Assembly: GCA_965197405.1 (NCBI GenBank)
Contig: OZ240206.1
Location: 3,275,096 to 3,339,095 of the forward strand
Length of the DNA: 64,000 bases
Source of the DNA: Dehalococcoidia bacterium
Lineage (GTDB): Bacteria; Chloroflexota; Dehalococcoidia; Lucifugimonadales; JAGWBF01
Direction: 5' to 3'
This document shows positions 1 to 64,000 of the stretch, piece by piece; within the stretch, counting starts at the first letter, position 1, and the number at the start of each line of letters is the position of its first letter. Position numbers and translations under genes: made by a program. The notes beneath the pieces are model-generated. The model was not told the DNA's origin and ran no database searches. It worked only from the letters and a program-made list of their open reading frames with translations.

Positions 1-339
1 CACTCTACCACCGGATGCGTCACAGTCCTGTAGGGGGGAATAGATAGCGACGATACGTCCCTATCTCCCCTCCATGCTGTCTGGGGGGTACAAAATGGCA
101 TCAGCGGGCCGATTGCCGGGGTCCGCCGACCCCCAAATCACTCCTGTTTGAGCTACGAAACGGGGGTGACGTGTCGCCTGACCGGTCAGGGACAATTATG
201 GGAAGCTGCGCTAAAATACAGGACGAGTCTGATGACAACTTGATTGCACTTTGGGAACCCTGACGTGTCAGCCGATAGGGAGGGAACTAGCTATGGCTGA
301 ACCTGTCCGGCGTGTCCGCAGAGCTGATCGGGGCAGGAT

Positions 340-575
340 TTGGCGTGTCGGCGGCATCCGCGGCCCAGTTTGGTCCATCAGTTTTGGCGCGAAACGATGT
401 GGGGGAGGGCGACGCGATTTTGGGTGGGCGGGCAGAAACGGACATCCTGGGCCAGCCAGCTAGGAATTTGCGCCACATTCGGAGGAAATTAACGGGAACG
501 AGTGAACACTTTGAGTAAGGGCTGGTTCCGGCGAAAAGTGGATGAAATTGCAAAAGCGGGCCACCCCTGTAGAGG
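340..575 (-). repeat. Inverted copy of the non-coding M module (upstream region of the regulator family). It forms the left arm of a long inverted repeat around 582..1500.
   Basis: The reverse complement matches 1590-1865. For example, 500-531 GAGTGAACACTTTGAGTAAGGGCTGGTTCCGG matches the reverse complement of 1661-1690 CCGGAACGCACCCTTTCTAAAAGTGTTCGC. Shadow ORFs 251..463(+) and 1595..2128(-) both translate to GPVW..RCGGG..GHPGP. The repeat is imperfect and its extent is approximate. Confidence 0.6.
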
Positions 576-581
576 ATGGAA

Positions 582-1046
582 ATGAGTGACGGACGGGCAT
601 CGAGGGCCGACGACGATAGGCCCGACCTCAAGTGGGTCGTGGAGTGGCTGGTCGAGCGGGAAGGACAGCGCAAGACGGCGGCCCTCCTGGGTGTGAACCG
701 AAAGACGGTGGCGCTGGCCCTGCGCCGGGAGCGGTTGACGGGCAATATGGCCCTTGCCGTCCGGCGGCTCATGGCCAACCTGGACGACCCGGAGTGGGAG
801 AGGACGCCGCCGCTGGACAGGTTGGAGGCGAGGATACAGGTGGCGCTCGAAGCGGCGCACGAACTGGCGGCGCTGGTGGAGAGTCTGACGCAGCGCGTGG
901 AGGCCCTGGAGGCGGCACGGGAGCCCGAGGACGACGCTATCAGCCAGGAGTCGGCGGATGCGCCCGACGCTGAGGGGCGGGGTCTGCGTCTGTTCAACTG
1001 GAGGCGGAGGCGTCAGTCGCAGGGCGAGGAAAAGAGCGATGGATGA
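582..1046 (+). CDS. Small HTH plus coiled-coil regulator-like protein, a short paralogue of 29417..30268 and 53756..54595
   Basis: HTH-like KTAALLGVNRKTVALALRR, then a heptad-rich helix (LEARIQVALEAAHELAALVESLTQRVEALEAA). The start was moved to the second ATG (582), behind GAGGA. The stop overlaps the next start (ATGGATGA). The upstream TTGCAAAAG box resembles TTTGCAGAGGGAG upstream of the paralogues. Confidence 0.6.
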   Translation: MSDGRASRADDDRPDLKWVVEWLVEREGQRKTAALLGVNRKTVALALRRERLTGNMALAVRRLMANLDDPEWERTPPLDRLEARIQVALEAAHELAALVESLTQRVEALEAAREPEDDAISQESADAPDAEGRGLRLFNWRRRRQSQGEEKSDG

Positions 1047-1500
1047 GCCCGTCCGCTGGGTGACGAAGGCGGAGGCCGCTGAGGAGCTGGAGGTCTCCCT
1101 CTCGACTCTGGACCGGAAGATCAGGCAGGGAGAGGTGGAGGTCCGCAGGGAGGGCCGCCGGGTGTTCGTGCGGATGGCGGGGGAGTACATCACCGACGAG
1201 GAGCTGCTGCGCCGGACGATCAACAGGGAGCATGAGCTTGAGGGGACCGTGCGGGAGTTGGAGCAGAGCGTATCCGAGTGGAAGCTGAGAGCGTCCGAGT
1301 TGGAGCGGGAGCGAGACGAGGCCAGGGAGGCCGCAGCCACTGCCAGAGGGCCGTATGTGAAGCTTGAGTTGGAGCACCAGAGGGAGGTCTCCGACCACGA
1401 GGTGACGACGTTAGCGCTCAACGTCTTCCGCGTGGCCGCCATTGTGCTGCTCGTGCTGCTGGTCGGCAGCGTCCTCCTGTGGTGGTTTGTGCTGAGGTAG
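1039..1500 (+). CDS. MerR/excisionase-type HTH protein with a coiled coil and a C-terminal membrane helix
   Basis: WVTKAEAAEELEVSLSTLDRKIRQGEVEV is a typical excisionase/MerR-like HTH. Central ELE/ERE heptads are present. The C-terminal VAAIVLLVLLVGSVLLWWFVL is hydrophobic. ATG 1039 overlaps the upstream stop. Confidence 0.6.
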   Translation: MDEPVRWVTKAEAAEELEVSLSTLDRKIRQGEVEVRREGRRVFVRMAGEYITDEELLRRTINREHELEGTVRELEQSVSEWKLRASELERERDEAREAAATARGPYVKLELEHQREVSDHEVTTLALNVFRVAAIVLLVLLVGSVLLWWFVLR

Positions 1501-1544
1501 GGGAAGCGCTGTCGGCCCGTCACCTCGGTCTCCGTCTCCGTCTT

Positions 1545-1865
1545 CAAGGGACGTAACGCACCCCCACTTCAATCGCCTTTTCGGGGGCCTAATGTCATTG
1601 GGACCCCGCTCCAACCGGACGGCTGATGTCATTCCCCACGTTTGGCGATGTCATTGCCGTCCGGAACGCACCCTTTCTAAAAGTGTTCGCTGGATTTGTC
1701 CGACATACCCCCGAAATCAGCCCGTTTGCATAGCTGAGTGGCCCCGGATGTCCGCTTCTCCCCCAGGTCCCATTTTCGTGTACTCCCCCTCCACATCGAC
1801 CGGCGGCCAACCGGATGGGCCAAACGGGGCCGCCGTCCCCACCGGTTCGGAGCCCCGGGAGACCG
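1545..1865 (+). repeat. M module, direct copy; right arm of the inverted repeat
   Basis: 1545-1700 aligns with 30352-30507 at high identity (GGGACGTnAnGCACCCCCACTTCAATCGC...AATGTCATTGGGA...GATGTCATTCCCCACGTTTGGCGATGTCATTGCCGTCCGGAACGCA...AAAGTGTTC). 1590-1865 is the reverse complement of 340-575. Confidence 0.75.
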
Positions 1866-3014
1866 GCATCGAGACCCCGATCCACCGCCAACAGACCCCG
1901 CCGCATGGTTGACGTGTCACCATGTCCCGGCCCCGGTGAGCGCTGCGTCAGCGCCCCTTCCGAGGGACTGGGAGCGCCGTTTCCGCCGCGTCCTGCACCC
2001 CCACGTCCATCCCCTTCCGCGCCCCGTTTTCCGTCGCACCCGCCCTTTTGCCGCCGCGTCATGCCCACCACCATCCAACGAGTTTCGTTGGATTTGGCCT
2101 GAACGCGCCCTTTCAACGAAGTGTTCACTTTTCTTCTCCTGTAGGGCGCGATTTACCCCTGCCCCAGCTATGAAATTGCCCCTGCGTCCACTTCGCCGTC
2201 AAACGCAATACCCTGTACAGCCCCTCCACATGGTCCGCACCCCTCCATGTCGGCGGAGCCTGGAAGGTGCATCACACGCGATGCACTTTATGAGGGACAT
2301 GCGCCACAGCCCGACCAGATGCAGATATCGCCCGGGCATACTCCGCAGGGGCAGGCCCTGGTTATCCCGACCCGGTGATCACCGGCGCCGCCGCCGGGAC
2401 CACCACCCCCACATCCTTTAGGGCTCCCATAGGGGAAGTGAACCCTCCCCCAAATCGCCTCTGCGGTCTCCCGGACTGCTCGCTCCCATTTAGCTCCGGG
2501 CCGGGCTGGGACGTGGTTTCATACCTGGCGACCGCCCCGACTTCCCTTTTGGGAACTGACGCCCAAATCGGGTGAACCAGCCCTTACCAGAAAGTGCTCG
2601 CAACAACGGCCCCGACTTCCCTATTTTCGTCCTGTTTCAGGTTCAAAACATCCCCCGATTTCCCTTTTGGGAACTGACGCCATTCCTTGTACACGGGTAT
2701 GACATCAGATCCGGCTCCTGAAGGGGAAATTGACGGCCACCCAACAGCCTGCGCAGCTACGGATGGCCCTGCGGAGGGTCGATTTGGCCCGACATGGCCG
2801 ATATGCGGCCGGTACCACCCGCTTGCCGACTTCCCTTTTGGGAACTGGACCCCCAATTTTGAGGAATCAGACCTTACGCGACGCTCCTCTGAAGACCCCG
2901 GCTCTCCCGCTCCAAACTGCTCGCTCCGGTTTAGCAGACTGCCCCGTTCACCCCGATTTCAGCTACGAAACCGCCCGAGCTGCAACTTCACGATTCACCC
3001 AATCTCCTGTACAC
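1683..3014 (+). repeat. Gene-free array of diverged ~100-nt units (GTGTTCRC / TCCTGTAGRGG / hairpin / CAGCTACGAAAC / CTCCTGTACAC)
   Basis: The best units are 2121-2220 and a half unit at 2960-3014, with degenerate units at 1683-1784 and 2470-2700. The same ordered motifs with the same ~100-nt span occur at 30490-30590, 31021-31120 and 54729-54829. ORFs on the track here are low-complexity P/R/G shadows. Confidence 0.65.
2535..2852 (+). repeat. Three and a half copies of a palindromic box, CCCGACTTCCCTTTTGGGAACTGAC
   Basis: Copies lie at 2535-2563, 2652-2681 and 2824-2852, with a half copy at 2610-2640. The core TTCCC-TTTT-GGGAA is a perfect 5-bp dyad. Confidence 0.7.
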
Positions 3015-3097
3015 GGGTGAGACCCCGCCATGTCCCCTGGAATCTCGCGCCCCAAGAGGGGGTTTGTCCGCGTGCTCTGCGCCAGCGCCGGAGACGC

Positions 3098-3146
3098 TTG
3101 ACAGGGGTGTCGGAAATGGCGCAATATCTTGGTAAGACTCGATAAC
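3098..3146 (+). promoter_or_regulatory. Candidate promoter plus GGTAAGACTCGATAAC box upstream of the RHH-PIN operon
   Basis: TTGACA (3098-3103), an 18-nt spacer, then CAATAT (3122-3127). The box at 3131-3146 recurs upstream of rec1 (5702-5717) and partly upstream of the second RHH gene (33687-33704). Confidence 0.35.
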
Positions 3147-3159
3147 AAGGGGTTTGAAC

Positions 3160-3417
3160 ATGCCGCGAACGACCAAGACCATTACTTTCTCGTTGCCGCC
3201 GGAGATGGCCGACAGGGTGGACGAGGTGATGAAGCAGCAGGGACGGTCCCGGAGCGAATTCCTCCGGGAGGCCGTGCTCCGCTACATCGAGGAGTGCGAG
3301 TGGAGACAACTGCTCCAGTACGGAGAGGCGAAGGCCAGGGAGAAGGGCATCGGTCCCGATGACGTGTCCCGGCTGGTGGAAGAGTACCGGGCTGAGGTTG
3401 GCTCGGTCCGTGCATGA
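3160..3417 (+). CDS. Ribbon-helix-helix (CopG/MetJ-type) antitoxin
   Basis: MPRTTKTITFSLPPEMADRVDEVMKQQGRSRSEFLREAVLRYI is a classic RHH beta-strand plus two helices. Its stop overlaps the PIN start (ATGA). The start is taken at ATG 3160 rather than TTG 3154. Confidence 0.8.
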   Translation: MPRTTKTITFSLPPEMADRVDEVMKQQGRSRSEFLREAVLRYIEECEWRQLLQYGEAKAREKGIGPDDVSRLVEEYRAEVGSVRA

Positions 3418-3821
3418 GAGTCGTCCTCGACACCAACGTCATAGTCTCCGGCCTGAACTTCCCCGGCAATGAGCGCCTGGTGCTCGAACTGGCTCTCAGG
3501 GGACGGTTCGAGCTTTATGTGTCCACCTTCATCCTGGAGGAAGCTGCCGGGGTGCTGGGGCGTAAGTTCGATTGGGACGCGGAACGCTCGTCCCAGGCTC
3601 TCAGCGCGCTTGGGAATGCCGCGACGGTCATCTACCCCCGTAGACTCCCGGAGGTGATCGAGGGGGGCCACGCCGACAACCGCATCCTGGAGTGTGCCGT
3701 GGAGGCTTCCGCCGATTACCTGGTCACCGGCGACCGGCGGCACCTGTTGCCGCTTGGGACACACGAGGGAGTGAGAATCCTCAACGCTCCCCGCTTCCTG
3801 TCGGCGCTGGGAGAAGGATGA
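3414..3821 (+). CDS. PIN-domain toxin (VapC-like ribonuclease)
   Basis: MRVVLDTNVIVSG (first acidic residue). It continues ...LEEA..., ...ADNRILECAVEASADYLVTGDRRHLL, the PIN acidic quartet pattern. It is 135 aa and coupled to the RHH gene. Confidence 0.8.
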   Translation: MRVVLDTNVIVSGLNFPGNERLVLELALRGRFELYVSTFILEEAAGVLGRKFDWDAERSSQALSALGNAATVIYPRRLPEVIEGGHADNRILECAVEASADYLVTGDRRHLLPLGTHEGVRILNAPRFLSALGEG

Positions 3822-3879
3822 CACCAGACTGTATCTGGCCGACTTCGTTCGTTGAAGAATTTAGCAAGGAGGTGTTTTG

Positions 3880-5013
3880 ATGTCGCGAAAGTCATCAAAG
3901 CGCACCCCACATGACGAAGCGGTGGCAATCATCGAGCAACTCGTGACCAAGAACCTGGGAGGAAACCTCGAAGCCACGGCGTCATGTAACCAGTGCAGAG
4001 AAGAGCTTACGATAAACCTCGTAGCAGGAGGTTCCAGCGTCAGCCGAGAGAAGCTCGTGGGAACGGTGCGCCCCGACATCAGCCTGCTCGATGAGAATGG
4101 CGAGCCTGTCAGGTTCATAGAAGTGGTGGACAGCCATGCTCCCGAGGGGACGGTCCATGAGCAGGCCCTGCAAGAAGGCACTGAGGTGGTAGAAATCCAT
4201 CTAAGGGCCGAAAGGGAGTTCACAGGGAGAAGAAGGAACAAGGCTCTGGACGCGTCCCTGACAGCCAAAGCGAGATTAGAGGAGCTCGCCGCTGGACGGA
4301 TAGTTCTAGACGCCCACAACCTTCTTTGCCGCAGACCCAAGTGCAGGGAGTGTGACGCACCGCTACCGCTGAGAACGGTAACGGTCAGCACGAAGGACTG
4401 CTGGAAATGCGGCCAGAACGTGAACGTCGCTACGGGAGACAAAGACGGTGGGAGCCTTGAGCAAGACTATTTCACCACCGAGGAGATCGAATTCGCTCGG
4501 GAGAATGGGGTAACTCTGGAGCGCAGATTCAGCTCCACCGTTGGAGGAAAGTACCTGGCTAACGTGTGCACCGGGTGCGATCAAATCCAAGGGAACTGGT
4601 TCCTGTACATGGACCCGTATCACGACAGGTTCAATCTACACAAGGCGGAGCGACAGGTATACGGACCCTGCGACCGGTGCGCCACCCGCTACTGTATGAG
4701 TCATGGGGAGTACATGGACTATAGAGGCAGCAGCCAATGCCCGTCCTGCCTGGAAGAAGCAGAAAGAGTCATGTGCCCGAACAACCCGGACAGAGAATGC
4801 TTCTATCCCCAAAGGTGTGAAGAGGGCGGGTGCTACTTCCTGAACCGGGAACAACAGAGACGAGAGCAGCTAGAGCAGGCGGAACAGCAGCAACGGATAG
4901 AGCAGGAACGTCGCGAGCAGCAGCAACGGGAACGGCAAGAGCAGCGCGAACAAGAGCAGCGCCAATGGGCAGAGCTTCAGGAATGGTTCGACCAACGTCA
5001 AGGGCCGAGTTGA
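3880..5013 (+). CDS. Cys-rich multi-zinc-ribbon protein with an N-terminal CoiA/PD-(D/E)xK-like segment and a Q/E/R-rich tail
   Basis: CNQC..., then VRPDISLLDENGEPVRFIEVVDSH (a D...E-x-x nuclease-like core). Several CxxC pairs are present (CRRPKCREC, CWKCG, CTGCD, CDRC, CPSC). The C-terminal ~50 aa read REQQRREQLEQAEQQQRIEQERREQQQRERQEQREQEQRQ. AAGGAGG lies 10 nt upstream of ATG 3880. Confidence 0.6.
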   Translation: MSRKSSKRTPHDEAVAIIEQLVTKNLGGNLEATASCNQCREELTINLVAGGSSVSREKLVGTVRPDISLLDENGEPVRFIEVVDSHAPEGTVHEQALQEGTEVVEIHLRAEREFTGRRRNKALDASLTAKARLEELAAGRIVLDAHNLLCRRPKCRECDAPLPLRTVTVSTKDCWKCGQNVNVATGDKDGGSLEQDYFTTEEIEFARENGVTLERRFSSTVGGKYLANVCTGCDQIQGNWFLYMDPYHDRFNLHKAERQVYGPCDRCATRYCMSHGEYMDYRGSSQCPSCLEEAERVMCPNNPDRECFYPQRCEEGGCYFLNREQQRREQLEQAEQQQRIEQERREQQQRERQEQREQEQRQWAELQEWFDQRQGPS

Positions 5014-5014
5014 C

Positions 5015-5641
5015 ATGATTGACATTGACGGTCTTATGGGGAGCCTGGCGGACTCGCGGAAGGTGTTTCATTCGGAAGCAGACTTCCAGCACGCCCTGGC
5101 ATGGCATATGCACCAGGCCATGCCGGAAAGCCAGGTCAGGTTAGAGGTCGATGTCATGCAGGTAGAACACCAGAGGAGGTTCCTAGACATCTGGCTTCCG
5201 TTGGAAGGGATCGCTATCGAATTGAAGTACAAGACTCGGGGATTGGAACTGGAGCAAGACGACGAGCCCTTTGTCCTCCGCAACCAAAGCGCACAAGACC
5301 AAGGGCGGTATGACTTTCTCCTCGACATTCAGAGACTTGAGCTTATGCGCTCTAATCTGGAGCAATGCAAGGCTGCATATGCTGTGTTGCTGACCAACGA
5401 CTCTTCATACTGGAAGGTTCCCACGCAAAGAGACACGGTGGACGCCGACTTTCGTGTACACGAGGGGCGGGCGGTTTCGGGAGCATTGGCGTGGACGGCC
5501 CGGGCGAGTTCGGGAACGGTCCGGGGCCGAGAATCGCCGATACAGATACGGGACTCTTATCGTCTTCGCTGGCGGGAGTATTCCAACTTCCCTGGGAAGT
5601 CATACGGCAGCTTCCGGTATCTTGCGGTTTCAGTGGAGTGA
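5015..5641 (+). CDS. PD-(D/E)xK nuclease-fold protein
   Basis: RRFLDIWLPLEGIAIELKYKT gives a D...E-x-K motif in the usual beta-strand context. The ATG lies 1 nt after the upstream TGA (TGACATG), so the two genes are coupled. Confidence 0.6.
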   Translation: MIDIDGLMGSLADSRKVFHSEADFQHALAWHMHQAMPESQVRLEVDVMQVEHQRRFLDIWLPLEGIAIELKYKTRGLELEQDDEPFVLRNQSAQDQGRYDFLLDIQRLELMRSNLEQCKAAYAVLLTNDSSYWKVPTQRDTVDADFRVHEGRAVSGALAWTARASSGTVRGRESPIQIRDSYRLRWREYSNFPGKSYGSFRYLAVSVE

Positions 5642-5737
5642 TAGAGGCAGCGGCCGACAGCCGTTCCTTGACAATGGCCCCCTGGGTGAGTCATGATACT
5701 GAGTAAGACTCGGTAATTACAGGCAATGGAGGACAGC

Positions 5738-7390
5738 ATGAAGAAGCATCTACAGCCCCTAACGCCGGCGGCCCTCTACGCCAGGGTGTCCAGCGACCGG
5801 CAGGACGTGGACCTGTCCGTGTCCGCCCAGCTACGGGCGCTCAAGGAATACGCCAGGGCCAACGACTACTCCGTGGCCCGCGAGTACGTGGACGAGGCCG
5901 AGAGCGGCCGCGTCGCCGACAGGCCCCAGTTCAGGGAGATGATCGAGGAGGGCGGCAAGCCGAAGGCCCCCTTCGACGTGATCCTCGTATGGAAATTCAG
6001 CCGCTTCACCCGCAAGCGCGAGCACGCCGTAGCCTTCAAGTCCCAGCTGCGGCGCAAGGGCATCCGGGTGGTGTCCATCACCGAGCAGGCCGAGGACAAC
6101 GCCACCGGCAGGCTGCTTGAGGGAATCATCGAGAGCGTGGACGAATATTACAGCGAGAATTTGGCGCAGGAGGTCGTCCGGGGGATGAGGGAGGCCGCTT
6201 CCAGGGGCTTCTTCCTCGGCTCCAACGCCCCCTTCGGCTACAGGAAGATCAAGGTCAGCGACGGGGCGAAGGAGCGCCCCACCCTTGAGGTTGACCCGGC
6301 CACAGCCCCCGTGGTGCGGGAGCTATTCGAGAAGTCCCTGCGGGGCAGCGGCCTCAAGGAGCTATGCAAGGAGCTGAACGACCAGGGCATCACCAACAGG
6401 GGCAAGCGCTGGTACAAGGGAACGCTCCACTACGTGCTGCGAAACGAGGCGTACACCGGCACCGCCGTATGGGGCAAGAGCAGCAAGGGCCAGGAAGCCG
6501 CCGACCCTGTGCGTGTTGAGGGAGCGTGGCCCGCGCTGGTGTCGAGAGAGCTGTTCGAGGACGTGCAGCAGGCGATGAGCGAGCGCGCCCCGAAGGTGCA
6601 GAGGCCCGGTAGAGTTGGGAGCAAGTTCCTGCTGAGCGGGTTGCTCAAGTGCGGGGTGTGCGGCAGGCCCTACTCGGCCCAGGGAGCCAAGAGCGGCCAG
6701 TTCGCCTACTACATCTGCGGGACCCTGTTCAGGGAGGGAGCGGGGACGTGCAGCGCCCGCTACCTGAACGCCCCGAAGCTGGAGACGTTCGTGGTGGAGA
6801 AGATCAGGGAGCGTATCCTCAACGAGGAGACCATCGTGGCCCTCGTGACGCTGGTGGCCGAGGAGATCGACGCGATGGCCGGCGAGCTGTCCGGCAGGCT
6901 GAAGGTCGTCGAGGCGGAGCTATCCGACGTGAGGAAGCGTCTTGAGAAGCTCTACGAGGCCATTGAGACGAGCGAGTTGACCCTGGAGGTCCTGTCGCCC
7001 CGCATCATGTCTCTGAGGCACCGTGAGGAGCAGCTGGAGGCTGCGAGAGAGGACGCCGAGACCCAGATTGAGCAGAGGAGAGTGGAGCTGCCCAACACCG
7101 AGGAGGTAGCGCGGTACGTGGCTGACTTCCGGGACTTCCTGAAGGATGGGACGATCCCCGAGCGGAAGGCGCTCATCCGCAACTTCGTTGAGGGCATCAA
7201 GGTGACTGGTGACGAGGCTACGCTGACGTACACGGTCCCCATGCCGAGCGACGGAGCGATCTCGGAATCGGCCTCGGTTCTTGATTTCGTCAAGTCCAGC
7301 CCACCACCGCTTACGGTAGATACCGCCATCTTCGAGATGTCGCTCGGCAGCCTGTCGGCGCACCGAGGTCTGTCGATTCCTGTAGTGTGA
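5738..7390 (+). CDS. Large serine recombinase (rec1)
   Basis: The resolvase catalytic N-terminus reads AALYARVSSDRQDVDLSVSAQ. A recombinase domain follows, then a zinc ribbon (CGVCGRPY...YYICG...C) and a long coiled coil. The start is taken at ATG 5738, just after GGAGGA. It is paralogous to 33937..35619. Confidence 0.9.
   Translation: MKKHLQPLTPAALYARVSSDRQDVDLSVSAQLRALKEYARANDYSVAREYVDEAESGRVADRPQFREMIEEGGKPKAPFDVILVWKFSRFTRKREHAVAFKSQLRRKGIRVVSITEQAEDNATGRLLEGIIESVDEYYSENLAQEVVRGMREAASRGFFLGSNAPFGYRKIKVSDGAKERPTLEVDPATAPVVRELFEKSLRGSGLKELCKELNDQGITNRGKRWYKGTLHYVLRNEAYTGTAVWGKSSKGQEAADPVRVEGAWPALVSRELFEDVQQAMSERAPKVQRPGRVGSKFLLSGLLKCGVCGRPYSAQGAKSGQFAYYICGTLFREGAGTCSARYLNAPKLETFVVEKIRERILNEETIVALVTLVAEEIDAMAGELSGRLKVVEAELSDVRKRLEKLYEAIETSELTLEVLSPRIMSLRHREEQLEAAREDAETQIEQRRVELPNTEEVARYVADFRDFLKDGTIPERKALIRNFVEGIKVTGDEATLTYTVPMPSDGAISESASVLDFVKSSPPPLTVDTAIFEMSLGSLSAHRGLSIPVV
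7296..7330 (+). other. att-like core inside the rec1 3' end
   Basis: CCACCACCGCTTACGGTAGATACC aligns codon for codon with rec2 (CCACCAAACTTGACGGTAGACAGA) and rec3 (GGACTTCCGTTTACGGAAGATACC). Similarity between the three genes stops just downstream. Confidence 0.45.
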
Positions 7391-7432
7391 TGCGTGGGGG
7401 TGGAGGAACGCAAGGTTAGAGAGGGCCTACGC

Positions 7433-9808
7433 CTACGCCCCCTCCCCCTTCTCCATCCGGTAGCCGACGCGAGGCTCAGTGAGAATGTATGTGGGGTTGT
7501 TGGCGTCGTCGCCCAGCTTGCGGCGGAGCTGCTTGGCGGCGGTGCGCACCCGCCGCGAGTCGCCCGACCTCCGCAGGCCCCAGACCCGTCGCAGCAGCCG
7601 GTCGTAGGTCAACACGCGACCGGCGTTGACCGAAAGCTCGAAGAGCAGTCCGTACTCGATGGCGGTCAGCCGCACGGGACGCCCGGCCAGTGTCACGCGA
7701 CGCTCGGCGTAGTCGACGGCCAGCTCCCCCAGCACGAAGGGTTCCGACGGCTCGGCCCATTCGGGCGCTTCCCGCTTGCGCAGGGCCGCCTTGATCCTGG
7801 CCACAAGCTCCATCGGCGAGAAGGGCTTGACCACGTAATCGTCGGCCCCATTCGCGAAGGCCCTGGCGATGGTCTCTTCCTGGCCGTAGGCTGACAGGAA
7901 GATAACCGGAACGTCGGCCATGTCGAGGATGCCCCGCATCAGCTCGATGCCGTCGGTCCCCGGCAGCATCAGGTCCAGCAGCACCAGGTGGGGGTCGTTC
8001 GCCTCCACCAGGCTGAGCGCCTCCTCCGGGTCTCCGGTCAGGACCGGGGCGTAGCCCGCATTCGTGAGCGCGTCCCGGACGTGCCTGAGCGTCTGCGGGT
8101 CGTCGTCCACCGCGAGGATGCGTTCCCGTTCCCTCTCCGACCGCCCGGAGCGCACCGGGAGATTGGCGGCCCCGATACCGGCGTCCTGGGCCACCGGAAT
8201 GGTGAAGGTGAACCGCGCCCCCAGGCCCGGCCCGTCGCTCTCGGCCCATATCCGGCCCCCGTGGGCCTCCACTATCCCCTTGCAGATGGCGAGGCCCAGG
8301 CCGGACCCCGCGATGTCCCGTCCCCGGTCCTCGCCGTCGATGCGGGAGAACTTCCGAAACAGGTGCGGCAGCCGCTCGGCGGCGATCCCTCTGCCCTCGT
8401 CCGTGACCGAGACGGCCACGTGGTAGCCCTCCCGCACGGCGGACACCCCTATGGCCGACGCCTCGTGGGAGTGCCGGGCCGCGTTGGAGAGCAGGTTGTT
8501 CAGCACCTGGATGATGCGCCTCCCATCCGCCATGACCAGTGGCAACTCCGGCGAGAGGTCGATGCGGAGGTTGTTCCTGCCCCCTCCGCTCTGGAACCTG
8601 CTCCTGGCCTCGTCCACCAGGCTCGCCACCTCCGCCGGCGCGGGGGCGACCGGCAGCTCGCCCGTCTCGATGCGCGCCACGTCCAGCAGGTCGCCGATCA
8701 GGTCGCGCATGTAGTCGGCCTGCTCGCCGATGATGCGGAAGAACTGGAGCATCTCGGCGGGGTCCAGGTCGGACGCCGCCTCCGTCAGCGTGGCGGCGGA
8801 GCCCTTGATGGCGGCCAGCGGCGTCCTCAACTCGTGGCTCACCATGCCCAGGAACTCGGCCCGCAGCCGCTCCAGCTCCTCCAGCGGCGTCATGTCCTGT
8901 AGGGTGACGACCACTGAAACGACCTCGCCCCCCTCCGAGCGGATGGGCGTGGCGTTGACCAGGGTGGTGACGCTCCCCCCGTCGGGGACCTCGATGACGA
9001 TCTCCTCGGCGCGCACCGTCTCGCCCGTGCTCAGCGCCTGGGCCAGAGGGAACTCCTCCAGGGAGACCTCCCGGCCGTCGGCCCGCCGGAAGGTCAGCAT
9101 GTCGAGGAGCTGCTCCGCAGAGCCATCGGGCATGTGCAGGCCGCTGACGATCCTCCTGGCCTCCCGGTTGACCGACGTCACGCCGCCCGTCTTCGCGTCG
9201 AACACCAGGACGCCCACCGGCGAGGTGTCGATCAGAGTCTCCATGTCGGCCCTGGCCCGCTGCTCGTCGCGGTGCCTGCGGGCGTTGGCGATGACCAGCG
9301 CCGCCTGGGAGGCGAACATCACCAGGGTCTCCTCGTCTTCGGGGGTGAACTCCAGATCCTTCTCGCCCACGTAGAAGGCCCCGACGCTCTCCCCAAGGTG
9401 GCGGATGGGCGCGGCAAGAAAGGGCAGCGGGGAGCTCACCGCCATCGGCGGGCGGAACTCGGGCAGGCCCAACTCCCTGACGTAGCTGTGGAAGTCCCGC
9501 AGCCGCAGCGGTTCACTGATGCTGCTCAGGTACTCGAAGAACAGCATCCCGTTGGGAAATTCGGCGAACCGCCGGCTCTCCTCGGGAGTCAGCCCGGAAT
9601 AGAGGAAGTCCTGTACCTGTCCCGATTCGTTTAGGAGGGTGATGACGCCGTAGCGCGCCCCGGTCAGGGAGCAGGCTGAGTCCAGCACCCCCTGGAGCAC
9701 CGTGTCGAAGTCGAGGCTCTCGTTGATGCGCAGGCTGGCCTGGCTGAGGCGGGCCAGCCGGTCCCGCAGCTCCGCTATCTCCCGCTGAGGCTCGTCTGCC
9801 TGTTCCAT
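7433..9808 (-). CDS. Hybrid sensor histidine kinase fused to a complete OmpR-type response regulator (GAF-PAS-HisKA-HATPase-REC-wHTH)
   Basis: H-box SHELRTPLAAI. N/G boxes NLLSNAARHS, DEGRGI and GSGLGLAI. The receiver reads ILAVDDDPQ...LVLLDLMLPG...VVKPF. The winged helix reads LTAIEYGLLFEL...LRRKLGDD...ILTEPRVGYRM. The start is taken at ATG 9808, behind GAGGGGGGAA. Confidence 0.85.
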   Translation of the reverse strand: MEQADEPQREIAELRDRLARLSQASLRINESLDFDTVLQGVLDSACSLTGARYGVITLLNESGQVQDFLYSGLTPEESRRFAEFPNGMLFFEYLSSISEPLRLRDFHSYVRELGLPEFRPPMAVSSPLPFLAAPIRHLGESVGAFYVGEKDLEFTPEDEETLVMFASQAALVIANARRHRDEQRARADMETLIDTSPVGVLVFDAKTGGVTSVNREARRIVSGLHMPDGSAEQLLDMLTFRRADGREVSLEEFPLAQALSTGETVRAEEIVIEVPDGGSVTTLVNATPIRSEGGEVVSVVVTLQDMTPLEELERLRAEFLGMVSHELRTPLAAIKGSAATLTEAASDLDPAEMLQFFRIIGEQADYMRDLIGDLLDVARIETGELPVAPAPAEVASLVDEARSRFQSGGGRNNLRIDLSPELPLVMADGRRIIQVLNNLLSNAARHSHEASAIGVSAVREGYHVAVSVTDEGRGIAAERLPHLFRKFSRIDGEDRGRDIAGSGLGLAICKGIVEAHGGRIWAESDGPGLGARFTFTIPVAQDAGIGAANLPVRSGRSERERERILAVDDDPQTLRHVRDALTNAGYAPVLTGDPEEALSLVEANDPHLVLLDLMLPGTDGIELMRGILDMADVPVIFLSAYGQEETIARAFANGADDYVVKPFSPMELVARIKAALRKREAPEWAEPSEPFVLGELAVDYAERRVTLAGRPVRLTAIEYGLLFELSVNAGRVLTYDRLLRRVWGLRRSGDSRRVRTAAKQLRRKLGDDANNPTYILTEPRVGYRMEKGEGA

Positions 9809-10121
9809 TTCCCCCCTCGAACCGGGCTGCCGACGGCCATGAGCCGCCGCCGCGCCGGATGCGGGATTCGGGACGCGAACCGCCCGGCCAGCCCCAATTA
9901 TAGCTGGCCCGGGCAAAACTCACAACAGATTCGGTTGGAAAAGTCTTGACTCTCACAGATACCTCACAGACATTTTGGTAAAATGCGGTGCATGGCTGCC
10001 CATTTTTCGGGAGATATTCACTTGGCACTCGACAGGCCGATAGACGGAGTGGAGAAAGTGGCCGCACCGGCCGCGTTCGAGACTGCCTTCCGTTGCCTAA
10101 CTAGCACAGACGTTCACCCCC

Positions 10122-10318
10122 CTGACAAGGGTATGTATTTCATTCGGGACTTACCCAGTTGAACGTGAGACCCATATAGTGGAGTAGGCTTTGTCAGATG
10201 CAAGATCGCTCTCCAATATCCACTACCAGACCCATTCCGTCATTCCGGCGAAGGCCGGAATCCAGGGGTGGCGGGGCTGGTTCGTAGCTATAATCTCGTT
10301 CTTACATACCCTTGTCAG
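10122..10318. mobile_element. MITE-like element (197 bp) with 16-bp perfect terminal inverted repeats
   Basis: CTGACAAGGGTATGTA (10122-10137) pairs with TACATACCCTTGTCAG (10303-10318). The interior is AT-richer and carries the hairpin CGTCATTCCGGCGAAGGCCGGAATCCAG (10239-10266). Both flanks are C-runs. Confidence 0.7.
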
Positions 10319-10584
10319 CCCCCCCCGATTTTCCCTTCGCTCTAGCACCCTCGCCCCCTCCGGCTCATACCGGCAGGCCCGGCCCTCTCCCATCGCCGCT
10401 CCCTCTGAGCGCGCGCCCGAAACCTTCAGAGTCCTCGAAGGACGCTTGCCCGGGCGCTTGCCGCGTGCCAGCGTCCGATGCCTTCAACCATGCACCGCAC
10501 CGCGCCCTCCGCGCCGCCATTGGCTGACGCCTGTGGACCGGACTGGGGGCGTCCCATACCTCCGCACAAGGACGAGGAGGGGCC

Positions 10585-13500
10585 ATGACTCGCACCGATA
10601 GACGACGATTCCCCGTCCTGCTGGCCGTCATAGCGGCCCTGGCCCTGGCGATGGCCATGCCCTTCTCCATGGTCCATGCCCAGTCGGTCTCGGAGGGCGT
10701 CGACGACTGTCCCCGCAACACCACCACCACTTGCGAGGTGGAGGTGGGCGGCTCCGTCATGGGCACGATCGGCAACGACCTCGACACCGACTGGTTCAGG
10801 GTAGAGTTGAAGGCGGGCCGGACCTACCGGATCGACATGAAGGGCGCGATTCTCGTCGCCCCCGACACCCTCCTGGACCGCGAGCTCACCCTGCGCCTCC
10901 CGCAGATCAACACGATCCGTGGGAGGAATGGCGGTCAGCTTGTCAACACGTTTGGCCGCGACGAATCAAGCGCCCACCACCTGTTCCGTGTGACGTTTCA
11001 CGCCCATGCCGATGGCGCCCATTACATCGCGGCGAGCGGCGAGTCGTTCGAGAAGGGCGGCTACAAGCTGCGCGTCATCGACATCACGCGGGACGACGAC
11101 GCCACGCCGGTCGCCGTGACTGTCCAGTTCGGCGCGGCCAGCTACACCGCCACCGAGGGCGGGACCGCCGCCACGGTCACCGTCAATCTGAGCGCCGACC
11201 CGGAGCGTTCCGTGACAATCCCCGTCACCGCCGCAGGCGCAAACGGGGCCGGGAGCGGCGACTACACCCTGTCGGAGACGTCGGTGACCATCGACAGCGG
11301 CGAAACCTCGGCCACCTTCATCGTCACCGCCACCGACGACAGCGTGGACGACGACGGCGAGAGCGTGAACCTGAGCTTCGGCACTCTGCCCGACGCGGTG
11401 AGCCGCGGGGCGCTGGCCACCGCGTCGGTGAGCCTGGTCGACGACGACGGCGCCGACACCACCGCCCCGACGGTGGACTCGGCGACTGTGTCCCAGGACG
11501 GCACCAGCATCGACGTCGTCTTCGACGAGGACCTGGACGCCACCGGCTCGGAGCCCGCGGCGTCGGCGTTCGGGGTCACCGTCGACGGAGGCACTGCGGT
11601 CAACCCGGCGAGCGTGGCGATCAGTGACGACACGGTCACCCTGACCATGGCCTCCGCCGACGCCATCGCGGCGGGCGCGGCGGTCACCGTCGCCTACGAC
11701 AAGCCGACTTCCAACGCCCTGGCCGACGCCGCGAGCAACGAGGTCGAGTCGTTCACCGGCACGGACGCGATTGCCGCGTCCAACCGTCCGGCTGCTCCGG
11801 GCAAGCCGCAGAATGTTCAGCTCGTCTTTGAGGAGACGACGAGCGGCTATGACGCGAAGCTCTCGTGGGATGCGCCCGACGATCTCGGCGGCGGCACATT
11901 CCAAAGTTACAACTGGTTCCTGACCAAATCGGTAGGCGATGGCAACCTAGTCATCGAGTCGGACGACAGTCAGCAGACTGCGCCTGCGGCTGACTCGCCG
12001 ATCAGGGAGAGCCTGCCCTCGCCGGAGATTGGCGATGTCTACAAACTAACTGTCACGGTGTGGAACGAGGCCGCCTCCGCCTCCGCTGCGCGCAGTGCAA
12101 TCTTCGTGCACGGCGAAACGGGGGTGCCCGAGGTCACGCAGGCTGCAATTAGAAGTGACGGGCTGCTGCTTGCCTGGAGTGCGCCCGAGATCGCTTCAAG
12201 CCTGGATGTCACCGGCTACCAGGCCCGCTACAAGCTGACCGGCGCGGCCGACGTCGACGACAGCTGGACGACGGTTGCGGCCGGCGCCACCAGCCCGTAC
12301 ACAATCACGGGCCTCGCGGACAGCGCCGGCTACAACGTGCGGATGCGGGCGGTCATTGAATGGAACAGCGGCGACTATTACGGCGACTGGTCGGAAGCGA
12401 AGCGTGCGGACAACCCCTCGATCGTCGCCGGCGGGGTGGAAGTGAGCTCAGACCCGGATAGCGACAACACCTACGGACGAGGCGAGACCATCGAGTTCAC
12501 GGTCGAATTCAACGAGGCGGTGACAGTCACCGGCGAGCCGGAGTTCGAGTTCTGCCTTGGGGCTGTTGACGCTTCCTGTACGGAGGGCACGGACCCGCCA
12601 GCGCGGCGGCGGGCCGCGCACAGCTCCGGCGACGGCACTGACAAGCTGGTGTTCAGCTATGTCGTGGGCCTGAGATTCACCGACCTCGACACGGACGGCA
12701 TCCGGATCGGCGACAGCGCCATCAGGCTCGGCGACGACGAAAAGATCGTCAGCGCCGACACTGAAACTGCGGCCTATCTCAGCCATGCGGCGCTCGGCAT
12801 CCAGACGGGCCACAGGGTGGACGACTCCAACGTGGCTGACACGACGGCGCCGTCGGTGTCGTCGGCGAAGGTGTCGGAGGACGGTATGACCATCCTTATC
12901 GTCTTCGACCAGGCGCTGGACAGCAGCTCGACAGTGGAGACCGGGGAGTTCGCGGTGACGGTGGGCGCGGCGTTGCCGAGGAAACCGTTGGGCGCGGCGC
13001 TGAGCGGCGCCGATACGGTGACACTGACCATCCACGACCCCCTCAACGTCACCCCGACCACGGCGATTGCGGCGGGCGAGACGGTGAGTGTGGCGTACAC
13101 CGCGCCGGCCACGGGCGGCCTGCAGGACAACAGCAGCAACAAGGCAGCGGGGTTCACCGAGAACGTGATCAACCGGCCCGCCAAGCCCACCGGGTTGACG
13201 CTGACCGACGGCCACGAAAAGCTGACAGCGTCGTGGACGGCGCCCACTGCGACAGGCGGCAGCGCCATCACCCGCTACGACGTGGAGTGGAAGACCGCCG
13301 CCCAGACCTGGGCCGAGGCCGCCACCGCCGGGCAGTCCGCAACCGCCGCGGCCGATGCCACCACCCATGAGATCACCGGCCTGACCAACGACACCGAGTA
13401 CACGGTGCGGGTGCGGGCGGTGAACGGCGCGGGGAACGGCCCGTGGAGCACGGAGGAGTCGGAAACGCCGGCAGTTCCCGCCAACAAGAATGCCGACCTT

Positions 13501-16500
13501 GCCGACCTGAGCATTGAGGGCGTCACCGTGGAGGGCTTTGACAAGGACACCCTCTCCTACGAGGTCGTGGTCGTCCTCCCGGCCCGCTCAGGCGTCAACT
13601 TTGTCACCATCGAGACTACGACGGTGAACGACCAGGCCACGGTCGGTTACCTCCCCGTCGCCACCGACGCCAGCGTCGCCAGCCCCGGCTACCAGGTGAC
13701 CGTGCTCCTTAGGACGCCGACCACGTACAGGATCACGGTCACCTCGGCGGACGGGAGCGTGACCAAGGAGTACGCGATCGAGATCACGCGCTACACGCTG
13801 CCCGGCGCGCCGCGCAGGCTGGACGCGAGGGCCAGCCACCGGCAGGTCGAGCTCTCCTGGAACGATCCGGACAACAGCGACATCGAGAGCTACCAGTACC
13901 GGGTGAGCGGCGACGGCGGCAACACCTGGGACCCGGACTGGACCGAGATCAACGGCAGCGGCGCCTCGACCACCGGCCTTACGCTGACCGACCTGGACCA
14001 CCGCACGGAGTACAAGTTTGAGGTGCGGGCGGTGGTTCAGGGAGCCGCGGGCGCGGCTGCGTCGGTCACCGCCACGCCGGACGACGACTTTCCCAACGAC
14101 ACCACCACCACCGGGGAGTTGGACGTGGGCGGCTCGGTCACGGGCAACATCGAATTCGGAGATGACGTGGACTGGTTCAAGGTCGTGCTGGAGGCGGGCA
14201 CGCGATACCAAATCGACCTTGAGGGCGCGGATACCGGCCGCGGCACCCTGGTAGACCCGGCTATAGAATTCCTCGCCGATTCGATGGGCGACGGGATTGC
14301 AGATACAGAAGACTCCGATAATGGCGTGGGCAAGAACGCCCGGGCTATCTACACGCCAACCGCGGCCGGCGCCTACTACGTGAGTGTATCGTCTGAGACC
14401 TCAGCGCCGGGCACCTACACGGTGTCGGTGATCGTGCTGGGCGCGAACGGCGCCTCGGAGGCCGACACGGACTTTCCCGACACGACCTCCACCACCGGCC
14501 GGGTCGAGGTCGGGGCCTCGGCCACGGGCAACATCCACACCGGTGGCAACAGGGACGCGTTCCGCGTCGACCTGAACGCAGGCAAGGTCTACCAGGTCGA
14601 CCTGGAGGGAGCGGGGACCAACAGGGGCAGCCTGGATGACCCGCAACTGTTCGCGATCGCCGATTCGACTGGTTCTTCGATATCCGGGGGGGACAACAAT
14701 GACATCAGCAGCAGCAACCTCAACAGCCGGGTGACCTTCACGCCGACCGACGCCGGCAGCTACTACGTGTTGGTCAGGGGCAACGGCACGAGCACCGGCA
14801 CCTACACGCTGTCGGTGCGCGACGTCACGCCGCCCGACGCTCCGGGCGGCCTGGACGCGCAGGCCAGCTACCGGCAGGTCGACCTCTCCTGGAACGATCC
14901 GGACAACAGCGACATCGACAGCTACCAGTACCGGGTGAGCGACGACGGCGGCAACACCTGGGACCCGGACTGGACCGAGATCGACGGCAGCGACGCCTCG
15001 ACCACCGGCCTTACGCTGACCGACCTGGACCACCGCACGGCGTACAGGTTTGAGGTGCGGGTGATGGTTCAGGGAGCCGCGGGCGCGGCTGCGTCGGTCG
15101 CCGCCACGCCGGCGGCGACCACCGTGCCCCACGACTGGGACCTGCGGCCGCCGGGCGTGGCCACGGGGAAGACTTTCCGCCTGCTGATCGTCACCTCCGA
15201 CAGGCGCAACGGTCAATCGGGGGATGTCGACGATTACAACGACCACGTGCAGGATGCAGCGGCTTCGGGCCATTCGGACATCCAAGACTACAGTTCGGAG
15301 TTCCGGGCGCTGGTCGGGACCAAGGGCGGCGCCTCGCCCAGGGACAACACCCACTCGAATAAGAACAGCGACGGGCGGGGCGAGCAGATCTGGTGGCTGA
15401 ACGGCCCCAGGGCCGCCAACGACTACGACGATTTCTACGACGGCTCCTGGGACCACACCAACCCGGTGAGGCTCGAATCGGGCAACTCCCGTACCTTCTA
15501 CGACGTGGACGACAATGACGAGCAATTTTATAAGCGGATAATCTGGACGGGCGCCACGGCCGAGGGGGCTCGCTCCGGCAGCAGGCACCTGGGAAGCGAC
15601 GACGGTGAAGGCTATGTCGGCGTTCCCTACTTCGAGAACGGCCCGTTGCGACTTGGTGGCCGGTGGGTAACAACCAACAGATCCCTCCGTTTGTACGGTC
15701 TCTCTCCGGTCTTCCTCGTCGAGGCGCCGGACGCTCCCTACGCGACGACGGCCGCCATCACGACGGACCCGGCCAACGGGACCGACTACCGGACCGGCGA
15801 GGTGGTCAAGGCCACTGTGACCTTCAGCGAGGACGTGACGGTGACGGGGACGCCGCAGTTGCCGCTGCAAATCGGCGGCGATGAGCGCGACGCTGACTAC
15901 GCGGCCGGCGACAGCAGCTCCACCGTGCTGTCGTTCTCATACGTTGTCACCGACGATGACACCGACCGGAACGGCATCTCCATCGACGCCTTCGCCCTGA
16001 AGCTCAACGGAGGCACCATCAAGCGCACGGACACCGACGTGGACGCGGCGCTGACCCATACACGCGTCCTCGACGACGATGACCACAAGGTGAACCTGCC
16101 GCCGCTCATCACCGGCGTCGAGGTGACGTCCACCCCGCAGGCGGCCAACGACACCTACGGGCTGGGGGAGGACATCGAGATCACCGTCACCTTCAGCGAG
16201 GCGGTGAACGTCACCGGAGACGTCGAGTTCGGGATCAGCGCCGGCGGGCCGAAGCAGGCGCGGCTCAAGAGCGGCAGCGGCACCACCGAACTGGTGTTCG
16301 CCTACAAGGTGCAGGCCGCCGACGAGGACGACGACGGCATCTGGATCGGCAACCACAACACCGACCACCCGACCTTCGACCTCCAGGCCGGCCAGTCCGT
16401 CGTCGGCGTCGACTCGGGACGCCCCGCCTTGCTGGAGCACAGCGTGGAAGGCACCCAGGGCGGCCACAAGGTGGACGGCGACAATACAGCAGCCGACGCC

Positions 16501-19500
16501 ACCCTGTCGGCGCTGTCGCTGAGCGGGATCACTTTGGACCAGACGTTCACCGCGGGCGCTGCGGGCACGGCGGTCACCAGCTTCACCGCCACGACGGATG
16601 CCGCCCCCACCACGGTGACGGCCATTCTGACGGCCACGCCCACCCAGAGCGGCGCCAGCGTGGCGATCACTCCCGCCGACGCCGACATCAACACCACCGA
16701 CCACGAGGTGGACCTGGACGTCGGCGACACTGTCATCACCATCGCGGTGACCTCCAGCAACGGCGACGTAGTGCGCACATACACCATCACCGTCACCCGC
16801 CCGGCGGGGATCGGGGTGCCTCACGACTGGGACCTGAGGCCGCCGGGCATCGCCACGGGGAAGACGTTCCGCCTGCTGATCGTCACCTCCGACAGGCGCA
16901 ACGGTGAATCGGGGGATGTCGACGATTACAACGATCACGTGCAGGATGCGGTGGCTTCGGGCCATTCGGCCATCCAAGACTACAGCTCGGGTTTCCGGGC
17001 GCTGGTCGGGACCAAGGGCGGCGCCTCGCCCAGGGACAACACCCACTCAAATAAGGATAGCGACGGGCGGGGCGAGCAGATCTGGTGGCTGAAGGGCCCC
17101 AAGGCCGCCGACAACTACGTCGATTTCTACGACGGCGACTGGGACCACACCAACCCGGTGAGGCTCGAATCGGGCAACTCCCGTACCTTCTACGACGTGG
17201 ACGCCAATGAACAACAATTTAATCGCCGGATAATCTGGACGGGCTCCCGGTACGACGGGGTTCGCTCCGGTAGCAGGCACCTGGGAAGCGACGGCGGGCA
17301 AGCCTATGTCGGCGTTCCCTACTTCGAGAACGGCCCGTTGCGATATGGTAGCCGGCGCGTAGATACCTACAGATCCCTCAGTTTGTACGGTCTCTCTCCG
17401 GTCTTCCTCGTAGAGGCGCCGGACGCTCCCTACGCGACAACGGCCGCCATCACAACGGACCCGGCCAACGGGACCGACTACCGGACCGGCGAGGTGGTCA
17501 AGGCCACCGTGACCTTCAGCGAGGATGTGACGGTGATGGGGACGCCGCAGTTGCCGCTGCAAATCGGCGGCGAGGAGCGCGACGCTGACTACGCGGCCGG
17601 CGACAGCAGTTCCACCGTGCTGTCGTTCTCATACACAGTCACCGACGACGACACCGACCGGGACGGCATCTCCATCGACGCCTTCGCCCTGAAGCTCAAC
17701 GGAGGCAGCATCAAGCGCGAGGACACCAACGTGGACGCCGCGCTGACCCATACGCGCGTCCTCGACGACGATGACCAGCTCGTCAACCTGCGCCCCCTTA
17801 TCACGGACATTGAGGTGACCTCCACCCCCCAGGCGACCAACGCCAACGACACCTACGGGCTGGGGGAGGACATCGAGATCACCGTCACCTTCAGCGAGGC
17901 GGTGAACGTCACCGGAGACGTCGACTTCGGCCTCTCCGTCGGCGGGGCGAAGCGGGCGCGGCTGGCGCGCGGCAACGGCACCACCGAGCTGGTGTTCGCC
18001 TACACGGTGCAGTCCGGCGACGACGACGACAACGGCATTTTCATTGGCAACCAGGACTCTACCAACGCCACACTAGCCCTCCAGGACAGCCAGACCATCG
18101 TCGGCGCCGTCTCGGGCCTCCGCGCCGATCTCGACCACGATGAGGAGGGAAGAAAGGACGACCACAAGGTGGACGGCAGCCTGACCGCAGCCGACGCCAC
18201 CCTGTCGGCGCTGTCGCTGAGCGACATCACCCTGGTCCCGGCGTTCGCCCCCGGCGCCACGGCATACACCGCCACGACGAGACTCTCCTCCACCACGGTT
18301 ACCATCGCCATCTCCCAGGGTCAGAACGGGGCCACCGGTAGAATCACCGCCCCCGCCGACGCCGACCTCAACGCAAGCGGCCACCAGGTCAACCTCGCAG
18401 AAGACGCCGACACCGTCATCACCATCACGGTGACCTCTTCCAACGGCGACTCGATGCGCACCTACACCGTCACGGTCACCCGCCAGCCGGCGATCGAAGA
18501 CGACGCCACCCTGTCGGTGCTGGCGCTGAGCGGCGGAATCACCCTGGCCCCGGCGTTCGACCCACGCACCACGGCCTACGCCGCCACGACCACGGCCACC
18601 ACCACCACGGTGACGGCCACCGCCAGCCAGAGCGGCGCCAATATGGACATCGATCCCGACGACGCCGACACCAACACGACGGACCACGATGTGAACCTCG
18701 CAGAAGGCGACACCGTCATCACCGTCACGGTGATCTCCAGCAACGGCGACTCGACCCGCACCTACACCGTCACGGTCACCCGCGAGGCCGCAAACGGGAA
18801 CAGGTCCGCCCCGCCGCCGCCCAAAAACGTGCGGGCGGTCGAGGAGAAGGGCGGGGTCAGGCTGACCTGGCAGCCCCCCGACGGCCCCGCGGTCACCGGA
18901 TACCGCATCGAGCGCCGCCCCGCCGACGGGCAGGGCAGCGGTCCCCAGCGTTCCCACGGGCAGCCCAGGGACCACCACACCCTGGTGGAGGACACCGGCA
19001 GCGCCGATACCGGCTATACCGATGAGAGCGCGGAACAGGGCGTCGGGTACGAGTACCGGGTGACCGCCCGCAACGAGTCCGGCCCGGGCGAGGGCTCGGA
19101 CTGGGTGAGGTCCGGGCCGGAGCCGGCATCCAACGCTCCGGCCACCGGCGCGCCGACCATCAGAGGCACGGCGCAGGTGGGAAAGACATTGACGGCGGAC
19201 ATCACCGGCATCTCCGACGCCGACGGTCTGAGCGGCGAGACGTTCAGCTACCAGTGGGTATCCGGTGACGGAACAACCGATACGGATATCGAGGGTGCGA
19301 CCGGCTCGACCTATACCCTCGCAGCAGCCGACCAGGGCAGGTCGGTCAAGGTCAGGGTGACCTTCACCGACGACGGCGGCAACGAGGAGACCCTGACCAG
19401 CGCGCCCACGGGTCCGGTGCTGGGCGACGGCCCGCCGGGAGCGCCCCGCAACCTCACCGCCACCCCGGGAAACCAGGAGGTCACCCTTTCCTGGGACCCG

Positions 19501-21660
19501 CCCGCCGACAACGGCAACCCGCCCGCGACGAGATACCGCATCGAGTGGAGGGTCGACGGCAAGGACTACGACAGGAACGATTGGGGCACATCGCAAGAGA
19601 CGACCTATACGACGAACGCCCAGGCCAACCTGGCCAATGGAGTCAAGTACGTCTTCCGGGTAAAGGCCGGGAACGGCAGCGGCAACAGCTACGGACCATA
19701 CGGCCCGGCCTCCGAGGAGGTGAGCGCCACTCCCACCTCCGGCTCGGCGGTGGACCTGGGCACGCCGGTGCTGTCGGACACGGAGAACCTGCATCACCGC
19801 ATGGTGCAGCTGGACTGGCAGGACATAGAGGACGCCGGGTGGTACGTAGTCCAGTATTACCACGTCGAAGACGAAGAGTGGCTGGACCTGCCCGCCGAGG
19901 GAGTGGAAATCGCGTTCCACGGTTCCAGCGCGGTGGTGAGCAACCTGCATGGGCTCTCGTGGCTGCGGGTTGGTGCGGCCAGCTGCGACGGGGCATCGGA
20001 GTGGTCGCAAATCGAGCAGTTGTTCGGGACCAACGCATCGGACTGGGAGGGAGTGCCCGTACCGGAGGTGGAGGAGGGCGACGAGATCGAGCCATGCCCC
20101 GTGGTCCTGGGCACTCCGGTGCTGTCGGACACGGAAATCCTGCATCACGGCATGGTGCAGCTGGACTGGCAGGACATAGAGGACGCCGGGTGGTACGTGG
20201 TCCAGTACTACCACCTGGAAGACGAAGAGTGGTTGGACCTGCCCGCCGAGGGAGTGGACATCGCGTTCCACGGTTCCAGCGCGGTGGTGAGCAACCTGCA
20301 TGGGCTCTCGTGGCTGCGGGTTGGTGCGGCCAGCTGCGACGGGGCATCGGAGTGGTCGCAGATCGAGGAGTCGTACGGAACCAACGCATCGGACTGGAAG
20401 GGTGTGCCCGTACCCGAGGTGGCGGAGGGCGACGAGATCGAGCCATGCTCAGAAGACGCGGACACGCCTGACAACAGCCCGGCGACGGGCGCGCCCACCA
20501 TCAGTGGCACGGCCCAGGTGGGCGAAACGCTGACGGCGAACACATCGGGCATCGCCGACGCGGACGGGCTTAGCAACGTCCAGTACAAGTACCAGTGGCT
20601 TGCAGACGACTCCGACATATCGGGAGCGACCAACGCCACCTACACCCTGACCGATAGCGAAGAGAGCAAGGCCATCAAGGTGCAGGTGAGCTTCACCGAC
20701 AACGCCGATAACGAGGAGACGCTGACCAGCACGGCAACGGACGCGGTGTCGGCAGCGCCCACGCCCAATTCTCCCGCCACCGGCGCGCCGGCCATCAGCG
20801 GAACGGTGCAGGTGGGCGAGACGCTGACGGCGAACACATCTGGGATCGCCGACGCCGACGGGCTTAGCAACGTCCAGTACGAGTACCAGTGGCTTGCAGA
20901 CGACGCCGAAATCGCAGGCGCTACCGGCTTGACCTACACCCTGACCGATAGCGAAGAAAGCAAGGCCATCACGGTGCAGGTGAGCTTCACCGACGACGCC
21001 GATAACGGGGAGACGCTGACCAGCGCGGCGACGGGCGCGGTTGCCGGTGCGCAACCCACGGAGCCGCCGGCCAAGCCCACTGGCCTCGAAGCCACGGCGA
21101 CCCACGACTCGGTGACCCTCACCTGGGACGACCCCGGCGACGACTCCATCACCGGCTACGTCATCCTGCGGCGCATTCCCGGGGTGGACCCGGAGGGCCA
21201 CTTCGATGTGCTGGTGGCGAACACGGGGACGGCGGCAACCACCTATACCGACGACACCGTGTCGGCGGAGACTCGCTATACCTACCGGATCAAGGCGATC
21301 AACGGGGCCGGAACGAGTGAGCGTTCCCGCTGGTTCCACATCGACACTCCGGCAGCGCCCGTACCCGACAAGCCCACGGGCCTCGAAGCCACGGAGTCGC
21401 ACGGCCAGGTGGTCCTCACGTGGGACGACCCCCAGGACGACTCCATCACCGGCTACGTGATACTGCGGCGCGTCCGCGAGAACGATACAGGGGGCGATTT
21501 CAGCGTATTGGTCGCGGACACGGGCACTGCGGCGCTGACCTACACAGACGATACGGTGGCGGCCGGCCTCACGTACACCTACCGCATCAAGGCCATCAAC
21601 GAGCACGGAACAAGCGAGCGGTCCCTCTGGTTCCACATCGACATCCCGGAGGCCCCGTAG
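10585..21660 (+). CDS. Giant secreted multidomain adhesin (3691 aa) with PPC-like, Calx-beta, Ig-like, fibronectin-III and cadherin-like beta-sandwich domains and an unnamed ~200-aa module
   Basis: The signal peptide reads MTRTDRRRFPVLLAVIAALALAMAMPFSMVHAQS. There are three pre-peptidase-C-like domains (GGSVxGxI...DxDWFxVxLxAGxxYxIDL). A Calx-beta segment follows (ASYTATEGGTAATVTV...DDSVDDDGESV). Many Fn3 domains are present (LSWxxP..., YRV/YRIKA). Cadherin-like beta-sandwich domains read DATLSALSLSGITL...RTYTITVTR. Confidence 0.9.
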   Translation: MTRTDRRRFPVLLAVIAALALAMAMPFSMVHAQSVSEGVDDCPRNTTTTCEVEVGGSVMGTIGNDLDTDWFRVELKAGRTYRIDMKGAILVAPDTLLDRELTLRLPQINTIRGRNGGQLVNTFGRDESSAHHLFRVTFHAHADGAHYIAASGESFEKGGYKLRVIDITRDDDATPVAVTVQFGAASYTATEGGTAATVTVNLSADPERSVTIPVTAAGANGAGSGDYTLSETSVTIDSGETSATFIVTATDDSVDDDGESVNLSFGTLPDAVSRGALATASVSLVDDDGADTTAPTVDSATVSQDGTSIDVVFDEDLDATGSEPAASAFGVTVDGGTAVNPASVAISDDTVTLTMASADAIAAGAAVTVAYDKPTSNALADAASNEVESFTGTDAIAASNRPAAPGKPQNVQLVFEETTSGYDAKLSWDAPDDLGGGTFQSYNWFLTKSVGDGNLVIESDDSQQTAPAADSPIRESLPSPEIGDVYKLTVTVWNEAASASAARSAIFVHGETGVPEVTQAAIRSDGLLLAWSAPEIASSLDVTGYQARYKLTGAADVDDSWTTVAAGATSPYTITGLADSAGYNVRMRAVIEWNSGDYYGDWSEAKRADNPSIVAGGVEVSSDPDSDNTYGRGETIEFTVEFNEAVTVTGEPEFEFCLGAVDASCTEGTDPPARRRAAHSSGDGTDKLVFSYVVGLRFTDLDTDGIRIGDSAIRLGDDEKIVSADTETAAYLSHAALGIQTGHRVDDSNVADTTAPSVSSAKVSEDGMTILIVFDQALDSSSTVETGEFAVTVGAALPRKPLGAALSGADTVTLTIHDPLNVTPTTAIAAGETVSVAYTAPATGGLQDNSSNKAAGFTENVINRPAKPTGLTLTDGHEKLTASWTAPTATGGSAITRYDVEWKTAAQTWAEAATAGQSATAAADATTHEITGLTNDTEYTVRVRAVNGAGNGPWSTEESETPAVPANKNADLADLSIEGVTVEGFDKDTLSYEVVVVLPARSGVNFVTIETTTVNDQATVGYLPVATDASVASPGYQVTVLLRTPTTYRITVTSADGSVTKEYAIEITRYTLPGAPRRLDARASHRQVELSWNDPDNSDIESYQYRVSGDGGNTWDPDWTEINGSGASTTGLTLTDLDHRTEYKFEVRAVVQGAAGAAASVTATPDDDFPNDTTTTGELDVGGSVTGNIEFGDDVDWFKVVLEAGTRYQIDLEGADTGRGTLVDPAIEFLADSMGDGIADTEDSDNGVGKNARAIYTPTAAGAYYVSVSSETSAPGTYTVSVIVLGANGASEADTDFPDTTSTTGRVEVGASATGNIHTGGNRDAFRVDLNAGKVYQVDLEGAGTNRGSLDDPQLFAIADSTGSSISGGDNNDISSSNLNSRVTFTPTDAGSYYVLVRGNGTSTGTYTLSVRDVTPPDAPGGLDAQASYRQVDLSWNDPDNSDIDSYQYRVSDDGGNTWDPDWTEIDGSDASTTGLTLTDLDHRTAYRFEVRVMVQGAAGAAASVAATPAATTVPHDWDLRPPGVATGKTFRLLIVTSDRRNGQSGDVDDYNDHVQDAAASGHSDIQDYSSEFRALVGTKGGASPRDNTHSNKNSDGRGEQIWWLNGPRAANDYDDFYDGSWDHTNPVRLESGNSRTFYDVDDNDEQFYKRIIWTGATAEGARSGSRHLGSDDGEGYVGVPYFENGPLRLGGRWVTTNRSLRLYGLSPVFLVEAPDAPYATTAAITTDPANGTDYRTGEVVKATVTFSEDVTVTGTPQLPLQIGGDERDADYAAGDSSSTVLSFSYVVTDDDTDRNGISIDAFALKLNGGTIKRTDTDVDAALTHTRVLDDDDHKVNLPPLITGVEVTSTPQAANDTYGLGEDIEITVTFSEAVNVTGDVEFGISAGGPKQARLKSGSGTTELVFAYKVQAADEDDDGIWIGNHNTDHPTFDLQAGQSVVGVDSGRPALLEHSVEGTQGGHKVDGDNTAADATLSALSLSGITLDQTFTAGAAGTAVTSFTATTDAAPTTVTAILTATPTQSGASVAITPADADINTTDHEVDLDVGDTVITIAVTSSNGDVVRTYTITVTRPAGIGVPHDWDLRPPGIATGKTFRLLIVTSDRRNGESGDVDDYNDHVQDAVASGHSAIQDYSSGFRALVGTKGGASPRDNTHSNKDSDGRGEQIWWLKGPKAADNYVDFYDGDWDHTNPVRLESGNSRTFYDVDANEQQFNRRIIWTGSRYDGVRSGSRHLGSDGGQAYVGVPYFENGPLRYGSRRVDTYRSLSLYGLSPVFLVEAPDAPYATTAAITTDPANGTDYRTGEVVKATVTFSEDVTVMGTPQLPLQIGGEERDADYAAGDSSSTVLSFSYTVTDDDTDRDGISIDAFALKLNGGSIKREDTNVDAALTHTRVLDDDDQLVNLRPLITDIEVTSTPQATNANDTYGLGEDIEITVTFSEAVNVTGDVDFGLSVGGAKRARLARGNGTTELVFAYTVQSGDDDDNGIFIGNQDSTNATLALQDSQTIVGAVSGLRADLDHDEEGRKDDHKVDGSLTAADATLSALSLSDITLVPAFAPGATAYTATTRLSSTTVTIAISQGQNGATGRITAPADADLNASGHQVNLAEDADTVITITVTSSNGDSMRTYTVTVTRQPAIEDDATLSVLALSGGITLAPAFDPRTTAYAATTTATTTTVTATASQSGANMDIDPDDADTNTTDHDVNLAEGDTVITVTVISSNGDSTRTYTVTVTREAANGNRSAPPPPKNVRAVEEKGGVRLTWQPPDGPAVTGYRIERRPADGQGSGPQRSHGQPRDHHTLVEDTGSADTGYTDESAEQGVGYEYRVTARNESGPGEGSDWVRSGPEPASNAPATGAPTIRGTAQVGKTLTADITGISDADGLSGETFSYQWVSGDGTTDTDIEGATGSTYTLAAADQGRSVKVRVTFTDDGGNEETLTSAPTGPVLGDGPPGAPRNLTATPGNQEVTLSWDPPADNGNPPATRYRIEWRVDGKDYDRNDWGTSQETTYTTNAQANLANGVKYVFRVKAGNGSGNSYGPYGPASEEVSATPTSGSAVDLGTPVLSDTENLHHRMVQLDWQDIEDAGWYVVQYYHVEDEEWLDLPAEGVEIAFHGSSAVVSNLHGLSWLRVGAASCDGASEWSQIEQLFGTNASDWEGVPVPEVEEGDEIEPCPVVLGTPVLSDTEILHHGMVQLDWQDIEDAGWYVVQYYHLEDEEWLDLPAEGVDIAFHGSSAVVSNLHGLSWLRVGAASCDGASEWSQIEESYGTNASDWKGVPVPEVAEGDEIEPCSEDADTPDNSPATGAPTISGTAQVGETLTANTSGIADADGLSNVQYKYQWLADDSDISGATNATYTLTDSEESKAIKVQVSFTDNADNEETLTSTATDAVSAAPTPNSPATGAPAISGTVQVGETLTANTSGIADADGLSNVQYEYQWLADDAEIAGATGLTYTLTDSEESKAITVQVSFTDDADNGETLTSAATGAVAGAQPTEPPAKPTGLEATATHDSVTLTWDDPGDDSITGYVILRRIPGVDPEGHFDVLVANTGTAATTYTDDTVSAETRYTYRIKAINGAGTSERSRWFHIDTPAAPVPDKPTGLEATESHGQVVLTWDDPQDDSITGYVILRRVRENDTGGDFSVLVADTGTAALTYTDDTVAAGLTYTYRIKAINEHGTSERSLWFHIDIPEAP
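13798..15110 (+). repeat. Two near-identical ~280-bp Fn3-coding repeats flanking two PPC-like domains
   Basis: 13798-14078 and 14830-15110 share long identical runs (TCCTGGAACGATCCGGACAACAGCGACATCGA...GGCGGCAACACCTGGGACCCGGACTGGACCGAGATC...). The offset is about 1032 bp. Confidence 0.85.
15124..18490 (+). repeat. Tandem duplication of a ~1.69-kb coding block within the adhesin
   Basis: GTGCCCCACGACTGGGACCTGCGGCCGCCGGG at 15124 recurs at 16816. Both copies encode VPHDWDLRPPG...FRLLIVTSDRRNG..., two Ig-like domains and one cadherin-like beta-sandwich. Identity is high throughout. Confidence 0.9.
19759..20460 (+). repeat. Two tandem 351-bp near-identical coding repeats
   Basis: GGCACGCCGGTGCTGTCGGACACGGAGAACCTGCATCAC... 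(19759) matches GGCACTCCGGTGCTGTCGGACACGGAAATCCTGCATCAC... (20110). The encoded peptides differ at only a few residues. Confidence 0.9.
20476..21060 (+). repeat. Two tandem ~294-bp coding repeats (SPATGAPxISGTxQVGETLTANTSGIADADGLSNVQYxYQWLADD...)
   Basis: Copies start at 20476 and 20770. A diverged third copy lies near 19135. Confidence 0.85.
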
Positions 21661-21975
21661 CGGGTATCGAGGACTGCGAAGGTCAGGGAGCCGTCCGCAC
21701 GAGCGACGGCAGAAAGTTGCCCGACGAGTTGGCGCCGACCGTCAGCGGTCGGGGCCGGTAGAGGGCAACGAAAAAAGCCCGCACACATGGATAAAACTAG
21801 GGAGGCCGCCACCCTCCGGCAAAGCGGAGCCGTGGCCTCCCCCAGGGCTCCGGGTTGGACCGACTGCGGGAGGGAGCTTGCACTCCGCACACCGTCCCGC
21901 CTGGGGTTTCCGGACGGCCCGGACATCGCAGTTGGAGAGAGATCGCAGCCGTCCTGCGGAAGGACCGCCGATTCC

Positions 21976-22077
21976 ATGCCTCGACAGCGCATCCACCACA
22001 GCAGAGTGACCTACCAGGTCCCCCAAGACTTCCCGGAGCGGCTGGAGCGGTTCAAGGAGGAGTCGGGGCTGTCGTGA
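21976..22077 (+). pseudogene. Remnant of a small HTH-type gene (N-terminal 33 codons)
   Basis: MPRQRIHHSRVTYQVPQDFPERLERFKEESGLS ends at TGA. It lies about 40 bp before the inferred IS1380 left end. The call rests on resemblance to the N-termini of small DNA-binding proteins, recalled from memory only. Confidence 0.3.
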
Positions 22078-22117
22078 GGGCGTCGGGTCAGTGTCCTGAA
22101 GCGGCAAGAGGGTGCTC

Positions 22118-23700
22118 CTGTGAATCTGGGATAATGGTTTTGGAACAGCAAAGCCGACCCCAGAACAAGGAGCACCCAATAGATGCTACCACGCAACCAT
22201 CCCGATCGCATCCAAATCGCGTTTGACGACCCCCGCCTGGTGGCCAATGCTGGGCTGCTGCTCCCGGTGACCCTAGCCCAGCACCTGGGCCTGCGTGAAG
22301 TCGTCGACAGCCACGTCGACCTGGGAGACGCGCCGGGGCGGGCGAACCCGGGAGACAAGCTGCTGACCCTGGTGGCCTCGGCGCTGGCTGGGGGCGACTG
22401 CATTGACGACGCCGACGTGTTGCGTAGGGGCGGGACAGCTGGCGCCATCGGCTGCGTAGTCAAGGCGCCATCCACCCTGGGAACTTTCCTGCGCAGCTTC
22501 CGGTGGGGCCACGTCCGCCAGTTGGATCGGGTGAGCCGGGAGCTGCTGTCCCGGGCCTGGGCCGCTGGTGCGGGACCCGGCGAAGGGCCGTTGACCATCG
22601 ACCTAGACTCCACCATCTGCGAGACCTACGGACTGGCCAAGGAGGGGGCGTGTCACCATGGTTACACTGGCCAGCGGGGCTATCACCCGCTGCTGGCCAT
22701 CGCCGCCGGCACTGGCGACGTGCTGATGTCTCGGCTGCGCGAGGGCCGGGCCAACACCGTTCGGGGCGCCGCCCACTTCCTGCGGGAGACCGTGAGCCGG
22801 GTGCGCCATGCTGAGGCTACAGGACAACTCACGGTGCGGGCCGACAGCGGCTTCTATGCCCACGCCCTGGTCGCCGCCTGCCGCGAGATGGATGTCCGCT
22901 TCTCCATCACCATCCGCCAACACGCCCGCCTCAGGGAGTTGATTGAGGCGATTCCCGAGGAGGACTGGACGCCCGTCCCCTACTGGATGGACGGCGGCGC
23001 CGACGTGGCCGAGACCACCTACACTCCCTTCCAGGGTGAGCCCGCAGCCGCCCCAGTGCGGCTCATCGTCCGGCGGGTGAAGCCCACGCCCGGTTCCCAA
23101 CTGGTCCTCTTCGCCAGCTACAGCTATCACGGCTTCATCACCGACCGGGACGGGGAAACCCTGGAACTGGAGGCCGACCATCGCCGCCACGCCGAGATCG
23201 AGAATGCCATCCGAGACCTCAAGCACGGCGTCGGCCTCAACCATTTCCCCTCGGGCCGCTTCCCCGCCAACGGCGCCTGGCTGGCCGTCCAGGTGCTGGC
23301 CCATAACCTGGCCCGCTGGACCGCGCGCATCGGTCTGGGCGAGGGGGTGGTGACCACCAAGACCCTCCGGCGGCGCTTCTTCTCCCTGGCCGGACGGCTC
23401 ACCCGCTCGGCCCGCCGCCTCACTTTGCATCTGCCACAGGGCTGGCCTTGGAAAACCCAGTTCACTCGCGCCCTGGCTCGATTGCGAGCCCTGCCTTTGC
23501 CTGCCTGACGGCACCGACGGCGCCTGACCCGTCCACCAGACTACCCAACCGCCCCACAGAGTCGCACCGGCCCGGTCCGCGATTGTCTTCCCCTGCATGC
23601 TGTCCCGCCGACCCCGCCCCAGCGCCGCTGCCAGGACCGCCATCGGCGCCCCCAACGACAACCAAAGGCCGCCACCGGCCCCATTTATCGGAATCGAGCG
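22118..23700 (+). mobile_element. IS1380-family insertion sequence (ends approximate)
   Basis: Contains transposase ORF 22183..23508. The candidate imperfect inverted repeats are GTGAATCTGGGATAATGG (about 22120) and CCATTTATCGGAATCGAG (about 23680, reverse complement CTCGATTCCGATAAATGG). A length of about 1.6 kb fits the family. Confidence 0.55.
22183..23508 (+). CDS. IS1380-family DDE transposase
   Basis: The N-terminus is typical of the family: DRIQIAFDDPRLVANAGLLLPVTLAQHLGL...GDKLLTLVASALAGGDCIDDADVLR. Later motifs are HGYTGQRGYHPLLA and ...HRRHAEIENAIRDLKHGVGLNHFPSGRF. Confidence 0.85.
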   Translation: MLPRNHPDRIQIAFDDPRLVANAGLLLPVTLAQHLGLREVVDSHVDLGDAPGRANPGDKLLTLVASALAGGDCIDDADVLRRGGTAGAIGCVVKAPSTLGTFLRSFRWGHVRQLDRVSRELLSRAWAAGAGPGEGPLTIDLDSTICETYGLAKEGACHHGYTGQRGYHPLLAIAAGTGDVLMSRLREGRANTVRGAAHFLRETVSRVRHAEATGQLTVRADSGFYAHALVAACREMDVRFSITIRQHARLRELIEAIPEEDWTPVPYWMDGGADVAETTYTPFQGEPAAAPVRLIVRRVKPTPGSQLVLFASYSYHGFITDRDGETLELEADHRRHAEIENAIRDLKHGVGLNHFPSGRFPANGAWLAVQVLAHNLARWTARIGLGEGVVTTKTLRRRFFSLAGRLTRSARRLTLHLPQGWPWKTQFTRALARLRALPLPA

Positions 23701-23959
23701 CGGACCGTCGCGTCCCACGGCCCTCACCCCTTGTTCCAACCCCAAGGCCGCTCCGCGTCGGTGGACGTCGTTGGCGGCGGTCCCGTAGGGGGCCGAGGAA
23801 AGGCCAAGCCGCGAGGGGACGGCCCGGCGCGGCGTCCCGCCGGTGGAGACGGATTCGAGTCCGGGCCGCAGGCCGCAGCCTGCGCCATCGAGGGCCGCCG
23901 TCCGCGCAACGAGGGACCCGCCCGGTAGAGAGAACGCCAGGACATGCAGGAGGAGCGTC

Positions 23960-25111
23960 ATGAACGAGGAGCATGACGGGATGGACCAGGGGAATCCATC
24001 GGAAGAAGAGTACCAGAGGTTCCGCAGGATGATGGACGGCATGGGCCGCGAGGGCCTTCGCCGGATGGTCGAGCATCTGACGGAGAGGATCGAGGCGAAC
24101 CCCCGCGACGCCGAAGCCCTGTCCGCGAGGGGGCTGGCGTACAGCGAGCTGGGGGAGCACCGCCAAGCCGTCGAGGACTACGGCAGGATCATCGCCCTGG
24201 ACCCCAGCAACGCGGGAGCCCACCTCGGCAGGGCTCGCGCCTACTCCGCTATGGAGGAACACCGCCAGGCGGTGGAGGACTACGACGCCGCCATCCGCCT
24301 GGCCCCCGGCGACGCCGTGGCGCACTACAGCCGGGGGGCGTGCAAGGCGGAGCTGGGCGACCTGGCCGGAGCGATGAGCGACTTCGACGTGGCCGTCACC
24401 ATGGCCCCCGGCGACGCCGACGCCCACTACAACCGGGGATTGACCCAGGTGGCGATGGGCAAGCGCCACCGGGCGGTGAAGGACCTGAGCAGGGCCATAG
24501 ATTTGAATCCCAAACTCGCCGACGCCCACTACCACAGGGGCATGGCATACCGCGACATGGGCCGGATGGACAGGGCGCTGAGGGACTTCGGCGCCGCCAT
24601 CGGGCTCGAAGAGAGGTACGGCCTCGCCTTCTACGCCAGGGGGATCACCAACGTCAACCTGGGAGCGCACGAGGCCGCGCTGGGCGACTTCGACGCCGTG
24701 CTGGGGCTCGACCCCGACAACGCCTCTGCGCTCCGGGGCAGGGGAGTCGCCCTGGGCAACCTGGGCCGCTACGACGAGGCGGTCGGGGACTTCGACCGGT
24801 CCCTGGAGCTGGACCCCGGCAACGCCGAGGCCCTCGCGGCCCGGGGGCTGGCCCACGCCAGCCTGGAGCGGCACGAGCTGGCCATAGAGGACTACAGCAG
24901 GATCCTGGACATCGACCCCCGGAACAGGGACGTCCTCTACAGCCGGGGGATCGCCCGCATGTACGCGGCCCGGTTCGAGAGCGCCATCGAGGACTTCGAG
25001 GCCATCCTCGGCATCGAGCCGGGGCACGCCGCGGCGCGGGGGGCGAGGGAGTTGGCCCGCGAGGCGCTGGAGATGCAGGGAGGCGCGGGCCAGGGGCAGG
25101 CGGCGCGGTAG
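23960..25111 (+). CDS. Tetratricopeptide (TPR) repeat protein
   Basis: About ten consecutive 34-aa repeats of the form A..YSRG.AY..LG....A..D...AI.L.P..A.A. The start is taken at ATG 23960, behind AGGAGGAG. Confidence 0.85.
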   Translation: MNEEHDGMDQGNPSEEEYQRFRRMMDGMGREGLRRMVEHLTERIEANPRDAEALSARGLAYSELGEHRQAVEDYGRIIALDPSNAGAHLGRARAYSAMEEHRQAVEDYDAAIRLAPGDAVAHYSRGACKAELGDLAGAMSDFDVAVTMAPGDADAHYNRGLTQVAMGKRHRAVKDLSRAIDLNPKLADAHYHRGMAYRDMGRMDRALRDFGAAIGLEERYGLAFYARGITNVNLGAHEAALGDFDAVLGLDPDNASALRGRGVALGNLGRYDEAVGDFDRSLELDPGNAEALAARGLAHASLERHELAIEDYSRILDIDPRNRDVLYSRGIARMYAARFESAIEDFEAILGIEPGHAAARGARELAREALEMQGGAGQGQAAR

Positions 25112-25133
25112 CGCCGCCGCGCGGACGTGACTT

Positions 25134-26873
25134 CTAGGTGAGGCTCCCCCTGCCTCTGTTTCGGAGGCAGGGAAGCCGGGCGATGATTTCGGGCAACAAA
25201 AAAGGGCGGCATACATGGGAAGCCGGGGGAGGCCGCTGCCGCATCGACGACGGCCTCCCCCCAGAGTGACGAGCCTGTCCCACAAACCGGATGCAGCGAG
25301 GATGGTTGGGGGAAGGTGTAGGGTGCCGGGCTGAAAATCTGGTGGTGAACGAGGCGCGGCGACGAGCGGCGCGGCAGCGGTTGCTCGGGGCGGGAGAAAC
25401 GCGGGTAGCGTATCCCTTGGAACGCTGCGCTTTAGGCCGCCGTCCCCGCTTCTGGAGCCGGTAGAGGCTGGCCAGGTTGAAGGCGGTGGCCAAGAGCGTC
25501 CATTCGGCCCGTACTCCGGCCAGCCCCCGCAGCAGGAACCGCCTGGCCCCGTGGCATTCCTTCAGAATCCCGAACACCGGCTCGACCAGTTGCTTGCGCA
25601 ACCGGTACCGGGCTTTCGCTGCTCCGGTGGCCATCAGTTCCCGGTGGCGGCGCAACCAGAGTTCGTGCTCGCTCACCTTGATCGACCGCCCCTGCCGGTC
25701 CTTGGTGCATTCCCCAAAGGCCGGGCAGGACCGGCAGACCGCCCTTGGCGCCCGGTAACGGCGTACCCCGTAGCCGGTCCGGTGCTTCAACGATTCCACA
25801 AACTCCAGCCTCGCCCCTAGGGGGCACTGGTAGGTGTCGGTCTCAGCTTGGTGAATGAATTGCTCCTTATGGTAAGGAGCCAGCCGCTGACCACTATCGG
25901 CTCCGGGCATGAGAACTTGGTGGCCGCCGCTCTCGCAGGCCAACAGGTTCGCCCCCGAATGGTAGCCGGCGTCGGCCAAGGTTACGGTCTCAAGTCCCTT
26001 GGTGTTCCCAGCCGATTCCTCGATCATCGGTAGCAGCCAAGGGTGGTCGTCGGTACTGGAACTGATTCCCACTGCCGTGATGAGCATCCCTGACGCTCCC
26101 TCCGGGGTCTCCGGTTCCCCCAAGGGCGCCGCTACCGCTTGCGCGTTGTAGCCGGTGATGAAACCGTTTCTGGTCCGTAACAAGCCCGCGTCCGGGTCGG
26201 TGAGGTTCGCCCGGCTGGCTCCTTCACCAGCTTCAACCAGCTTCAGGGCCTCTTGCACCTTCCGGCGGAGTTCTTGAGCGTCGGCCAACTCTTGGGGCAG
26301 GCTGGGCGCCGCCGGCTCATCACTCTGGGCGTTGCCAGCTTCCAACCGGCGGATGGATTCCTCCACTCCCTTCAGCAACCTCCTAAGCCCCTTGGCGTCC
26401 AGGGTGCGGTCCTTGGAGGCGTTGCCCGAGATTCGCGTCCCGTCCACCGCCTGCAACACCAAGTTCACCAGCCCCGCCTCTACCGCCGTCTTTACCGTCC
26501 GCCGGAACAGCCCCCGCATCTTCTCCCGGTGTTCGCAGTAAAACCGCCACAGGGTGTTGTGGTCGGGACGCTGATTCCCGCTCAACCACATGTAGGGCAA
26601 CTGCTCCCGGCAGGCCGTCTCCAGCTTGCGGGTGGAGCGCACTCCGGTCATGAAGCCGTAGAGCCAGACCCCAAGGAGCATCCGGGGGTGGTAGGCCGCC
26701 GCCCCACGCTCCTCTCCCTGTGGGCTGACCCCCAACTCCTCCCAGCCGGACCTATCGATGCTGTCGACGAAGACGGCAACGAAACGGGCCCCATGATCCT
26801 CGGGCAGCATATCATCCAAAGTTGGCGGCAACAGCCAAGCCTGTTCCCGGCTGAACTCTCGAAGCGGCATCAC
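25134..26873 (-). CDS. IS1182-family transposase; the ORF reads through the inferred IS end
   Basis: The N-terminus reads REFSREQAWLLPPTLDDMLPEDHGARFVAVFVD...YHPRMLLGVWLYGF. The DDE region reads ...ADAGYHSGANL... and ...ERVFGILK-like PVFGILKECHGARRFLLRGL. The last ~110 aa are low-complexity and probably not native. Confidence 0.75.
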   Translation of the reverse strand: MMPLREFSREQAWLLPPTLDDMLPEDHGARFVAVFVDSIDRSGWEELGVSPQGEERGAAAYHPRMLLGVWLYGFMTGVRSTRKLETACREQLPYMWLSGNQRPDHNTLWRFYCEHREKMRGLFRRTVKTAVEAGLVNLVLQAVDGTRISGNASKDRTLDAKGLRRLLKGVEESIRRLEAGNAQSDEPAAPSLPQELADAQELRRKVQEALKLVEAGEGASRANLTDPDAGLLRTRNGFITGYNAQAVAAPLGEPETPEGASGMLITAVGISSSTDDHPWLLPMIEESAGNTKGLETVTLADAGYHSGANLLACESGGHQVLMPGADSGQRLAPYHKEQFIHQAETDTYQCPLGARLEFVESLKHRTGYGVRRYRAPRAVCRSCPAFGECTKDRQGRSIKVSEHELWLRRHRELMATGAAKARYRLRKQLVEPVFGILKECHGARRFLLRGLAGVRAEWTLLATAFNLASLYRLQKRGRRPKAQRSKGYATRVSPAPSNRCRAARRRASFTTRFSARHPTPSPNHPRCIRFVGQARHSGGRPSSMRQRPPPASHVCRPFLLPEIIARLPCLRNRGRGSLT

Positions 26874-26993
26874 TCCCTCCCGGCACCGGCGTACCTTGCG
26901 TCCACCAATAATCTACTCCTCATTACCCCTCATGTCTCCGCTGCCAAGCCCATGCCTTCATCATTTCAGCCGCAAAGGGAATTATGAGACAGG
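25274..26993 (-). mobile_element. IS1182-family insertion sequence (ends inferred)
   Basis: The imperfect terminal inverted repeats are CCTGTCCCACAAACCGG (25274-25290) and GGGAATTATGAGACAGG (26977-26993, reverse complement CCTGTCTCATAATTCCC). The element is about 1.72 kb and contains ORF 25134..26873. Confidence 0.55.
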
Positions 26994-26997
26994 CTCT

Positions 26998-27030
26998 GAC
27001 GGGCCCGGCGCAGTACCGCCGGGCCGTCGC
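26998..27030 (-). terminator. GC-rich hairpin just downstream of the 4xHTH gene
   Basis: GACGGGCCCGGCG-CAGTA-CCGCCGGGCCGTC lies 11 nt beyond the stop at 27041. It directly abuts the inferred IS1182 end. Confidence 0.4.
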
Positions 27031-27040
27031 CCACGCCTCG

Positions 27041-28153
27041 CTAGGCGGCTGCCATCTCCGGCTGCTTCAGCATGGCGAAGTAGCCGGGCATCAGGACGGG
27101 CGTCATCGACAACCGGCCCATGCCGTCGTACCCGGCGCGGTAGGCGTACTCCGCCTTCGCGCCCCAGGGTACCCGGCCGCCGACCCGGACGGCGGGGCCG
27201 CCGAGCCTGCCGCGGCGCCCCGGCCCACCGGCGCCGTGCACCACCATCCCGCTCCGCTCGCCCTTCCGCCAGCCCAGCACTTTCACCTCGGCGGGCATGA
27301 CCCGCTCCTCCGACTTCGCGCGCCGGAACAGCACGGCGTGCAGCCTCTTCAGCACGCCCGCCGACGGTGTGGACTTGCCGTTCATGATCTGGGAGAGGTA
27401 CGAGGAGCTGATGCCCGCTCGCCGTGCGACCTCGTTCTGGCTGAACCCGTGAGCGTCCATGCGGTCCCACACGGCCTTCGTGTCGACGCAGGCAGGCTGC
27501 GCTGACGCGACCGTCGCCTCGGCCTCCAGCGCCGCCTCGACCAGCGCCTGGACCCTCACGCCCATGCCCCTGCGGCCGCGGGACACCTCCGACATGTAGC
27601 TGGCGGACACCCCGACCCGCTCGGCCAGCTCCCGCATGGTCATGCCCAGGGCGCGGGCGCGCTCCCGGACGTAGCTGCTCTGCCCGCTCACCACGCTCGC
27701 CGGGCGGTTGGCGCACTGCGCGGGCGCGATCTTCGCCGGGGCCTTGAGCGCCGACTCGATCCGGGTCTGGACCTTGACGCCCATGTGCTTGCGGCCACGG
27801 GCCACCTCCGACATGTATCCGTAGGACACCCCGGCGCGGTCGGCCAGGTCCCGCATGGTCATTCCCATCTCGCGGGCGCGCTCCCGGATGAAGCTGCTCT
27901 CGCCGGTCACGACGCCGCCCTGGCGGTAGACGGTCCCCTGGCCGGGGACCTCTCCCAGGACCGCAGCGACCTTCTGGCGCATCTTGGGAGTCCACGGCCT
28001 GCCCCCGTTCGCAAACTGCGACAGGTATCCCGCACTCACGCCCATCAGGGCCGCGAGCTCCTTCATGGTGACCCCCCACCGCCTCGCAGCAGCCCTCAGC
28101 TCGGTCTCCGCCGTCCTCGTCGTCGTTCCGGTTGCCATCGTTGCCGTCGTCAT
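27041..28153 (-). CDS. Protein with four tandem XRE-type helix-turn-helix domains
   Basis: The four HTH units are MKELAALMGVSAGYLSQFANG, MRDLADRAGVSYGYMSEVARG, MRELAERVGVSASYMSEVSRG and SQNEVARRAGISSSYLSQIMNG. Each is followed by a K/R-rich helix. The gene is paralogous to 49418..50539. AGGAGG lies 8 nt upstream. Confidence 0.85.
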   Translation of the reverse strand: MTTATMATGTTTRTAETELRAAARRWGVTMKELAALMGVSAGYLSQFANGGRPWTPKMRQKVAAVLGEVPGQGTVYRQGGVVTGESSFIRERAREMGMTMRDLADRAGVSYGYMSEVARGRKHMGVKVQTRIESALKAPAKIAPAQCANRPASVVSGQSSYVRERARALGMTMRELAERVGVSASYMSEVSRGRRGMGVRVQALVEAALEAEATVASAQPACVDTKAVWDRMDAHGFSQNEVARRAGISSSYLSQIMNGKSTPSAGVLKRLHAVLFRRAKSEERVMPAEVKVLGWRKGERSGMVVHGAGGPGRRGRLGGPAVRVGGRVPWGAKAEYAYRAGYDGMGRLSMTPVLMPGYFAMLKQPEMAAA

Positions 28154-28196
28154 CGGTCCGTCCTCCTTCTGTTGTGTTGTGTTGCCTCTGGCCTGC

Positions 28197-28247
28197 GCCC
28201 GCTTGCGGGCAAAGAAGAAGGGCCGTCCCCGGATGGGAACGGCCCTT
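28197..28247 (-). terminator. Two hairpins followed (on the minus strand) by CTTCTTCTTTG, in the 5' leader of the 4xHTH gene
   Basis: On the minus strand, AAGGGCCGT..ACGGCCCTT is followed by CTTCTTTG, then GCCCGCAAGCGGGC, about 45-95 nt upstream of the ATG. The same arrangement occurs at 51507-51558, and a single hairpin lies at 50565-50597. Confidence 0.45.
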
Positions 28248-28513
28248 GTGAGTTGGGATGTGCTGCGACAGGGCCGCAGCGGTCAGCGACCGAGCGGCAG
28301 CCCGCCGAGGCTCAGAGCGAAGACCTCAGAACCGCCGCAAAGCCTGCTGCCCGTGCCGGACGTGCATAGCCGCCTCCTTTCTGTTGTTGACCCGCGCGGC
28401 ATCCACGGCGCGAGTCTTCGGTGATGGGGTTGACGCTGGACGCACTCCGCCCACGGTCGGATGCCGGACGCGGGAGACGGAGTGGGGGTGAAAGAAGACG
28501 CAGCTCGCCCCAG

Positions 28514-28539
28514 AGCCTGCCCCGTACTTGATACGGGGG
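28514..28539. repeat. REP-like palindromic element AGCCTGCCCCGTACTTGATACGGGGG
   Basis: The stem is CCCCGTA/TACGGGG with a 5-nt loop. Further copies lie at 52331-52355, 52371-52395 and 53363-53387. Confidence 0.75.
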
Positions 28540-28563
28540 TGATTCGTTGGGGAATCGACTCCG

Positions 28564-28830
28564 GGGGAGTTGCTACGAGGGGAGCGGCCGGCCTACGGTT
28601 CAGACGCAGGTCAGCGCATGGGAGAAAGACGCAGATTGCCCAGGGTGCAGAACGTCATGGGGAAGCTGCTATGAGGGGAGCGGCCGGCCTACGACTCAGA
28701 CGCAGGTCGGCGCATGGGAGAAAGACGCAGCTTGCCCAGGATGCGTAGCGTGCAGGTTGGGGAGAAGCTGCGAGACGTGAAGCGGCCAGCCTGCTTGCAA
28801 CGGCAGACCGGCGCGTGTCGAAGGTGCGGC
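28564..28830 (+). repeat. About 95-bp tandem direct repeats (two good copies plus one degenerate)
   Basis: 28564-28648 and 28659-28744 are near-identical (GAGGGGAGCGGCCGGCCTACGnnTCAGACGCAGGTCnGCGCATGGGAGAAAGACGCAGnTTGCCCAGG). The third copy, from 28758, is eroded. Confidence 0.8.
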
Positions 28831-28960
28831 CCGGCTGCGTGTCAGCCATGCCGCGGGCATGAGGAGCCGGTCGGACGCAAGACGCACTCCGACCAGCTTG
28901 CTGAGGACAAGGCGCAGAGCGCGCTTCGTCCCGTGCGTCAGGCGGATGAGGCGATCAACC

Positions 28961-29215
28961 CCGAACCGCCAGACCAGTGCCCAACGAGTGAAGCGATCAA
29001 CTCCGACCGCCAGGCGGGTGTCCAGTGACGGAAGCGATCAACTCCAATCGCCGGACTGGGTGTCCAGCGGGAGAAGGGCTTATCACTCCGACCGCCGGAC
29101 TGGACCGAGGACGAAGGACCAGCGTCAACTCCGTCGTATCAGCCCGCGCTGGTTGCGAAGGACCAACGTCAAACTCCGCATTGCCAGCATTCCCTCGTGG
29201 GCGACCGGGGGAGAG
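28961..29215 (+). repeat. Six degenerate tandem repeats of ~42 bp (iteron-like)
   Basis: Units start at 28961, 29003, 29044, 29088, 29130 and 29173. The consensus is GCGATCAACTCCGACCGCCGGACTGGGTGTCCAGnGnnGAAG. Stops occur in all frames across the units. Confidence 0.75.
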
Positions 29216-29416
29216 CGAATCATCCTCCGGTTGGACCCGTGCAACAGGGATCACGCACCCAGGTTTCTATGGTCGGAAACCTTGGAAAAAGCCTAACAGC
29301 ACAGTCATTATCAACGGCCCGAGACCCGCAAAAGAGGGCCTGCGGCCCCCCTTTCGCAAACCGCCGCCAAATCGTTCACTAAAGTTGCCTGCAAAGCCGC
29401 CGCAGGCCCGGCCCGG

Positions 29417-30268
29417 CTACCGCCACAACAGTCGGAGGGTCAGCGTGTTCAGAAGCTCCCGCTTCTTCAGCGCTCTCCGCGTGTCGAAGAGCGCTGTCCG
29501 GCGATGGGTGACCTGACCGTTGCGGTCGAAGCCCCTCAGCGGAAACCTAGCCGGGGGGAGGGTCATGCCGTGCTCCTCCAACAACGCCAGCTCCAACGCC
29601 AGGAACCGCTCCTCGGTGCGCAGCCAGTCCAGGCTCTTCCCGGCGTTGGGGTGAACGTCCTTCAGCTCCCGCCACTCGACGATGAGCGCCCACGCCTTCC
29701 CGAACACCTCCTCGTCGTCCTCGGCGGGCTCCAGGGTCACGAGGTCGGGATACTCTCGCCGCAACCTGGGCCTCGGCGGAGGTTTTCTGCCCATGCCCCG
29801 CGCACCGCTCTCCGAGCCGTCCGCTGCCGCCTGGGAGGGACCGGCGCCGGCGTGACCGGCCCCGGTCCCCTGGGCATCGCTTCGCTTCAGGGCTTCGACC
29901 CGGCCCTCGACGGCGGCCACACGCCTCCGCACCTCCTTGCCCAGGGCGTCATAGTCCTTTGCCAACGCCTCATGCCCCTTCTCCAACGCCTCGACCCGGC
30001 TCTCCAGCTTCTCGTTGCGCTCCCGCTGCCGGGCCGCAGCCGACCCGACACCCTCCTGCAACGCACGCTCCAGGGCCTGCCTCACCCGCCTCGACAGCTG
30101 CCCCGTCCTGGCGCACTCGGCCACCGTCCGCTGGTCCAGTTCCAGCACCCGCGCAGCGCCCTTGTATCCCTTGTCCCGCACCAGTTCTTGCAGCAGCGCC
30201 ATGAGCCTCATGTGGTAGACGTTCTCCACGTCTTTGCTGCTGTCGATGCCGTGTTCGGTGGTCTTCAT
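29417..30268 (-). CDS. HTH / coiled-coil regulator with a conserved uncharacterised C-terminal domain (paralogue of 53756..54595)
   Basis: The N-terminal part reads MRLMALLQELVRDKGYKGAARVLELDQRTVAECARTGQLS. A coiled coil follows (ESRVEALEKGHEALAKDYDALGKEV). The C-terminal part reads YPDLVTLEPAEDDEEVFGKAWALIVEWRE...LDWLRTEERFLALELALLEEHGMTLPP. The start is taken at ATG 30268, behind TTTGCAGAGGGAGAAAAG. Confidence 0.75.
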   Translation of the reverse strand: MKTTEHGIDSSKDVENVYHMRLMALLQELVRDKGYKGAARVLELDQRTVAECARTGQLSRRVRQALERALQEGVGSAAARQRERNEKLESRVEALEKGHEALAKDYDALGKEVRRRVAAVEGRVEALKRSDAQGTGAGHAGAGPSQAAADGSESGARGMGRKPPPRPRLRREYPDLVTLEPAEDDEEVFGKAWALIVEWRELKDVHPNAGKSLDWLRTEERFLALELALLEEHGMTLPPARFPLRGFDRNGQVTHRRTALFDTRRALKKRELLNTLTLRLLWR

Positions 30269-30351
30269 GGCTCTTTTCTCCCTCTGCAAACTCCGCTTGA
30301 GTCTCCGGTCAGCCACTGGCCAGCCCTTTTCCCGCTCTCAGGCCACGGTTT

Positions 30352-30590
30352 TCGGGGACGTCATGCACCCCCACTTCAATCGCATTTTCCGGGGCCTAAT
30401 GTCATTGGGAAGCCGCTCCCACGGTCCCGCCGATGTCATTCCCCACGTTTGGCGATGTCATTGCCGTCCGGAACGCACTCTTTCTGAAAGTGTTCACTGG
30501 TTACGTCCTGTAGGGGGGTGATTTACCCCTGTTCCAGCTACGAAACCACGACTCAGGCCGCTCTGCTACCAAACTGAAACTCCTGTACAC
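30352..30590 (+). repeat. M module plus one ~100-nt unit, upstream of the regulator gene
   Basis: 30352-30507 matches 1545-1700. The unit at 30490-30590 carries GTGTTCAC, TCCTGTAGGGG, the hairpin AGGGG..CCCCT, CAGCTACGAAAC and CTCCTGTACAC. Confidence 0.75.
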
Positions 30591-31020
30591 CCCCAATACT
30601 GCACGAAAGGGGCGGAAAAAAAGAGGGTCTATAACCCCCCGCATCCCTGCGCAGAGCCACAGGGGAACCGCCCATAGCACCCCGCATCCTTGCGCAGAGC
30701 TACCAGGGGTCTTATTTCCCGTTTGATTTGTTCACACTTTTTTGCGACTGACGCGGTCCGGTGAACCGCAGCACACCGCAGGGAGGTGAATGAGTTGGCG
30801 CGGAGACCATCGACCAATCGTCGGTCGGCGAAGTGGGGATCGCCGTCCCACTCCACCGAGCATCGAGGGAAGGTGCGGCGTGAGCAGCCCGTCCCGGCCC
30901 GCAAAAGTGCAACTGCCAGCTATGGCCTTTGCAACCCCGCCCCAACCCCAGCCGCCTACATAAACGCAACTCTCAGCTACGGGACCTGCATACGCACGCC
31001 GGAACGTACCCGCAAGTCAA

Positions 31021-31120
31021 AGTGTTCACTGTTTGTGTCCTGTAGAGGGGTGCTCCGCCCCATTTCAGCTACGAAACGGCCCGACTTGCATTTTTGCAAC
31101 CAACTTCATTTCTCTGTACA
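31021..31120 (+). repeat. ~100-nt unit (GTGTTCAC...TCCTGTAGAGGGG...CAGCTACGAAAC...CTCTGTACAC)
   Basis: The motif order and spacing match those at 2121-2220, 30490-30590 and 54729-54829. Confidence 0.7.
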
Positions 31121-31542
31121 CCCCAACGGCATCGCCAACGGGGGTATTCGCCCCAGGTCTTACAGGGGCGCTCACGTGAGCGCCCTCATGGGTAGTTATG
31201 CCCAACGTCTCGACCGCTCACACTGGACGGCAGGCGCCCGGCCCATGAGACGCCCAGAAGCGGGATAAGCGGGATGAGAAGCGATAGCGGAAGGAATCCA
31301 CAGGCCAATCGCCGGGCGGCGGCGAGGCGGGAATCGCCAACGCGCTCCGACGAGCATCGGCAGACCCTCAGGGAGGCGAACGAGTTGATGTTGAAATCCG
31401 CGATCCGGTCCAGGCGCAACGCTGAACGCTGCTTCGGCGGGCGCTCGAGACGGCTCTGCTGCCTGAAGGAGGCCGGCGGCCCGTCACAGACCTGAAACGA
31501 GAGGCCAGCAGCCCAACCGATTCGCCGCTGCGACTGCGCAAC

Positions 31543-31767
31543 ATGAGAGATCCCAGAAGAAACAACGGACGAAAGAGGCCCGGAGGACAGGAGCTCGAAG
31601 ACGCCCTGGAGACCTCCATGCCGTCCTACACGCCTGAACATCGCAGGGCGGTCCTGAAGGGGCTGCGCATCCTGGCCCGCGTCGCCATCCGCTCCTACAT
31701 GGAGGAGAAGGCGGAGGCATCGTCCCGGCCCGAAGCCGTGGAGGACGGCGGCGAAGAGGAAGAATAG
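31543..31767 (+). CDS. Hypothetical small protein with an acidic tail (weak call)
   Basis: This is an ORF only. The MPSYTPEHRRAVLKGLRILARVAIRSYMEEK segment looks protein-like, but the N-terminal part is R/G-rich, so the true start may be internal (near 31618). Confidence 0.3.
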   Translation: MRDPRRNNGRKRPGGQELEDALETSMPSYTPEHRRAVLKGLRILARVAIRSYMEEKAEASSRPEAVEDGGEEEE

Positions 31768-31852
31768 TGAGCGCCCCTCAAACGCTGCACAGAGACGGCA
31801 CATTGCCGTTCTATGGCTTGGCGCGGTATACTTTACGGAACGGTATCTGGTA

Positions 31853-32158
31853 ATGGAGTCCGGCGTGCGGCGTTTCACCGATGAGCATGGAAACGAGGTC
31901 AGGCTCACCGACGAGCGACTCCGGCACATCCTGCGAAGGCACCCTGAAATGGCCTTCCAGTTGCACCGGTTCGCCGAGACCCTTGCCAGCCCAGACACGG
32001 TGACTCCCTCTAGGTCCAGTTCCTCGGTACAACTCTACTACCGGCTCTACCCGGACCTGCGGGACAGGAACCGATACATCTGCCTTGTGGTGAAGAGGGA
32101 GACGGGCTATTCGTTCATCCTCACCGCCTACCTGAGCCGAAGCATCAAAGGAGAGTGA
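31853..32158 (+). CDS. Putative toxin of an uncharacterised family (BECR-fold-like, ...RHILRRHPEM... motif)
   Basis: The pattern is EVRLTDERLRHILRRHPEM...ETLASPDTV...YYRLY...RYICLVVKRETGYSFILTAYLSRSIKG. It matches small proteins commonly paired with DUF2283-type partners, recalled from memory. It is 101 aa and lies 3 nt upstream of the partner gene. Confidence 0.5.
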   Translation: MESGVRRFTDEHGNEVRLTDERLRHILRRHPEMAFQLHRFAETLASPDTVTPSRSSSSVQLYYRLYPDLRDRNRYICLVVKRETGYSFILTAYLSRSIKGE

Positions 32159-32161
32159 CCC

Positions 32162-32593
32162 ATGACGCGCAAGAAGGTGTTTGTCTCATACGATCATGAA
32201 GGGGACATGCTTGAGGTTCTGTGGGCGTTCCGGGAGGGGTACTTCACCCCCACCGAAGACGAGCGCGTCCTCAAGCGGCTGGACGACGACGGCGAGGTGA
32301 TCGGTTTTCTCATCCACGACATGAGCACGCTCAGGGAGCCCAGTCCCGTCGAGTTCGAGCTGGAGTCCGAGTCCCCCGACGATGACGTCGCCAACGTCAC
32401 GGTGAAGGAGGCGGCCACCCGGTTGGGCGTGTCGGAACGGAGGGTGCGTCAGCTTGCCCGCAACGGAAGGGTACGGGGAGCGACGAAGGCCGGATCGGAG
32501 TGGCTGATTCCCACGCCGGTTGAGGTGATTCCAGGAAGGCGAGGTCCCGTTGGTGTGGCAGGACGTGTCGGCGAAGCAGAAGCTAACCGCTAG
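32162..32593 (+). CDS. DUF2283-like N-terminal domain fused to an excisionase/MerR-type HTH (putative antitoxin)
   Basis: VFVSYDHEGDMLEVLW matches the YDxxxDxLyi signature. The C-terminal HTH reads VTVKEAATRLGVSERRVRQLARNGRVRGATKAGSEWLI. Confidence 0.6.
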   Translation: MTRKKVFVSYDHEGDMLEVLWAFREGYFTPTEDERVLKRLDDDGEVIGFLIHDMSTLREPSPVEFELESESPDDDVANVTVKEAATRLGVSERRVRQLARNGRVRGATKAGSEWLIPTPVEVIPGRRGPVGVAGRVGEAEANR

Positions 32594-32637
32594 GCCAGCT
32601 ATGCAGCATCGAAGAAACTCCCGAGGTTACTTGCGCC

Positions 32638-33441
32638 ATGAACACCCAAAATTCAGAGTTAGTCCGCATAATCACAACCATAAGCAACAGAGTCCAACAA
32701 TTCGTAGACATCGTTACCCCTTACGCGGAGCCTGTGGCACGCGGTTTGGTAGCGATGGCCAAATGGGGCCAAATGACCAAGGTGCTGAATGCCGCAGGTT
32801 GGTTACCTCACTATACTACCCCTCTCAACCTAGTCGAGGACTGCTCCGGCGATGCCTACGCCGTTCGCAGTAAACTCAACGAATACTACGAGCAGAATTG
32901 GTCCAGCGTACGTAGGACCATTGAATCCCATCTCGCTGAGTACAATGTTGATGAAGAAGCAAAGGCGACGTTTCGCGAGGCACTTGACGCCCATGGCTAT
33001 GGGCTCCACCGGAGCGTGTGCCGTGTACTATTTCCGGAAATAGATCGAGTGCTACGCACCGAACTGTTTGGGCGCAAAACCGGGAGTGAGAAGTATAAGA
33101 AGGTTGTCGAAACACTGGTCAATGACAAAGTGTTGGAAGATTTCTTGCCCGGAGGATGGTTCGACTTCGACTACTTTGGGCACCTAACTGCATCGATCAG
33201 GGACCGCTCCGATGATGCGTTGGACGAAAGGATATTTGGCCTGTTTAGCAGGGTAGACGAAGACGACTTACAGAGGGTTGGGCAGGATCCGGTGCCTAAT
33301 CGCCACGCTGCGATGCATGGCCTCGTCTCTTACTCGTCGCCGCAAAATAGTCTCAACACTATATTCGTTGCCGATTATATGTTCAGGTTAATCGGCTCAT
33401 TTAGAAACGCTCAGACTGAAGGAGAGCAGGCAAACAACTAA
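32638..33441 (+). CDS. Hypothetical protein with a C-terminal HEPN-like Rx4H motif, in a lower-GC island
   Basis: PVPNRHAAMHGLVSY carries R-x4-H, followed by G, in a predicted helical C-terminal region. The local composition is visibly AT-richer than the flanks. Confidence 0.55.
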   Translation: MNTQNSELVRIITTISNRVQQFVDIVTPYAEPVARGLVAMAKWGQMTKVLNAAGWLPHYTTPLNLVEDCSGDAYAVRSKLNEYYEQNWSSVRRTIESHLAEYNVDEEAKATFREALDAHGYGLHRSVCRVLFPEIDRVLRTELFGRKTGSEKYKKVVETLVNDKVLEDFLPGGWFDFDYFGHLTASIRDRSDDALDERIFGLFSRVDEDDLQRVGQDPVPNRHAAMHGLVSYSSPQNSLNTIFVADYMFRLIGSFRNAQTEGEQANN

Positions 33442-33653
33442 CTATGAGATCGCTCAAAACAACCCTATATGAGCCCTGGAGTTCCCCGACGCTATTGTAC
33501 GTTGAGTTGACTCCACAGACAGGGCTGATTTCTCGCGACTGAGTCCTAGCAGCGTCCTCAACGCCCAGAGCTACCAGGGTCCCCCCGGGCCAGCACTGGG
33601 CATCAGGTCTGTCCCTTTCCATGAGGCAGTCGGCGGTATGGGAAGCGACTCCC

Positions 33654-33704
33654 TTGACAACGGAGGTCCGATTCGTCCATGATAAGGGTAAGACATATTG
33701 TTAC
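33654..33704 (+). promoter_or_regulatory. Candidate promoter and GGTAAGAC box upstream of the RHH-rec2 operon
   Basis: TTGACA (33654-33659), an 18-nt spacer, then CATGAT/TGATAAG. GGTAAGACATATTGTTAC (33687-33704) shares the GGTAAGAC 8-mer with 3131-3138. Confidence 0.3.
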
Positions 33705-33722
33705 ATCAAGAGACAAAAAAAC

Positions 33723-33944
33723 ATGCCGAAGAAACGAAGGACCGTCACCTTCTCTCTGCCGCCGGAGATGGACGACCAGCTCAGGCAGGCGGTCAGGGAG
33801 GACGGCCGCACGCTGAGCGAGCTTCTGCGCGAGGCGTTCCGCCTCTACCTGGAGGAGAGGGAGTGGCGCAGACAGGAGAGGACGCAGATGCGGCGCTCGC
33901 GCCGAACCAGCAGGAAGCAACAAGGAGGAGCAACAGATGAGTGA
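33723..33944 (+). CDS. Ribbon-helix-helix protein coupled to the recombinase gene
   Basis: MPKKRRTVTFSLPPEMDDQLRQAVREDGRTLSELLREAFRLYL parallels the antitoxin at 3160..3417. Its stop overlaps the rec2 start (ATGAGTGA). No toxin gene follows. Confidence 0.75.
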   Translation: MPKKRRTVTFSLPPEMDDQLRQAVREDGRTLSELLREAFRLYLEEREWRRQERTQMRRSRRTSRKQQGGATDE

Positions 33945-35619
33945 ACGAAACGACCGCACGCCGGCGGCCCTCTACGCCAGGGTCTCCAGCGACCGCCAGG
34001 ACGTGGACCTGTCCGTGTCCGCACAGATGAGGGCGCTCAGGGACTACGCCGACAAGAACGACTACGAGGTCGTCCGGGAGTACGTGGACGAGGCGGAGAG
34101 CGGACGCGTGATGAACCGCCCGGAGTTCCAGAAGATGCTGGACGAGGCCAAGAGGACCGAGGCGCCCTTCGAGGAGATATTGGTCTGGAAGTTCTCCCGC
34201 TTCACCCGCAAGCGCGAGCACGCCGTCATTCTGAAGTCCATGCTCAGGCGCAAGGGCCTCCGCGTCGTCTCCATCACCGAGCAGGCCGAGGACAACCCCA
34301 CGGGCAGGCTCCTGGAAGGCATCATCGAGACCGTGGACGAGTTCTACAGCGAGAATTTGGCGATGGAGGTCTTGCGCGGAATGCGCGAGGCCGCATCCCG
34401 TGGCTTCTGGGTCGCTCCGATGGCCCCCTACGGCTACAGGAAGGTCAAGGTGCAGGACGGACCCAAGGAGAGGCCCGCCCTGGAGCCGGACCCCGAAACG
34501 AACGGCATCGTCAAGCGCATCTTCGACTTGGCCGAGACTCGCAAGGGGATGATGAAGATCGTCCGCATCCTCAACGACGAGGGCATCTCCAGCCCCAGGG
34601 GTAAGCTCTGGAACAAGCCCACCGTCCACAACATCCTCAGAAACGAGGCGTACCTGGGCACCCTCGTCTGGGGCAACAACGCCAAGGACGGGGCCGAGCC
34701 GGTGCGGGTGGACAAGGCGTTCCCCGCCACCGTCGCCAAGGCCCAGTTCGACCGGGTGAACAGGATACTGCGCTCCCGCGCCCCCAAGGTCTCCCACCCC
34801 CGCAGAGTCGGAAGCACCTTCCTGCTGAGCGGACTGGTCAAGTGCTACAGGTGCAAGAGGGCGCTATCGGGCCGGTACTCCAGCAGGGGCACGTTCCCCT
34901 ACTACGTCTGCCACTCCTTCGTAAAGCGCGCGCCCGGGTCCTGCGACTCGCCCAGGGTTGACGCACGGCAGTTCGAAGAGCTGGTCGTCGGCCTGATTCG
35001 CTCCAACATCCTGACCGAGGGCAACATTCGGAGCCTGGTCAATGTCGTGGACGAGCAGATGGACGACGTGGCCGGCGACGAGCGCAAGCGGCTGGAGACC
35101 ATCGAGAAGGAGCTTGCCGACGTGAGGGGCAGGCTCGACCGGCTCTACGACCTCGTGGAGACGACGACCGAGTTCAACATGGCCGACTTCGCCCACCGCA
35201 TCCGAGACCACAAGGAGCGTCAGGAGCGCCTTGAGTCCGCCGCTGAGGGGGCGAGGGCAATCCTGGCCCAGCGCAGGGCGGTCCTCGACGACGTGAAGAC
35301 GATCACGGCCTACGCCAAGGACATGAGCAGGTTCCTGCAAAAGAGCGAGCTGACGGAGCGCAGGGCCTTCATCGAGACCTTCGTGAAGGAGATCGAGCTT
35401 CTGCCCGACAACGCCGTCGTCCGCTACACCGTTCCGATGCCCGACGATAGCTTGATTCCGGGAAAAAAAGTCCAGGAGATACCGCTGAACGGCTCGGTGG
35501 TATCTTCCGTAAACGGAAGTCCACCAAACTTGACGGTAGACAGAACCGAGCCGTTCAACGCCATCTCCTCGGCGTCTCTCCCCGGTATGGGGCTGTCGTC
35601 GGGCATCGGAATCGTGTAG
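33937..35619 (+). CDS. Large serine recombinase (rec2)
   Basis: The N-terminus reads AALYARVSSDRQDVDLSVSAQMRAL. A recombinase domain, a zinc ribbon (CYRCKR...YYVCHS...C) and a coiled coil follow. AAGGAGGAG lies upstream. The last ~65 codons are antisense to rec3. Confidence 0.9.
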   Translation: MSERNDRTPAALYARVSSDRQDVDLSVSAQMRALRDYADKNDYEVVREYVDEAESGRVMNRPEFQKMLDEAKRTEAPFEEILVWKFSRFTRKREHAVILKSMLRRKGLRVVSITEQAEDNPTGRLLEGIIETVDEFYSENLAMEVLRGMREAASRGFWVAPMAPYGYRKVKVQDGPKERPALEPDPETNGIVKRIFDLAETRKGMMKIVRILNDEGISSPRGKLWNKPTVHNILRNEAYLGTLVWGNNAKDGAEPVRVDKAFPATVAKAQFDRVNRILRSRAPKVSHPRRVGSTFLLSGLVKCYRCKRALSGRYSSRGTFPYYVCHSFVKRAPGSCDSPRVDARQFEELVVGLIRSNILTEGNIRSLVNVVDEQMDDVAGDERKRLETIEKELADVRGRLDRLYDLVETTTEFNMADFAHRIRDHKERQERLESAAEGARAILAQRRAVLDDVKTITAYAKDMSRFLQKSELTERRAFIETFVKEIELLPDNAVVRYTVPMPDDSLIPGKKVQEIPLNGSVVSSVNGSPPNLTVDRTEPFNAISSASLPGMGLSSGIGIV

Positions 35620-36375
35620 CGCACCACGGCGTTGTCGGGCGTGACGACGATCTCCTTCACGAAGCTCTCGATGAAGGCCCTTCGCTCGGTCAACTCGCTC
35701 TCGTTCAGGAACATGCTCATGTCCAAGGCGTAGGCCGTGATGGTCTCCACGTCGTCCAGGACCTCTCTGCGCTGTGAAAGCATCGCCCTGGCCTCCTCCG
35801 CCGTGGCCTCAAGCCTCTCCCGGTGCTCTCTGATGCGGGGCTTGAAGTCGTCGATGTCCAGGTCGGTGGTCTCCGCCAAGTCGTAGAGCCGTCCCAGCCT
35901 TCGCTTCACGTCCACCAGCTCCGCCTCTATCGTCTCCAGCTTCTGCCGCTGCTCCTTGGCCACCCCGTCCATCTCCTCGTCCACCATCTTCACCAACGCC
36001 CTGATGTTGGACTCGGTGAGCACGTTCTCCCGAATCTTCCCTACGACCTTCTCCTCGAAGCGCCGGGCGTTGAGCCTGGGGGCGTCGCAGGTGCCACTGC
36101 CCCGCTTGAGGAGGGACTGGCAGACGTAGTAGGCGAACTTCCCGCTCTTGGCGTCTTGGCCGGAGAGCGCCCGGTTGCACGCCTTGCACCTGACAAGCCC
36201 GCTGAGAAGATAGGTGCTGCCCACTCTACGAGGATGGCTCTTCCTGGGTGCGCGGGAGCGCAGCTTGCGGTTCACCCTGCGGAACCGGGACTTGGAGACG
36301 ATGGCGGGGAATGCCTTCTCCACCCGCACCGGGTCCGCCTTGTCCTTGGCGTCGACGCCCCAGACCAGGATATGG
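35424..36375 (-). pseudogene. 5'-truncated large serine recombinase (rec3), lacking the catalytic domain
   Basis: It aligns with rec2 from LVWG..AKD..PVRV(E/D)KAFPA to the C-terminus. Homology begins abruptly near 36373. No resolvase domain is present. The GTG at 36329 on the track is an ORF-finder start only. Confidence 0.8.
35487..35556. other. 70-bp imperfect palindrome with an inner core; putative serine-recombinase crossover site
   Basis: GAACGGCTCGGT (35487-35498) pairs with ACCGAGCCGTTC (35545-35556). The inner core at 35496-35525 is GGTGG-TAT-CTTCCG-TAAA-CGGAAG-T-CCACC. Confidence 0.6.
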
Positions 36376-36543
36376 ATTATCCAATCAACACCAAAAAATC
36401 AGGTACACATGGGGGGTTGGGCTTGACGATTGATCACGAAGCCCAATGTGGTTCGAACCCTCGGGGTGGCCCGTAAAGGGGCAAGGGGGTCCACCCGGTA
36501 TACTCCTGGGCGACCCCCTTGCGATGGAGCACGACTATGCTCG

Positions 36544-36750
36544 TTAGGCCCGTACCCGACGCAGCAAGTACCAGCCTCCCCCTATCAGCGCCGGGACTCC
36601 AATGACTAGCAGCACGATTGCCCATACAGGGAACCCGCCGCCCTCCTCTTCGGGGGTCACAGGTGTCGGAGTAGTTGCAACCGTTGGGGTTGGCGCAGGT
36701 GGCACTGTGGTAGCCGTCGGCGCGACTGTTGGAGTAGGTAGAATCTCCGT
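36544..36750 (-). pseudogene. Orphan 3' fragment encoding a Pro/Thr linker, a TM helix and a basic tail (surface-protein C-terminus)
   Basis: My own translation of the third minus frame gives ...PTPTVAPTATTVPPAPTPTVATTPTPVTPEEEGGGFPVWAIVLLVIGVPALIGGGWYLLRRVRA*. No start codon gives 60 aa or more, so it is absent from the ORF track. Confidence 0.5.
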
Positions 36751-37148
36751 AGGCCCACGCCCTCGGCAGCCATGCCCTGGGCGATGAGCTTGGACTGAAG
36801 GGCCTGTATGTGGGAGGGTGCGAGCCGCGCCACTTGCAGGTGGCCGAGGTGGGGTGTGATGTGCAGGCGTATGATGCCCTCGTAGCGCTCCTTGGTGCGC
36901 TGGCGGCGGTTGGGGGCGATGATCTCATGGAGCCACTGGTCGAGCCAGTCGCGGAGGAGTATCTTGCCGGTGGGCAGGGTGAGGCCCTTGTCGAGGGTGG
37001 AGAGGAGTTCCCGGAGCTTGCGCTGAGCCTGGGCCTTGGTGCCGCGTACGGTGAGGTACTTGCGCTTGCGCTTGCCGAGGCCGTCCTGCCCGGTGTCGAG
37101 GGTTATCTCCCAGGAGCCGTCGCTGCGCCGCCGGAGGCTGCCTTTCAT
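36750..37148 (-). pseudogene. N-terminal fragment of a tyrosine (phage-type) integrase
   Basis: MKGSLRRRSDGSWEITLDTGQDGLGKRKRKYLTVRGTKAQAQRKL is arm-binding-like. RERYEGIIRLHITPHLGHLQVARLAPSHIQALQ is the SAM-like N-domain. No catalytic domain follows. The breakpoint is approximate. Confidence 0.65.
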
Positions 37149-37151
37149 GGG

Positions 37152-37331
37152 TTAGCTGTGTGCCCAAACCTGTATTTTGTATCCGTCTTCTGTTTTCTCT
37201 ACCTTTTCAGGGTCATACCCAAGACGGATGTCTTCTAGCCCCGCATCTTTCGCCATCCTTTCCCATTGTGTAACCAGGTTCTTGAGTTCGGTCTTGGTTG
37301 GTGCCTCGATAGTGCTGAATATGCCGGCCAT
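37152..37331 (-). CDS. Small hypothetical protein (59 aa, below the ORF-track cutoff)
   Basis: My own translation gives MAGIFSTIEAPTKTELKNLVTQWERMAKDAGLEDIRLGYDPEKVEKTEDGYKIQVWAHS*. A strong AGGAGG lies 7 nt upstream. The stop is 3 nt before the integrase-fragment ATG. Confidence 0.5.
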   Translation of the reverse strand: MAGIFSTIEAPTKTELKNLVTQWERMAKDAGLEDIRLGYDPEKVEKTEDGYKIQVWAHS

Positions 37332-37357
37332 AGCTTAGCCTCCTAATTCAATCTCTG

Positions 37358-37594
37358 CTAGTCCACCCGTCCATTATGCCGGATGCACTCCTGAACCAGG
37401 GCCAGTTGAGGAGATCTCAGTAGGCCCTTTCGTTCCCTTGCCAACTCAAGCATCTCCTGGCACAACTCGTCAATGACTGTGGTGGGTGCTGGCAAGTAGC
37501 GTACCTCAACGGTGGGTTCAGGTGTGCAGGCGACGATGGCGACGATGGCAGCCGTGATGAAGGCAAGCAACAGGTGCCGGAGGCTGCCTTTCAT
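37358..37594 (-). CDS. Small putative lipoprotein
   Basis: MKGSLRHLLLAFITAAIVAIVAC is a signal peptide with a lipobox-like IVAC. Its first 20 nt are identical to the integrase-fragment start. Confidence 0.45.
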   Translation of the reverse strand: MKGSLRHLLLAFITAAIVAIVACTPEPTVEVRYLPAPTTVIDELCQEMLELARERKGLLRSPQLALVQECIRHNGRVD

Positions 37595-37600
37595 GAGACG

Positions 37601-38023
37601 TTATTCCCTCTCGGGCGGAACTTCCTTGCCAGAAAGGAAGTCCTCCCCCGTCTCCGAGAGAAGTGTTCCCATTGTTATCTCCGCAAGTTTGATTATGACC
37701 TCGCTGCTCTCGGATAAGAGGCTTATTGATTTGATAGCAGCTTTGCCCAATCCCCGCTGAAACATGGGAAGCACGGTCACTGGAATGCCATGCAAGCGCC
37801 ATTCCCTAGGACTGCCCTCGCGTGACCAGGGCCATTCCTTCGCTGTACAGTCGGAGTATTCTTCTATGGTGCCATCAGCGCGCTCAAGGCGAGCGTGTGC
37901 GGCTTCGATTGTTCTGACCCTACGGACTGTTCCGTCCATGTCGGGGATTTCCGTTTCAGTTATTTTGACCGCCTGGGTTCTCCTTAATACGTTGGTCTTG
38001 TCCGCGAAGTTAGGGGCTGCCAT
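37601..38023 (-). CDS. Hypothetical protein
   Basis: This is an ORF in a lower-GC stretch. The start is taken at ATG 38023 (MAAPNFADK...), 1 nt after the TGA of a 56-codon upstream ORF. No motif was recognised. Confidence 0.4.
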   Translation of the reverse strand: MAAPNFADKTNVLRRTQAVKITETEIPDMDGTVRRVRTIEAAHARLERADGTIEEYSDCTAKEWPWSREGSPREWRLHGIPVTVLPMFQRGLGKAAIKSISLLSESSEVIIKLAEITMGTLLSETGEDFLSGKEVPPERE

Positions 38024-38255
38024 CTCAGCGCACCCTTGAGCCAGGCTGGAAGTCGTCATCCAGCCACCCCACGAAATAGCCTGCGTAGCGGGCGTGGGTA
38101 TCCTTGGACGTCGTCTTCATCTCCGACGCCTCCACCTCCCTCTTGTACTGCTCGAGGGCTTCCTTGACCTTCTCCAGGGTATCCCGGTCCACCTAAGAAC
38201 CTGTCTACGTTCTCAGGATATGTTAAATTGAGACTATTACCAAGGCAGGGTAATC

Positions 38256-38636
38256 ATGTCTCATTCCTATCCCAGCGACATCTGCCGGGAGCAATTTGCC
38301 CGGATTCTTCCCACGTTGGAGTCGGCCCGCCGACGGACCAAGCCCCGCACCGTGGACTTGTACGACGTTTTCTGCGGGGTGCTCTACCTCCTGAAAAGCG
38401 GGTGCCAGTGGCGGATGCTCCCTGCGGACTTCCCCGATTGGCGCACTTGCTACAAGTATTTCCGGCAATGGAGTGAGCGGCCCGACCCGGAGAAAGAGTC
38501 CATTCTGGAGCAGGTCTTAAAAACAATTGGTTGGAGCGGCCCGACGGAGCAATGGTCGAAAAGAGCAGACCAGCTTCTGCATCGTGGACGCCCAGAGCGT
38601 CAAGAACACGGACAGCGCCGAGAACAAGGGCTATGA
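38256..38636 (+). CDS. IS5-family transposase, OrfA (DUF4096-like N-terminal part)
   Basis: LYDVFCGVLYLLKSGCQWRMLPADFPDWRTCYKYFRQW is the typical N-terminal module of this family. It overlaps OrfB. Confidence 0.8.
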   Translation: MSHSYPSDICREQFARILPTLESARRRTKPRTVDLYDVFCGVLYLLKSGCQWRMLPADFPDWRTCYKYFRQWSERPDPEKESILEQVLKTIGWSGPTEQWSKRADQLLHRGRPERQEHGQRREQGL

Positions 38637-39048
38637 CTCGGGCAAGAAGGTGTCCGGGATTAAGCGTCACATCGCGGTGGACACACAGGGGCTGCCCCAT
38701 GCGATTCATGTGACCACCGCCAACGTTACGGACCGGGCTGGGGCTTTGGCGATGTTTGACCAACGCCGGGCCGACCTGAGCCGGGTGCAGCAAGTGCTGG
38801 TCGATGGGGGTTACACCGGGAAGCCCTTTGCCGCAGCGGTGCAGAGCCTGTTGGGAGCCTCGGTGGAAGTGGTGAAACGCAATGAACTGCACATTTTCGT
38901 GGTGCTGGCGCAGCGATGGGTGGTGGAGCGGTCTTTTGCCTGGCTGGAGAAGTGCCGCCGACTCTGGAAGAACTGCGAGAGAAAGCTCAATACCAGTCTG
39001 CAAATGGTGGTTCTCGCCTTCCCGGTGCTAATCCTGAAAAGATTGTAA
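38527..39048 (+). CDS. IS5-family transposase, OrfB (DDE domain), in the +1 frame relative to OrfA
   Basis: The sequence reads FCIVDAQSVKNTDSAENKGYDSGKKVSGIKRHIAVDTQGLP...VLVDGGYTG...VVERSFAWLEKCRRLWKNCE. The frame opens just after the A-run TTAAAAACA (38517-38525). Confidence 0.8.
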   Translation: MVGAARRSNGRKEQTSFCIVDAQSVKNTDSAENKGYDSGKKVSGIKRHIAVDTQGLPHAIHVTTANVTDRAGALAMFDQRRADLSRVQQVLVDGGYTGKPFAAAVQSLLGASVEVVKRNELHIFVVLAQRWVVERSFAWLEKCRRLWKNCERKLNTSLQMVVLAFPVLILKRL

Positions 39049-39072
39049 CCAGGCTCTTAGACATGCTCCTCC

Positions 39073-39756
39073 TTACTCCTGTGCGTTCACCCTCCACCGC
39101 GCCGAGCGGCTCGGTCCCGTTTCCAGGCGCGTGATGAAGCCCTGTTGGGACAGCTTCCGGCACAGCTTGCTGATGTAGCTATACTCAACCCCCATCCGCG
39201 AGGCCAGCTTTTCATATCCCTGGTCGTAGACCCCGTCCTCGGCGTAGTGAGACATCAACCTCAGCAGGGTCTTATGGTTATTGGGCGGGGGGCGTTCCTC
39301 CAACATCTGCAAGATCCGGTGCGCGTTGCGGGGTGCTGATATGCCGTCCTTCCAGCGTTGTACGGCATGGCGATGAACGCCCATCCTCTTGGCGATCACG
39401 TTCACCGGCCAGCCCATCGCCATGAGTGCGGTGATGGCGTCGGGGACGGTCGCAGCCTCTCGCCCTTTCGCTACGGCTGGCGGCTCCTCCGCCAGCATCC
39501 TGACCAGCGAGATGCGACGATGTAATCGGGGTCTGGTATGACCGAGCGACCAGTGTTGCACGCTCTTCAGTGTTGCTCCCAGCGTCCGGGCGATGTCTAT
39601 GGGCCGCCAGCCTTTGCCCTTCAACTCTTCAATGACTTGCGGGACGGGCACCTCGACCACCATAGCCTCGCTTTTCACCGGCCGAGTGTGTATAGAGAAG
39701 GGCCTGACCGGAGGGCGTGTAGGTCGCCCACCCCCCCCGGCCAGGCCCAGAAGCAA
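39073..39756 (-). CDS. Protein with three HTH-like units
   Basis: The three units are WRPIDIARTLGATLKSVQHWSLG, WPVNVIAKRMGVHRHAVQRWKDG and YEKLASRMGVEYSYISKLCRKL. The true start may be ATG 39663 (MVVEVPVPQ...). Confidence 0.6.
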   Translation of the reverse strand: MLLGLAGGGGRPTRPPVRPFSIHTRPVKSEAMVVEVPVPQVIEELKGKGWRPIDIARTLGATLKSVQHWSLGHTRPRLHRRISLVRMLAEEPPAVAKGREAATVPDAITALMAMGWPVNVIAKRMGVHRHAVQRWKDGISAPRNAHRILQMLEERPPPNNHKTLLRLMSHYAEDGVYDQGYEKLASRMGVEYSYISKLCRKLSQQGFITRLETGPSRSARWRVNAQE

Positions 39757-39772
39757 GTCGCTACTCTATCCT

Positions 39773-41875
39773 CTATCGGGAACGGGTGACGAATACCCCC
39801 ACGGCTCCGAGCGCCGCCACTATGGCGATGACCAGTGCGACTATGGGCAGGGCTCCGCCGCCGCCAGCCTCACCCTGGGCGCCGGGAGTTCCTGCCTCAC
39901 CCTGGAGACCCTGAATGCCCTGGGGGCCGACCTCACCCTGCGGGCCTTGCGGGCCAGGTTCGCTCCGCGGGCCGCTCGGCCCTTCCTTACCCTGTGGCCC
40001 CTGAAGACCCTGTTCTCCCTGGATACCCGGCTCTCCCCGCTGGCCCTGTGGCCCTTGCATACCCTGGGTATCCGGCGGGCTGGGCGGGGCGGGCGGTCCC
40101 TGCTCGCCCTGGAGACCGCGCGGTCCCTGTTTACCCTGTGGCCCCTGGAGACCTTGCTCACCCTGGAGACCCTGTTCTCCCTGTGGCCCCTGAAGGCCCT
40201 GTTCGCCTTGCTGTCCCTGAAGACCCTGCTCACCCTGGAGGCCTTGCTCGCCCTGGAGACCCTGCTCTCCTTGGGGGCCCTGTTCTCCTTGGAGGCCCTG
40301 TTCTCCCCGGGATCCCGTATCGCCCTGCTCTCCCTGGCCCCCCCTGCCGCCGCCGCTGCCGCGTGGCCCGGCCGGACCCTGTGGGCCACGCGCGCCTGTG
40401 GGGGCCTGAACCCTGACGGTGGTGGAGGGGCTGATGGGGGTCGAGATTCCCTGGTCGTTCTTGAGAACGCCGGACAATGTGCCGGTTGCCGTCGTGGACG
40501 GAGCGGTCACCACGTAGGTGAACCTTGTTTCATCCAGTAGCGTGAAGGTCACCTTTTGACCGTCCATTGCCACGCTTATATCAGATGGCTTGACGGAATC
40601 TGTCTTGTAGCTGAAATCGCTGGGTAGCGTCTCCACCACCTGGCCGAATCTGCCGTAGTTGGCAACCCGTATGGTCACCGTCAGGTCCGCGCCATAGTCC
40701 ACCTGTGACGCGGACAAGCTGCGGGTGGCCGTGGGCACCGGGACGTCCACCGTTACACTGGACTCTCTGATGGTGTGCATGTTGCCTTGGTCATCGCTGA
40801 GGGTTCCCGTGAAGGGATGGCTGCCCCCGGTGCTGGAGGCCGTGACCTTGTAGCTGAAAGTCGTATCACCCAGGAGGGTGAATGCGACCTCCTGGCCGTC
40901 CACCGCTGCCCGTATATTGGAGGGGTCAACGGAGCGTGCCACGTAGCTGAACCCGTCGGGGAGGGTTTCCGTCACCTTCCCGAAGCTGCCGTAGTTGCTG
41001 GCCCGGATGGTTACTGTAATCTCGCCCCCAGGGGCAACCGAGGGCGGGGAGAAGGACCTGGTGGCGCCGGGTTCCGTCTGTCCAGCCGTGACGGTCACGT
41101 TGGAAGCGCTTATTGAACGGATGTCTCCCGTGTCGTCGTTCACTGTGCCACGGAATGTATGACTGCCCGCCGTGTCCGAGGCGGTCACCTTGTAGCTGAA
41201 GCTCAGGTTCGCGCCCAGAAGGGTGAAGCGGACATCCTGTCCACTCGTGGTGGTCCTGATGTTGGATGGGTTGGTGGAGTTTGGCACGTAGCTGAACCCG
41301 TCGGGGAGGGTTTCCGTCACCTTCCCGAAGCTGCCGTAGTTGCTGGCCCGGATGGTTACTGTAATCTCGCCCCCAGGGGCAACCGAGGGTGGGGAGAAGG
41401 ACCTGGTGGCGCCGGGTTCCGTCTGTCCAGCCGTGACGGTCACGTTGGAAGCCCTTATTGAACGGATGTCTCCCGTGTCGTCGTTCACTGTGCCACGGAA
41501 TGTATGACTGCCCGCCGTGTCCGAGGCGGTCACCTTGTAGCTGAAGCTCAGGTTCGCGCCCAGAAGGGTGAAGCGGACATCCTGTCCACTCGTGGTGGTC
41601 CTGATGTTGGACGGGTTGGTGGAGTTTGGCACGTAGCTGAACCCGCCGGGGAGGGTCTCCACGACCCTCCCGAAGCTGCCGTAGTTGCTGGCCCGGATGG
41701 TTACTGTAATCTCGCCCCCAGGGGCAACCGAGGGCGGGGAGAAGGACCTAGTGGCGCCGTGGCCGCTGGCGCCGGCCTGGCCCGAAGGCCAGACCGACAG
41801 TCCGATTACCAGGAGCAGTCCCACTATCACGGTTGCCAGCCAGAGCGGTGGCAATGTCGTTATGTTTCTGACCAA
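39773..41875 (-). CDS. Secreted, membrane-anchored protein with five ~115-aa beta-sandwich repeats and a long collagen-like Gly-X-Y region
   Basis: The N-terminal signal/TM reads [23 protein letters not shown]. The repeat reads [42 protein letters not shown]...SYKVTAS..., five times. About 55 G-X-Y triplets follow ([16 protein letters not shown]...). The C-terminal anchor is a TM helix plus a basic tail ([26 protein letters not shown]). Confidence 0.85.
39850..40400 (-). repeat. Collagen-like triplet-repeat coding region
   Basis: A 9/18-bp periodic CCCTGnAGnCC pattern on the plus strand translates to GEQGLQGxQG repeats on the minus strand. Confidence 0.85.
40440..41815 (-). repeat. Tandem 345-bp coding repeats; the three promoter-proximal copies are nearly identical
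   Basis: 41123-41467 and 41468-41812 are almost base-identical. 40930-41122 repeats the same sequence. Two further copies (40440-40930) are diverged. Confidence 0.85.
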
Positions 41876-41919
41876 GCTATTCCTCCTAATCTATGCTCTG
41901 TACGCCTCCGCTCCGGGGC

Positions 41920-44900
41920 TTAGCTTGCTAGTAGACCTTCAAAGAAGAGGTCAATGAGGTCGAGCACCTGCTCGCGGGTGATGCTGGCGTCAGGGGCGAA
42001 GAAGTCGTCAATGGCGTCCAGCACCTCTTCCCTGTCTATCTTGTCGTTCTTGTTGTTGTCGTAGAGGTCCTTCACGGTCTCCGGCTCCGGTTCGTCGGTG
42101 ACGGTGATGGTGACATCAATGGAGTCGCTCGCCCTATCTGGGTCTGTGGCCGTGACCGTCACCATATAGGTGGGCTTGGTCTCGTAGTCCAACGCCACGG
42201 CGGTCATCAGTTGGCCGGTCTCATCGTCTATGGCGAAGTCAGCCCCATCCGTCCCGCCGAGGGTGTAGGTCAGGGTATCGCCCGTGTCGGCGTCGGCGGC
42301 CGCTACCGGTGCGCCGATGTCCATGCCCGCCGCCGTGTTCTCGGCGATATCGCGGGCGCCAAGTTCGGTAGACGGGAAGGCAGGCGCGTCATTCACGTCG
42401 GTGACGTTGATGGTCACGTCGATGGAGTCGGTGCCGCCGTTGCCGTCGTTGGCGTTCACCGTGACCATGTAGGTCATCTTGGTCTCGTAATCCAGGGCCG
42501 CCTTCGTCCTCAGCTGGCCGGTCGTGCTGTCTATGGCGAAGGAAGCCGCGCCAGTGCCGCTAAGGGTGTAGGTCAGGGTGTCGGCGTCGTCGGCGTCCGT
42601 GGCAGCTATGGCTGCGCCGATGAGTCTACCTGCTGGCTGGTTCTCGACTATACTGCGGGTCGCCGTCTCAGCAGGGAACATGGGCATGTTCTCGTTCACG
42701 TTGGTGACCATGACGGTGACGGTAAGGGAGCCACTCTCCTCATCTGGGTCTGTAGCTGTAACCATGACCGTGTAGGTCGCCTTGGCCTCGTAGTCGGGGG
42801 GACTGTTGAACATGAGCACGCCGCCTTCGATGGTGAAATCGCCCATGTCGGCTCCCGACAGGCTCCAGGTAATCATGTCGTTCTCAGGGTCGGTGGCCGT
42901 GTAGGTGGCCACAGGGCCCGTGCCGTTCTCCTCGTAATCTGGTGTGGCGTCTCCGCTCACCATTGGCGCTTCGTTCACGCCGGTGACGGTTATGGTCAGG
43001 TCGATGGTGGCCATTTCGCCGCCGCCGGTAGCCTTCACCGTGACCATGTAAACGTTGTCGGTGTTGGCGTCCGCCGGGGCCTCAAAGTTGGGCGGGCTAC
43101 TGAACTCGAGCGTCCCGCCTGTGATGTTGAAGGCCCCCCCGTCGTCGCCCTCCACGGACCAAGTGGCCGTGTCTGGACCGGTCGTGGTGTAAGTGGCCAC
43201 GGGGCCCGTGCCGTTCTCCATGTAATCGTCGGGGCTGGCCGGGCCGGAGATCGTACCGAGTTCGGGCACGTCGGTGACGGTTATGGTCACGTCGATGGTG
43301 TCCGTTTCGCCGCCGCCGGTAGCCTTCACCGTGACCATGTACTCGTTGTCGGTGTTGGCGTCCGCCGGGTCCTCGAAGTTGGGCGGGCTACTGAACTCGA
43401 GCATCCCGCCGCTGCTGATGCTGAAGGCACGTCTGTCGTCGCCCTCCACGGACCAAGTGGCCGTGTCTGGACCGGTCGTGGTGTAGGTGGCCACGGGGCC
43501 CGTGCCGTTCTCCATGTAATCGTCGGGGCTGGCCGTGCCGGAGATCGTACCGAGTTCGGGCACGTCGGTCACTTCCACCGTTACATCGAGGGTGCCGATA
43601 TCTTCGGAGTCGCTGGGGGTCGTGACCTTCAGGGTTACCTCGTAGGTGTTGGAGTTGTCATTCTCGCCGCCCATTGGGTTCTCGTAGTCGGGGGCGGTCT
43701 TGAACTTGAGCGTCCGGCCCGCGTCCGTGCGTTCGAGCTTGAAGTGGCCGGCGTCGGGGCCTTCCAGGTTCCCCCACACTGCCGTGTCTTCGTTGTCGCC
43801 GGAAACGGTGTAGGTGCCCACGGTGGTGTCTTCCTGGTTCTCGGCGTAATCGGAGACTCTGGTGGCGTCACCAGATATGGACAGGTTCGCCACCGGTATT
43901 GGCGTCTCGTTTACGTCGTTGACGCGTATGTTGGCGTCTATACCGTCCGAGTTGCCCATTGGCATGGCGGAGTCGGTAGCCGTAACTCGCAGCCCTTCGA
44001 TTATCCGGTGTTGCCCGCCGTCGGGGCCCATTTCCTCCAACTCATCCAGGGCCTCATAGTTCAACCTGCTCCGGGTCAGAATCTCGCCGGAGGACGGGAC
44101 TATCTGGAACAGATTGTCGTAGGTCCCGGCATCGAGGGTATAGGTCAGCTTCTTGCCGTCGGCGCTGCCCGTGTCCTCGGGGTCCGTTGCCGTCACCGTG
44201 CCAAGGACGCTCCTGTTTATCGAGATACTTGGCAGGGTGTCGTCGCTGTTCTCAGCTATCAGCCGTGTGGAGGCGTCATCGGCGAAGCTGGGGGCTTCGT
44301 CCACGTCGTCCACCCTGATCCATATCACTCTGTCGTTCTTTTCGTCGTCTTCTGGATTGGGGTGATTGACCCCGCCGTGGGACCTCAGGTTGGCGAAGGC
44401 AACCCTCACCACGATCTTGTAGATGTTGTCGCCCTCTTCGTCGCCTGTGCCCCTGTCTTTCGGGTCCTCAAAGTTGGGCGCGTCGTGATCTTCGCCGGTG
44501 CCGATGGCGAACAGGAGCGTGGTATCGGATGTGTTGAACCGGGAGAACCGGAAATTGTCACACAGACCTTCGTTGGTCGCATCATAGTGACAGTCGATGC
44601 TTCCAGGGTTGTTCCTGTTGTGCGAATCAGGGGAGGTCTGTAGTTCCAAGCCCGGAGTAGCATCGGTTGTCAAAAGGGACCACTTCAAGCCGCCCAGGTT
44701 CGTTTTCTGCGTGTAGCTGTTATAGAGGGCGGCTATCTCCTTTGTGTTCTCATCGACCCGTATGCGTTGCTCCACCCCCTCTATCTCCGGCACGTCGAGC
44801 ACTTCAATGGTCACGGTAACCGTGTCCATCCGGCCGGCTGGGTCAGTGGCCGTGACCATAACCGTGTAGGTGCTCTTGGTCTCGAAGTCCAGTGCCATCT

Positions 44901-47409
44901 TCGTGCTGATCAAACCGCGCTGGCCTGCCGGAGTAGCAGCGTTCTGGATCGAGAAGTACTTGTTGGCGTCAGCCCCGCTCAGATCGAACTGCAAATTGGC
45001 AGTGTCGTTAGTGACGTGTTCGTCAGCGCGCGGGTCGGCCTCCCGGTCTGCCCGTTCTTCCAAAAAGCCGTCAAAGACGTTCAATCTGCCGGTGGAGACA
45101 ACCTGATGCCCGACAGTGGCGGTATCGGTGTCAGTCCGAGCCTCAAGCTCCGTCTTCGTGAGTTGTATGGTTTGGTTTTCCAGTACGTACCTTGTGTAGC
45201 TCGTGACTTCGTCCTCTGCCTTACGGTTGGCAATGAGGGTCACGTCAGCAACGTCATCCGAGTAGAACTTGGGAGGCGTATTTAGGCCGCTCTCATCCAC
45301 GAGAGGGGTTGTTGTGTCGTCAGGATCAACATCATTGGCCCGCACTTCAACTGGCGTAACACCTGACAGTGGATACGTAGCCGTTTCAGCGTTGCCGCCG
45401 CCGTCCGTGTACCTCGCGGTGACGGCCAGCACACCAGCCTCTCCGGTTGCCGGGGTGTAGGTGGAAGTATCGCCCGAAGATTTGACGGTGTCTGCCGCAA
45501 CCGTATTGCCATCCACCGTCCATGTCCAAGTGATTAATGTCGGTATGTCGTCCTGGTCTTTCAGGGTGGCCGTGATCGGCGTGCCAACCTGGGCCTGTAC
45601 ATGCGACAGGGTGATCGTCCCTTCGTCATTCGAGTCGGCCACCCGGATGGTGACGTCTCTCCGCCCTATCTCCCAGTCCTCGTCCCAGGCGACCACCGTG
45701 ATTTCGTAGACGTTGTCCCCCGGGGTCCCGCCTTTATCTGCCGCATTCTCGAGGTCAGGCGCGCTCTTGAATCGGAGCACCGGGGACGCTGCCATAGCAG
45801 GCGTAGTAACCGTCGGGGGTGGCCCGGTGTCGACTACTGCGCCGTCTACATCAGCCGAGTTTGTGTAAGCACTTTCCGACCCTACAAACTGGAACTTGCT
45901 GGCATCGTCGCCAGTGATCTGCCACTCGATATCTCTATCTGCGGCGTTCAAAGTTCCGTCGTCGTCCAGGTCGTTGTCGGTTGCCATGTAGGTAGCCTGG
46001 TTGTCTGCTGTAACGTCAGCAGGGGAAGGGTGAGCAGGGCTAGGTGGCTCAGCGTCGCTTTGGGTAGGGTCTCTAAACAGAAGAAGGTGGCTTGTGCCAT
46101 CAGAGTCTTGATTCTCGAAGTAGGTCAACGCGGCCGGGCCCATTACCTGTGGGGCTTCGACCTCGTCAAGCACGTGGATGGTCACGATGGCCCGGCCAAT
46201 TTCACCGGACGGGTCCGTGGCATTGGCCGTAACTTCCAACTGAATGCCGTTGGCCGGATCGTCGTCTCGGTCGGCGAGACCACTTTCCTTGTTCAGTGGA
46301 GACTTGGTCATAATCTGGCCGGTTATCTGGTCGATGGAGAAGAGTCCATCGTCTAGAGTGTCGCCATCCCCGGTAGTATCTGCAACGCCGTCACCCAGCG
46401 AGTAGGTCAGCACGTCGCGGGGGCCGCCGGGGTCGCTGGCGTGGTTCCATGCCAGATGGTCGTTGTCGGTGGCGAACACCGGCGGGCCGACCTTCATTCC
46501 AGGCGGGGTGTTCTCCTCTATCCGCCTGCTGGTTTGCATGCCGTCCTCAGTAGGGTCCTCGTCCTCGTCCCGGAACATGGGAGCAACGTTCGCGGCAGGC
46601 GCGGCCCGCACGGCGAATTTGGACTCTAGAGACACCCCGATATAGTCTGTCCCGTGCGAGTCCTGGTACTGCGCAGTGGCCCGCAGTTTCTTCCCCACGT
46701 CACCGGCTCGCGGCGTGTAGGCGGCATTCACTGCCAAGTCAATTTCTTCAAAGACGCCAGAGCCAGTGTCGGTCTCCACCTCCCATTGCCAGTCGGGGGT
46801 GCGGAGTCCTCTGATGTCACCGTCAGCCAACGTAGCCGTAAGCGTCTCCCCGACCTCGGGCTGGCGGTTTGAGAAAGTTACGGTCCCTGGCTCTTCCTTG
46901 CCTCTGACCTGGACCGTTATCTGCACACGCAAAAACTTCTCGCCGTCTCCGACTTTCGCCATTACCTTGTAGACGTTCATATCTGCAAGGCTTCCAGTGT
47001 TAACCGACGACCGCGGATTCTCGTAGTCGGGCGGACTCTTGAAAGTCAACACGGCCGAATCCCGGTCGATGCTGAAGTGGCCATAGTCGGGGAAAGCGGT
47101 CAAATCGGCCGCGCTGCCGGCCGGGTCGTTCTCGTCGACGACCAATTCCCAGACCTTTACGACCTGAGTGAAGTCCTTCTCTAGCGCTGACAGTTTGGCC
47201 ACCTGGCCTATGCCATGCTCTACGAATTCGTAGTAGCAAACCGCTTTCCTGTCGTCAGCAGTCGTGCCCACTGTTTGGCATCCCTCGGTCTGCGTCTGCG
47301 CCCCGACGGGCCGGATGGCCAAGAACGCCGCCACGAGAGCCAGCAGCGTCACCAAGATGATTCCCTTGTATGCCATGCTTCCGTATCTAGTTGCCATTAT
47401 GTCGTACAC
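41920..47409 (-). CDS. Giant cadherin-repeat surface protein (1829 aa) with a C-terminal EF-hand/dockerin-like module
   Basis: It contains many ~100-aa units ending in cadherin-type DxNDxxP/DVNExP junctions (VTDVNDAPAFP, VTGVNEAPMV, VTNVNENMPMFP, VNDVNETPIP). The signal-like N-terminus is MAYKGIILVTLLALVAAFLAIRPVGAQ, so the start may be 47376. The C-terminus reads DLYDNNKNDKIDREEVLDAIDDFF. Confidence 0.85.
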   Translation of the reverse strand: MYDIMATRYGSMAYKGIILVTLLALVAAFLAIRPVGAQTQTEGCQTVGTTADDRKAVCYYEFVEHGIGQVAKLSALEKDFTQVVKVWELVVDENDPAGSAADLTAFPDYGHFSIDRDSAVLTFKSPPDYENPRSSVNTGSLADMNVYKVMAKVGDGEKFLRVQITVQVRGKEEPGTVTFSNRQPEVGETLTATLADGDIRGLRTPDWQWEVETDTGSGVFEEIDLAVNAAYTPRAGDVGKKLRATAQYQDSHGTDYIGVSLESKFAVRAAPAANVAPMFRDEDEDPTEDGMQTSRRIEENTPPGMKVGPPVFATDNDHLAWNHASDPGGPRDVLTYSLGDGVADTTGDGDTLDDGLFSIDQITGQIMTKSPLNKESGLADRDDDPANGIQLEVTANATDPSGEIGRAIVTIHVLDEVEAPQVMGPAALTYFENQDSDGTSHLLLFRDPTQSDAEPPSPAHPSPADVTADNQATYMATDNDLDDDGTLNAADRDIEWQITGDDASKFQFVGSESAYTNSADVDGAVVDTGPPPTVTTPAMAASPVLRFKSAPDLENAADKGGTPGDNVYEITVVAWDEDWEIGRRDVTIRVADSNDEGTITLSHVQAQVGTPITATLKDQDDIPTLITWTWTVDGNTVAADTVKSSGDTSTYTPATGEAGVLAVTARYTDGGGNAETATYPLSGVTPVEVRANDVDPDDTTTPLVDESGLNTPPKFYSDDVADVTLIANRKAEDEVTSYTRYVLENQTIQLTKTELEARTDTDTATVGHQVVSTGRLNVFDGFLEERADREADPRADEHVTNDTANLQFDLSGADANKYFSIQNAATPAGQRGLISTKMALDFETKSTYTVMVTATDPAGRMDTVTVTIEVLDVPEIEGVEQRIRVDENTKEIAALYNSYTQKTNLGGLKWSLLTTDATPGLELQTSPDSHNRNNPGSIDCHYDATNEGLCDNFRFSRFNTSDTTLLFAIGTGEDHDAPNFEDPKDRGTGDEEGDNIYKIVVRVAFANLRSHGGVNHPNPEDDEKNDRVIWIRVDDVDEAPSFADDASTRLIAENSDDTLPSISINRSVLGTVTATDPEDTGSADGKKLTYTLDAGTYDNLFQIVPSSGEILTRSRLNYEALDELEEMGPDGGQHRIIEGLRVTATDSAMPMGNSDGIDANIRVNDVNETPIPVANLSISGDATRVSDYAENQEDTTVGTYTVSGDNEDTAVWGNLEGPDAGHFKLERTDAGRTLKFKTAPDYENPMGGENDNSNTYEVTLKVTTPSDSEDIGTLDVTVEVTDVPELGTISGTASPDDYMENGTGPVATYTTTGPDTATWSVEGDDRRAFSISSGGMLEFSSPPNFEDPADANTDNEYMVTVKATGGGETDTIDVTITVTDVPELGTISGPASPDDYMENGTGPVATYTTTGPDTATWSVEGDDGGAFNITGGTLEFSSPPNFEAPADANTDNVYMVTVKATGGGEMATIDLTITVTGVNEAPMVSGDATPDYEENGTGPVATYTATDPENDMITWSLSGADMGDFTIEGGVLMFNSPPDYEAKATYTVMVTATDPDEESGSLTVTVMVTNVNENMPMFPAETATRSIVENQPAGRLIGAAIAATDADDADTLTYTLSGTGAASFAIDSTTGQLRTKAALDYETKMTYMVTVNANDGNGGTDSIDVTINVTDVNDAPAFPSTELGARDIAENTAAGMDIGAPVAAADADTGDTLTYTLGGTDGADFAIDDETGQLMTAVALDYETKPTYMVTVTATDPDRASDSIDVTITVTDEPEPETVKDLYDNNKNDKIDREEVLDAIDDFFAPDASITREQVLDLIDLFFEGLLAS

Positions 47410-47567
47410 TCCTTGCTACTATGTTTATCACAAACGGGTATAACCGCAGGGCCACCCCTGCCTATCCGCTCTCGTCGAGGACAGGCAGGGGGGCTGCGGC
47501 CATAGCAGAGGAGGTGAGAGTATTCCTTGAAATGTCCCCTGGTCAAATTACCTCACTCATTACTACG

Positions 47568-47870
47568 CTAGAATGCCCGCCCACACCACTTCACCTCTCC
47601 GAAGATGATCATGTGCTCCTCCAGGGGGAACGCTTTATGGGTCGGGTTGTCGCTCAGGAACCACCACCGTCTACAGTATTTGGCCCGCTTCACCAGCATC
47701 CGGTGCCTGTCCTGTAGCACGAGAATGTGGTCACCAAGCAGCGATGACCGGCCGTAGTCCACCAGGATGGCGTCGCCCCCCTCAAGAGTGGGTGACATCG
47801 AGTCTTCCATCACCCGGAGCACAGCGGCGTTTTCGTCGTCAATGTGCTCCCGATCCATCGTATCATCCAC
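47568..47870 (-). CDS. Stand-alone S24 (LexA/UmuD-type) peptidase domain protein
   Basis: VMEDSMSPTLEGGDAILVD carries the GDSM-type Ser. ...MLVKRAKY carries the Lys. ...LSDNP..., ...IIFGEVKW. No HTH lies in frame upstream, since there is a stop at 47898. The start is GTG 47870 or ATG 47858. Confidence 0.65.
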   Translation of the reverse strand: MDDTMDREHIDDENAAVLRVMEDSMSPTLEGGDAILVDYGRSSLLGDHILVLQDRHRMLVKRAKYCRRWWFLSDNPTHKAFPLEEHMIIFGEVKWCGRAF

Positions 47871-48571
47871 TATGAAACTACAAACCTCGATTGCTTGTCA
47901 AGGGGGCGAAGCAACCTACTGCGCCGGGGTTGTGGCGCTTCCCGCAGGAGGGCCTGGGCCTTCAGGCGATCACCTTTCCGAGCCGCGCGCCCGGTAAGAG
48001 TCAGGACAGGCTCGCCCACATCCGAGGGCGCGGCCCACACCACCGCGGTCTGTCCGTCTTCGGGGTATGCCAGCCCCTGAAAGTCGGGGGGGGGGTAAGC
48101 GGGGCGCGGGAGGCCCCCGGCGGGGCGGGAAGCGCCCGCGCCCACAAGCGTCAATGGGAGATAAACAGGGTTGAACACGGTGTTGCGGTTACCCCTCGGT
48201 TCTATGATTACGCGCCCGCCGTCAGTGATTTCCACGTACAGGCTATGGCTGTCCATCAGGTCCATGCCCAGCAGGGGTACGACGCCCACTGCGTCAATGT
48301 CAATGTATCGTGGCCGACCGTCCCAGACCACTGTGGCGCCGTGGACGTTGAAGGCCACCACCGTACCGTCAGCCAGAGCCGACCGGCTGCGGATCACAAA
48401 GGGCAACTCCAACTCAGCCACCAGCTCCGGCGGCAAGGCGAGATTGCCGCTGTACCCGGTGTCTATCACGGCTTCTATCTCCCGCTCCCGGTCCTCCGGA
48501 CCTCGTACCGGAAGGCTCACTACCGCTTCAAGAAAGCCGTTCACCACACCCTCGATCACTTGGATCTCCAC
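47870..48571 (-). CDS. Retropepsin-like (clan AA) aspartic protease with a ~100-aa low-complexity C-terminal extension
   Basis: EIEAVIDTGYSGNLALP contains the D-T-G active-site motif in a ~125-aa domain (...LLGMDLM...LYVEITDGGRVIIEP). The tail is P/A/R-rich. Confidence 0.65.
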   Translation of the reverse strand: MEIQVIEGVVNGFLEAVVSLPVRGPEDREREIEAVIDTGYSGNLALPPELVAELELPFVIRSRSALADGTVVAFNVHGATVVWDGRPRYIDIDAVGVVPLLGMDLMDSHSLYVEITDGGRVIIEPRGNRNTVFNPVYLPLTLVGAGASRPAGGLPRPAYPPPDFQGLAYPEDGQTAVVWAAPSDVGEPVLTLTGRAARKGDRLKAQALLREAPQPRRSRLLRPLDKQSRFVVS

Positions 48572-48828
48572 AGGGAACTGTCCCCGAAGGTGCGCAACGT
48601 CGGATGCCCCACCCGCACCAACCAGGCATCGGCGTCCGGGCGTCGGGCACGCAGACGCTCCGCTGCGGCAAGGACGCTACCGGCGATGGCGTAGTCCCCG
48701 CTGTCCACGTCGATGGCGACGTACTCGCCATGATGGTCCGCCTCAACAAGATGGCGGATGTCCCTATCGTATACCTCGTCGCCGAGGCGACCCGTCTCCT
48801 CGGCAGGCCGGCGGACTGGCGTTGCCAT
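48556..48828 (-). CDS. Small DUF5678-like protein, the usual partner of such aspartic proteases
   Basis: HHGEYVAIDVDSGDYAIAGSVLAAAERLRA resembles the GkWVAI..dg..v..g.s..ea pattern. It overlaps the protease start by 16 nt. Confidence 0.45.
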   Translation of the reverse strand: MATPVRRPAEETGRLGDEVYDRDIRHLVEADHHGEYVAIDVDSGDYAIAGSVLAAAERLRARRPDADAWLVRVGHPTLRTFGDSSLWRSK

Positions 48829-48865
48829 CTCTTCGACCCCTTTCGCAGGGCATTGTTCCTACCGA

Positions 48866-48892
48866 TGCGATTCTACCATATTGCGGTGGTTT
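48866..48892 (-). other. att-like site resembling the rec1 3'-end core
   Basis: The reverse complement ACCACCGCAATATGGTAGAATCGCATC matches rec1 7304-7330 CCACCGCTTACGGTAGATACCGCCATC, about 18 of 25 positions with one gap. It is intergenic and lies directly left of the AT-rich island. Confidence 0.4.
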
Positions 48893-48903
48893 TAGACAAA
48901 AAA

Positions 48904-49058
48904 GGGGTGCACACCAGGGCAATCGCATATAAAGTAAATTCGTAATTAAGGACCTCCAGAATTACCATGTTGGATGTATATTATACTCGTATTTAGGTTG
49001 ATTTATGGGCAGCATTGACTTATTTTAGGCTATGATGCGATCACCCTGGGGTGCACAC
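48904..49058. repeat. AT-rich 106-bp core bracketed by ~24-bp imperfect inverted repeats
   Basis: GGGGTGCACACCAGGGCAATCGCAT (48904-48928) pairs with ATGCGATCACCCTGGGGTGCACAC (49035-49058), matching at 20 of 24 positions. The core is the most AT-rich stretch of the window. Confidence 0.6.
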
Positions 49059-49241
49059 GGGTCTTTTCATTTTCTGTAAAACCGCACATCGTCATTCCGG
49101 CCTGTCTGCGGCAGGCAGGGAATCCAGTGGGAGCCCAAGCTGTAGATTCCCACTTTCGTGGGAATGACGGGTGTGGACATTAGACACTTTTCACGGACCT
49201 GCCTCACCATCAGGCAGGGTTGAGCGACTTTGAAAAGACCC
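49059..49241. mobile_element. MITE-like element (183 bp) with 11-bp terminal inverted repeats and a 13-bp flanking direct repeat
   Basis: GGGTCTTTTCA (49059-49069) pairs with TGAAAAGACCC (49231-49241). The flanks are CCTGGGGTGCACAC and CCTGGGGGTGCACAC. The interior has GTCATTCCGGC..GGGAATCCAG (49091-49126) and the inverted ATTCCCAC..GGGAATGAC (49147-49167). Confidence 0.65.
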
Positions 49242-49309
49242 TGGGGGTGCACACATGGCCTGGCGGTCCGGGCCGAAAAGCAAGAAAGGCGACATATATG
49301 AACGAGCCT

Positions 49310-49341
49310 GGGGAGGCCGCCGCTGCGTTGGCGGCCTCCCC
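49310..49341 (-). terminator. Hairpin downstream of the second 4xHTH gene
   Basis: GGGGAGGCCGCC-gctgcgtt-GGCGGCCTCCCC lies 77 nt beyond the stop. On the minus strand it is followed by a T-containing tract (...CGCCTTTCTTGCTTTTCGG). Similar GGGAGGCC hairpins lie at 21800-21841 and 25243-25279. Confidence 0.5.
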
Positions 49342-49417
49342 TTCTCCAGTGCGGTCCAGCGACCCGTGTCGACCACCTTCGTTTCCCGCTCCAAGCAGAG
49401 CGCCCATTAGAAAAGGA

Positions 49418-50539
49418 CTAAGCTGCCGTCGCCTCCGGCTGCTTCAGCATGGCGGAGTAGCCCCGCTCGACGACGTGGGTCACTGACAACCGGCCCGCGC
49501 CGTCGTATCCGGCACGGTAGGCGTACTCCGCCTTAGCGCCCCATGGCACCCGGCCGCCGACCCGAATGGAGCCGCCGCCGTCCTTACTGCCACGCCCAGG
49601 CCCACCGGCGCCGCGCACCACCATCCCGCTCCGCTCGCCCTTCCGCCAACCCAGCACCTTCACCTCGGCGGGCATGACCCGCTCCTCCGCCTTCGGCCGC
49701 TGGAACAGGACCCGGTGCAGCTTCTTCAGAACCCCCGGCGACGGATTGTTCCTGCCGGTCATGATCCTCGAAAGATGCCCGGAGCTGACGCCGGCACGAC
49801 GGGCAACCTCGTTCTGACTGAGCCTGTGAGCATCCATCCGACCCCACACGGCTTCACGATCAACGCCGGTGCGCCTCGCAGGGGCAACCTTCGCCGGAGC
49901 CTCCAGCACCGACGCGACCCGCGCCCGGACCTTCACGCCCATGTTCCGGTGACCGCGCGACACCTGGGTCATGTAGCCGTAGGACACCCCCACCCGGTCG
50001 GCCAGGTCCTGCATGCTCATACCTTGCTCACGAGCACGCTCCCGGATGTAGCTGCTCTCCCCGCTCACCACGCATCCCTGACGGTTGGCGCACTGTGCGG
50101 GGGCGATCTTCGCCGGAGCCTTTAGCGCCGACTCAACCCTGGCCTGTACCTTCACGCCCATGTGCCTGCGGCCCCGAGATACGTCCGACATGTAGCCGTA
50201 GGACACGCCTGCGCGGTCGGCCAGGTCCTTCATGGTCATGCCCAGGGTGCGGGCGCGCTCCCTGATGAAGCTGCTCTCCCCGGTCACCACGCCGCCCTGG
50301 CGGTAGACGGTCCCCTGGCCGGGGACCTCTCCCAAGACCGCCGCGACCTTCTCCCGCATCTTCGGCGTCCACGGCCTGCTCCCGTTCGCAATCTGCGAAA
50401 GGTAGCCAGCGGACACGCCCATCAGCGCCGCAAGCTCCTTCATGGTGAGCCCGCGCCGCCTGGCCGCGGCCCTGAGCTCGCTCTCAGCTCCCGCCGTCTC
50501 CTTGGTCCGATTGGTCTGTGCCGTCGTTGCCGTCGTCAT
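49418..50539 (-). CDS. Protein with four tandem XRE-type HTH domains (paralogue of 27041..28153)
   Basis: The four units are MKELAALMGVSAGYLSQIANG, MKDLADRAGVSYGYMSDVSRG, MQDLADRVGVSYGYMTQVSRG and SQNEVARRAGVSSGHLSRIMTG. The C-terminal 90 aa are nearly identical to the paralogue. AGGAGG lies upstream. Confidence 0.85.
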   Translation of the reverse strand: MTTATTAQTNRTKETAGAESELRAAARRRGLTMKELAALMGVSAGYLSQIANGSRPWTPKMREKVAAVLGEVPGQGTVYRQGGVVTGESSFIRERARTLGMTMKDLADRAGVSYGYMSDVSRGRRHMGVKVQARVESALKAPAKIAPAQCANRQGCVVSGESSYIRERAREQGMSMQDLADRVGVSYGYMTQVSRGHRNMGVKVRARVASVLEAPAKVAPARRTGVDREAVWGRMDAHRLSQNEVARRAGVSSGHLSRIMTGRNNPSPGVLKKLHRVLFQRPKAEERVMPAEVKVLGWRKGERSGMVVRGAGGPGRGSKDGGGSIRVGGRVPWGAKAEYAYRAGYDGAGRLSVTHVVERGYSAMLKQPEATAA

Positions 50540-50992
50540 GTCGCTTCCTCCTTGTAATGAAGAAGCGGGACCGCCCCCCTGTGGGAGACAGTCCCGCTCG
50601 GTATCGCGTCCCGGTGGCCGGGACTGCCTCCGTGAGTGGCGTTGTGGCCGTGTCGCACGGCCGGTTGCGGCGTACCCATAGGGGACGCCGTGTGCAAGGC
50701 AAGTCCCCTGAGTCAGATCAAGGGCAAGCCTCGTCTCGCATCGAGCACAGGTCTTCTCCGTTGAAGAGGGTCGGGAGAGGACCCATGCGATGGCTGTGGA
50801 GTTGGGAAAAGGGGGATGGAGGCCCGCAGGGAGTGCGGGCTGAGGGAGTGGGGAGGGCCGGAGACCCTCGATAGAGGCTGCTACCGGGCGGCTCGCTCCG
50901 CCCGTTCAAGCAGGCGCAGCCCAGGTCCCTGCGAGTCGCAGAGGCCCGGGGAGGACGTGCGTTTCAGTTCGGGATTGCGCCGAGAGTGCGAG

Positions 50993-51469
50993 TCAAGCCT
51001 TCACCAAGGGCCTCAGCCCCCGCAGGCTGCGCCGGGAGACCAGCTTGCCGGTCTTCCAGCGCAGCCCAAGGACCGCCGCGACCTCAAGGGTCCCGCCGTC
51101 GCTCGTGGGAACCAGCGCGGCGGCCCGGCCCACGTCCTGGCTGTAGAGCATCACGTCGCGCCCCCCGAAGCGCCGCCTCACCAGGTCCGTCCACTCGGCG
51201 TAGGCCCACCGAGCCTGATGCGGCTCAGCCTTCGTCGTGTCCATGCCGGCGAGTACCGCCAGAGCTGCGTCAACGTCCCCGGCCTGCCTGAGCCGCCGCG
51301 CCTCGTGAACGCTCTTGGCCACGCTCGGTGTCTCCGTCGCCAGTGCCGTCTCCGGCTGCTCCGAGAACAGCGCCGCCATCACCCGGTCCACCAGCTCTTC
51401 GAGGCTGCGCCGGGGCTTTCCCACCGTCGCCATCGTCCGATTGCCAGTTGCCAATGTTGCTGTTGTCAT
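50993..51469 (-). CDS. Hypothetical protein sharing the MTTAT... N-terminus and 5' leader of the 4xHTH genes
   Basis: The protein begins MTTATLATGNRTMATVGKPRR.... AGGAGG lies 6 nt upstream of the second ATG. The leader hairpins (51507-51558) match 28197-28247. No domain was recognised. Confidence 0.5.
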   Translation of the reverse strand: MTTATLATGNRTMATVGKPRRSLEELVDRVMAALFSEQPETALATETPSVAKSVHEARRLRQAGDVDAALAVLAGMDTTKAEPHQARWAYAEWTDLVRRRFGGRDVMLYSQDVGRAAALVPTSDGGTLEVAAVLGLRWKTGKLVSRRSLRGLRPLVKA

Positions 51470-51591
51470 CATGTACCTCCTGTGCGTTGTGTTGCCTTTG
51501 CGTTGCGCCCGGTTGCGGGCAAAGAAGAAGGGCCGGCTCTGGTTGGAACCGACCCTTCTGGTTGGGACGTGCTATGTGTGGCTCAAGTCCG

Positions 51592-52146
51592 TCAGCGGCG
51601 GAACCTCCCTGCCCGGCGTCGCATCAGGGCTCGTGACGTCAGCCACGAGCCTACGCTGAACCCAAGACAGTTGAGGATCGCCACCTCCAGGCCATGGCCG
51701 AGCAGCAACGGAGCGGAGAATGCCAGCCCAGCCACGCCATACCACTCGAACCTCCACCTAGGCCACTCCCTGAGCCACCAGAGCCTGTCAACCGGCTCGG
51801 CCAGAGATTCGTAGGCGCTCCGAAGGGGCCACCCTATCTGCACCCCCAGGGCGTCCGCCGCCACTTCGTGAGAGCAGCCCCCAGTGTGGCAGCGCGCGTC
51901 AATGCCGTTGCCGCCGGGCCTTTGCTTGAACGCCAGCCGGTCCGACTCCCCGCCATGGCAGACCGCCGTCGTCCAGAACCAGCCCCGCTCGAAGCTGACG
52001 TGATGCGGCAGCCGATTGGCGATCCACAATGCGCTTGGTCCCACGTACTGCTCCCTCACGTCCATGCCTCCCTCGTCGTCGATGTCCGTCCGTTCCGATT
52101 CCATGTCGCCTCCTTCCCCAATGTCGTGTGTCCGCAATGCTTCCAT
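51592..52146 (-). CDS. Membrane protein with a degenerate primase-type zinc-ribbon-like segment
   Basis: VCHGGESDRLAFKQRPGGNGIDARCHTGGCS resembles CxxCGGxDRF...C..CG ribbons, with His replacing Cys. Two C-terminal hydrophobic helices are present (WYGVAGLAFSAPLLLGHGL, VAILNCLGFSVGSWL). The start is taken at ATG 52146, 10 nt after AGGAGG. Confidence 0.4.
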   Translation of the reverse strand: MEALRTHDIGEGGDMESERTDIDDEGGMDVREQYVGPSALWIANRLPHHVSFERGWFWTTAVCHGGESDRLAFKQRPGGNGIDARCHTGGCSHEVAADALGVQIGWPLRSAYESLAEPVDRLWWLREWPRWRFEWYGVAGLAFSAPLLLGHGLEVAILNCLGFSVGSWLTSRALMRRRAGRFRR

Positions 52147-52330
52147 GCTTGTCATACCTCCTTCATGTGCTTGAACTTCGATGTCCTTGACTGCGTGAAC
52201 CCGTGTCGCAGTTCCAACGCCGCAGCCGACCACGAGCCGAATGCGGGACGCCGGAGTGAGAGAAGAAGCGGCCTAGGGCAAAAGACCTACGGAGCAGCCG
52301 CGAAGACGTGAGTGCTCGGCCGGTGCGAAG

Positions 52331-52395
52331 AGCCTGCCCCGTACTTGATACGGGGGCGCACCTCGACCAAAGCCTGCCCCGTATTCGATACGAGG
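52331..52395. repeat. Two adjacent REP-like palindromic elements
   Basis: AGCCTGCCCCGTACTTGATACGGGGG lies at 52331-52355 and AGCCTGCCCCGTATTCGATACGAGGG at 52371-52395. Confidence 0.75.
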
Positions 52396-52729
52396 GTGTC
52401 CGAGGGGCCGAAGCGGAATGCGCCGTGGCCGCTGCGAATATGTCCCTCCGGGGCGGCCTTCTGGAGAGCGCGATGCTCGATCCCTCCGGTCTGACCCCCT
52501 GGGCGGCTGTTCGGAGAGCGCAGTGCTCAGTCCTATGCAGCCGGTCCCGGATTCGGGGGACGGGAACCCTCCAGGTTTCTCGGCGGGAAACGCTGGAAAA
52601 GCCTGAAACTGACTCCATTATTGCCGAACGCCCGTGCGAAAGGAAGGGTTTAGCGTCATCCACGCCCAAAGTGTTCTGTTCAGTTCCACGAAACCCTAAG
52701 CGCCGTTCCGACATGGGCTAGTACCGTTT

Positions 52730-53756
52730 CAATTTAATTCTATTGGATATACATGTTTGAGCTTACTGCGAGCGTCCCCCGGTCGTGGCCGAGGGCAGGC
52801 TCTGGGTGGAGAACCGCCAGTCTATGATGGCGGCGGCCTCATTGCGCTCGCGTTCGAGCGCCGCGACCTCCCGTTTCAGCAACACTTCATCGCCGGTCCG
52901 GCGGTCCAGACACTGCCTGCTGAAGACGCTCAACTCGATCTCAGCCATGTTCAACCAGCTTCCGTGATTGGGTGTGTGGTGAAACTCCAGGCGTTTGGCT
53001 ATGCGGCGCGCCTCGGACGGCGCAAACGCTTCGTAGAGCGAGCCGGGCTTGTGGGTGTTGAGATTGTCCAGCACCAGCCGGATCACTGTGGCGTCAGGAT
53101 ATGCCTCGTCCACCAACCACTTCATCCGGTGCGCGAAGTCCACGGCAGTCCGGCACCCGGTCACCTCGACGTGCCTCCACCCACCCTTCGGTTCACAGAA
53201 CATGAACAGGTTCCGGGTCCCGTTTCGCTGGTACTCGGTGTCATAGCGCTCCACCCGTCCGGGCTTGGCTTTGACGGGCGGCCTCACGTCCCCGAGCAAC
53301 TGCTTGGAGGACTCGTCGAAACACACCACCGGACGCTCCCGGTCGTACTCTTCGCAGTACAGAGCCTGCCCCGTACTGGATACGGGGTGCGCTTCCTGCT
53401 TGCCGTCCAACTTGCGCTCCCGGCCCGGCCTTGGCTTGTCATTGATGGCGGCCTCAAGTCCTTCCTCGACGGACCGCTTCCGCACTCTGGCAACGGTGGC
53501 GGCATTGGTCAAAAGCACACCCGCTATCTCAGCGTCCCGAAGTCCTTCATCCGCTTTGAGCAGCGCCAGCGCCCGCTTGACGGTGCGGACTGACGGCTTG
53601 CCCCGGTGGGAAACCTCATTGAGACGGGAGCGTTCGGATTCAGCCAGCTTGACTTTATACTTGATGGCAGCCATGTCTGGATACTCCCTCACAGAAAGAT
53701 CATACCCAAGTATGGCTGCCTTCTCATATCCTTGTAAATCTATCTGGAAACAGTAC
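52730..53756 (-). mobile_element. IS630-family insertion sequence flanked by a TA duplication
   Basis: The terminal repeats are GTACCGTTTCAATTTAATTC (52730-) and the reverse complement of the right end, GTACTGTTTCCAGATAGATT (-53756). TA lies at 52728-29 and 53757-58. The element contains ORF 52763..53692. Confidence 0.75.
52763..53692 (-). CDS. IS630-family transposase, probably internally deleted
   Basis: The N-terminal HTH reads SVRTVKRALALLKADEGL...IAGVLLTNAATVARVRKR. The DDE region reads VVCFDESSK...NLFMFCEP...LVLDNLNTHK...EFHHTPNHGSWLNMAEIE. It is 309 aa, and the segment normally between the HTH and DDE parts is replaced by HPVSSTGQALY, encoded by a REP-like hairpin. Confidence 0.75.
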   Translation of the reverse strand: MREYPDMAAIKYKVKLAESERSRLNEVSHRGKPSVRTVKRALALLKADEGLRDAEIAGVLLTNAATVARVRKRSVEEGLEAAINDKPRPGRERKLDGKQEAHPVSSTGQALYCEEYDRERPVVCFDESSKQLLGDVRPPVKAKPGRVERYDTEYQRNGTRNLFMFCEPKGGWRHVEVTGCRTAVDFAHRMKWLVDEAYPDATVIRLVLDNLNTHKPGSLYEAFAPSEARRIAKRLEFHHTPNHGSWLNMAEIELSVFSRQCLDRRTGDEVLLKREVAALERERNEAAAIIDWRFSTQSLPSATTGGRSQ

Positions 53757-54595
53757 TAGTTTCTCCAGAGGTTGAAGGTCAGGACCCTCCGCACCCACCG
53801 CCGCAACTCCACCCAGGCTAGGGCCTTATGTACATCGTGGAGGGTCTCCTTGCGCCAGTTCAGCTGATCACTGCGCCACATGCCCGTCAGAGGCATCGTC
53901 TCCGGCGGCAGGGTCAGCCCGTGTTGTTCCAGCATGGCAACCTCCAGCGCCCGGACGCGCTCCTCGATGCGAAGCCACTCCAGGCCCTCGCCGGTGCCCC
54001 TGTGCCCCGCCTTCCAGATCTCGCGCCACTCGTGGATGAGCGGCCACGCCTCGCCGTAGACCTCCTCGTCATCGGACGCGGGCTCCTTCGTCACCAGCTC
54101 GGGGTACAGCCGCTTCGGGACGCTGGCCGCCGCCGGCTTTCCGGTTTCCTGCGCCACTTTGGACACCGCCCGGGCGCCCCGGGGAGTCACAGGCTGAGCC
54201 GGCCCCCGCCCCATGGGCTTCGGCTCTCTGACCTGCTCCTCACGCAGCGCCTGAAGATCTTCATTCATCGCTTTGCGGGCATCTTCGAGGCCGCTTAGGA
54301 ACTCTATCTCCAACGCATCCACCCGCCGGTCCAGGGCGTCAATCCGCTCGCGCTGTTGGGCCGCCTGTTCGTTGCCGTCCGCCATCACGTGCCGCTCCAG
54401 CGCCATCCGCACCAGTTCGGACAGCTCCCCGCGCTCCATGCTCGTCTGCACGGTCCTGGGATCCAACCCCAGAGTCTCCGCCGCTCCCTTCAGCCGCTTC
54501 TCCCGAACCATCCCACGCAGCAGGGTCATCAGCCTCATGTCGTGCCGCTCATCGCCGCTTGCGGTCCTTGCCTGCTGGCTTCCGTTTTCTGACAT
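53756..54595 (-). CDS. HTH / coiled-coil regulator with a conserved C-terminal domain (paralogue of 29417..30268), divergent from the T4SS operon
   Basis: The N-terminal part reads MRLMTLLRGMVREKRLKGAAETLGLDPRTVQTSMERGELS. A coiled coil follows (IDALDRRVDALEIEFLSGLEDARKAM). The C-terminal part reads YPELVTKEPASDDEEVYGEAWPLIHEWRE...LEWLRIEERVRALEVAMLEQHGLTLPP. The start is taken at ATG 54595, behind TTTGCAGAGGGAGGAAGGA. Confidence 0.75.
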   Translation of the reverse strand: MSENGSQQARTASGDERHDMRLMTLLRGMVREKRLKGAAETLGLDPRTVQTSMERGELSELVRMALERHVMADGNEQAAQQRERIDALDRRVDALEIEFLSGLEDARKAMNEDLQALREEQVREPKPMGRGPAQPVTPRGARAVSKVAQETGKPAAASVPKRLYPELVTKEPASDDEEVYGEAWPLIHEWREIWKAGHRGTGEGLEWLRIEERVRALEVAMLEQHGLTLPPETMPLTGMWRSDQLNWRKETLHDVHKALAWVELRRWVRRVLTFNLWRN

Positions 54596-54613
54596 TCCTT
54601 CCTCCCTCTGCAA

Positions 54614-54829
54614 AATCGCGGTTTATAGCTTGGGGTTTTGCGACCCAAGGGCCGGTCTGCCGTCTGCAAACTTGCCGTTTTCATACGGGGGATTTGCCCT
54701 CCCCGCAGCAACCGGCCCCTGACACAAAGTGTTCGCCGTTTTCGTCCTATAGGGAGGGCTTCCCTTCCTCTTTCAGCTTGCCCAAGACCCACTTTGCAAA
54801 CTTGCAGACCGACTCCATTCCCTGTACAG
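54614..54829 (+). repeat. Divergent-promoter region with three TGCAAAnTnGC boxes and one ~100-nt unit
   Basis: The boxes are CTCTGCAAAATCGCGG (54606-), GTCTGCAAACTTGCCG (about 54660) and CTTTGCAAACTTGCAG (about 54793). The unit at 54729-54829 carries GTGTTCGC, TCCTATAGGGAGG, CAGCTTG and CCCTGTACAG. Confidence 0.55.
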
Positions 54830-54995
54830 CCCCATGACATCAAACCGGCCCCTCGCCGGGTAATCCCCTGGAAGGGATTGCATGTATGAAACGGTTTCAT
54901 GGATGAAATCCCTTCCGAGGGATAATGCTCGTCTTCCCGCGCCTCCACACTCGGTGGCAACCATCACGAGCCCATCGACGAGGAGGAGGCGAAAC

Positions 54996-55613
54996 GTGGG
55001 AGTTCCATCGACCATCCGAAAGTCCCTTGGCAGAGCCGGGCGGCTGATGCCCCTGGCCGCCGCGCTGCTCCTGGCGGCGCTTCTGGCGATCCCCGCAAGC
55101 AACACGGCCCTGGCCCAGTCCCCGCCCGGCGACGAGATCGTCCTGGTCAACGCAGACCGGGAGTTCGTCGAGCGCAAGGGCGGAGGACAGTTCGTCGCCC
55201 GCCCCGTCTTCGACCGCAAGATCGCAAACCTCTTCTACGCCATCCGGGACGCCGACACCGGCGACTGGATCAGCGCCATGTACCGGGTGAAGGGCGGCGA
55301 GAAGAAGCGCAGCGACGGCTGGGAGTACTCGTGGGAGTACCCAGACCTGAAAGAGCACCTCGAGCTCGACCGGGACCGGGCCTACCTGCTGGTCATGCTG
55401 GCCGAGGCCGAGGACGGCAAGAGGGGCGACTTCTACGCCGTCATACCCATCCACCAGCCGGGGCGCATCTGGGACAAGATTCTGTCCGCCCTAAGCCCGG
55501 CGCGCTGGGCCAAAGCCTTCGCCGGCTGGGTCATCGAGGGCGTCCACGGGACCCTCTGCGGAGTTGTCGAGCGGGCGTCCGGCGAGGACGCCGACAACTG
55601 CCGAGGAGGGTAG
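54996..55613 (+). CDS. Secreted protein; first gene of the T4SS operon
   Basis: GTG 54996 lies behind GGAGGAGG. The signal peptide reads ...LGRAGRLMPLAAALLLAALLAIPASNTALAQS. No domain was recognised. Confidence 0.55.
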   Translation: MGVPSTIRKSLGRAGRLMPLAAALLLAALLAIPASNTALAQSPPGDEIVLVNADREFVERKGGGQFVARPVFDRKIANLFYAIRDADTGDWISAMYRVKGGEKKRSDGWEYSWEYPDLKEHLELDRDRAYLLVMLAEAEDGKRGDFYAVIPIHQPGRIWDKILSALSPARWAKAFAGWVIEGVHGTLCGVVERASGEDADNCRGG

Positions 55614-55615
55614 AC

Positions 55616-56596
55616 GTGGCCGACATCATCACCGGCACCCCTCCCGATCTGACCTACGGCCACTGGCTGGTGCAGCAGGCGTGGATGGTCGTCTGGGCCG
55701 TCACCTCCGCCGCCCTGGTGGTCATCCTCGGCTGGATGGGCCTCTCGTTCATCATCTCCGACCACGTGGGCCGCGCCCAGGCGGGGTGGCGGGAGATGGT
55801 CCCCCGCCTGGTCCTCGGCCTGGTGGCCGCCGCGTCGTCCCTCTGGTGGTGCGCCCTGGTCCTGGACGTGGCCGACGCCGTGTCCGGCTTCATTGCCTAC
55901 TCCCTGAACGTCACCCCCGGCGACATGCTGCGCTCGACCCTGAGCACGCTGATGACGGCGGTGCAGGCCGGGAGCGTGGGCATGGCGCTGCTGCTGGCGG
56001 CGCTCTACCTGGTCTACGGCTTTTTCGTGCTCTACGTCCTGGTGCAGATGGTGCTGCGCCTGGCCCTCATCGACATCCTGCTGGCCCTGGCCCCCATCGC
56101 GTTGGGGCTATGGATACTGCCCCACACGGCGGGCTGGGGCCGCCACTGGCTCCGGCTCTTCATGACGACGGTGTTCCAGCAGGCCATCCAGCTCATCGCC
56201 CTGGCGTTGGGCTTCGGGTTCCTGCGCGAGTTCGCCGCGATAGCGGCCTTCGAGCCGGTGCAGGACCTGATCTGGAAGCTGCTCATGTCCCTGGCCTTCA
56301 TCTACATGGCGAGCCGCGTCCCCGCCATGTTGGGCAACGCGGGCACCTTCGACTCATGGCTCTCGATGCTCTACTTCGGCATGAACCTGCCCTCGTCGCT
56401 GATGCGGTCGGCCCGGACCATCGGGCTGCTGGCGGGCGGGGCCGCAGGGGGTCCGGGAGGGATGGCGGTGGGCGCGATGGCGGCCAGCGCGGGCGTCTCG
56501 GCAGCCGCGAGCGGCCTCAGCTCGGCGGCTTCGATGGCGACCCCATCGGGCGGCGGAGACGCGGGCGGCGACGCCCCCAAAAGCGCCGACGAGTAA
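55616..56596 (+). CDS. Polytopic membrane protein, VirB6/TrbL-like
   Basis: GTG 55616 lies 2 nt after the upstream stop and behind GAGGAGGG. It has six or more hydrophobic helices (WMVVWAVTSAALVVILGWMGL, LVLGLVAAASSLWWCALVL, MALLLAALYLVYGFFVLYVLV, LALIDILLALAPIALGLWIL, ...). The tail is G/A-rich. It sits upstream of the pilin-like and VirB4 genes. Confidence 0.6.
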   Translation: MADIITGTPPDLTYGHWLVQQAWMVVWAVTSAALVVILGWMGLSFIISDHVGRAQAGWREMVPRLVLGLVAAASSLWWCALVLDVADAVSGFIAYSLNVTPGDMLRSTLSTLMTAVQAGSVGMALLLAALYLVYGFFVLYVLVQMVLRLALIDILLALAPIALGLWILPHTAGWGRHWLRLFMTTVFQQAIQLIALALGFGFLREFAAIAAFEPVQDLIWKLLMSLAFIYMASRVPAMLGNAGTFDSWLSMLYFGMNLPSSLMRSARTIGLLAGGAAGGPGGMAVGAMAASAGVSAAASGLSSAASMATPSGGGDAGGDAPKSADE

Positions 56597-56741
56597 CGAC
56601 AACTACAACCCATGCGGCGCGGCCCGGCCCAATCAAGAACGCGAAGGAGGTGGGAGCGATGTGCAGCTAGCCGAGCGGAGACAGCGAGACCGATAGAGAC
56701 CAGCAAGAGACTCCGAAACGGAGTCCGAGAGGAGAGAAGGA

Positions 56742-57011
56742 ATGGAAGACCTGACACAGACCATATCGAACCTGGTGGGCATCCTGCTGGGCGTCGTGGG
56801 GGCCATTGGCGTGGGCTTCTTCATCTACGGGGCCTACCTGTACCTCACGGCCAGCGGAGCGCCCCACCAGATGGAGCGCGGCAAGAGCGCCATGATGACC
56901 GCCCTGGCGGGCATCGTCCTGGCGATGGTGGCCTACGGCGTCGTGGAGTTGGTGATGAACGCGGTGGTGGGATCGCCGGTGGACCCCAACGTGCCCAACC
57001 CCACGGAGTAG
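56742..57011 (+). CDS. VirB2/TrbC-like small membrane protein (pilin-like) 1
   Basis: It is 89 aa. Two hydrophobic helices are separated by a short charged loop (LVGILLGVVGAIGVGFFIYGAYLYL-TASGAPHQMERGKS-AMMTALAGIVLAMVAYGVV). GGAGAGAAGGA lies upstream. Confidence 0.6.
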   Translation: MEDLTQTISNLVGILLGVVGAIGVGFFIYGAYLYLTASGAPHQMERGKSAMMTALAGIVLAMVAYGVVELVMNAVVGSPVDPNVPNPTE

Positions 57012-57036
57012 GCGGACGCAGGAAGGAGAGAGAGCT

Positions 57037-58737
57037 ATGAGAGAACATGAGGTGCCGACCCACGTGCAGGCCGAGGACAGGGTGCTGCTGTGGTTCACGT
57101 TTCCCCAGGTGGTGGCGATGACGGCGGTGTGCGCCCTGTCCTACGGCGCATACCGCTACGCCCCCGTCGGGCCGTCCGAGATGAGGATGGCGATTGCCGT
57201 CCTCATGGGCCTGGTTGGGCTGGTCGCCGTCGTCGGGAAGATAGGCGGTCGGCGGCTGCCCCTGGTGGCCGCCGACCTGTTGAAGTACCGGCTTGGGGCG
57301 AGGCTCTACGCCGGGCCGCCGTCCGAGCTGATGCGGAGCGAGCCGCCCGCCCCGGCCCAGCAGGTGAAGGGCGGCCCCGGCCCCCTGCGGCTGATGGCGA
57401 GGCGGGCGGGCAAGACCCTGCGCCGCCTCCGCCCCAAGCGCAAGGGCCGGGGGCGGAAGGGCGGGCGGATGCCCTTCCGCCCCCACCGCTGGTTCGGCAA
57501 GCCCAAGAGGACGGAGGCTGACAAGGACAACATCAACGGCAAGGACAAGCGCAAGAAGAAGCCGAAGGGCTTCCTCGCGGTCATGGCCGCCGTCGCTCTG
57601 GCGGCGGCGGTCGCCGTCCCACAGGCGGCCCTTGCCGACGACCACGAGCCGTGGCGGGATGAGATCGACTTCGAGGTGACGGAGCCGGTGGAGGGGCGGC
57701 GGCTCTTCGTCGAGGGACTCACCGTCTCCGGCGACCGGGCCGCCGTCACCCTGCGGGCCGCCACCGCCCTGGACATCCGGGTGCGGGCCTTCGGCGGGCC
57801 GGAGGGCAGTTGGCTGCGCTTCTGGGGATCGGCCTCCCTGGACGAGGGGGAGAGCATCGACTATTCCCTCCCGCTGCACGGACCCGCTCCGTCCTTCACC
57901 TTCTCGTGGGAGGACACGCTGGGGCAGGCTGGGGCCGTCACCGTCGAGGGCGGACAGATCCCGTACCCCCTTCCGGCCATCGACGGGGAGCTCTGCGACC
58001 TGCGGGTCGTCTCCCTGAGCTGGAGTCCGGGGGTCGTCGAAGGAGCCGTCGCCTCCGAGTGCGTGTCCACCATCGAGCACCCGGTCGAGCTTCAGACGGT
58101 GGCCGGACACGCCAGCGTCACCGAGACGGCGCTGATGGACGCCGAGGTGACGGCCATCGCCGGAACCCTCACGGTCGCCGGAAGCGGCTCCCAGGCCAGC
58201 GCGTCCTTCGTGCCGGGCGGCGAAACCCGCTTCCGGCTTCCCGTCGGAGCGGGCGAGGCCGTCCACGCCGTGTCCATTGAGGCCGACCTTGAGGCGAGTC
58301 TCAGCATCCCGATGCCCCCGCTGACGCGGCTCACCCACCACCCGGCCCGGGTCGAACACGTCACCAAGACCGTGCATCTCCATCGCCCGGGGGACAGCGA
58401 CTCCGACAGTGAGACGGCGACGGCCACCTGCGAGGACGGCTCCACGTCGTCCGCCACCGCGACGGCCTACGCCTACGTCCCCAGCGCCACCATCGCCAGG
58501 CAGGTGACGGTGAACGTCCAGCACAAGGAACACGTGAAGGCCGAGACGGTAGAGCGGTCGCCCATCGGCCGGAGCCGTGATGAGGCCCTGGCCCTGGCGT
58601 CGAGTGTCGGGGCCGACGACCCCTTCCAGGCGCTGGTCCTGCCGGAGCCTGAGCCGGTTGACCCGCCCGCCGAGCAGGAGCCCGCAGACGGCCTGAGCGA
58701 CTGGTTCAGTATCCTGGGATGGGAGTGGCCCTGGTGA
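57037..58737 (+). CDS. PrgI/VirB3-like N-terminal membrane module fused to a ~480-aa extracytoplasmic region
   Basis: MREHEVPTHVQAEDRVLLWFTFPQVVAMTAVCALSYGAY matches the PrgI-family opening (vP..v..eDki..glt..Q). A second TM helix, a K/R-rich segment and a third TM helix (FLAVMAAVALAAAVAV) follow, then a long soluble part. Confidence 0.6.
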   Translation: MREHEVPTHVQAEDRVLLWFTFPQVVAMTAVCALSYGAYRYAPVGPSEMRMAIAVLMGLVGLVAVVGKIGGRRLPLVAADLLKYRLGARLYAGPPSELMRSEPPAPAQQVKGGPGPLRLMARRAGKTLRRLRPKRKGRGRKGGRMPFRPHRWFGKPKRTEADKDNINGKDKRKKKPKGFLAVMAAVALAAAVAVPQAALADDHEPWRDEIDFEVTEPVEGRRLFVEGLTVSGDRAAVTLRAATALDIRVRAFGGPEGSWLRFWGSASLDEGESIDYSLPLHGPAPSFTFSWEDTLGQAGAVTVEGGQIPYPLPAIDGELCDLRVVSLSWSPGVVEGAVASECVSTIEHPVELQTVAGHASVTETALMDAEVTAIAGTLTVAGSGSQASASFVPGGETRFRLPVGAGEAVHAVSIEADLEASLSIPMPPLTRLTHHPARVEHVTKTVHLHRPGDSDSDSETATATCEDGSTSSATATAYAYVPSATIARQVTVNVQHKEHVKAETVERSPIGRSRDEALALASSVGADDPFQALVLPEPEPVDPPAEQEPADGLSDWFSILGWEWPW

Positions 58738-59051
58738 GGCGTCTATTGACGGCAACCCTTCTGGCCGGGGCTGCGCTGGCGACCACCGGCGCGGCCCCGC
58801 CCGAGGAGCAGGCCATGCTGGACGCCTTCGACCGGGTGTTGACTGCGATGGCCTACGCCGCCTCCGGACTCTGCCTCTTCGCCATCGTCTGGGCGGGCTT
58901 CGTCCTGATGGCCGAGGGAGCCGAGGAGCGGGGCGGCGGCAAGGCCAAGAGCGCCGTCGTGATGGCCGTCGTCGGCCTGGTGCTGGTCCTTCTGGCCAAG
59001 GCCGTCGCCGCGCTGCTGCGCAGCGGCCTCGTCCCGTTCCCCACCCCCTAG
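58734..59051 (+). CDS. VirB2/TrbC-like small membrane protein (pilin-like) 2
   Basis: The signal peptide is VRRLLTATLLAGAALATTGAA. Two helices follow (YAASGLCLFAIVWAGFVLM-AEGAEERGGGKAKS-AVVMAVVGLVLVLLAKAV). GTG 58734 overlaps the upstream TGA. ATG 58719 is the alternative start. Confidence 0.6.
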   Translation: MRRLLTATLLAGAALATTGAAPPEEQAMLDAFDRVLTAMAYAASGLCLFAIVWAGFVLMAEGAEERGGGKAKSAVVMAVVGLVLVLLAKAVAALLRSGLVPFPTP

Positions 59052-59070
59052 CGCAAAGGAGAAGACCGAG

Positions 59071-61311
59071 TTGAAGAAGCCGATTGAACGAATCAAGACA
59101 ACCGGAGCGGAGGGGCCGCCGGATAGCGCAGCCGTTCCGCAGGACATTTCAACCGAACCCCAGGACCCGGCCCCCAAGCCGCCGCCACCCCTACCCCCGT
59201 TCTTCATGCTCTCCCACTTGGAGGAGGACGGCCCCGTGCGCCTGGACGGGGTGAAGCTCGGCGTGTGCGAGGTGATGGGCCTCGAAATAGACGAGCCGAA
59301 GCTGGGGGCTTTCGCCGGGGCGCTCAACGCCTGCGACTTCCCCGTGCAGCTCCTCATCCGTCAGCACCCGCCGCGCCTTGGCGGGCTGCGGGACAAGCTC
59401 ACGGAGGCCCAACCGGGCAACCTGCCGCCGCAGACCGAGGCCGCGTCGGAGTCGCTTCGCAGGCTGTTGACCGACCTGGAGGCCCGCGATGGCATCCTCG
59501 ACCGGCGCTTCTACGCCGTGTGCGAGTTCGGGCGGTTCGACGAGCTGCGCGGCCTGCTGGCGCGGGCCGGGCTGTCCGTCCACCCCTTCAACGGCAGGCG
59601 TCTGCGGATGCTGATGCTGGCCTCGGCCCTGGGCGGCACCCCCGCCGAGATGGACGAGGAGACGCCGGTGGAGGTGGAGATGCGCCGCCGCGAGGTGCGC
59701 GTCGGAGACCGCCTGGTCCGCTCCCTCCACCTGGGCAAGTGGCCCCGCTCCCTGGCCCCCGGCTTCCTCCAGAGCCTCATGGCCGCAGGCGCGCCGATGG
59801 ACCTGTCCATCCACGTGGGGTCGATTCCCGCTGAGCAGGCGGCCAGGACGCTGGAGTGGCAGAAGGTCCGCTTCGAGTCCGCCCAGTCGCTGTCCTTCAA
59901 GCGGGGCCGCACCATGTCCCCGGAGGCGGAGATCGCCCTGGAGGACGTGACCCGGCTCAGGGACGAGGTGCAGCGGGGACGCGAAAGGCTCTTCCACGCG
60001 TCGCTCTCCATCACCCTTCACGCCAAGGACGAGACGTCGCTCAAAGAGATGACCCAGCGGGCCAAGGCCCACTTCGCCGCCACGCTGGGCAAGCTGGACC
60101 CCCTGGCCTTCCGCCAGCGCGAGGGCATCCTGTCCACCCTGCCCCTGGCCCTCAACGCCGTGGCCGTGTGGCGGACGCTGGACACGTCGTCGCTGGCGAG
60201 GCTGTTTCCCTTCTCGCCGCCGGACCTGGACACCCGGAGCGGCACCCTCTATGGCATCGACATGCGGGCCTGCGCCCCGGTGGTCTACGACCCCTGGGAC
60301 GGGACGCACCTGAACGCCAACACCGCCGTCCTCGCAAGGTCGGGCAGCGGCAAGTCCTTCGCCACCAAGCTGGGGATGCTCAGGGGCCTGTGCCGGGGCG
60401 TCACCGCCTACGTCATCGACCCCGAGGGCGAGTACGCGGACATGGCAAGGGCGGCAGGAGGGCGAGTCATCTCCCCAGGCGTTCCGGGCCAGGGCATGAA
60501 CCCCTTCGTCATCGACAGGGGCGACTCGGAGGAGCTGCTCCAGCGCATCGGCAGCCTGAGAAGGCTCATCGAGGTGATGGTGGGCGAGAGCCTCGGCGCG
60601 GAGCGCAGGGCCTCCCTCGACCACGCCCTGGCGGGCTACTACGCCCACACCAGAGAGCGGACCGGCTTCCGCGACTTCTACGCCTACCTCGAAGGGGAGG
60701 CGAACGACCTCTCTCGCCTGTTGCGGCCCTTCGCCACCGGCAGCCTGCGCAACCTGCTCTCCGACGAGGGCGACGACCTGCTGGGCAACGAGGCCCTGGT
60801 GACGGTCTTCGACCTGCGGCTGCTGGAGCCGGAGCTTCGGCCCGCCGCCGCGATGGTCTGCACCGAGACGGTGTGGGCGGCGGCGGCCCAGGACCCCAAG
60901 CCGAGGCTGCTGGTGGTGGACGAGGTGTGGTCGATCATGCAGCACCCCGAAGGCGCGGCCTTCATGGTCAGCATGGCGAAGCGGGCGAGGAAGCACCGCC
61001 TCGGTTTGCAGTTCATAACACAGGACGTCCAGGACCTTCTCTCCGAGGACTCATCGCGCACCATCACCGGACATTCGGGAAGGGCGCTCCTCCAGAACGC
61101 CGCCTTCAAGCTCCTGCTCCAGCAGGACGCCGCCGCCATCAGCACGGTCGGCGACGCCTTCGACCTGCCCCAGGACCTCCAACGCTGGCTGCTGTCGTGC
61201 CCGCGCGGAGACGGCCTGTTGCTGGCGAAGGGCAACCGCTTCCCCGTGCGCATCGAGGCCACCCCGGAGGAGACGGCCGTGATCGAGTGGAGGCAGGGCG
61301 GTCACAGGTAG
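59071..61311 (+). CDS. VirB4/TrbE-family T4SS ATPase
   Basis: Walker A reads ARSGSGKSFATK. Walker B reads RLLVVDEVWSIM. The C-terminus reads LQFITQDVQDL, and the size is 746 aa. The TTG start lies behind AAAGGAGAAG. Confidence 0.85.
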   Translation: MKKPIERIKTTGAEGPPDSAAVPQDISTEPQDPAPKPPPPLPPFFMLSHLEEDGPVRLDGVKLGVCEVMGLEIDEPKLGAFAGALNACDFPVQLLIRQHPPRLGGLRDKLTEAQPGNLPPQTEAASESLRRLLTDLEARDGILDRRFYAVCEFGRFDELRGLLARAGLSVHPFNGRRLRMLMLASALGGTPAEMDEETPVEVEMRRREVRVGDRLVRSLHLGKWPRSLAPGFLQSLMAAGAPMDLSIHVGSIPAEQAARTLEWQKVRFESAQSLSFKRGRTMSPEAEIALEDVTRLRDEVQRGRERLFHASLSITLHAKDETSLKEMTQRAKAHFAATLGKLDPLAFRQREGILSTLPLALNAVAVWRTLDTSSLARLFPFSPPDLDTRSGTLYGIDMRACAPVVYDPWDGTHLNANTAVLARSGSGKSFATKLGMLRGLCRGVTAYVIDPEGEYADMARAAGGRVISPGVPGQGMNPFVIDRGDSEELLQRIGSLRRLIEVMVGESLGAERRASLDHALAGYYAHTRERTGFRDFYAYLEGEANDLSRLLRPFATGSLRNLLSDEGDDLLGNEALVTVFDLRLLEPELRPAAAMVCTETVWAAAAQDPKPRLLVVDEVWSIMQHPEGAAFMVSMAKRARKHRLGLQFITQDVQDLLSEDSSRTITGHSGRALLQNAAFKLLLQQDAAAISTVGDAFDLPQDLQRWLLSCPRGDGLLLAKGNRFPVRIEATPEETAVIEWRQGGHR

Positions 61312-61438
61312 AACTGCCAACAGATACAGAACGCGAGACAGGAGGAAGCAACGGATGAACGATGGAGATAGACCAAGAGACACGGAAAGACGGTACTGCG
61401 AACCATGCCAAGACCCCAATAGAAGAAGGAGAACAAAG

Positions 61439-64000
61439 ATGAAATCGAACCCGATGAAGTGGCTGATGAACGACGGAGAGAAGAAGAGGCCCGTGCTGCT
61501 GGCGGTGACCCCGCCCCGCGCAGGCGAACGAACCCTGCTGGGGGTGGAGAACCTGCTCCAGTCCATCGCGGTGCCGGAGCCGTTCTCCCTGGAGTTGGCC
61601 GGGGACGCCGACGGCGTGATTCTGATGGCCCGCTGCCTCGACGACCAGGTGGCGCGCGCCCAGATCGCCGCCCACTATCCCCAGGCGCGCATTTACGAGG
61701 TACAGCCGGCGGACGACCCGTTTCGGACCGAAGAGGGCGAGCAGGCGTGGTCGATGACGCTCAGGGCCGACGGCCCCGAGTACGTGCCGCTCAGGGTCTT
61801 CAAGGACGACGACCTGCTCGACCCAGGGTCCGATCCCATCATCGCTCTCATGGGAGCCCTGTGCGACTTGAAGGACGGTGAGCGGGTCGTGTCGCGGCTC
61901 ATGCTGCGCTCCCTGGGACCCGACTGGTCGCAGGCCCACATGGAGAAGGCCCACCAACCTGCCGTGGAGCAGAGGCGGGACCCATCCTACACCTACCAGA
62001 CCAGACCCCTGCGCATGGATGGCGTGACCATGGCCGTCCTCGGCGTCGCCGCCGTCGCCGCTCTTCAGGGCTACCTGTGGGTGCAGGACGGGGAGATATG
62101 GAAGACCGCGCTACTGGGAACGGGGACGGTCCTGGGGCTCGCCGCGGGCGGCTGGGCATGGCACCGCTGGAAAAAGGCCCGCAGCCGCGTCTACGACCCG
62201 CTGCTCATCAAGGAGAAGGTCTCCCGCATCGCCTTCGAAGCGGAGATACAGGTCACGGCGATACTGCCCACGGACGCGAACCCTAAGCGCGGAAGCGAAC
62301 TCCTGGATCGGGCGGCGGCGGCCTACCGGCACTACGACAATCCGGCGGGCGCGCGCTTCAAGGTCGGCAAAGTGCGGCCCGCCGCGCCCGACCCCCTGGC
62401 AATGCACCCGTCAGGCCCTGGCCTGTTCGGCAAGCGCAGCGTCCTGGGAGTCCGCGAGGCGGCGGCCCTCTGGCATCCGCCGGGGGCCAGGGACGAGACG
62501 CCCCTGGTGGAGCGGTCGGGCGCAAGGGCGCTCATTCCTTCCGCCAAGGGCGTCAGGGGCGGGGCGCTGGTGGGAGAGACCACGGCGGGCAGTCCCAGGG
62601 AGATACGTTTCTCCGAAGACCTGCTAAGACGCCACCACCTCTACGTCGCCCGCACCCGCATGGGCAAGTCCACCCTCATGCACCACGTCGTCGCCCACAA
62701 GATGGAGGAGAAGGCGGCGGGCAGGGACCCGGACGCCATCGTCGTCGTCGATCCCCACGCCGACCTTGTGGGGGGAGTGCTCAGTCACGTTCCCGAGTCG
62801 CTCATCGACCGGGTGCGCCTGATAGACCTAGCCGACGAGCGGGGAGCGCCCGGCATAAACCTGCTGGACACCCGCGTCTTCTCCGACCGTGACCGCACCG
62901 CCGACTCGGTGGTGCGCGTGGCTAAGGGCCTGTGGGACCAGTGGGGGCCGAGGATGCAGTCCATATTGGAGTTCACCGTCAAGACGCTCCACGAGGCCAA
63001 CGAGCGCACCAACGCCGACGAGCAGTACACCATCCTCGACGGCCTCAAGCTCCTCTCCGACGACAAGAACTTCCAGGACACTGTGCTGGCCAAGGTGAGC
63101 GACTCCTACCTGTCGGAGTGGTGGGCCAGGGACTTCAAGAACTGGACCTACCAGTACCGCGCCGAGGCGCTGGCTCCGGTGCAGACGAGGCTCAACTACT
63201 ACGCCTCCTCCAAGCGGGCGAGGGCCATCCTGGGCCAGCGCCGCTCCACCATAGACCTGAGAAAGACCATCCATGATGGCGGGATACTGCTGGTGTCCAC
63301 CGCCCAGGGAACGGCCGGCCGGGACGTGGCCGCCCTGGTGGGGGCATCGATCCTCAACCTGGTTGACGCCGTGATACGGGAGCAGGGAAGCCTGTCTCCA
63401 GAGAAGCGTCGGGGGGCGTTGGTGGTGGTGGACGAGATGCAGTCGATGCCCGGCGTGGACTACGAGTCGATGCTGTCGGAGCTTGGCAAGTTCGGCGCGT
63501 CGTTCATCCTCGCCGCCCAGAGCCTGGCCAAGCTGGACGACCTCTCCCGCACCATGCGCGACACCATCCTTGCCAACGTGGGGTGTCTCGCCGTCTTCCA
63601 GGTGGCGGGCAGCGACGCCAGGCAGCTTGTGTGGGAGCTGGGCAAGGAGCGGGTGACCGAGGACGACATCACCTCGCTGCCGGTGCACCACTGCTACGTC
63701 AGGGCCACGGTGGGAAAGGAGCGCATGGACGCCTTCTCGATGGCGGTCAGGGAGCCGGGGGGAGGAGACCCAGCGAGGGCCGCCCGCATCCGAGCCGACG
63801 CCGCTTCCTATGTCACGGCGGCGAAGGACATGGCCGCCGGTGAGGTGGAGTCGGCCAAGAAGGTGGGAGGCTCTCAGAAGGGCGTGAATGCCCCCAAGCC
63901 CAATAACGGGGAGGCGAAGACCGAGGAGCAGGGCGCTCCCCAGCCGCCCAAGAAGCATAAGCCGCGCACCCGCAACAACAATCCCTCCAAGGAGGGTGAC
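61439..64000 (+). CDS. Type IV coupling protein (VirD4/TraG/TraD-like P-loop ATPase), 3'-partial at the window end
   Basis: This ORF is not on the track because no stop occurs before the window end. My own translation gives 854 codons, open from ATG 61439 (AAGGAG upstream). Two TM helices are present (MAVLGVAAVAALQGYLWV, LLGTGTVLGLAAGGWAW). Walker A reads ARTRMGKSTLM and Walker B reads ALVVVDEMQSM. Confidence 0.8.
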   Translation, partial: MKSNPMKWLMNDGEKKRPVLLAVTPPRAGERTLLGVENLLQSIAVPEPFSLELAGDADGVILMARCLDDQVARAQIAAHYPQARIYEVQPADDPFRTEEGEQAWSMTLRADGPEYVPLRVFKDDDLLDPGSDPIIALMGALCDLKDGERVVSRLMLRSLGPDWSQAHMEKAHQPAVEQRRDPSYTYQTRPLRMDGVTMAVLGVAAVAALQGYLWVQDGEIWKTALLGTGTVLGLAAGGWAWHRWKKARSRVYDPLLIKEKVSRIAFEAEIQVTAILPTDANPKRGSELLDRAAAAYRHYDNPAGARFKVGKVRPAAPDPLAMHPSGPGLFGKRSVLGVREAAALWHPPGARDETPLVERSGARALIPSAKGVRGGALVGETTAGSPREIRFSEDLLRRHHLYVARTRMGKSTLMHHVVAHKMEEKAAGRDPDAIVVVDPHADLVGGVLSHVPESLIDRVRLIDLADERGAPGINLLDTRVFSDRDRTADSVVRVAKGLWDQWGPRMQSILEFTVKTLHEANERTNADEQYTILDGLKLLSDDKNFQDTVLAKVSDSYLSEWWARDFKNWTYQYRAEALAPVQTRLNYYASSKRARAILGQRRSTIDLRKTIHDGGILLVSTAQGTAGRDVAALVGASILNLVDAVIREQGSLSPEKRRGALVVVDEMQSMPGVDYESMLSELGKFGASFILAAQSLAKLDDLSRTMRDTILANVGCLAVFQVAGSDARQLVWELGKERVTEDDITSLPVHHCYVRATVGKERMDAFSMAVREPGGGDPARAARIRADAASYVTAAKDMAAGEVESAKKVGGSQKGVNAPKPNNGEAKTEEQGAPQPPKKHKPRTRNNNPSKEGD

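Follow-up and report, generated by a model that had tools for sequence, protein, structure and literature searches.

The convergent recombinase genes rec2 and rec3 meet, near the middle of the 64-kb window (the whole stretch of DNA analysed), at a junction that is very probably a hybrid att site, formed when two elements, each mobile in its own right and opposite to the other in polarity, were joined by a serine-recombinase crossover. Judged by sequence comparison, the recombination scar is real and belongs to a kind known from Dehalococcoides, encountered here in a large tRNA-targeting family. The comparison set, comprising 80 related loci from Dehalococcoidia genomes (designated by L-numbers below) plus the 120 closest proteins, establishes the anatomy of the site, the position of its breakpoints, its recurrence and the swapping of partners across it.

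Genes and att-like site at the junction

The features of the window are collected in the table below. The rec2 protein combines the Resolvase, Recombinase and Zn_ribbon_recom domains of Pfam, and both rec1 and rec2 match PF00239, PF07508 and PF13408 above cut-off, i.e. the domain order of the large serine recombinases (LSRs). Among curated families CcrB gave the best scores (E = 7e-48 for rec1 and E = 4e-37 for rec2), which at 128-164 bits lie far below the NCBIfam equivalog cut-off of 900 bits, indicating that these proteins are not CcrB equivalogs. The nearest solved structures to these two proteins are those of the SPbeta and TP901-1 LSRs. The AlphaFold model of rec2, of modest overall confidence (pLDDT 65.6, pTM 0.32), shows two long helices (361-409 and 415-469) where the long coiled coil inserted in the LSR zinc-ribbon domain would be expected, and predicts a disordered tail spanning residues 524-560 (pLDDT < 50). 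A look-up of the exact rec2 protein sequence recovered no matching record. The remnant rec3 is the counterpart of residues 243-525 of rec2, with homology reaching window position 36369; it is devoid of the catalytic domain and retains only the Zn_ribbon_recom domain (PF13408) in its Pfam content. Its homology to L024 (93.5%), L036 (92%) and L022/L030 (90%) begins at 35521 and ends abruptly at 36367-36371, and its reading frame has an in-frame stop immediately upstream of the sequence LVWG.

Table. Coordinates of genes, repeats and site elements in the window
Feature	Position	Strand	Description
rec1	5726..7390	+	Second intact recombinase of the family; core read in sense, as in rec2
Small conserved ORF (74 aa)	31543..31767	+	Same module as the RHH gene; no Pfam match
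Ribbon-helix-helix (RHH, CopG) gene	33621..33944	+	Pfam RHH_1; overlaps the start of rec2
rec2	33937..35619	+	Intact LSR ORF, 560 aa
Extended inverted repeat	34662..36369	.	Formed by two convergent recombinase genes whose coding sequences have diverged; complementarity 74-80%
rec3	35424..36369	-	LSR remnant, 5'-truncated; ORF 35424..36329, 301 aa
Local hairpin	35496..35525	+	GGTGG-TAT-CTTCCG-TAAA-CGGAAG-T-CCACC
Left 26-bp long (P-type) half-site	35496..35521	+	GGTGG-TATCTTCC-GTAAAC-GGAAGT-C; in the last codons of rec2
Shared core CCACCA	35521..35526	+	Sole bases common to both homology blocks
Right 26-bp long (P-type) half-site	35522..35547	+	CACCA-AA-CTTGAC-GGTAGACA-GAACC

The two ORFs overlap tail-to-tail by 196 bp within the long inverted repeat, whose arms are 80% complementary across 299 nt (35215-35513 / 35530-35828) and 74% complementary across 504 nt further out (34662-35165 / 35866-36369). 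This overlap of convergent recombinase ORFs had been noted in the original prediction, together with a long imperfect palindrome of ~70 bp that encodes related peptides on both strands, and all of these are present at the positions it assigned. The palindrome (35487-35556; GAACGGCTCGGT...ACCGAGCCGTTC) folds much better than its shuffled versions (z = -4.5) and specifies LNGSVVSSV...TEPF on one strand and LNGSVLSTV...TEPF on the other. Each ORF terminates, again as had been predicted, at a TAG that is the antisense of the conserved CGC-TAC (R-Y) codons of its partner.

Alignments with the related loci delimit the segment shared by the two genes. Homology on the rec2 side, followed across 19 loci of the rec2 clade, always stops within 35526-35535, and that on the rec3 side (>20 loci) has its start at 35521 in every case, which leaves CCACCA (35521-35526) as the shared core. 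The portion of rec2 conserved in the family extends up to 35526, and its codons from 35527 onward are the antisense of rec3; reciprocally, the conserved portion of rec3 occupies 35521-36369, and the stretch 35424-35520 is the antisense of rec2. Because both genes lack a stop codon ahead of the core, each reads into the DNA to which it is joined. The targeted tRNAs end in CC-A-CCA, the same sequence as the core. The CC of the core at 35521-35522, on the axis of the large dyad (35521|35522), is probably the crossover dinucleotide.

Around this axis the sequence forms a 52-bp dyad site at 35496-35547 (GGTKS-N8-GTMAAS-N6-C|CACCA-N2-CTTGAC-N8-GAACC). The left half-site is identical throughout the rec2 clade apart from A35517, and the right half-site, which runs antisense to the final codons of rec3, matches the family pattern exactly. 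A scan of the window with the pattern GTMAAS-N6-CCACCA-N2-CTKGAC-N8-GAACC recovered one occurrence with 0 mismatches, with 0 expected from 100 shuffles. An alignment of 78 sites on the core, with class consensuses, yielded the consensus GGTTC-N8-GTCAAG-N6-C|CACCA-N2-CTTGAC-N8-GAACC, in which the half-sites of recombinase arms are 26 bp long. The tRNA arms follow the form GGTTC-N2-GTCCAG-N6-CCACCA, giving a half-site of 20 bp, like an attB arm; the inner motif is equally distant from the core in both kinds of arm, and the outer GGTTC sits 6 bp closer to it in the tRNA arms. Two polarity classes are apparent, one with a sense reading of the core as S/G-P-P (rec2 and rec1) and the other with an antisense reading as G-G (rec3), the latter being the class of recombinase genes that adjoin tRNA genes.

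The original prediction had placed the crossover within the local hairpin at 35496-35525, with TAAA as the spacer. This hairpin is centred at 35510.5 and is not concentric with the large dyad. It is confined to the rec2 clade and is perfect here through a single T>A change at 35517, and near-identical relatives, in which a single base is different (GGTAGT for GGAAGT), have no significant hairpin; its fold scores z = -4.3 in the window versus z = -1.55, which is not significant, in L001. It was rejected as the crossover site, with the core and the dyad axis lying 11 bp to the right and the fold not being significant in relatives.

The genes upstream of rec2 encode the RHH protein, a hypothetical protein, an HTH_17/DUF2283 protein, a PBECR2 nuclease and the small conserved ORF. 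Homologues of the RHH protein occur directly upstream of the recombinase in 62 of the 80 loci, defining a conserved module of this recombinase family; tblastn recovered matches to the 74-aa ORF in 52/80 loci, ~0.8-1 kb upstream of the recombinase. In the window the small ORF falls in a ~290-bp block (31472-31762) that is conserved among the rec2-clade loci and shows no clean edge. Neither alignments nor pattern scans revealed where the rec2 element ends on the left: alignment of the window with L003 and L006 gave a common homology edge near 21760, without an att-like site, and the scans, which covered 10 kb upstream of the rec2-clade loci and the window itself, detected no arm-bearing CCACCA in the former and no solo arm in the latter. 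No distal att site was found for the rec2 element or for the rec3 element, the latter being truncated, and the 64-kb window contains no tRNA gene. The site at rec1 consists of the core CCACCA (7301-7306), preceded by a left arm (7276-7300) and followed, from 7307, by a right arm that is degenerate; the rec1 and rec2 cores (7301 and 35521) are direct repeats lying 28.2 kb apart. The window region is heavily rearranged, with IS elements and truncated genes. A proposed synteny of the window flanks with L022-type loci was only weakly borne out, the matches being short or repeated.

Recurrence of the site and exchange of partners

Homology breakpoints of ~40 related loci fall on the one 6-bp core, which bears out the proposal that the 3' coding end of the recombinase contains an att-type site at which two elements are joined. 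A tRNA-gene 3' end (Ile, Val, Ala, Lys or Met) is joined at the core in 18/80 loci, in all of which the tRNA gene ends 6 nt past the conserved V codon; ARAGORN identified tRNA genes, not tmRNA, at 20 junctions. At the core of 23/80 loci lies a convergent recombinase gene, full length in 19 of these, and every convergent pair consists of one partner that reads CCACCA and another that reads TGGTGG. Of the 120 closest database proteins, about a third also show the convergent architecture. These 120 proteins are conserved as far as ...NGSV(L/V)S(T/S)V-x-x-GG/PP and divergent beyond, even at 90-96% identity. Close relatives have their downstream partner swapped among tRNA genes, other recombinase genes and short arms, and even near-identical recombinases differ wholesale in their tails. 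Some relatives possess short alternative tails (e.g. ...TKSRTFTLRFRLAL, followed by the stop codon), which are conserved as far as their own stop. The same tail in unrelated contexts was one of the findings that the original prediction had named as speaking against it; tails of the rec2/rec3 kind are restricted to loci with an actual convergent recombinase beside them, and on this count the proposal thus stands.

The two sides of the junction differ in the company that they keep. Genes of the rec2 clade are found next to no fewer than 3 distinct G-G-type partners, and next to 5 or more other right arms. The closest relatives of rec3 adjoin tRNA-Val or rec1-like genes, and the closest relatives of rec1 are these convergent partners of the rec3 relatives. 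In L030 an 11-kb element with a G-G-type recombinase lies between direct CCACCA repeats, one of which is a convergent junction, and in L010, L012 and L069 segments of 3-4 kb without a recombinase lie between direct cores, adjoining a recombinase. Upstream of tRNA-adjacent recombinases no direct repeat of the tRNA 3' end longer than 12 nt was found; such an absence of long direct repeats is expected for serine recombinases, and the distal ends are therefore not locatable by this means. A scan of GTDB species genomes confirmed, by tblastn, at least 587 relatives among the 597 pattern matches listed. Viral contigs yielded only relatives of <=39% identity, and these distant cousins also read into tRNA genes.

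A model for the junction and its alternatives

These observations are best explained by a Dehalococcoidia family of CcrB-like LSRs in which the last ~9 codons of the recombinase encode one half of a ~52-bp att site. There being no stop codon ahead of the crossover, translation would run on into whatever DNA is joined beyond. The tRNA 3' end (...CC-A-CCA) would serve as a shorter, attB-like half-site for elements of the antisense class, and an element of one polarity would recombine with the end site of an element of opposite polarity, giving rise to convergent recombinase genes. Such genes would have just the 6-bp core in common, each reading its partner in antisense until the TAG opposite R-Y. 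In the window, the intact rec2 element to the left of 35526 would abut what remains, right of 35521, of a decayed rec3 element that is cut off at 36369/36370. We infer this order of events, and also that the read-through tails are without function. Both half-sites at the junction are of the long, attP-like type; as a pair of attP sites is not a substrate for canonical phage serine integrases, the model needs a relaxed, putatively Ccr-like choice of site pairs.

The long type of both half-sites, the existence of 19 loci with two full-length convergent recombinases on one core and a correlated divergence of the partners across loci (r = 0.62) would also be compatible with the intact attP of a single element, which carries two recombinases acting as a CcrA/CcrB-like heteromeric pair, each with a gene that spans its own half-site, with rec3 truncated later. 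This is very unlikely, given that the partner sets of the two sides are independent and that L040 and L051, which share 98.5% identity through the recombinase and 97-99% across 7 kb leftward, drop to 79.9% directly past TGGTGG, a natural case of exchange at the core, with homology stopping at the start codon of the partner. Moreover, the G-G-type element of L030 possesses a distal end of its own, where the arm is non-coding, and no outward-reading partner lies within 10 kb of any tRNA-adjacent element. Alternatively, the junction could stem from a site-specific inversion between two inverted att sites of one chromosome, rather than from insertion of a second element. Inverted sites 19.5 kb apart on one chromosome do exist at L073 and L044 (recombinase|short arm, then recombinase|tRNA), where flipping of the interval would give a convergent pair and a tRNA|arm junction, and the rearranged state of the window region would suit such an event; however, the reciprocal product (tRNA|arm, or an inverted arm|arm) is absent from the window and its two cores are direct rather than inverted repeats, making an inversion highly unlikely here.

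That the overlap was selected for itself, whether as C-terminal extensions coded on both strands or as a hairpin terminating transcription in both directions, appears extremely unlikely: near-identical recombinases have entirely different tails, that of rec2 is predicted to be disordered, the T-run is missing past the main dyad and the half-site pattern common to the tRNA junctions accounts for the dyad, against which can be set the good folding of the palindrome, two weak terminator-like matches on the minus strand and the conservation of the short alternative tails up to their stop codons. Palindromic joins are a known artefact of long-read assembly, and there is no other record of the exact rec2 protein; nevertheless, this junction almost certainly did not arise from two recombinase copies being joined by fold-back or chimerism. 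The arms of the inverted repeat are only 74-80% complementary, a divergence that excludes a fold-back, and the join lies exactly on the 6-bp core of the family; the same architecture recurs at the same nucleotide in 23 independent assemblies, and about one in three of the 120 closest proteins shows it as well.

Returning to the crossover between two elements, a further-reaching extension of it is possible but doubtful. The terminal att site of a resident recombinase might act as a landing pad for the serial capture of whole elements and of short recombinase-less cassettes with the same arms at their ends, forming an LSR-run, integron-like accretion platform whose arrays grow on either side via the two polarity classes; the intact convergent pairs (G-G type with rec1-like) might then be heteromeric partners, each encoded across its own half-site.

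Relationship to known systems and implications

A literature search on serine recombinases with tRNA-gene targets or with genes overlapping att recovered only a paper on Dehalococcoides (PMC3146451). In the ssrA-specific genomic islands of these bacteria the att site is embedded in the 3' end of the gene for the DsiB integrase (McMurdie et al. 2011, BMC Genomics 12:287; PMC3146451), and the original remark that no description of such a site in the recombinase gene itself was known does not hold. DsiB is a CcrB-like LSR of ~540 aa with divergent C-termini, encoded at the island edge; the islands form tandem accretions, some without an integrase, and their target is ssrA, the gene for a tRNA-like RNA, at whose 3' end they insert in the T-loop with a direct repeat of 20 bp, their integration module consisting of dsiA (a small serine recombinase), a recF-like gene, parB and mom (PMC3146451). 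The present family resembles DsiB in its bacterial class, in a recombinase gene that overlaps att at its 3' end and has its stop beyond the element boundary, and in the core-separated tandem accretions, some integrase-less, of related loci (L030, L010, L012 and L069). It differs from DsiB, as known by description, in that its target is CC-A-CCA at the end of ordinary tRNA genes and its shared core measures 6 bp, without longer tRNA-end repeats comparable to the 20-bp repeat of DsiB. Its module comprises the small ORF and the RHH protein instead of dsiA/recF/parB/mom, and it displays two polarity classes and convergent recombinase pairs, which are not described for DsiB.

The CcrA/CcrB recombinases of SCCmec integrate at the 3' end of a conserved gene and give rise to arrays of elements separated by core repeats, and Ccr recombinases are relaxed in their choice of site pairs. 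The elements described here likewise occur in core-repeat arrays at the 3' end of a conserved gene, but the window has no adjacent ccrA-like partner, and the att site of SCCmec is not inside ccrB. A recombination site within the recombinase's own gene, alteration of that gene upon integration and the targeting of tRNA genes are features shared with the archaeal integrases of the SSV1 type, which are tyrosine recombinases with attP inside the int gene; however, the SSV1 gene is split into two large parts, whereas here a short tail is lost. In the mycobacteriophages with integration-dependent immunity, attP similarly lies within a gene whose 3' end is swapped upon integration, which strips a degradation tag and has a regulatory role, but there the gene encodes a repressor and the integrase is a tyrosine recombinase, as opposed to the recombinase gene itself being affected. 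In the phage serine integrases A118/LI, phiC31 and Bxb1 the att sites are pseudo-palindromic with a non-palindromic central dinucleotide, the attP half-site is ~25 bp, the attB half-site is shorter with its outer (zinc-ribbon) motif ~5 bp inward, and attP x attP recombination does not occur (Rutherford et al. 2013, PMC3783163). The half-sites of 26 bp and 20 bp in the present family, with the outer motif shifted by 6 bp, match this geometry; the phage systems differ in having intergenic attP sites and protein-coding targets, and junctions of two long half-sites are common here.

The overlapping antisense ORF pair in the window is thus explained as a mapped recombination junction, and the ~30 kb around it as an accretion zone for mobile elements. 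Beyond this locus, the comparisons define a large natural family of serine recombinases, in which half of the att site can be read from the last codons of the gene and for which the universal CC-A-CCA end of several tRNAs is the candidate attB. The family offers many candidate recombinase/att pairs bearing on half-site recognition, attP-versus-attB geometry and polarity, and could provide parts for genome engineering. The C-terminal peptide NGSV(L/V)S(T/S)V, in turn, may be conserved on account of the DNA that encodes it, as a binding site, rather than the fold of the peptide.

The rec2/rec3 junction and its relatives

The product of rec2 possesses all three domains of a large serine recombinase (LSR), while that of the antisense ORF, rec3, has a zinc-ribbon domain only and matches rec2 residues 243-525 at 64.8% identity; the rec1 and rec2 products are 51.8% identical. 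The coding sequences of rec2 and rec3 form an inverted repeat with 80% complementarity across 299 nt and 74% across another 504 nt. The original prediction described two ORFs overlapping by 196 bp, a palindrome at 35487-35556 and TAG stops each lying opposite the partner's R-Y codons, all of which are present. The antisense reading is a by-product, the overlap existing because stop codons are missing, and the 31-residue tail of rec2 falls within a region predicted to be disordered (AlphaFold pLDDT <50, residues 524-560).

Features of the window
Feature	Position	Strand	Remarks
rec1	5726..7390		intact third copy, recombinase of the same family
rec1 site	7276-7332		core 7301-7306, right arm degenerate
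Hybrid histidine-kinase/response-regulator gene	7433..9916	-	
Giant surface-protein genes	10585-21660, 39773-41875, 41920-47409		
DDE transposase (IS) genes	22183-23508, 25134-26873		
TPR protein	23843..25111		
Upstream module (74-aa ORF, CopG/RHH protein)	31472-31767, 33621-33944		
rec2	33937..35619	+	ORF, 560 aa
rec3 antisense ORF	35424..36329	-	ORF, 301 aa
att site	35496-35547		pattern match, axis 35521/35522
Tyrosine-integrase N-terminal fragment, beside rec3 cut	36657..37148	-	Phage_int_SAM_3
IS5-family transposase, beside rec3 cut	38256..38636 and 38527..39048	+	frameshift-split

Among the 120 closest database proteins conservation reaches a ...NGSV(L/V)S(T/S)V-x-x-GG or -PP motif, beyond which divergence is complete even at 90-96% identity. 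The tails are translated antisense of tRNA genes (GIRT.., WTRT..), translated antisense of another recombinase (..TVDRTEPF..LSSGIGTV*), or one of three short types. Comparison with 80 related loci, all from Dehalococcoidia/Chloroflexota genomes and many in complete long-read chromosomes, showed that homology of the window to 19 loci of the rec2 clade ends at 35526-35535, and that homology on the rec3 side begins exactly at 35521 (L024 93.5%, L036 92%, L022 and L030 90%) and stops abruptly at 36367-36371. Therefore, CCACCA at 35521-35526 alone is common to both.

In 18 of the 80 loci the core is adjoined by an opposite-strand tRNA gene (Ile-GAT, Val, Ala, Lys or Met) whose CCA terminus is 6 nt past the conserved V codon; two additional tRNA junctions are found at L079 and L080 (tRNA-Ser), and all targeted tRNAs terminate in CC-A-CCA. 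At the equivalent position 23 loci have a convergent recombinase gene, which is full length in 19 and rec1-like in 17, and every such pair comprises one gene that reads the core in sense (AGT/GGC-CCA-CCA, as in rec2 and rec1) and one that reads it in antisense (TGG-TGG, as in rec3). The partner in L011 (11602-12476) is 5'-truncated at about residue 232, near the truncation of rec3 (residue 243), while that in the otherwise similar L013 is full length. Tandem recombinase genes about 0.5 kb apart occur in L046, L058 and L070 (also L063, L064 and L067-L069), the upstream gene belonging to a clade that terminates in a stop codon (..STRQ*) just short of the expected core position; a gene of this clade in L073 has the core directly after its stop.

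Site anatomy and evidence for exchange

Alignment of 78 junctions on the core yielded the pattern GGTTC-N8-GTCAAG-N6-C/CACCA-N2-CTTGAC-N8-GAACC, with half-sites of 26 bp and a dyad axis (slash) between the first and second C. The full pattern occurs once in the window, with 0 mismatches, against 0 occurrences expected by chance. In tRNA arms the inner motif is at an unchanged distance from the core and the GGTTC of the T-arm is 6 bp nearer to it, giving a 20-bp half-site. This parallels serine integrases, in which the attP half-site is 25 bp and the outer motif of attB is shifted 5 bp inward (PMC3783163). The reading as an att-type site in the original prediction was right in substance, but the core was misplaced: the hairpin taken as the core, 35496-35525, is centered 11 bp left of the dyad axis and is strong only because of one base peculiar to the window.

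Several comparisons point to exchange at the core. Through the recombinase L040 and L051 share 98.5% identity, and across 7 kb upstream 97-99%; identity falls to 79.9% directly past TGGTGG, with no relatedness past the partner gene. L030 contains an 11-kb element ending in an antisense-type recombinase and flanked on both sides by direct CCACCA repeats, one being the convergent junction and the other having a non-coding long arm, and L010, L012 and L069 have 3-4-kb segments devoid of a recombinase between direct cores adjoining a recombinase gene. Genes of the rec2 clade are joined to three or more different partner recombinases and to several further kinds of right arm, their right-hand flanks being unrelated from genome to genome. 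Between pair members, divergence shows only a moderate correlation (r = 0.62), and some pairs are clearly discordant. An assembly artefact is unlikely: complementarity between the arms is only 74-80%, and 23 independent assemblies show this architecture at one and the same nucleotide. Judging from these sequence comparisons, the junction at 35521-35526 is probably a hybrid att site between elements of opposite polarity, whose two half-sites would be the 3' ends of recombinase genes from different elements.

Elements and possible history of the window

The rec2 element is intact and includes the conserved upstream module; what is left of the rec3 element is a remnant that breaks off at 36369/36370. 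The module accompanies most recombinases of the family: its 74-aa ORF, for which a Pfam search returned no match, is found in 52 of the 80 loci, and its CopG/RHH protein, which overlaps the recombinase start, in 62. Both are candidate regulators or directionality factors.

The core at 7301 is repeated directly at 35521, 28.2 kb away, the junction of L022 combines the rec1 left arm with the rec3 right arm (77/80 flanking positions agree, the rare spacer TCCAGC among them), and the partners of rec3's closest relatives are rec1's closest relatives. Therefore, the segment 7307-35520, which ends in rec2, may have inserted into an ancestral rec1-rec3 pair and separated its members, a tentative reading that is less likely than not.

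The hybrid histidine-kinase/response-regulator gene ends 40 nt past rec1. Both DDE transposase genes lie inside a region that the window shares with L003, L006 and L019, and the second breaks the collinearity (gap 25275-27017). Stretches 1505-1692 and 30351-30657 both match one region of L020 (16414-16758) and look like a dispersed repeat of ~200-300 nt. In L039, L051 and L056, positions 1-6400, located upstream of the antisense-type recombinase, match the stretch 57562-63789 collinearly and in the same orientation; the recombinase of a further family element probably lies just past the right end of the window. The giant surface proteins are, like the TPR protein, eukaryote-like repeat proteins. 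The one encoded at 10585-21660 (3691 aa) combines fn3, cadherin-like and Calx-beta domains, that at 39773-41875 (700 aa) has a collagen triple-helix tract and repeated Ig-like domains, and that at 41920-47409 (1829 aa) consists of cadherin repeats. Such proteins are reported in sponge symbionts, and some of the related MAGs belong to bins named RHO1.

Relation to known systems

The original prediction knew of no att site within a recombinase gene, which overstated the novelty: the 3' end of the gene for DsiB, a CcrB-like recombinase of Dehalococcoides ssrA islands, in every case overlaps attL, with the stop codon placed in the adjacent island or in ssrA; DsiB C-termini are divergent, and the islands accrete in tandem (McMurdie et al. 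2011, PMC3146451). CcrB is the best-scoring family for rec1 and rec2, yet far under the cut-off. The present family differs from the ssrA islands in targeting ordinary tRNA genes with a shared core of only 6 bp, in its accessory module, and in having two polarity classes that give rise to recurrent convergent recombinase pairs.

Distant LSRs (38-39% identity) at the edges of predicted viral contigs in IMG/VR (L084, L085 and L086) run without a stop into tRNA-Ser or tRNA-Glu antisense (core TGGCGG/TGGCGC). Read-through into a tRNA 3' end, which suggests tRNA-end targeting there too, is therefore a habit that extends past this family and is not confined to Dehalococcoidia.
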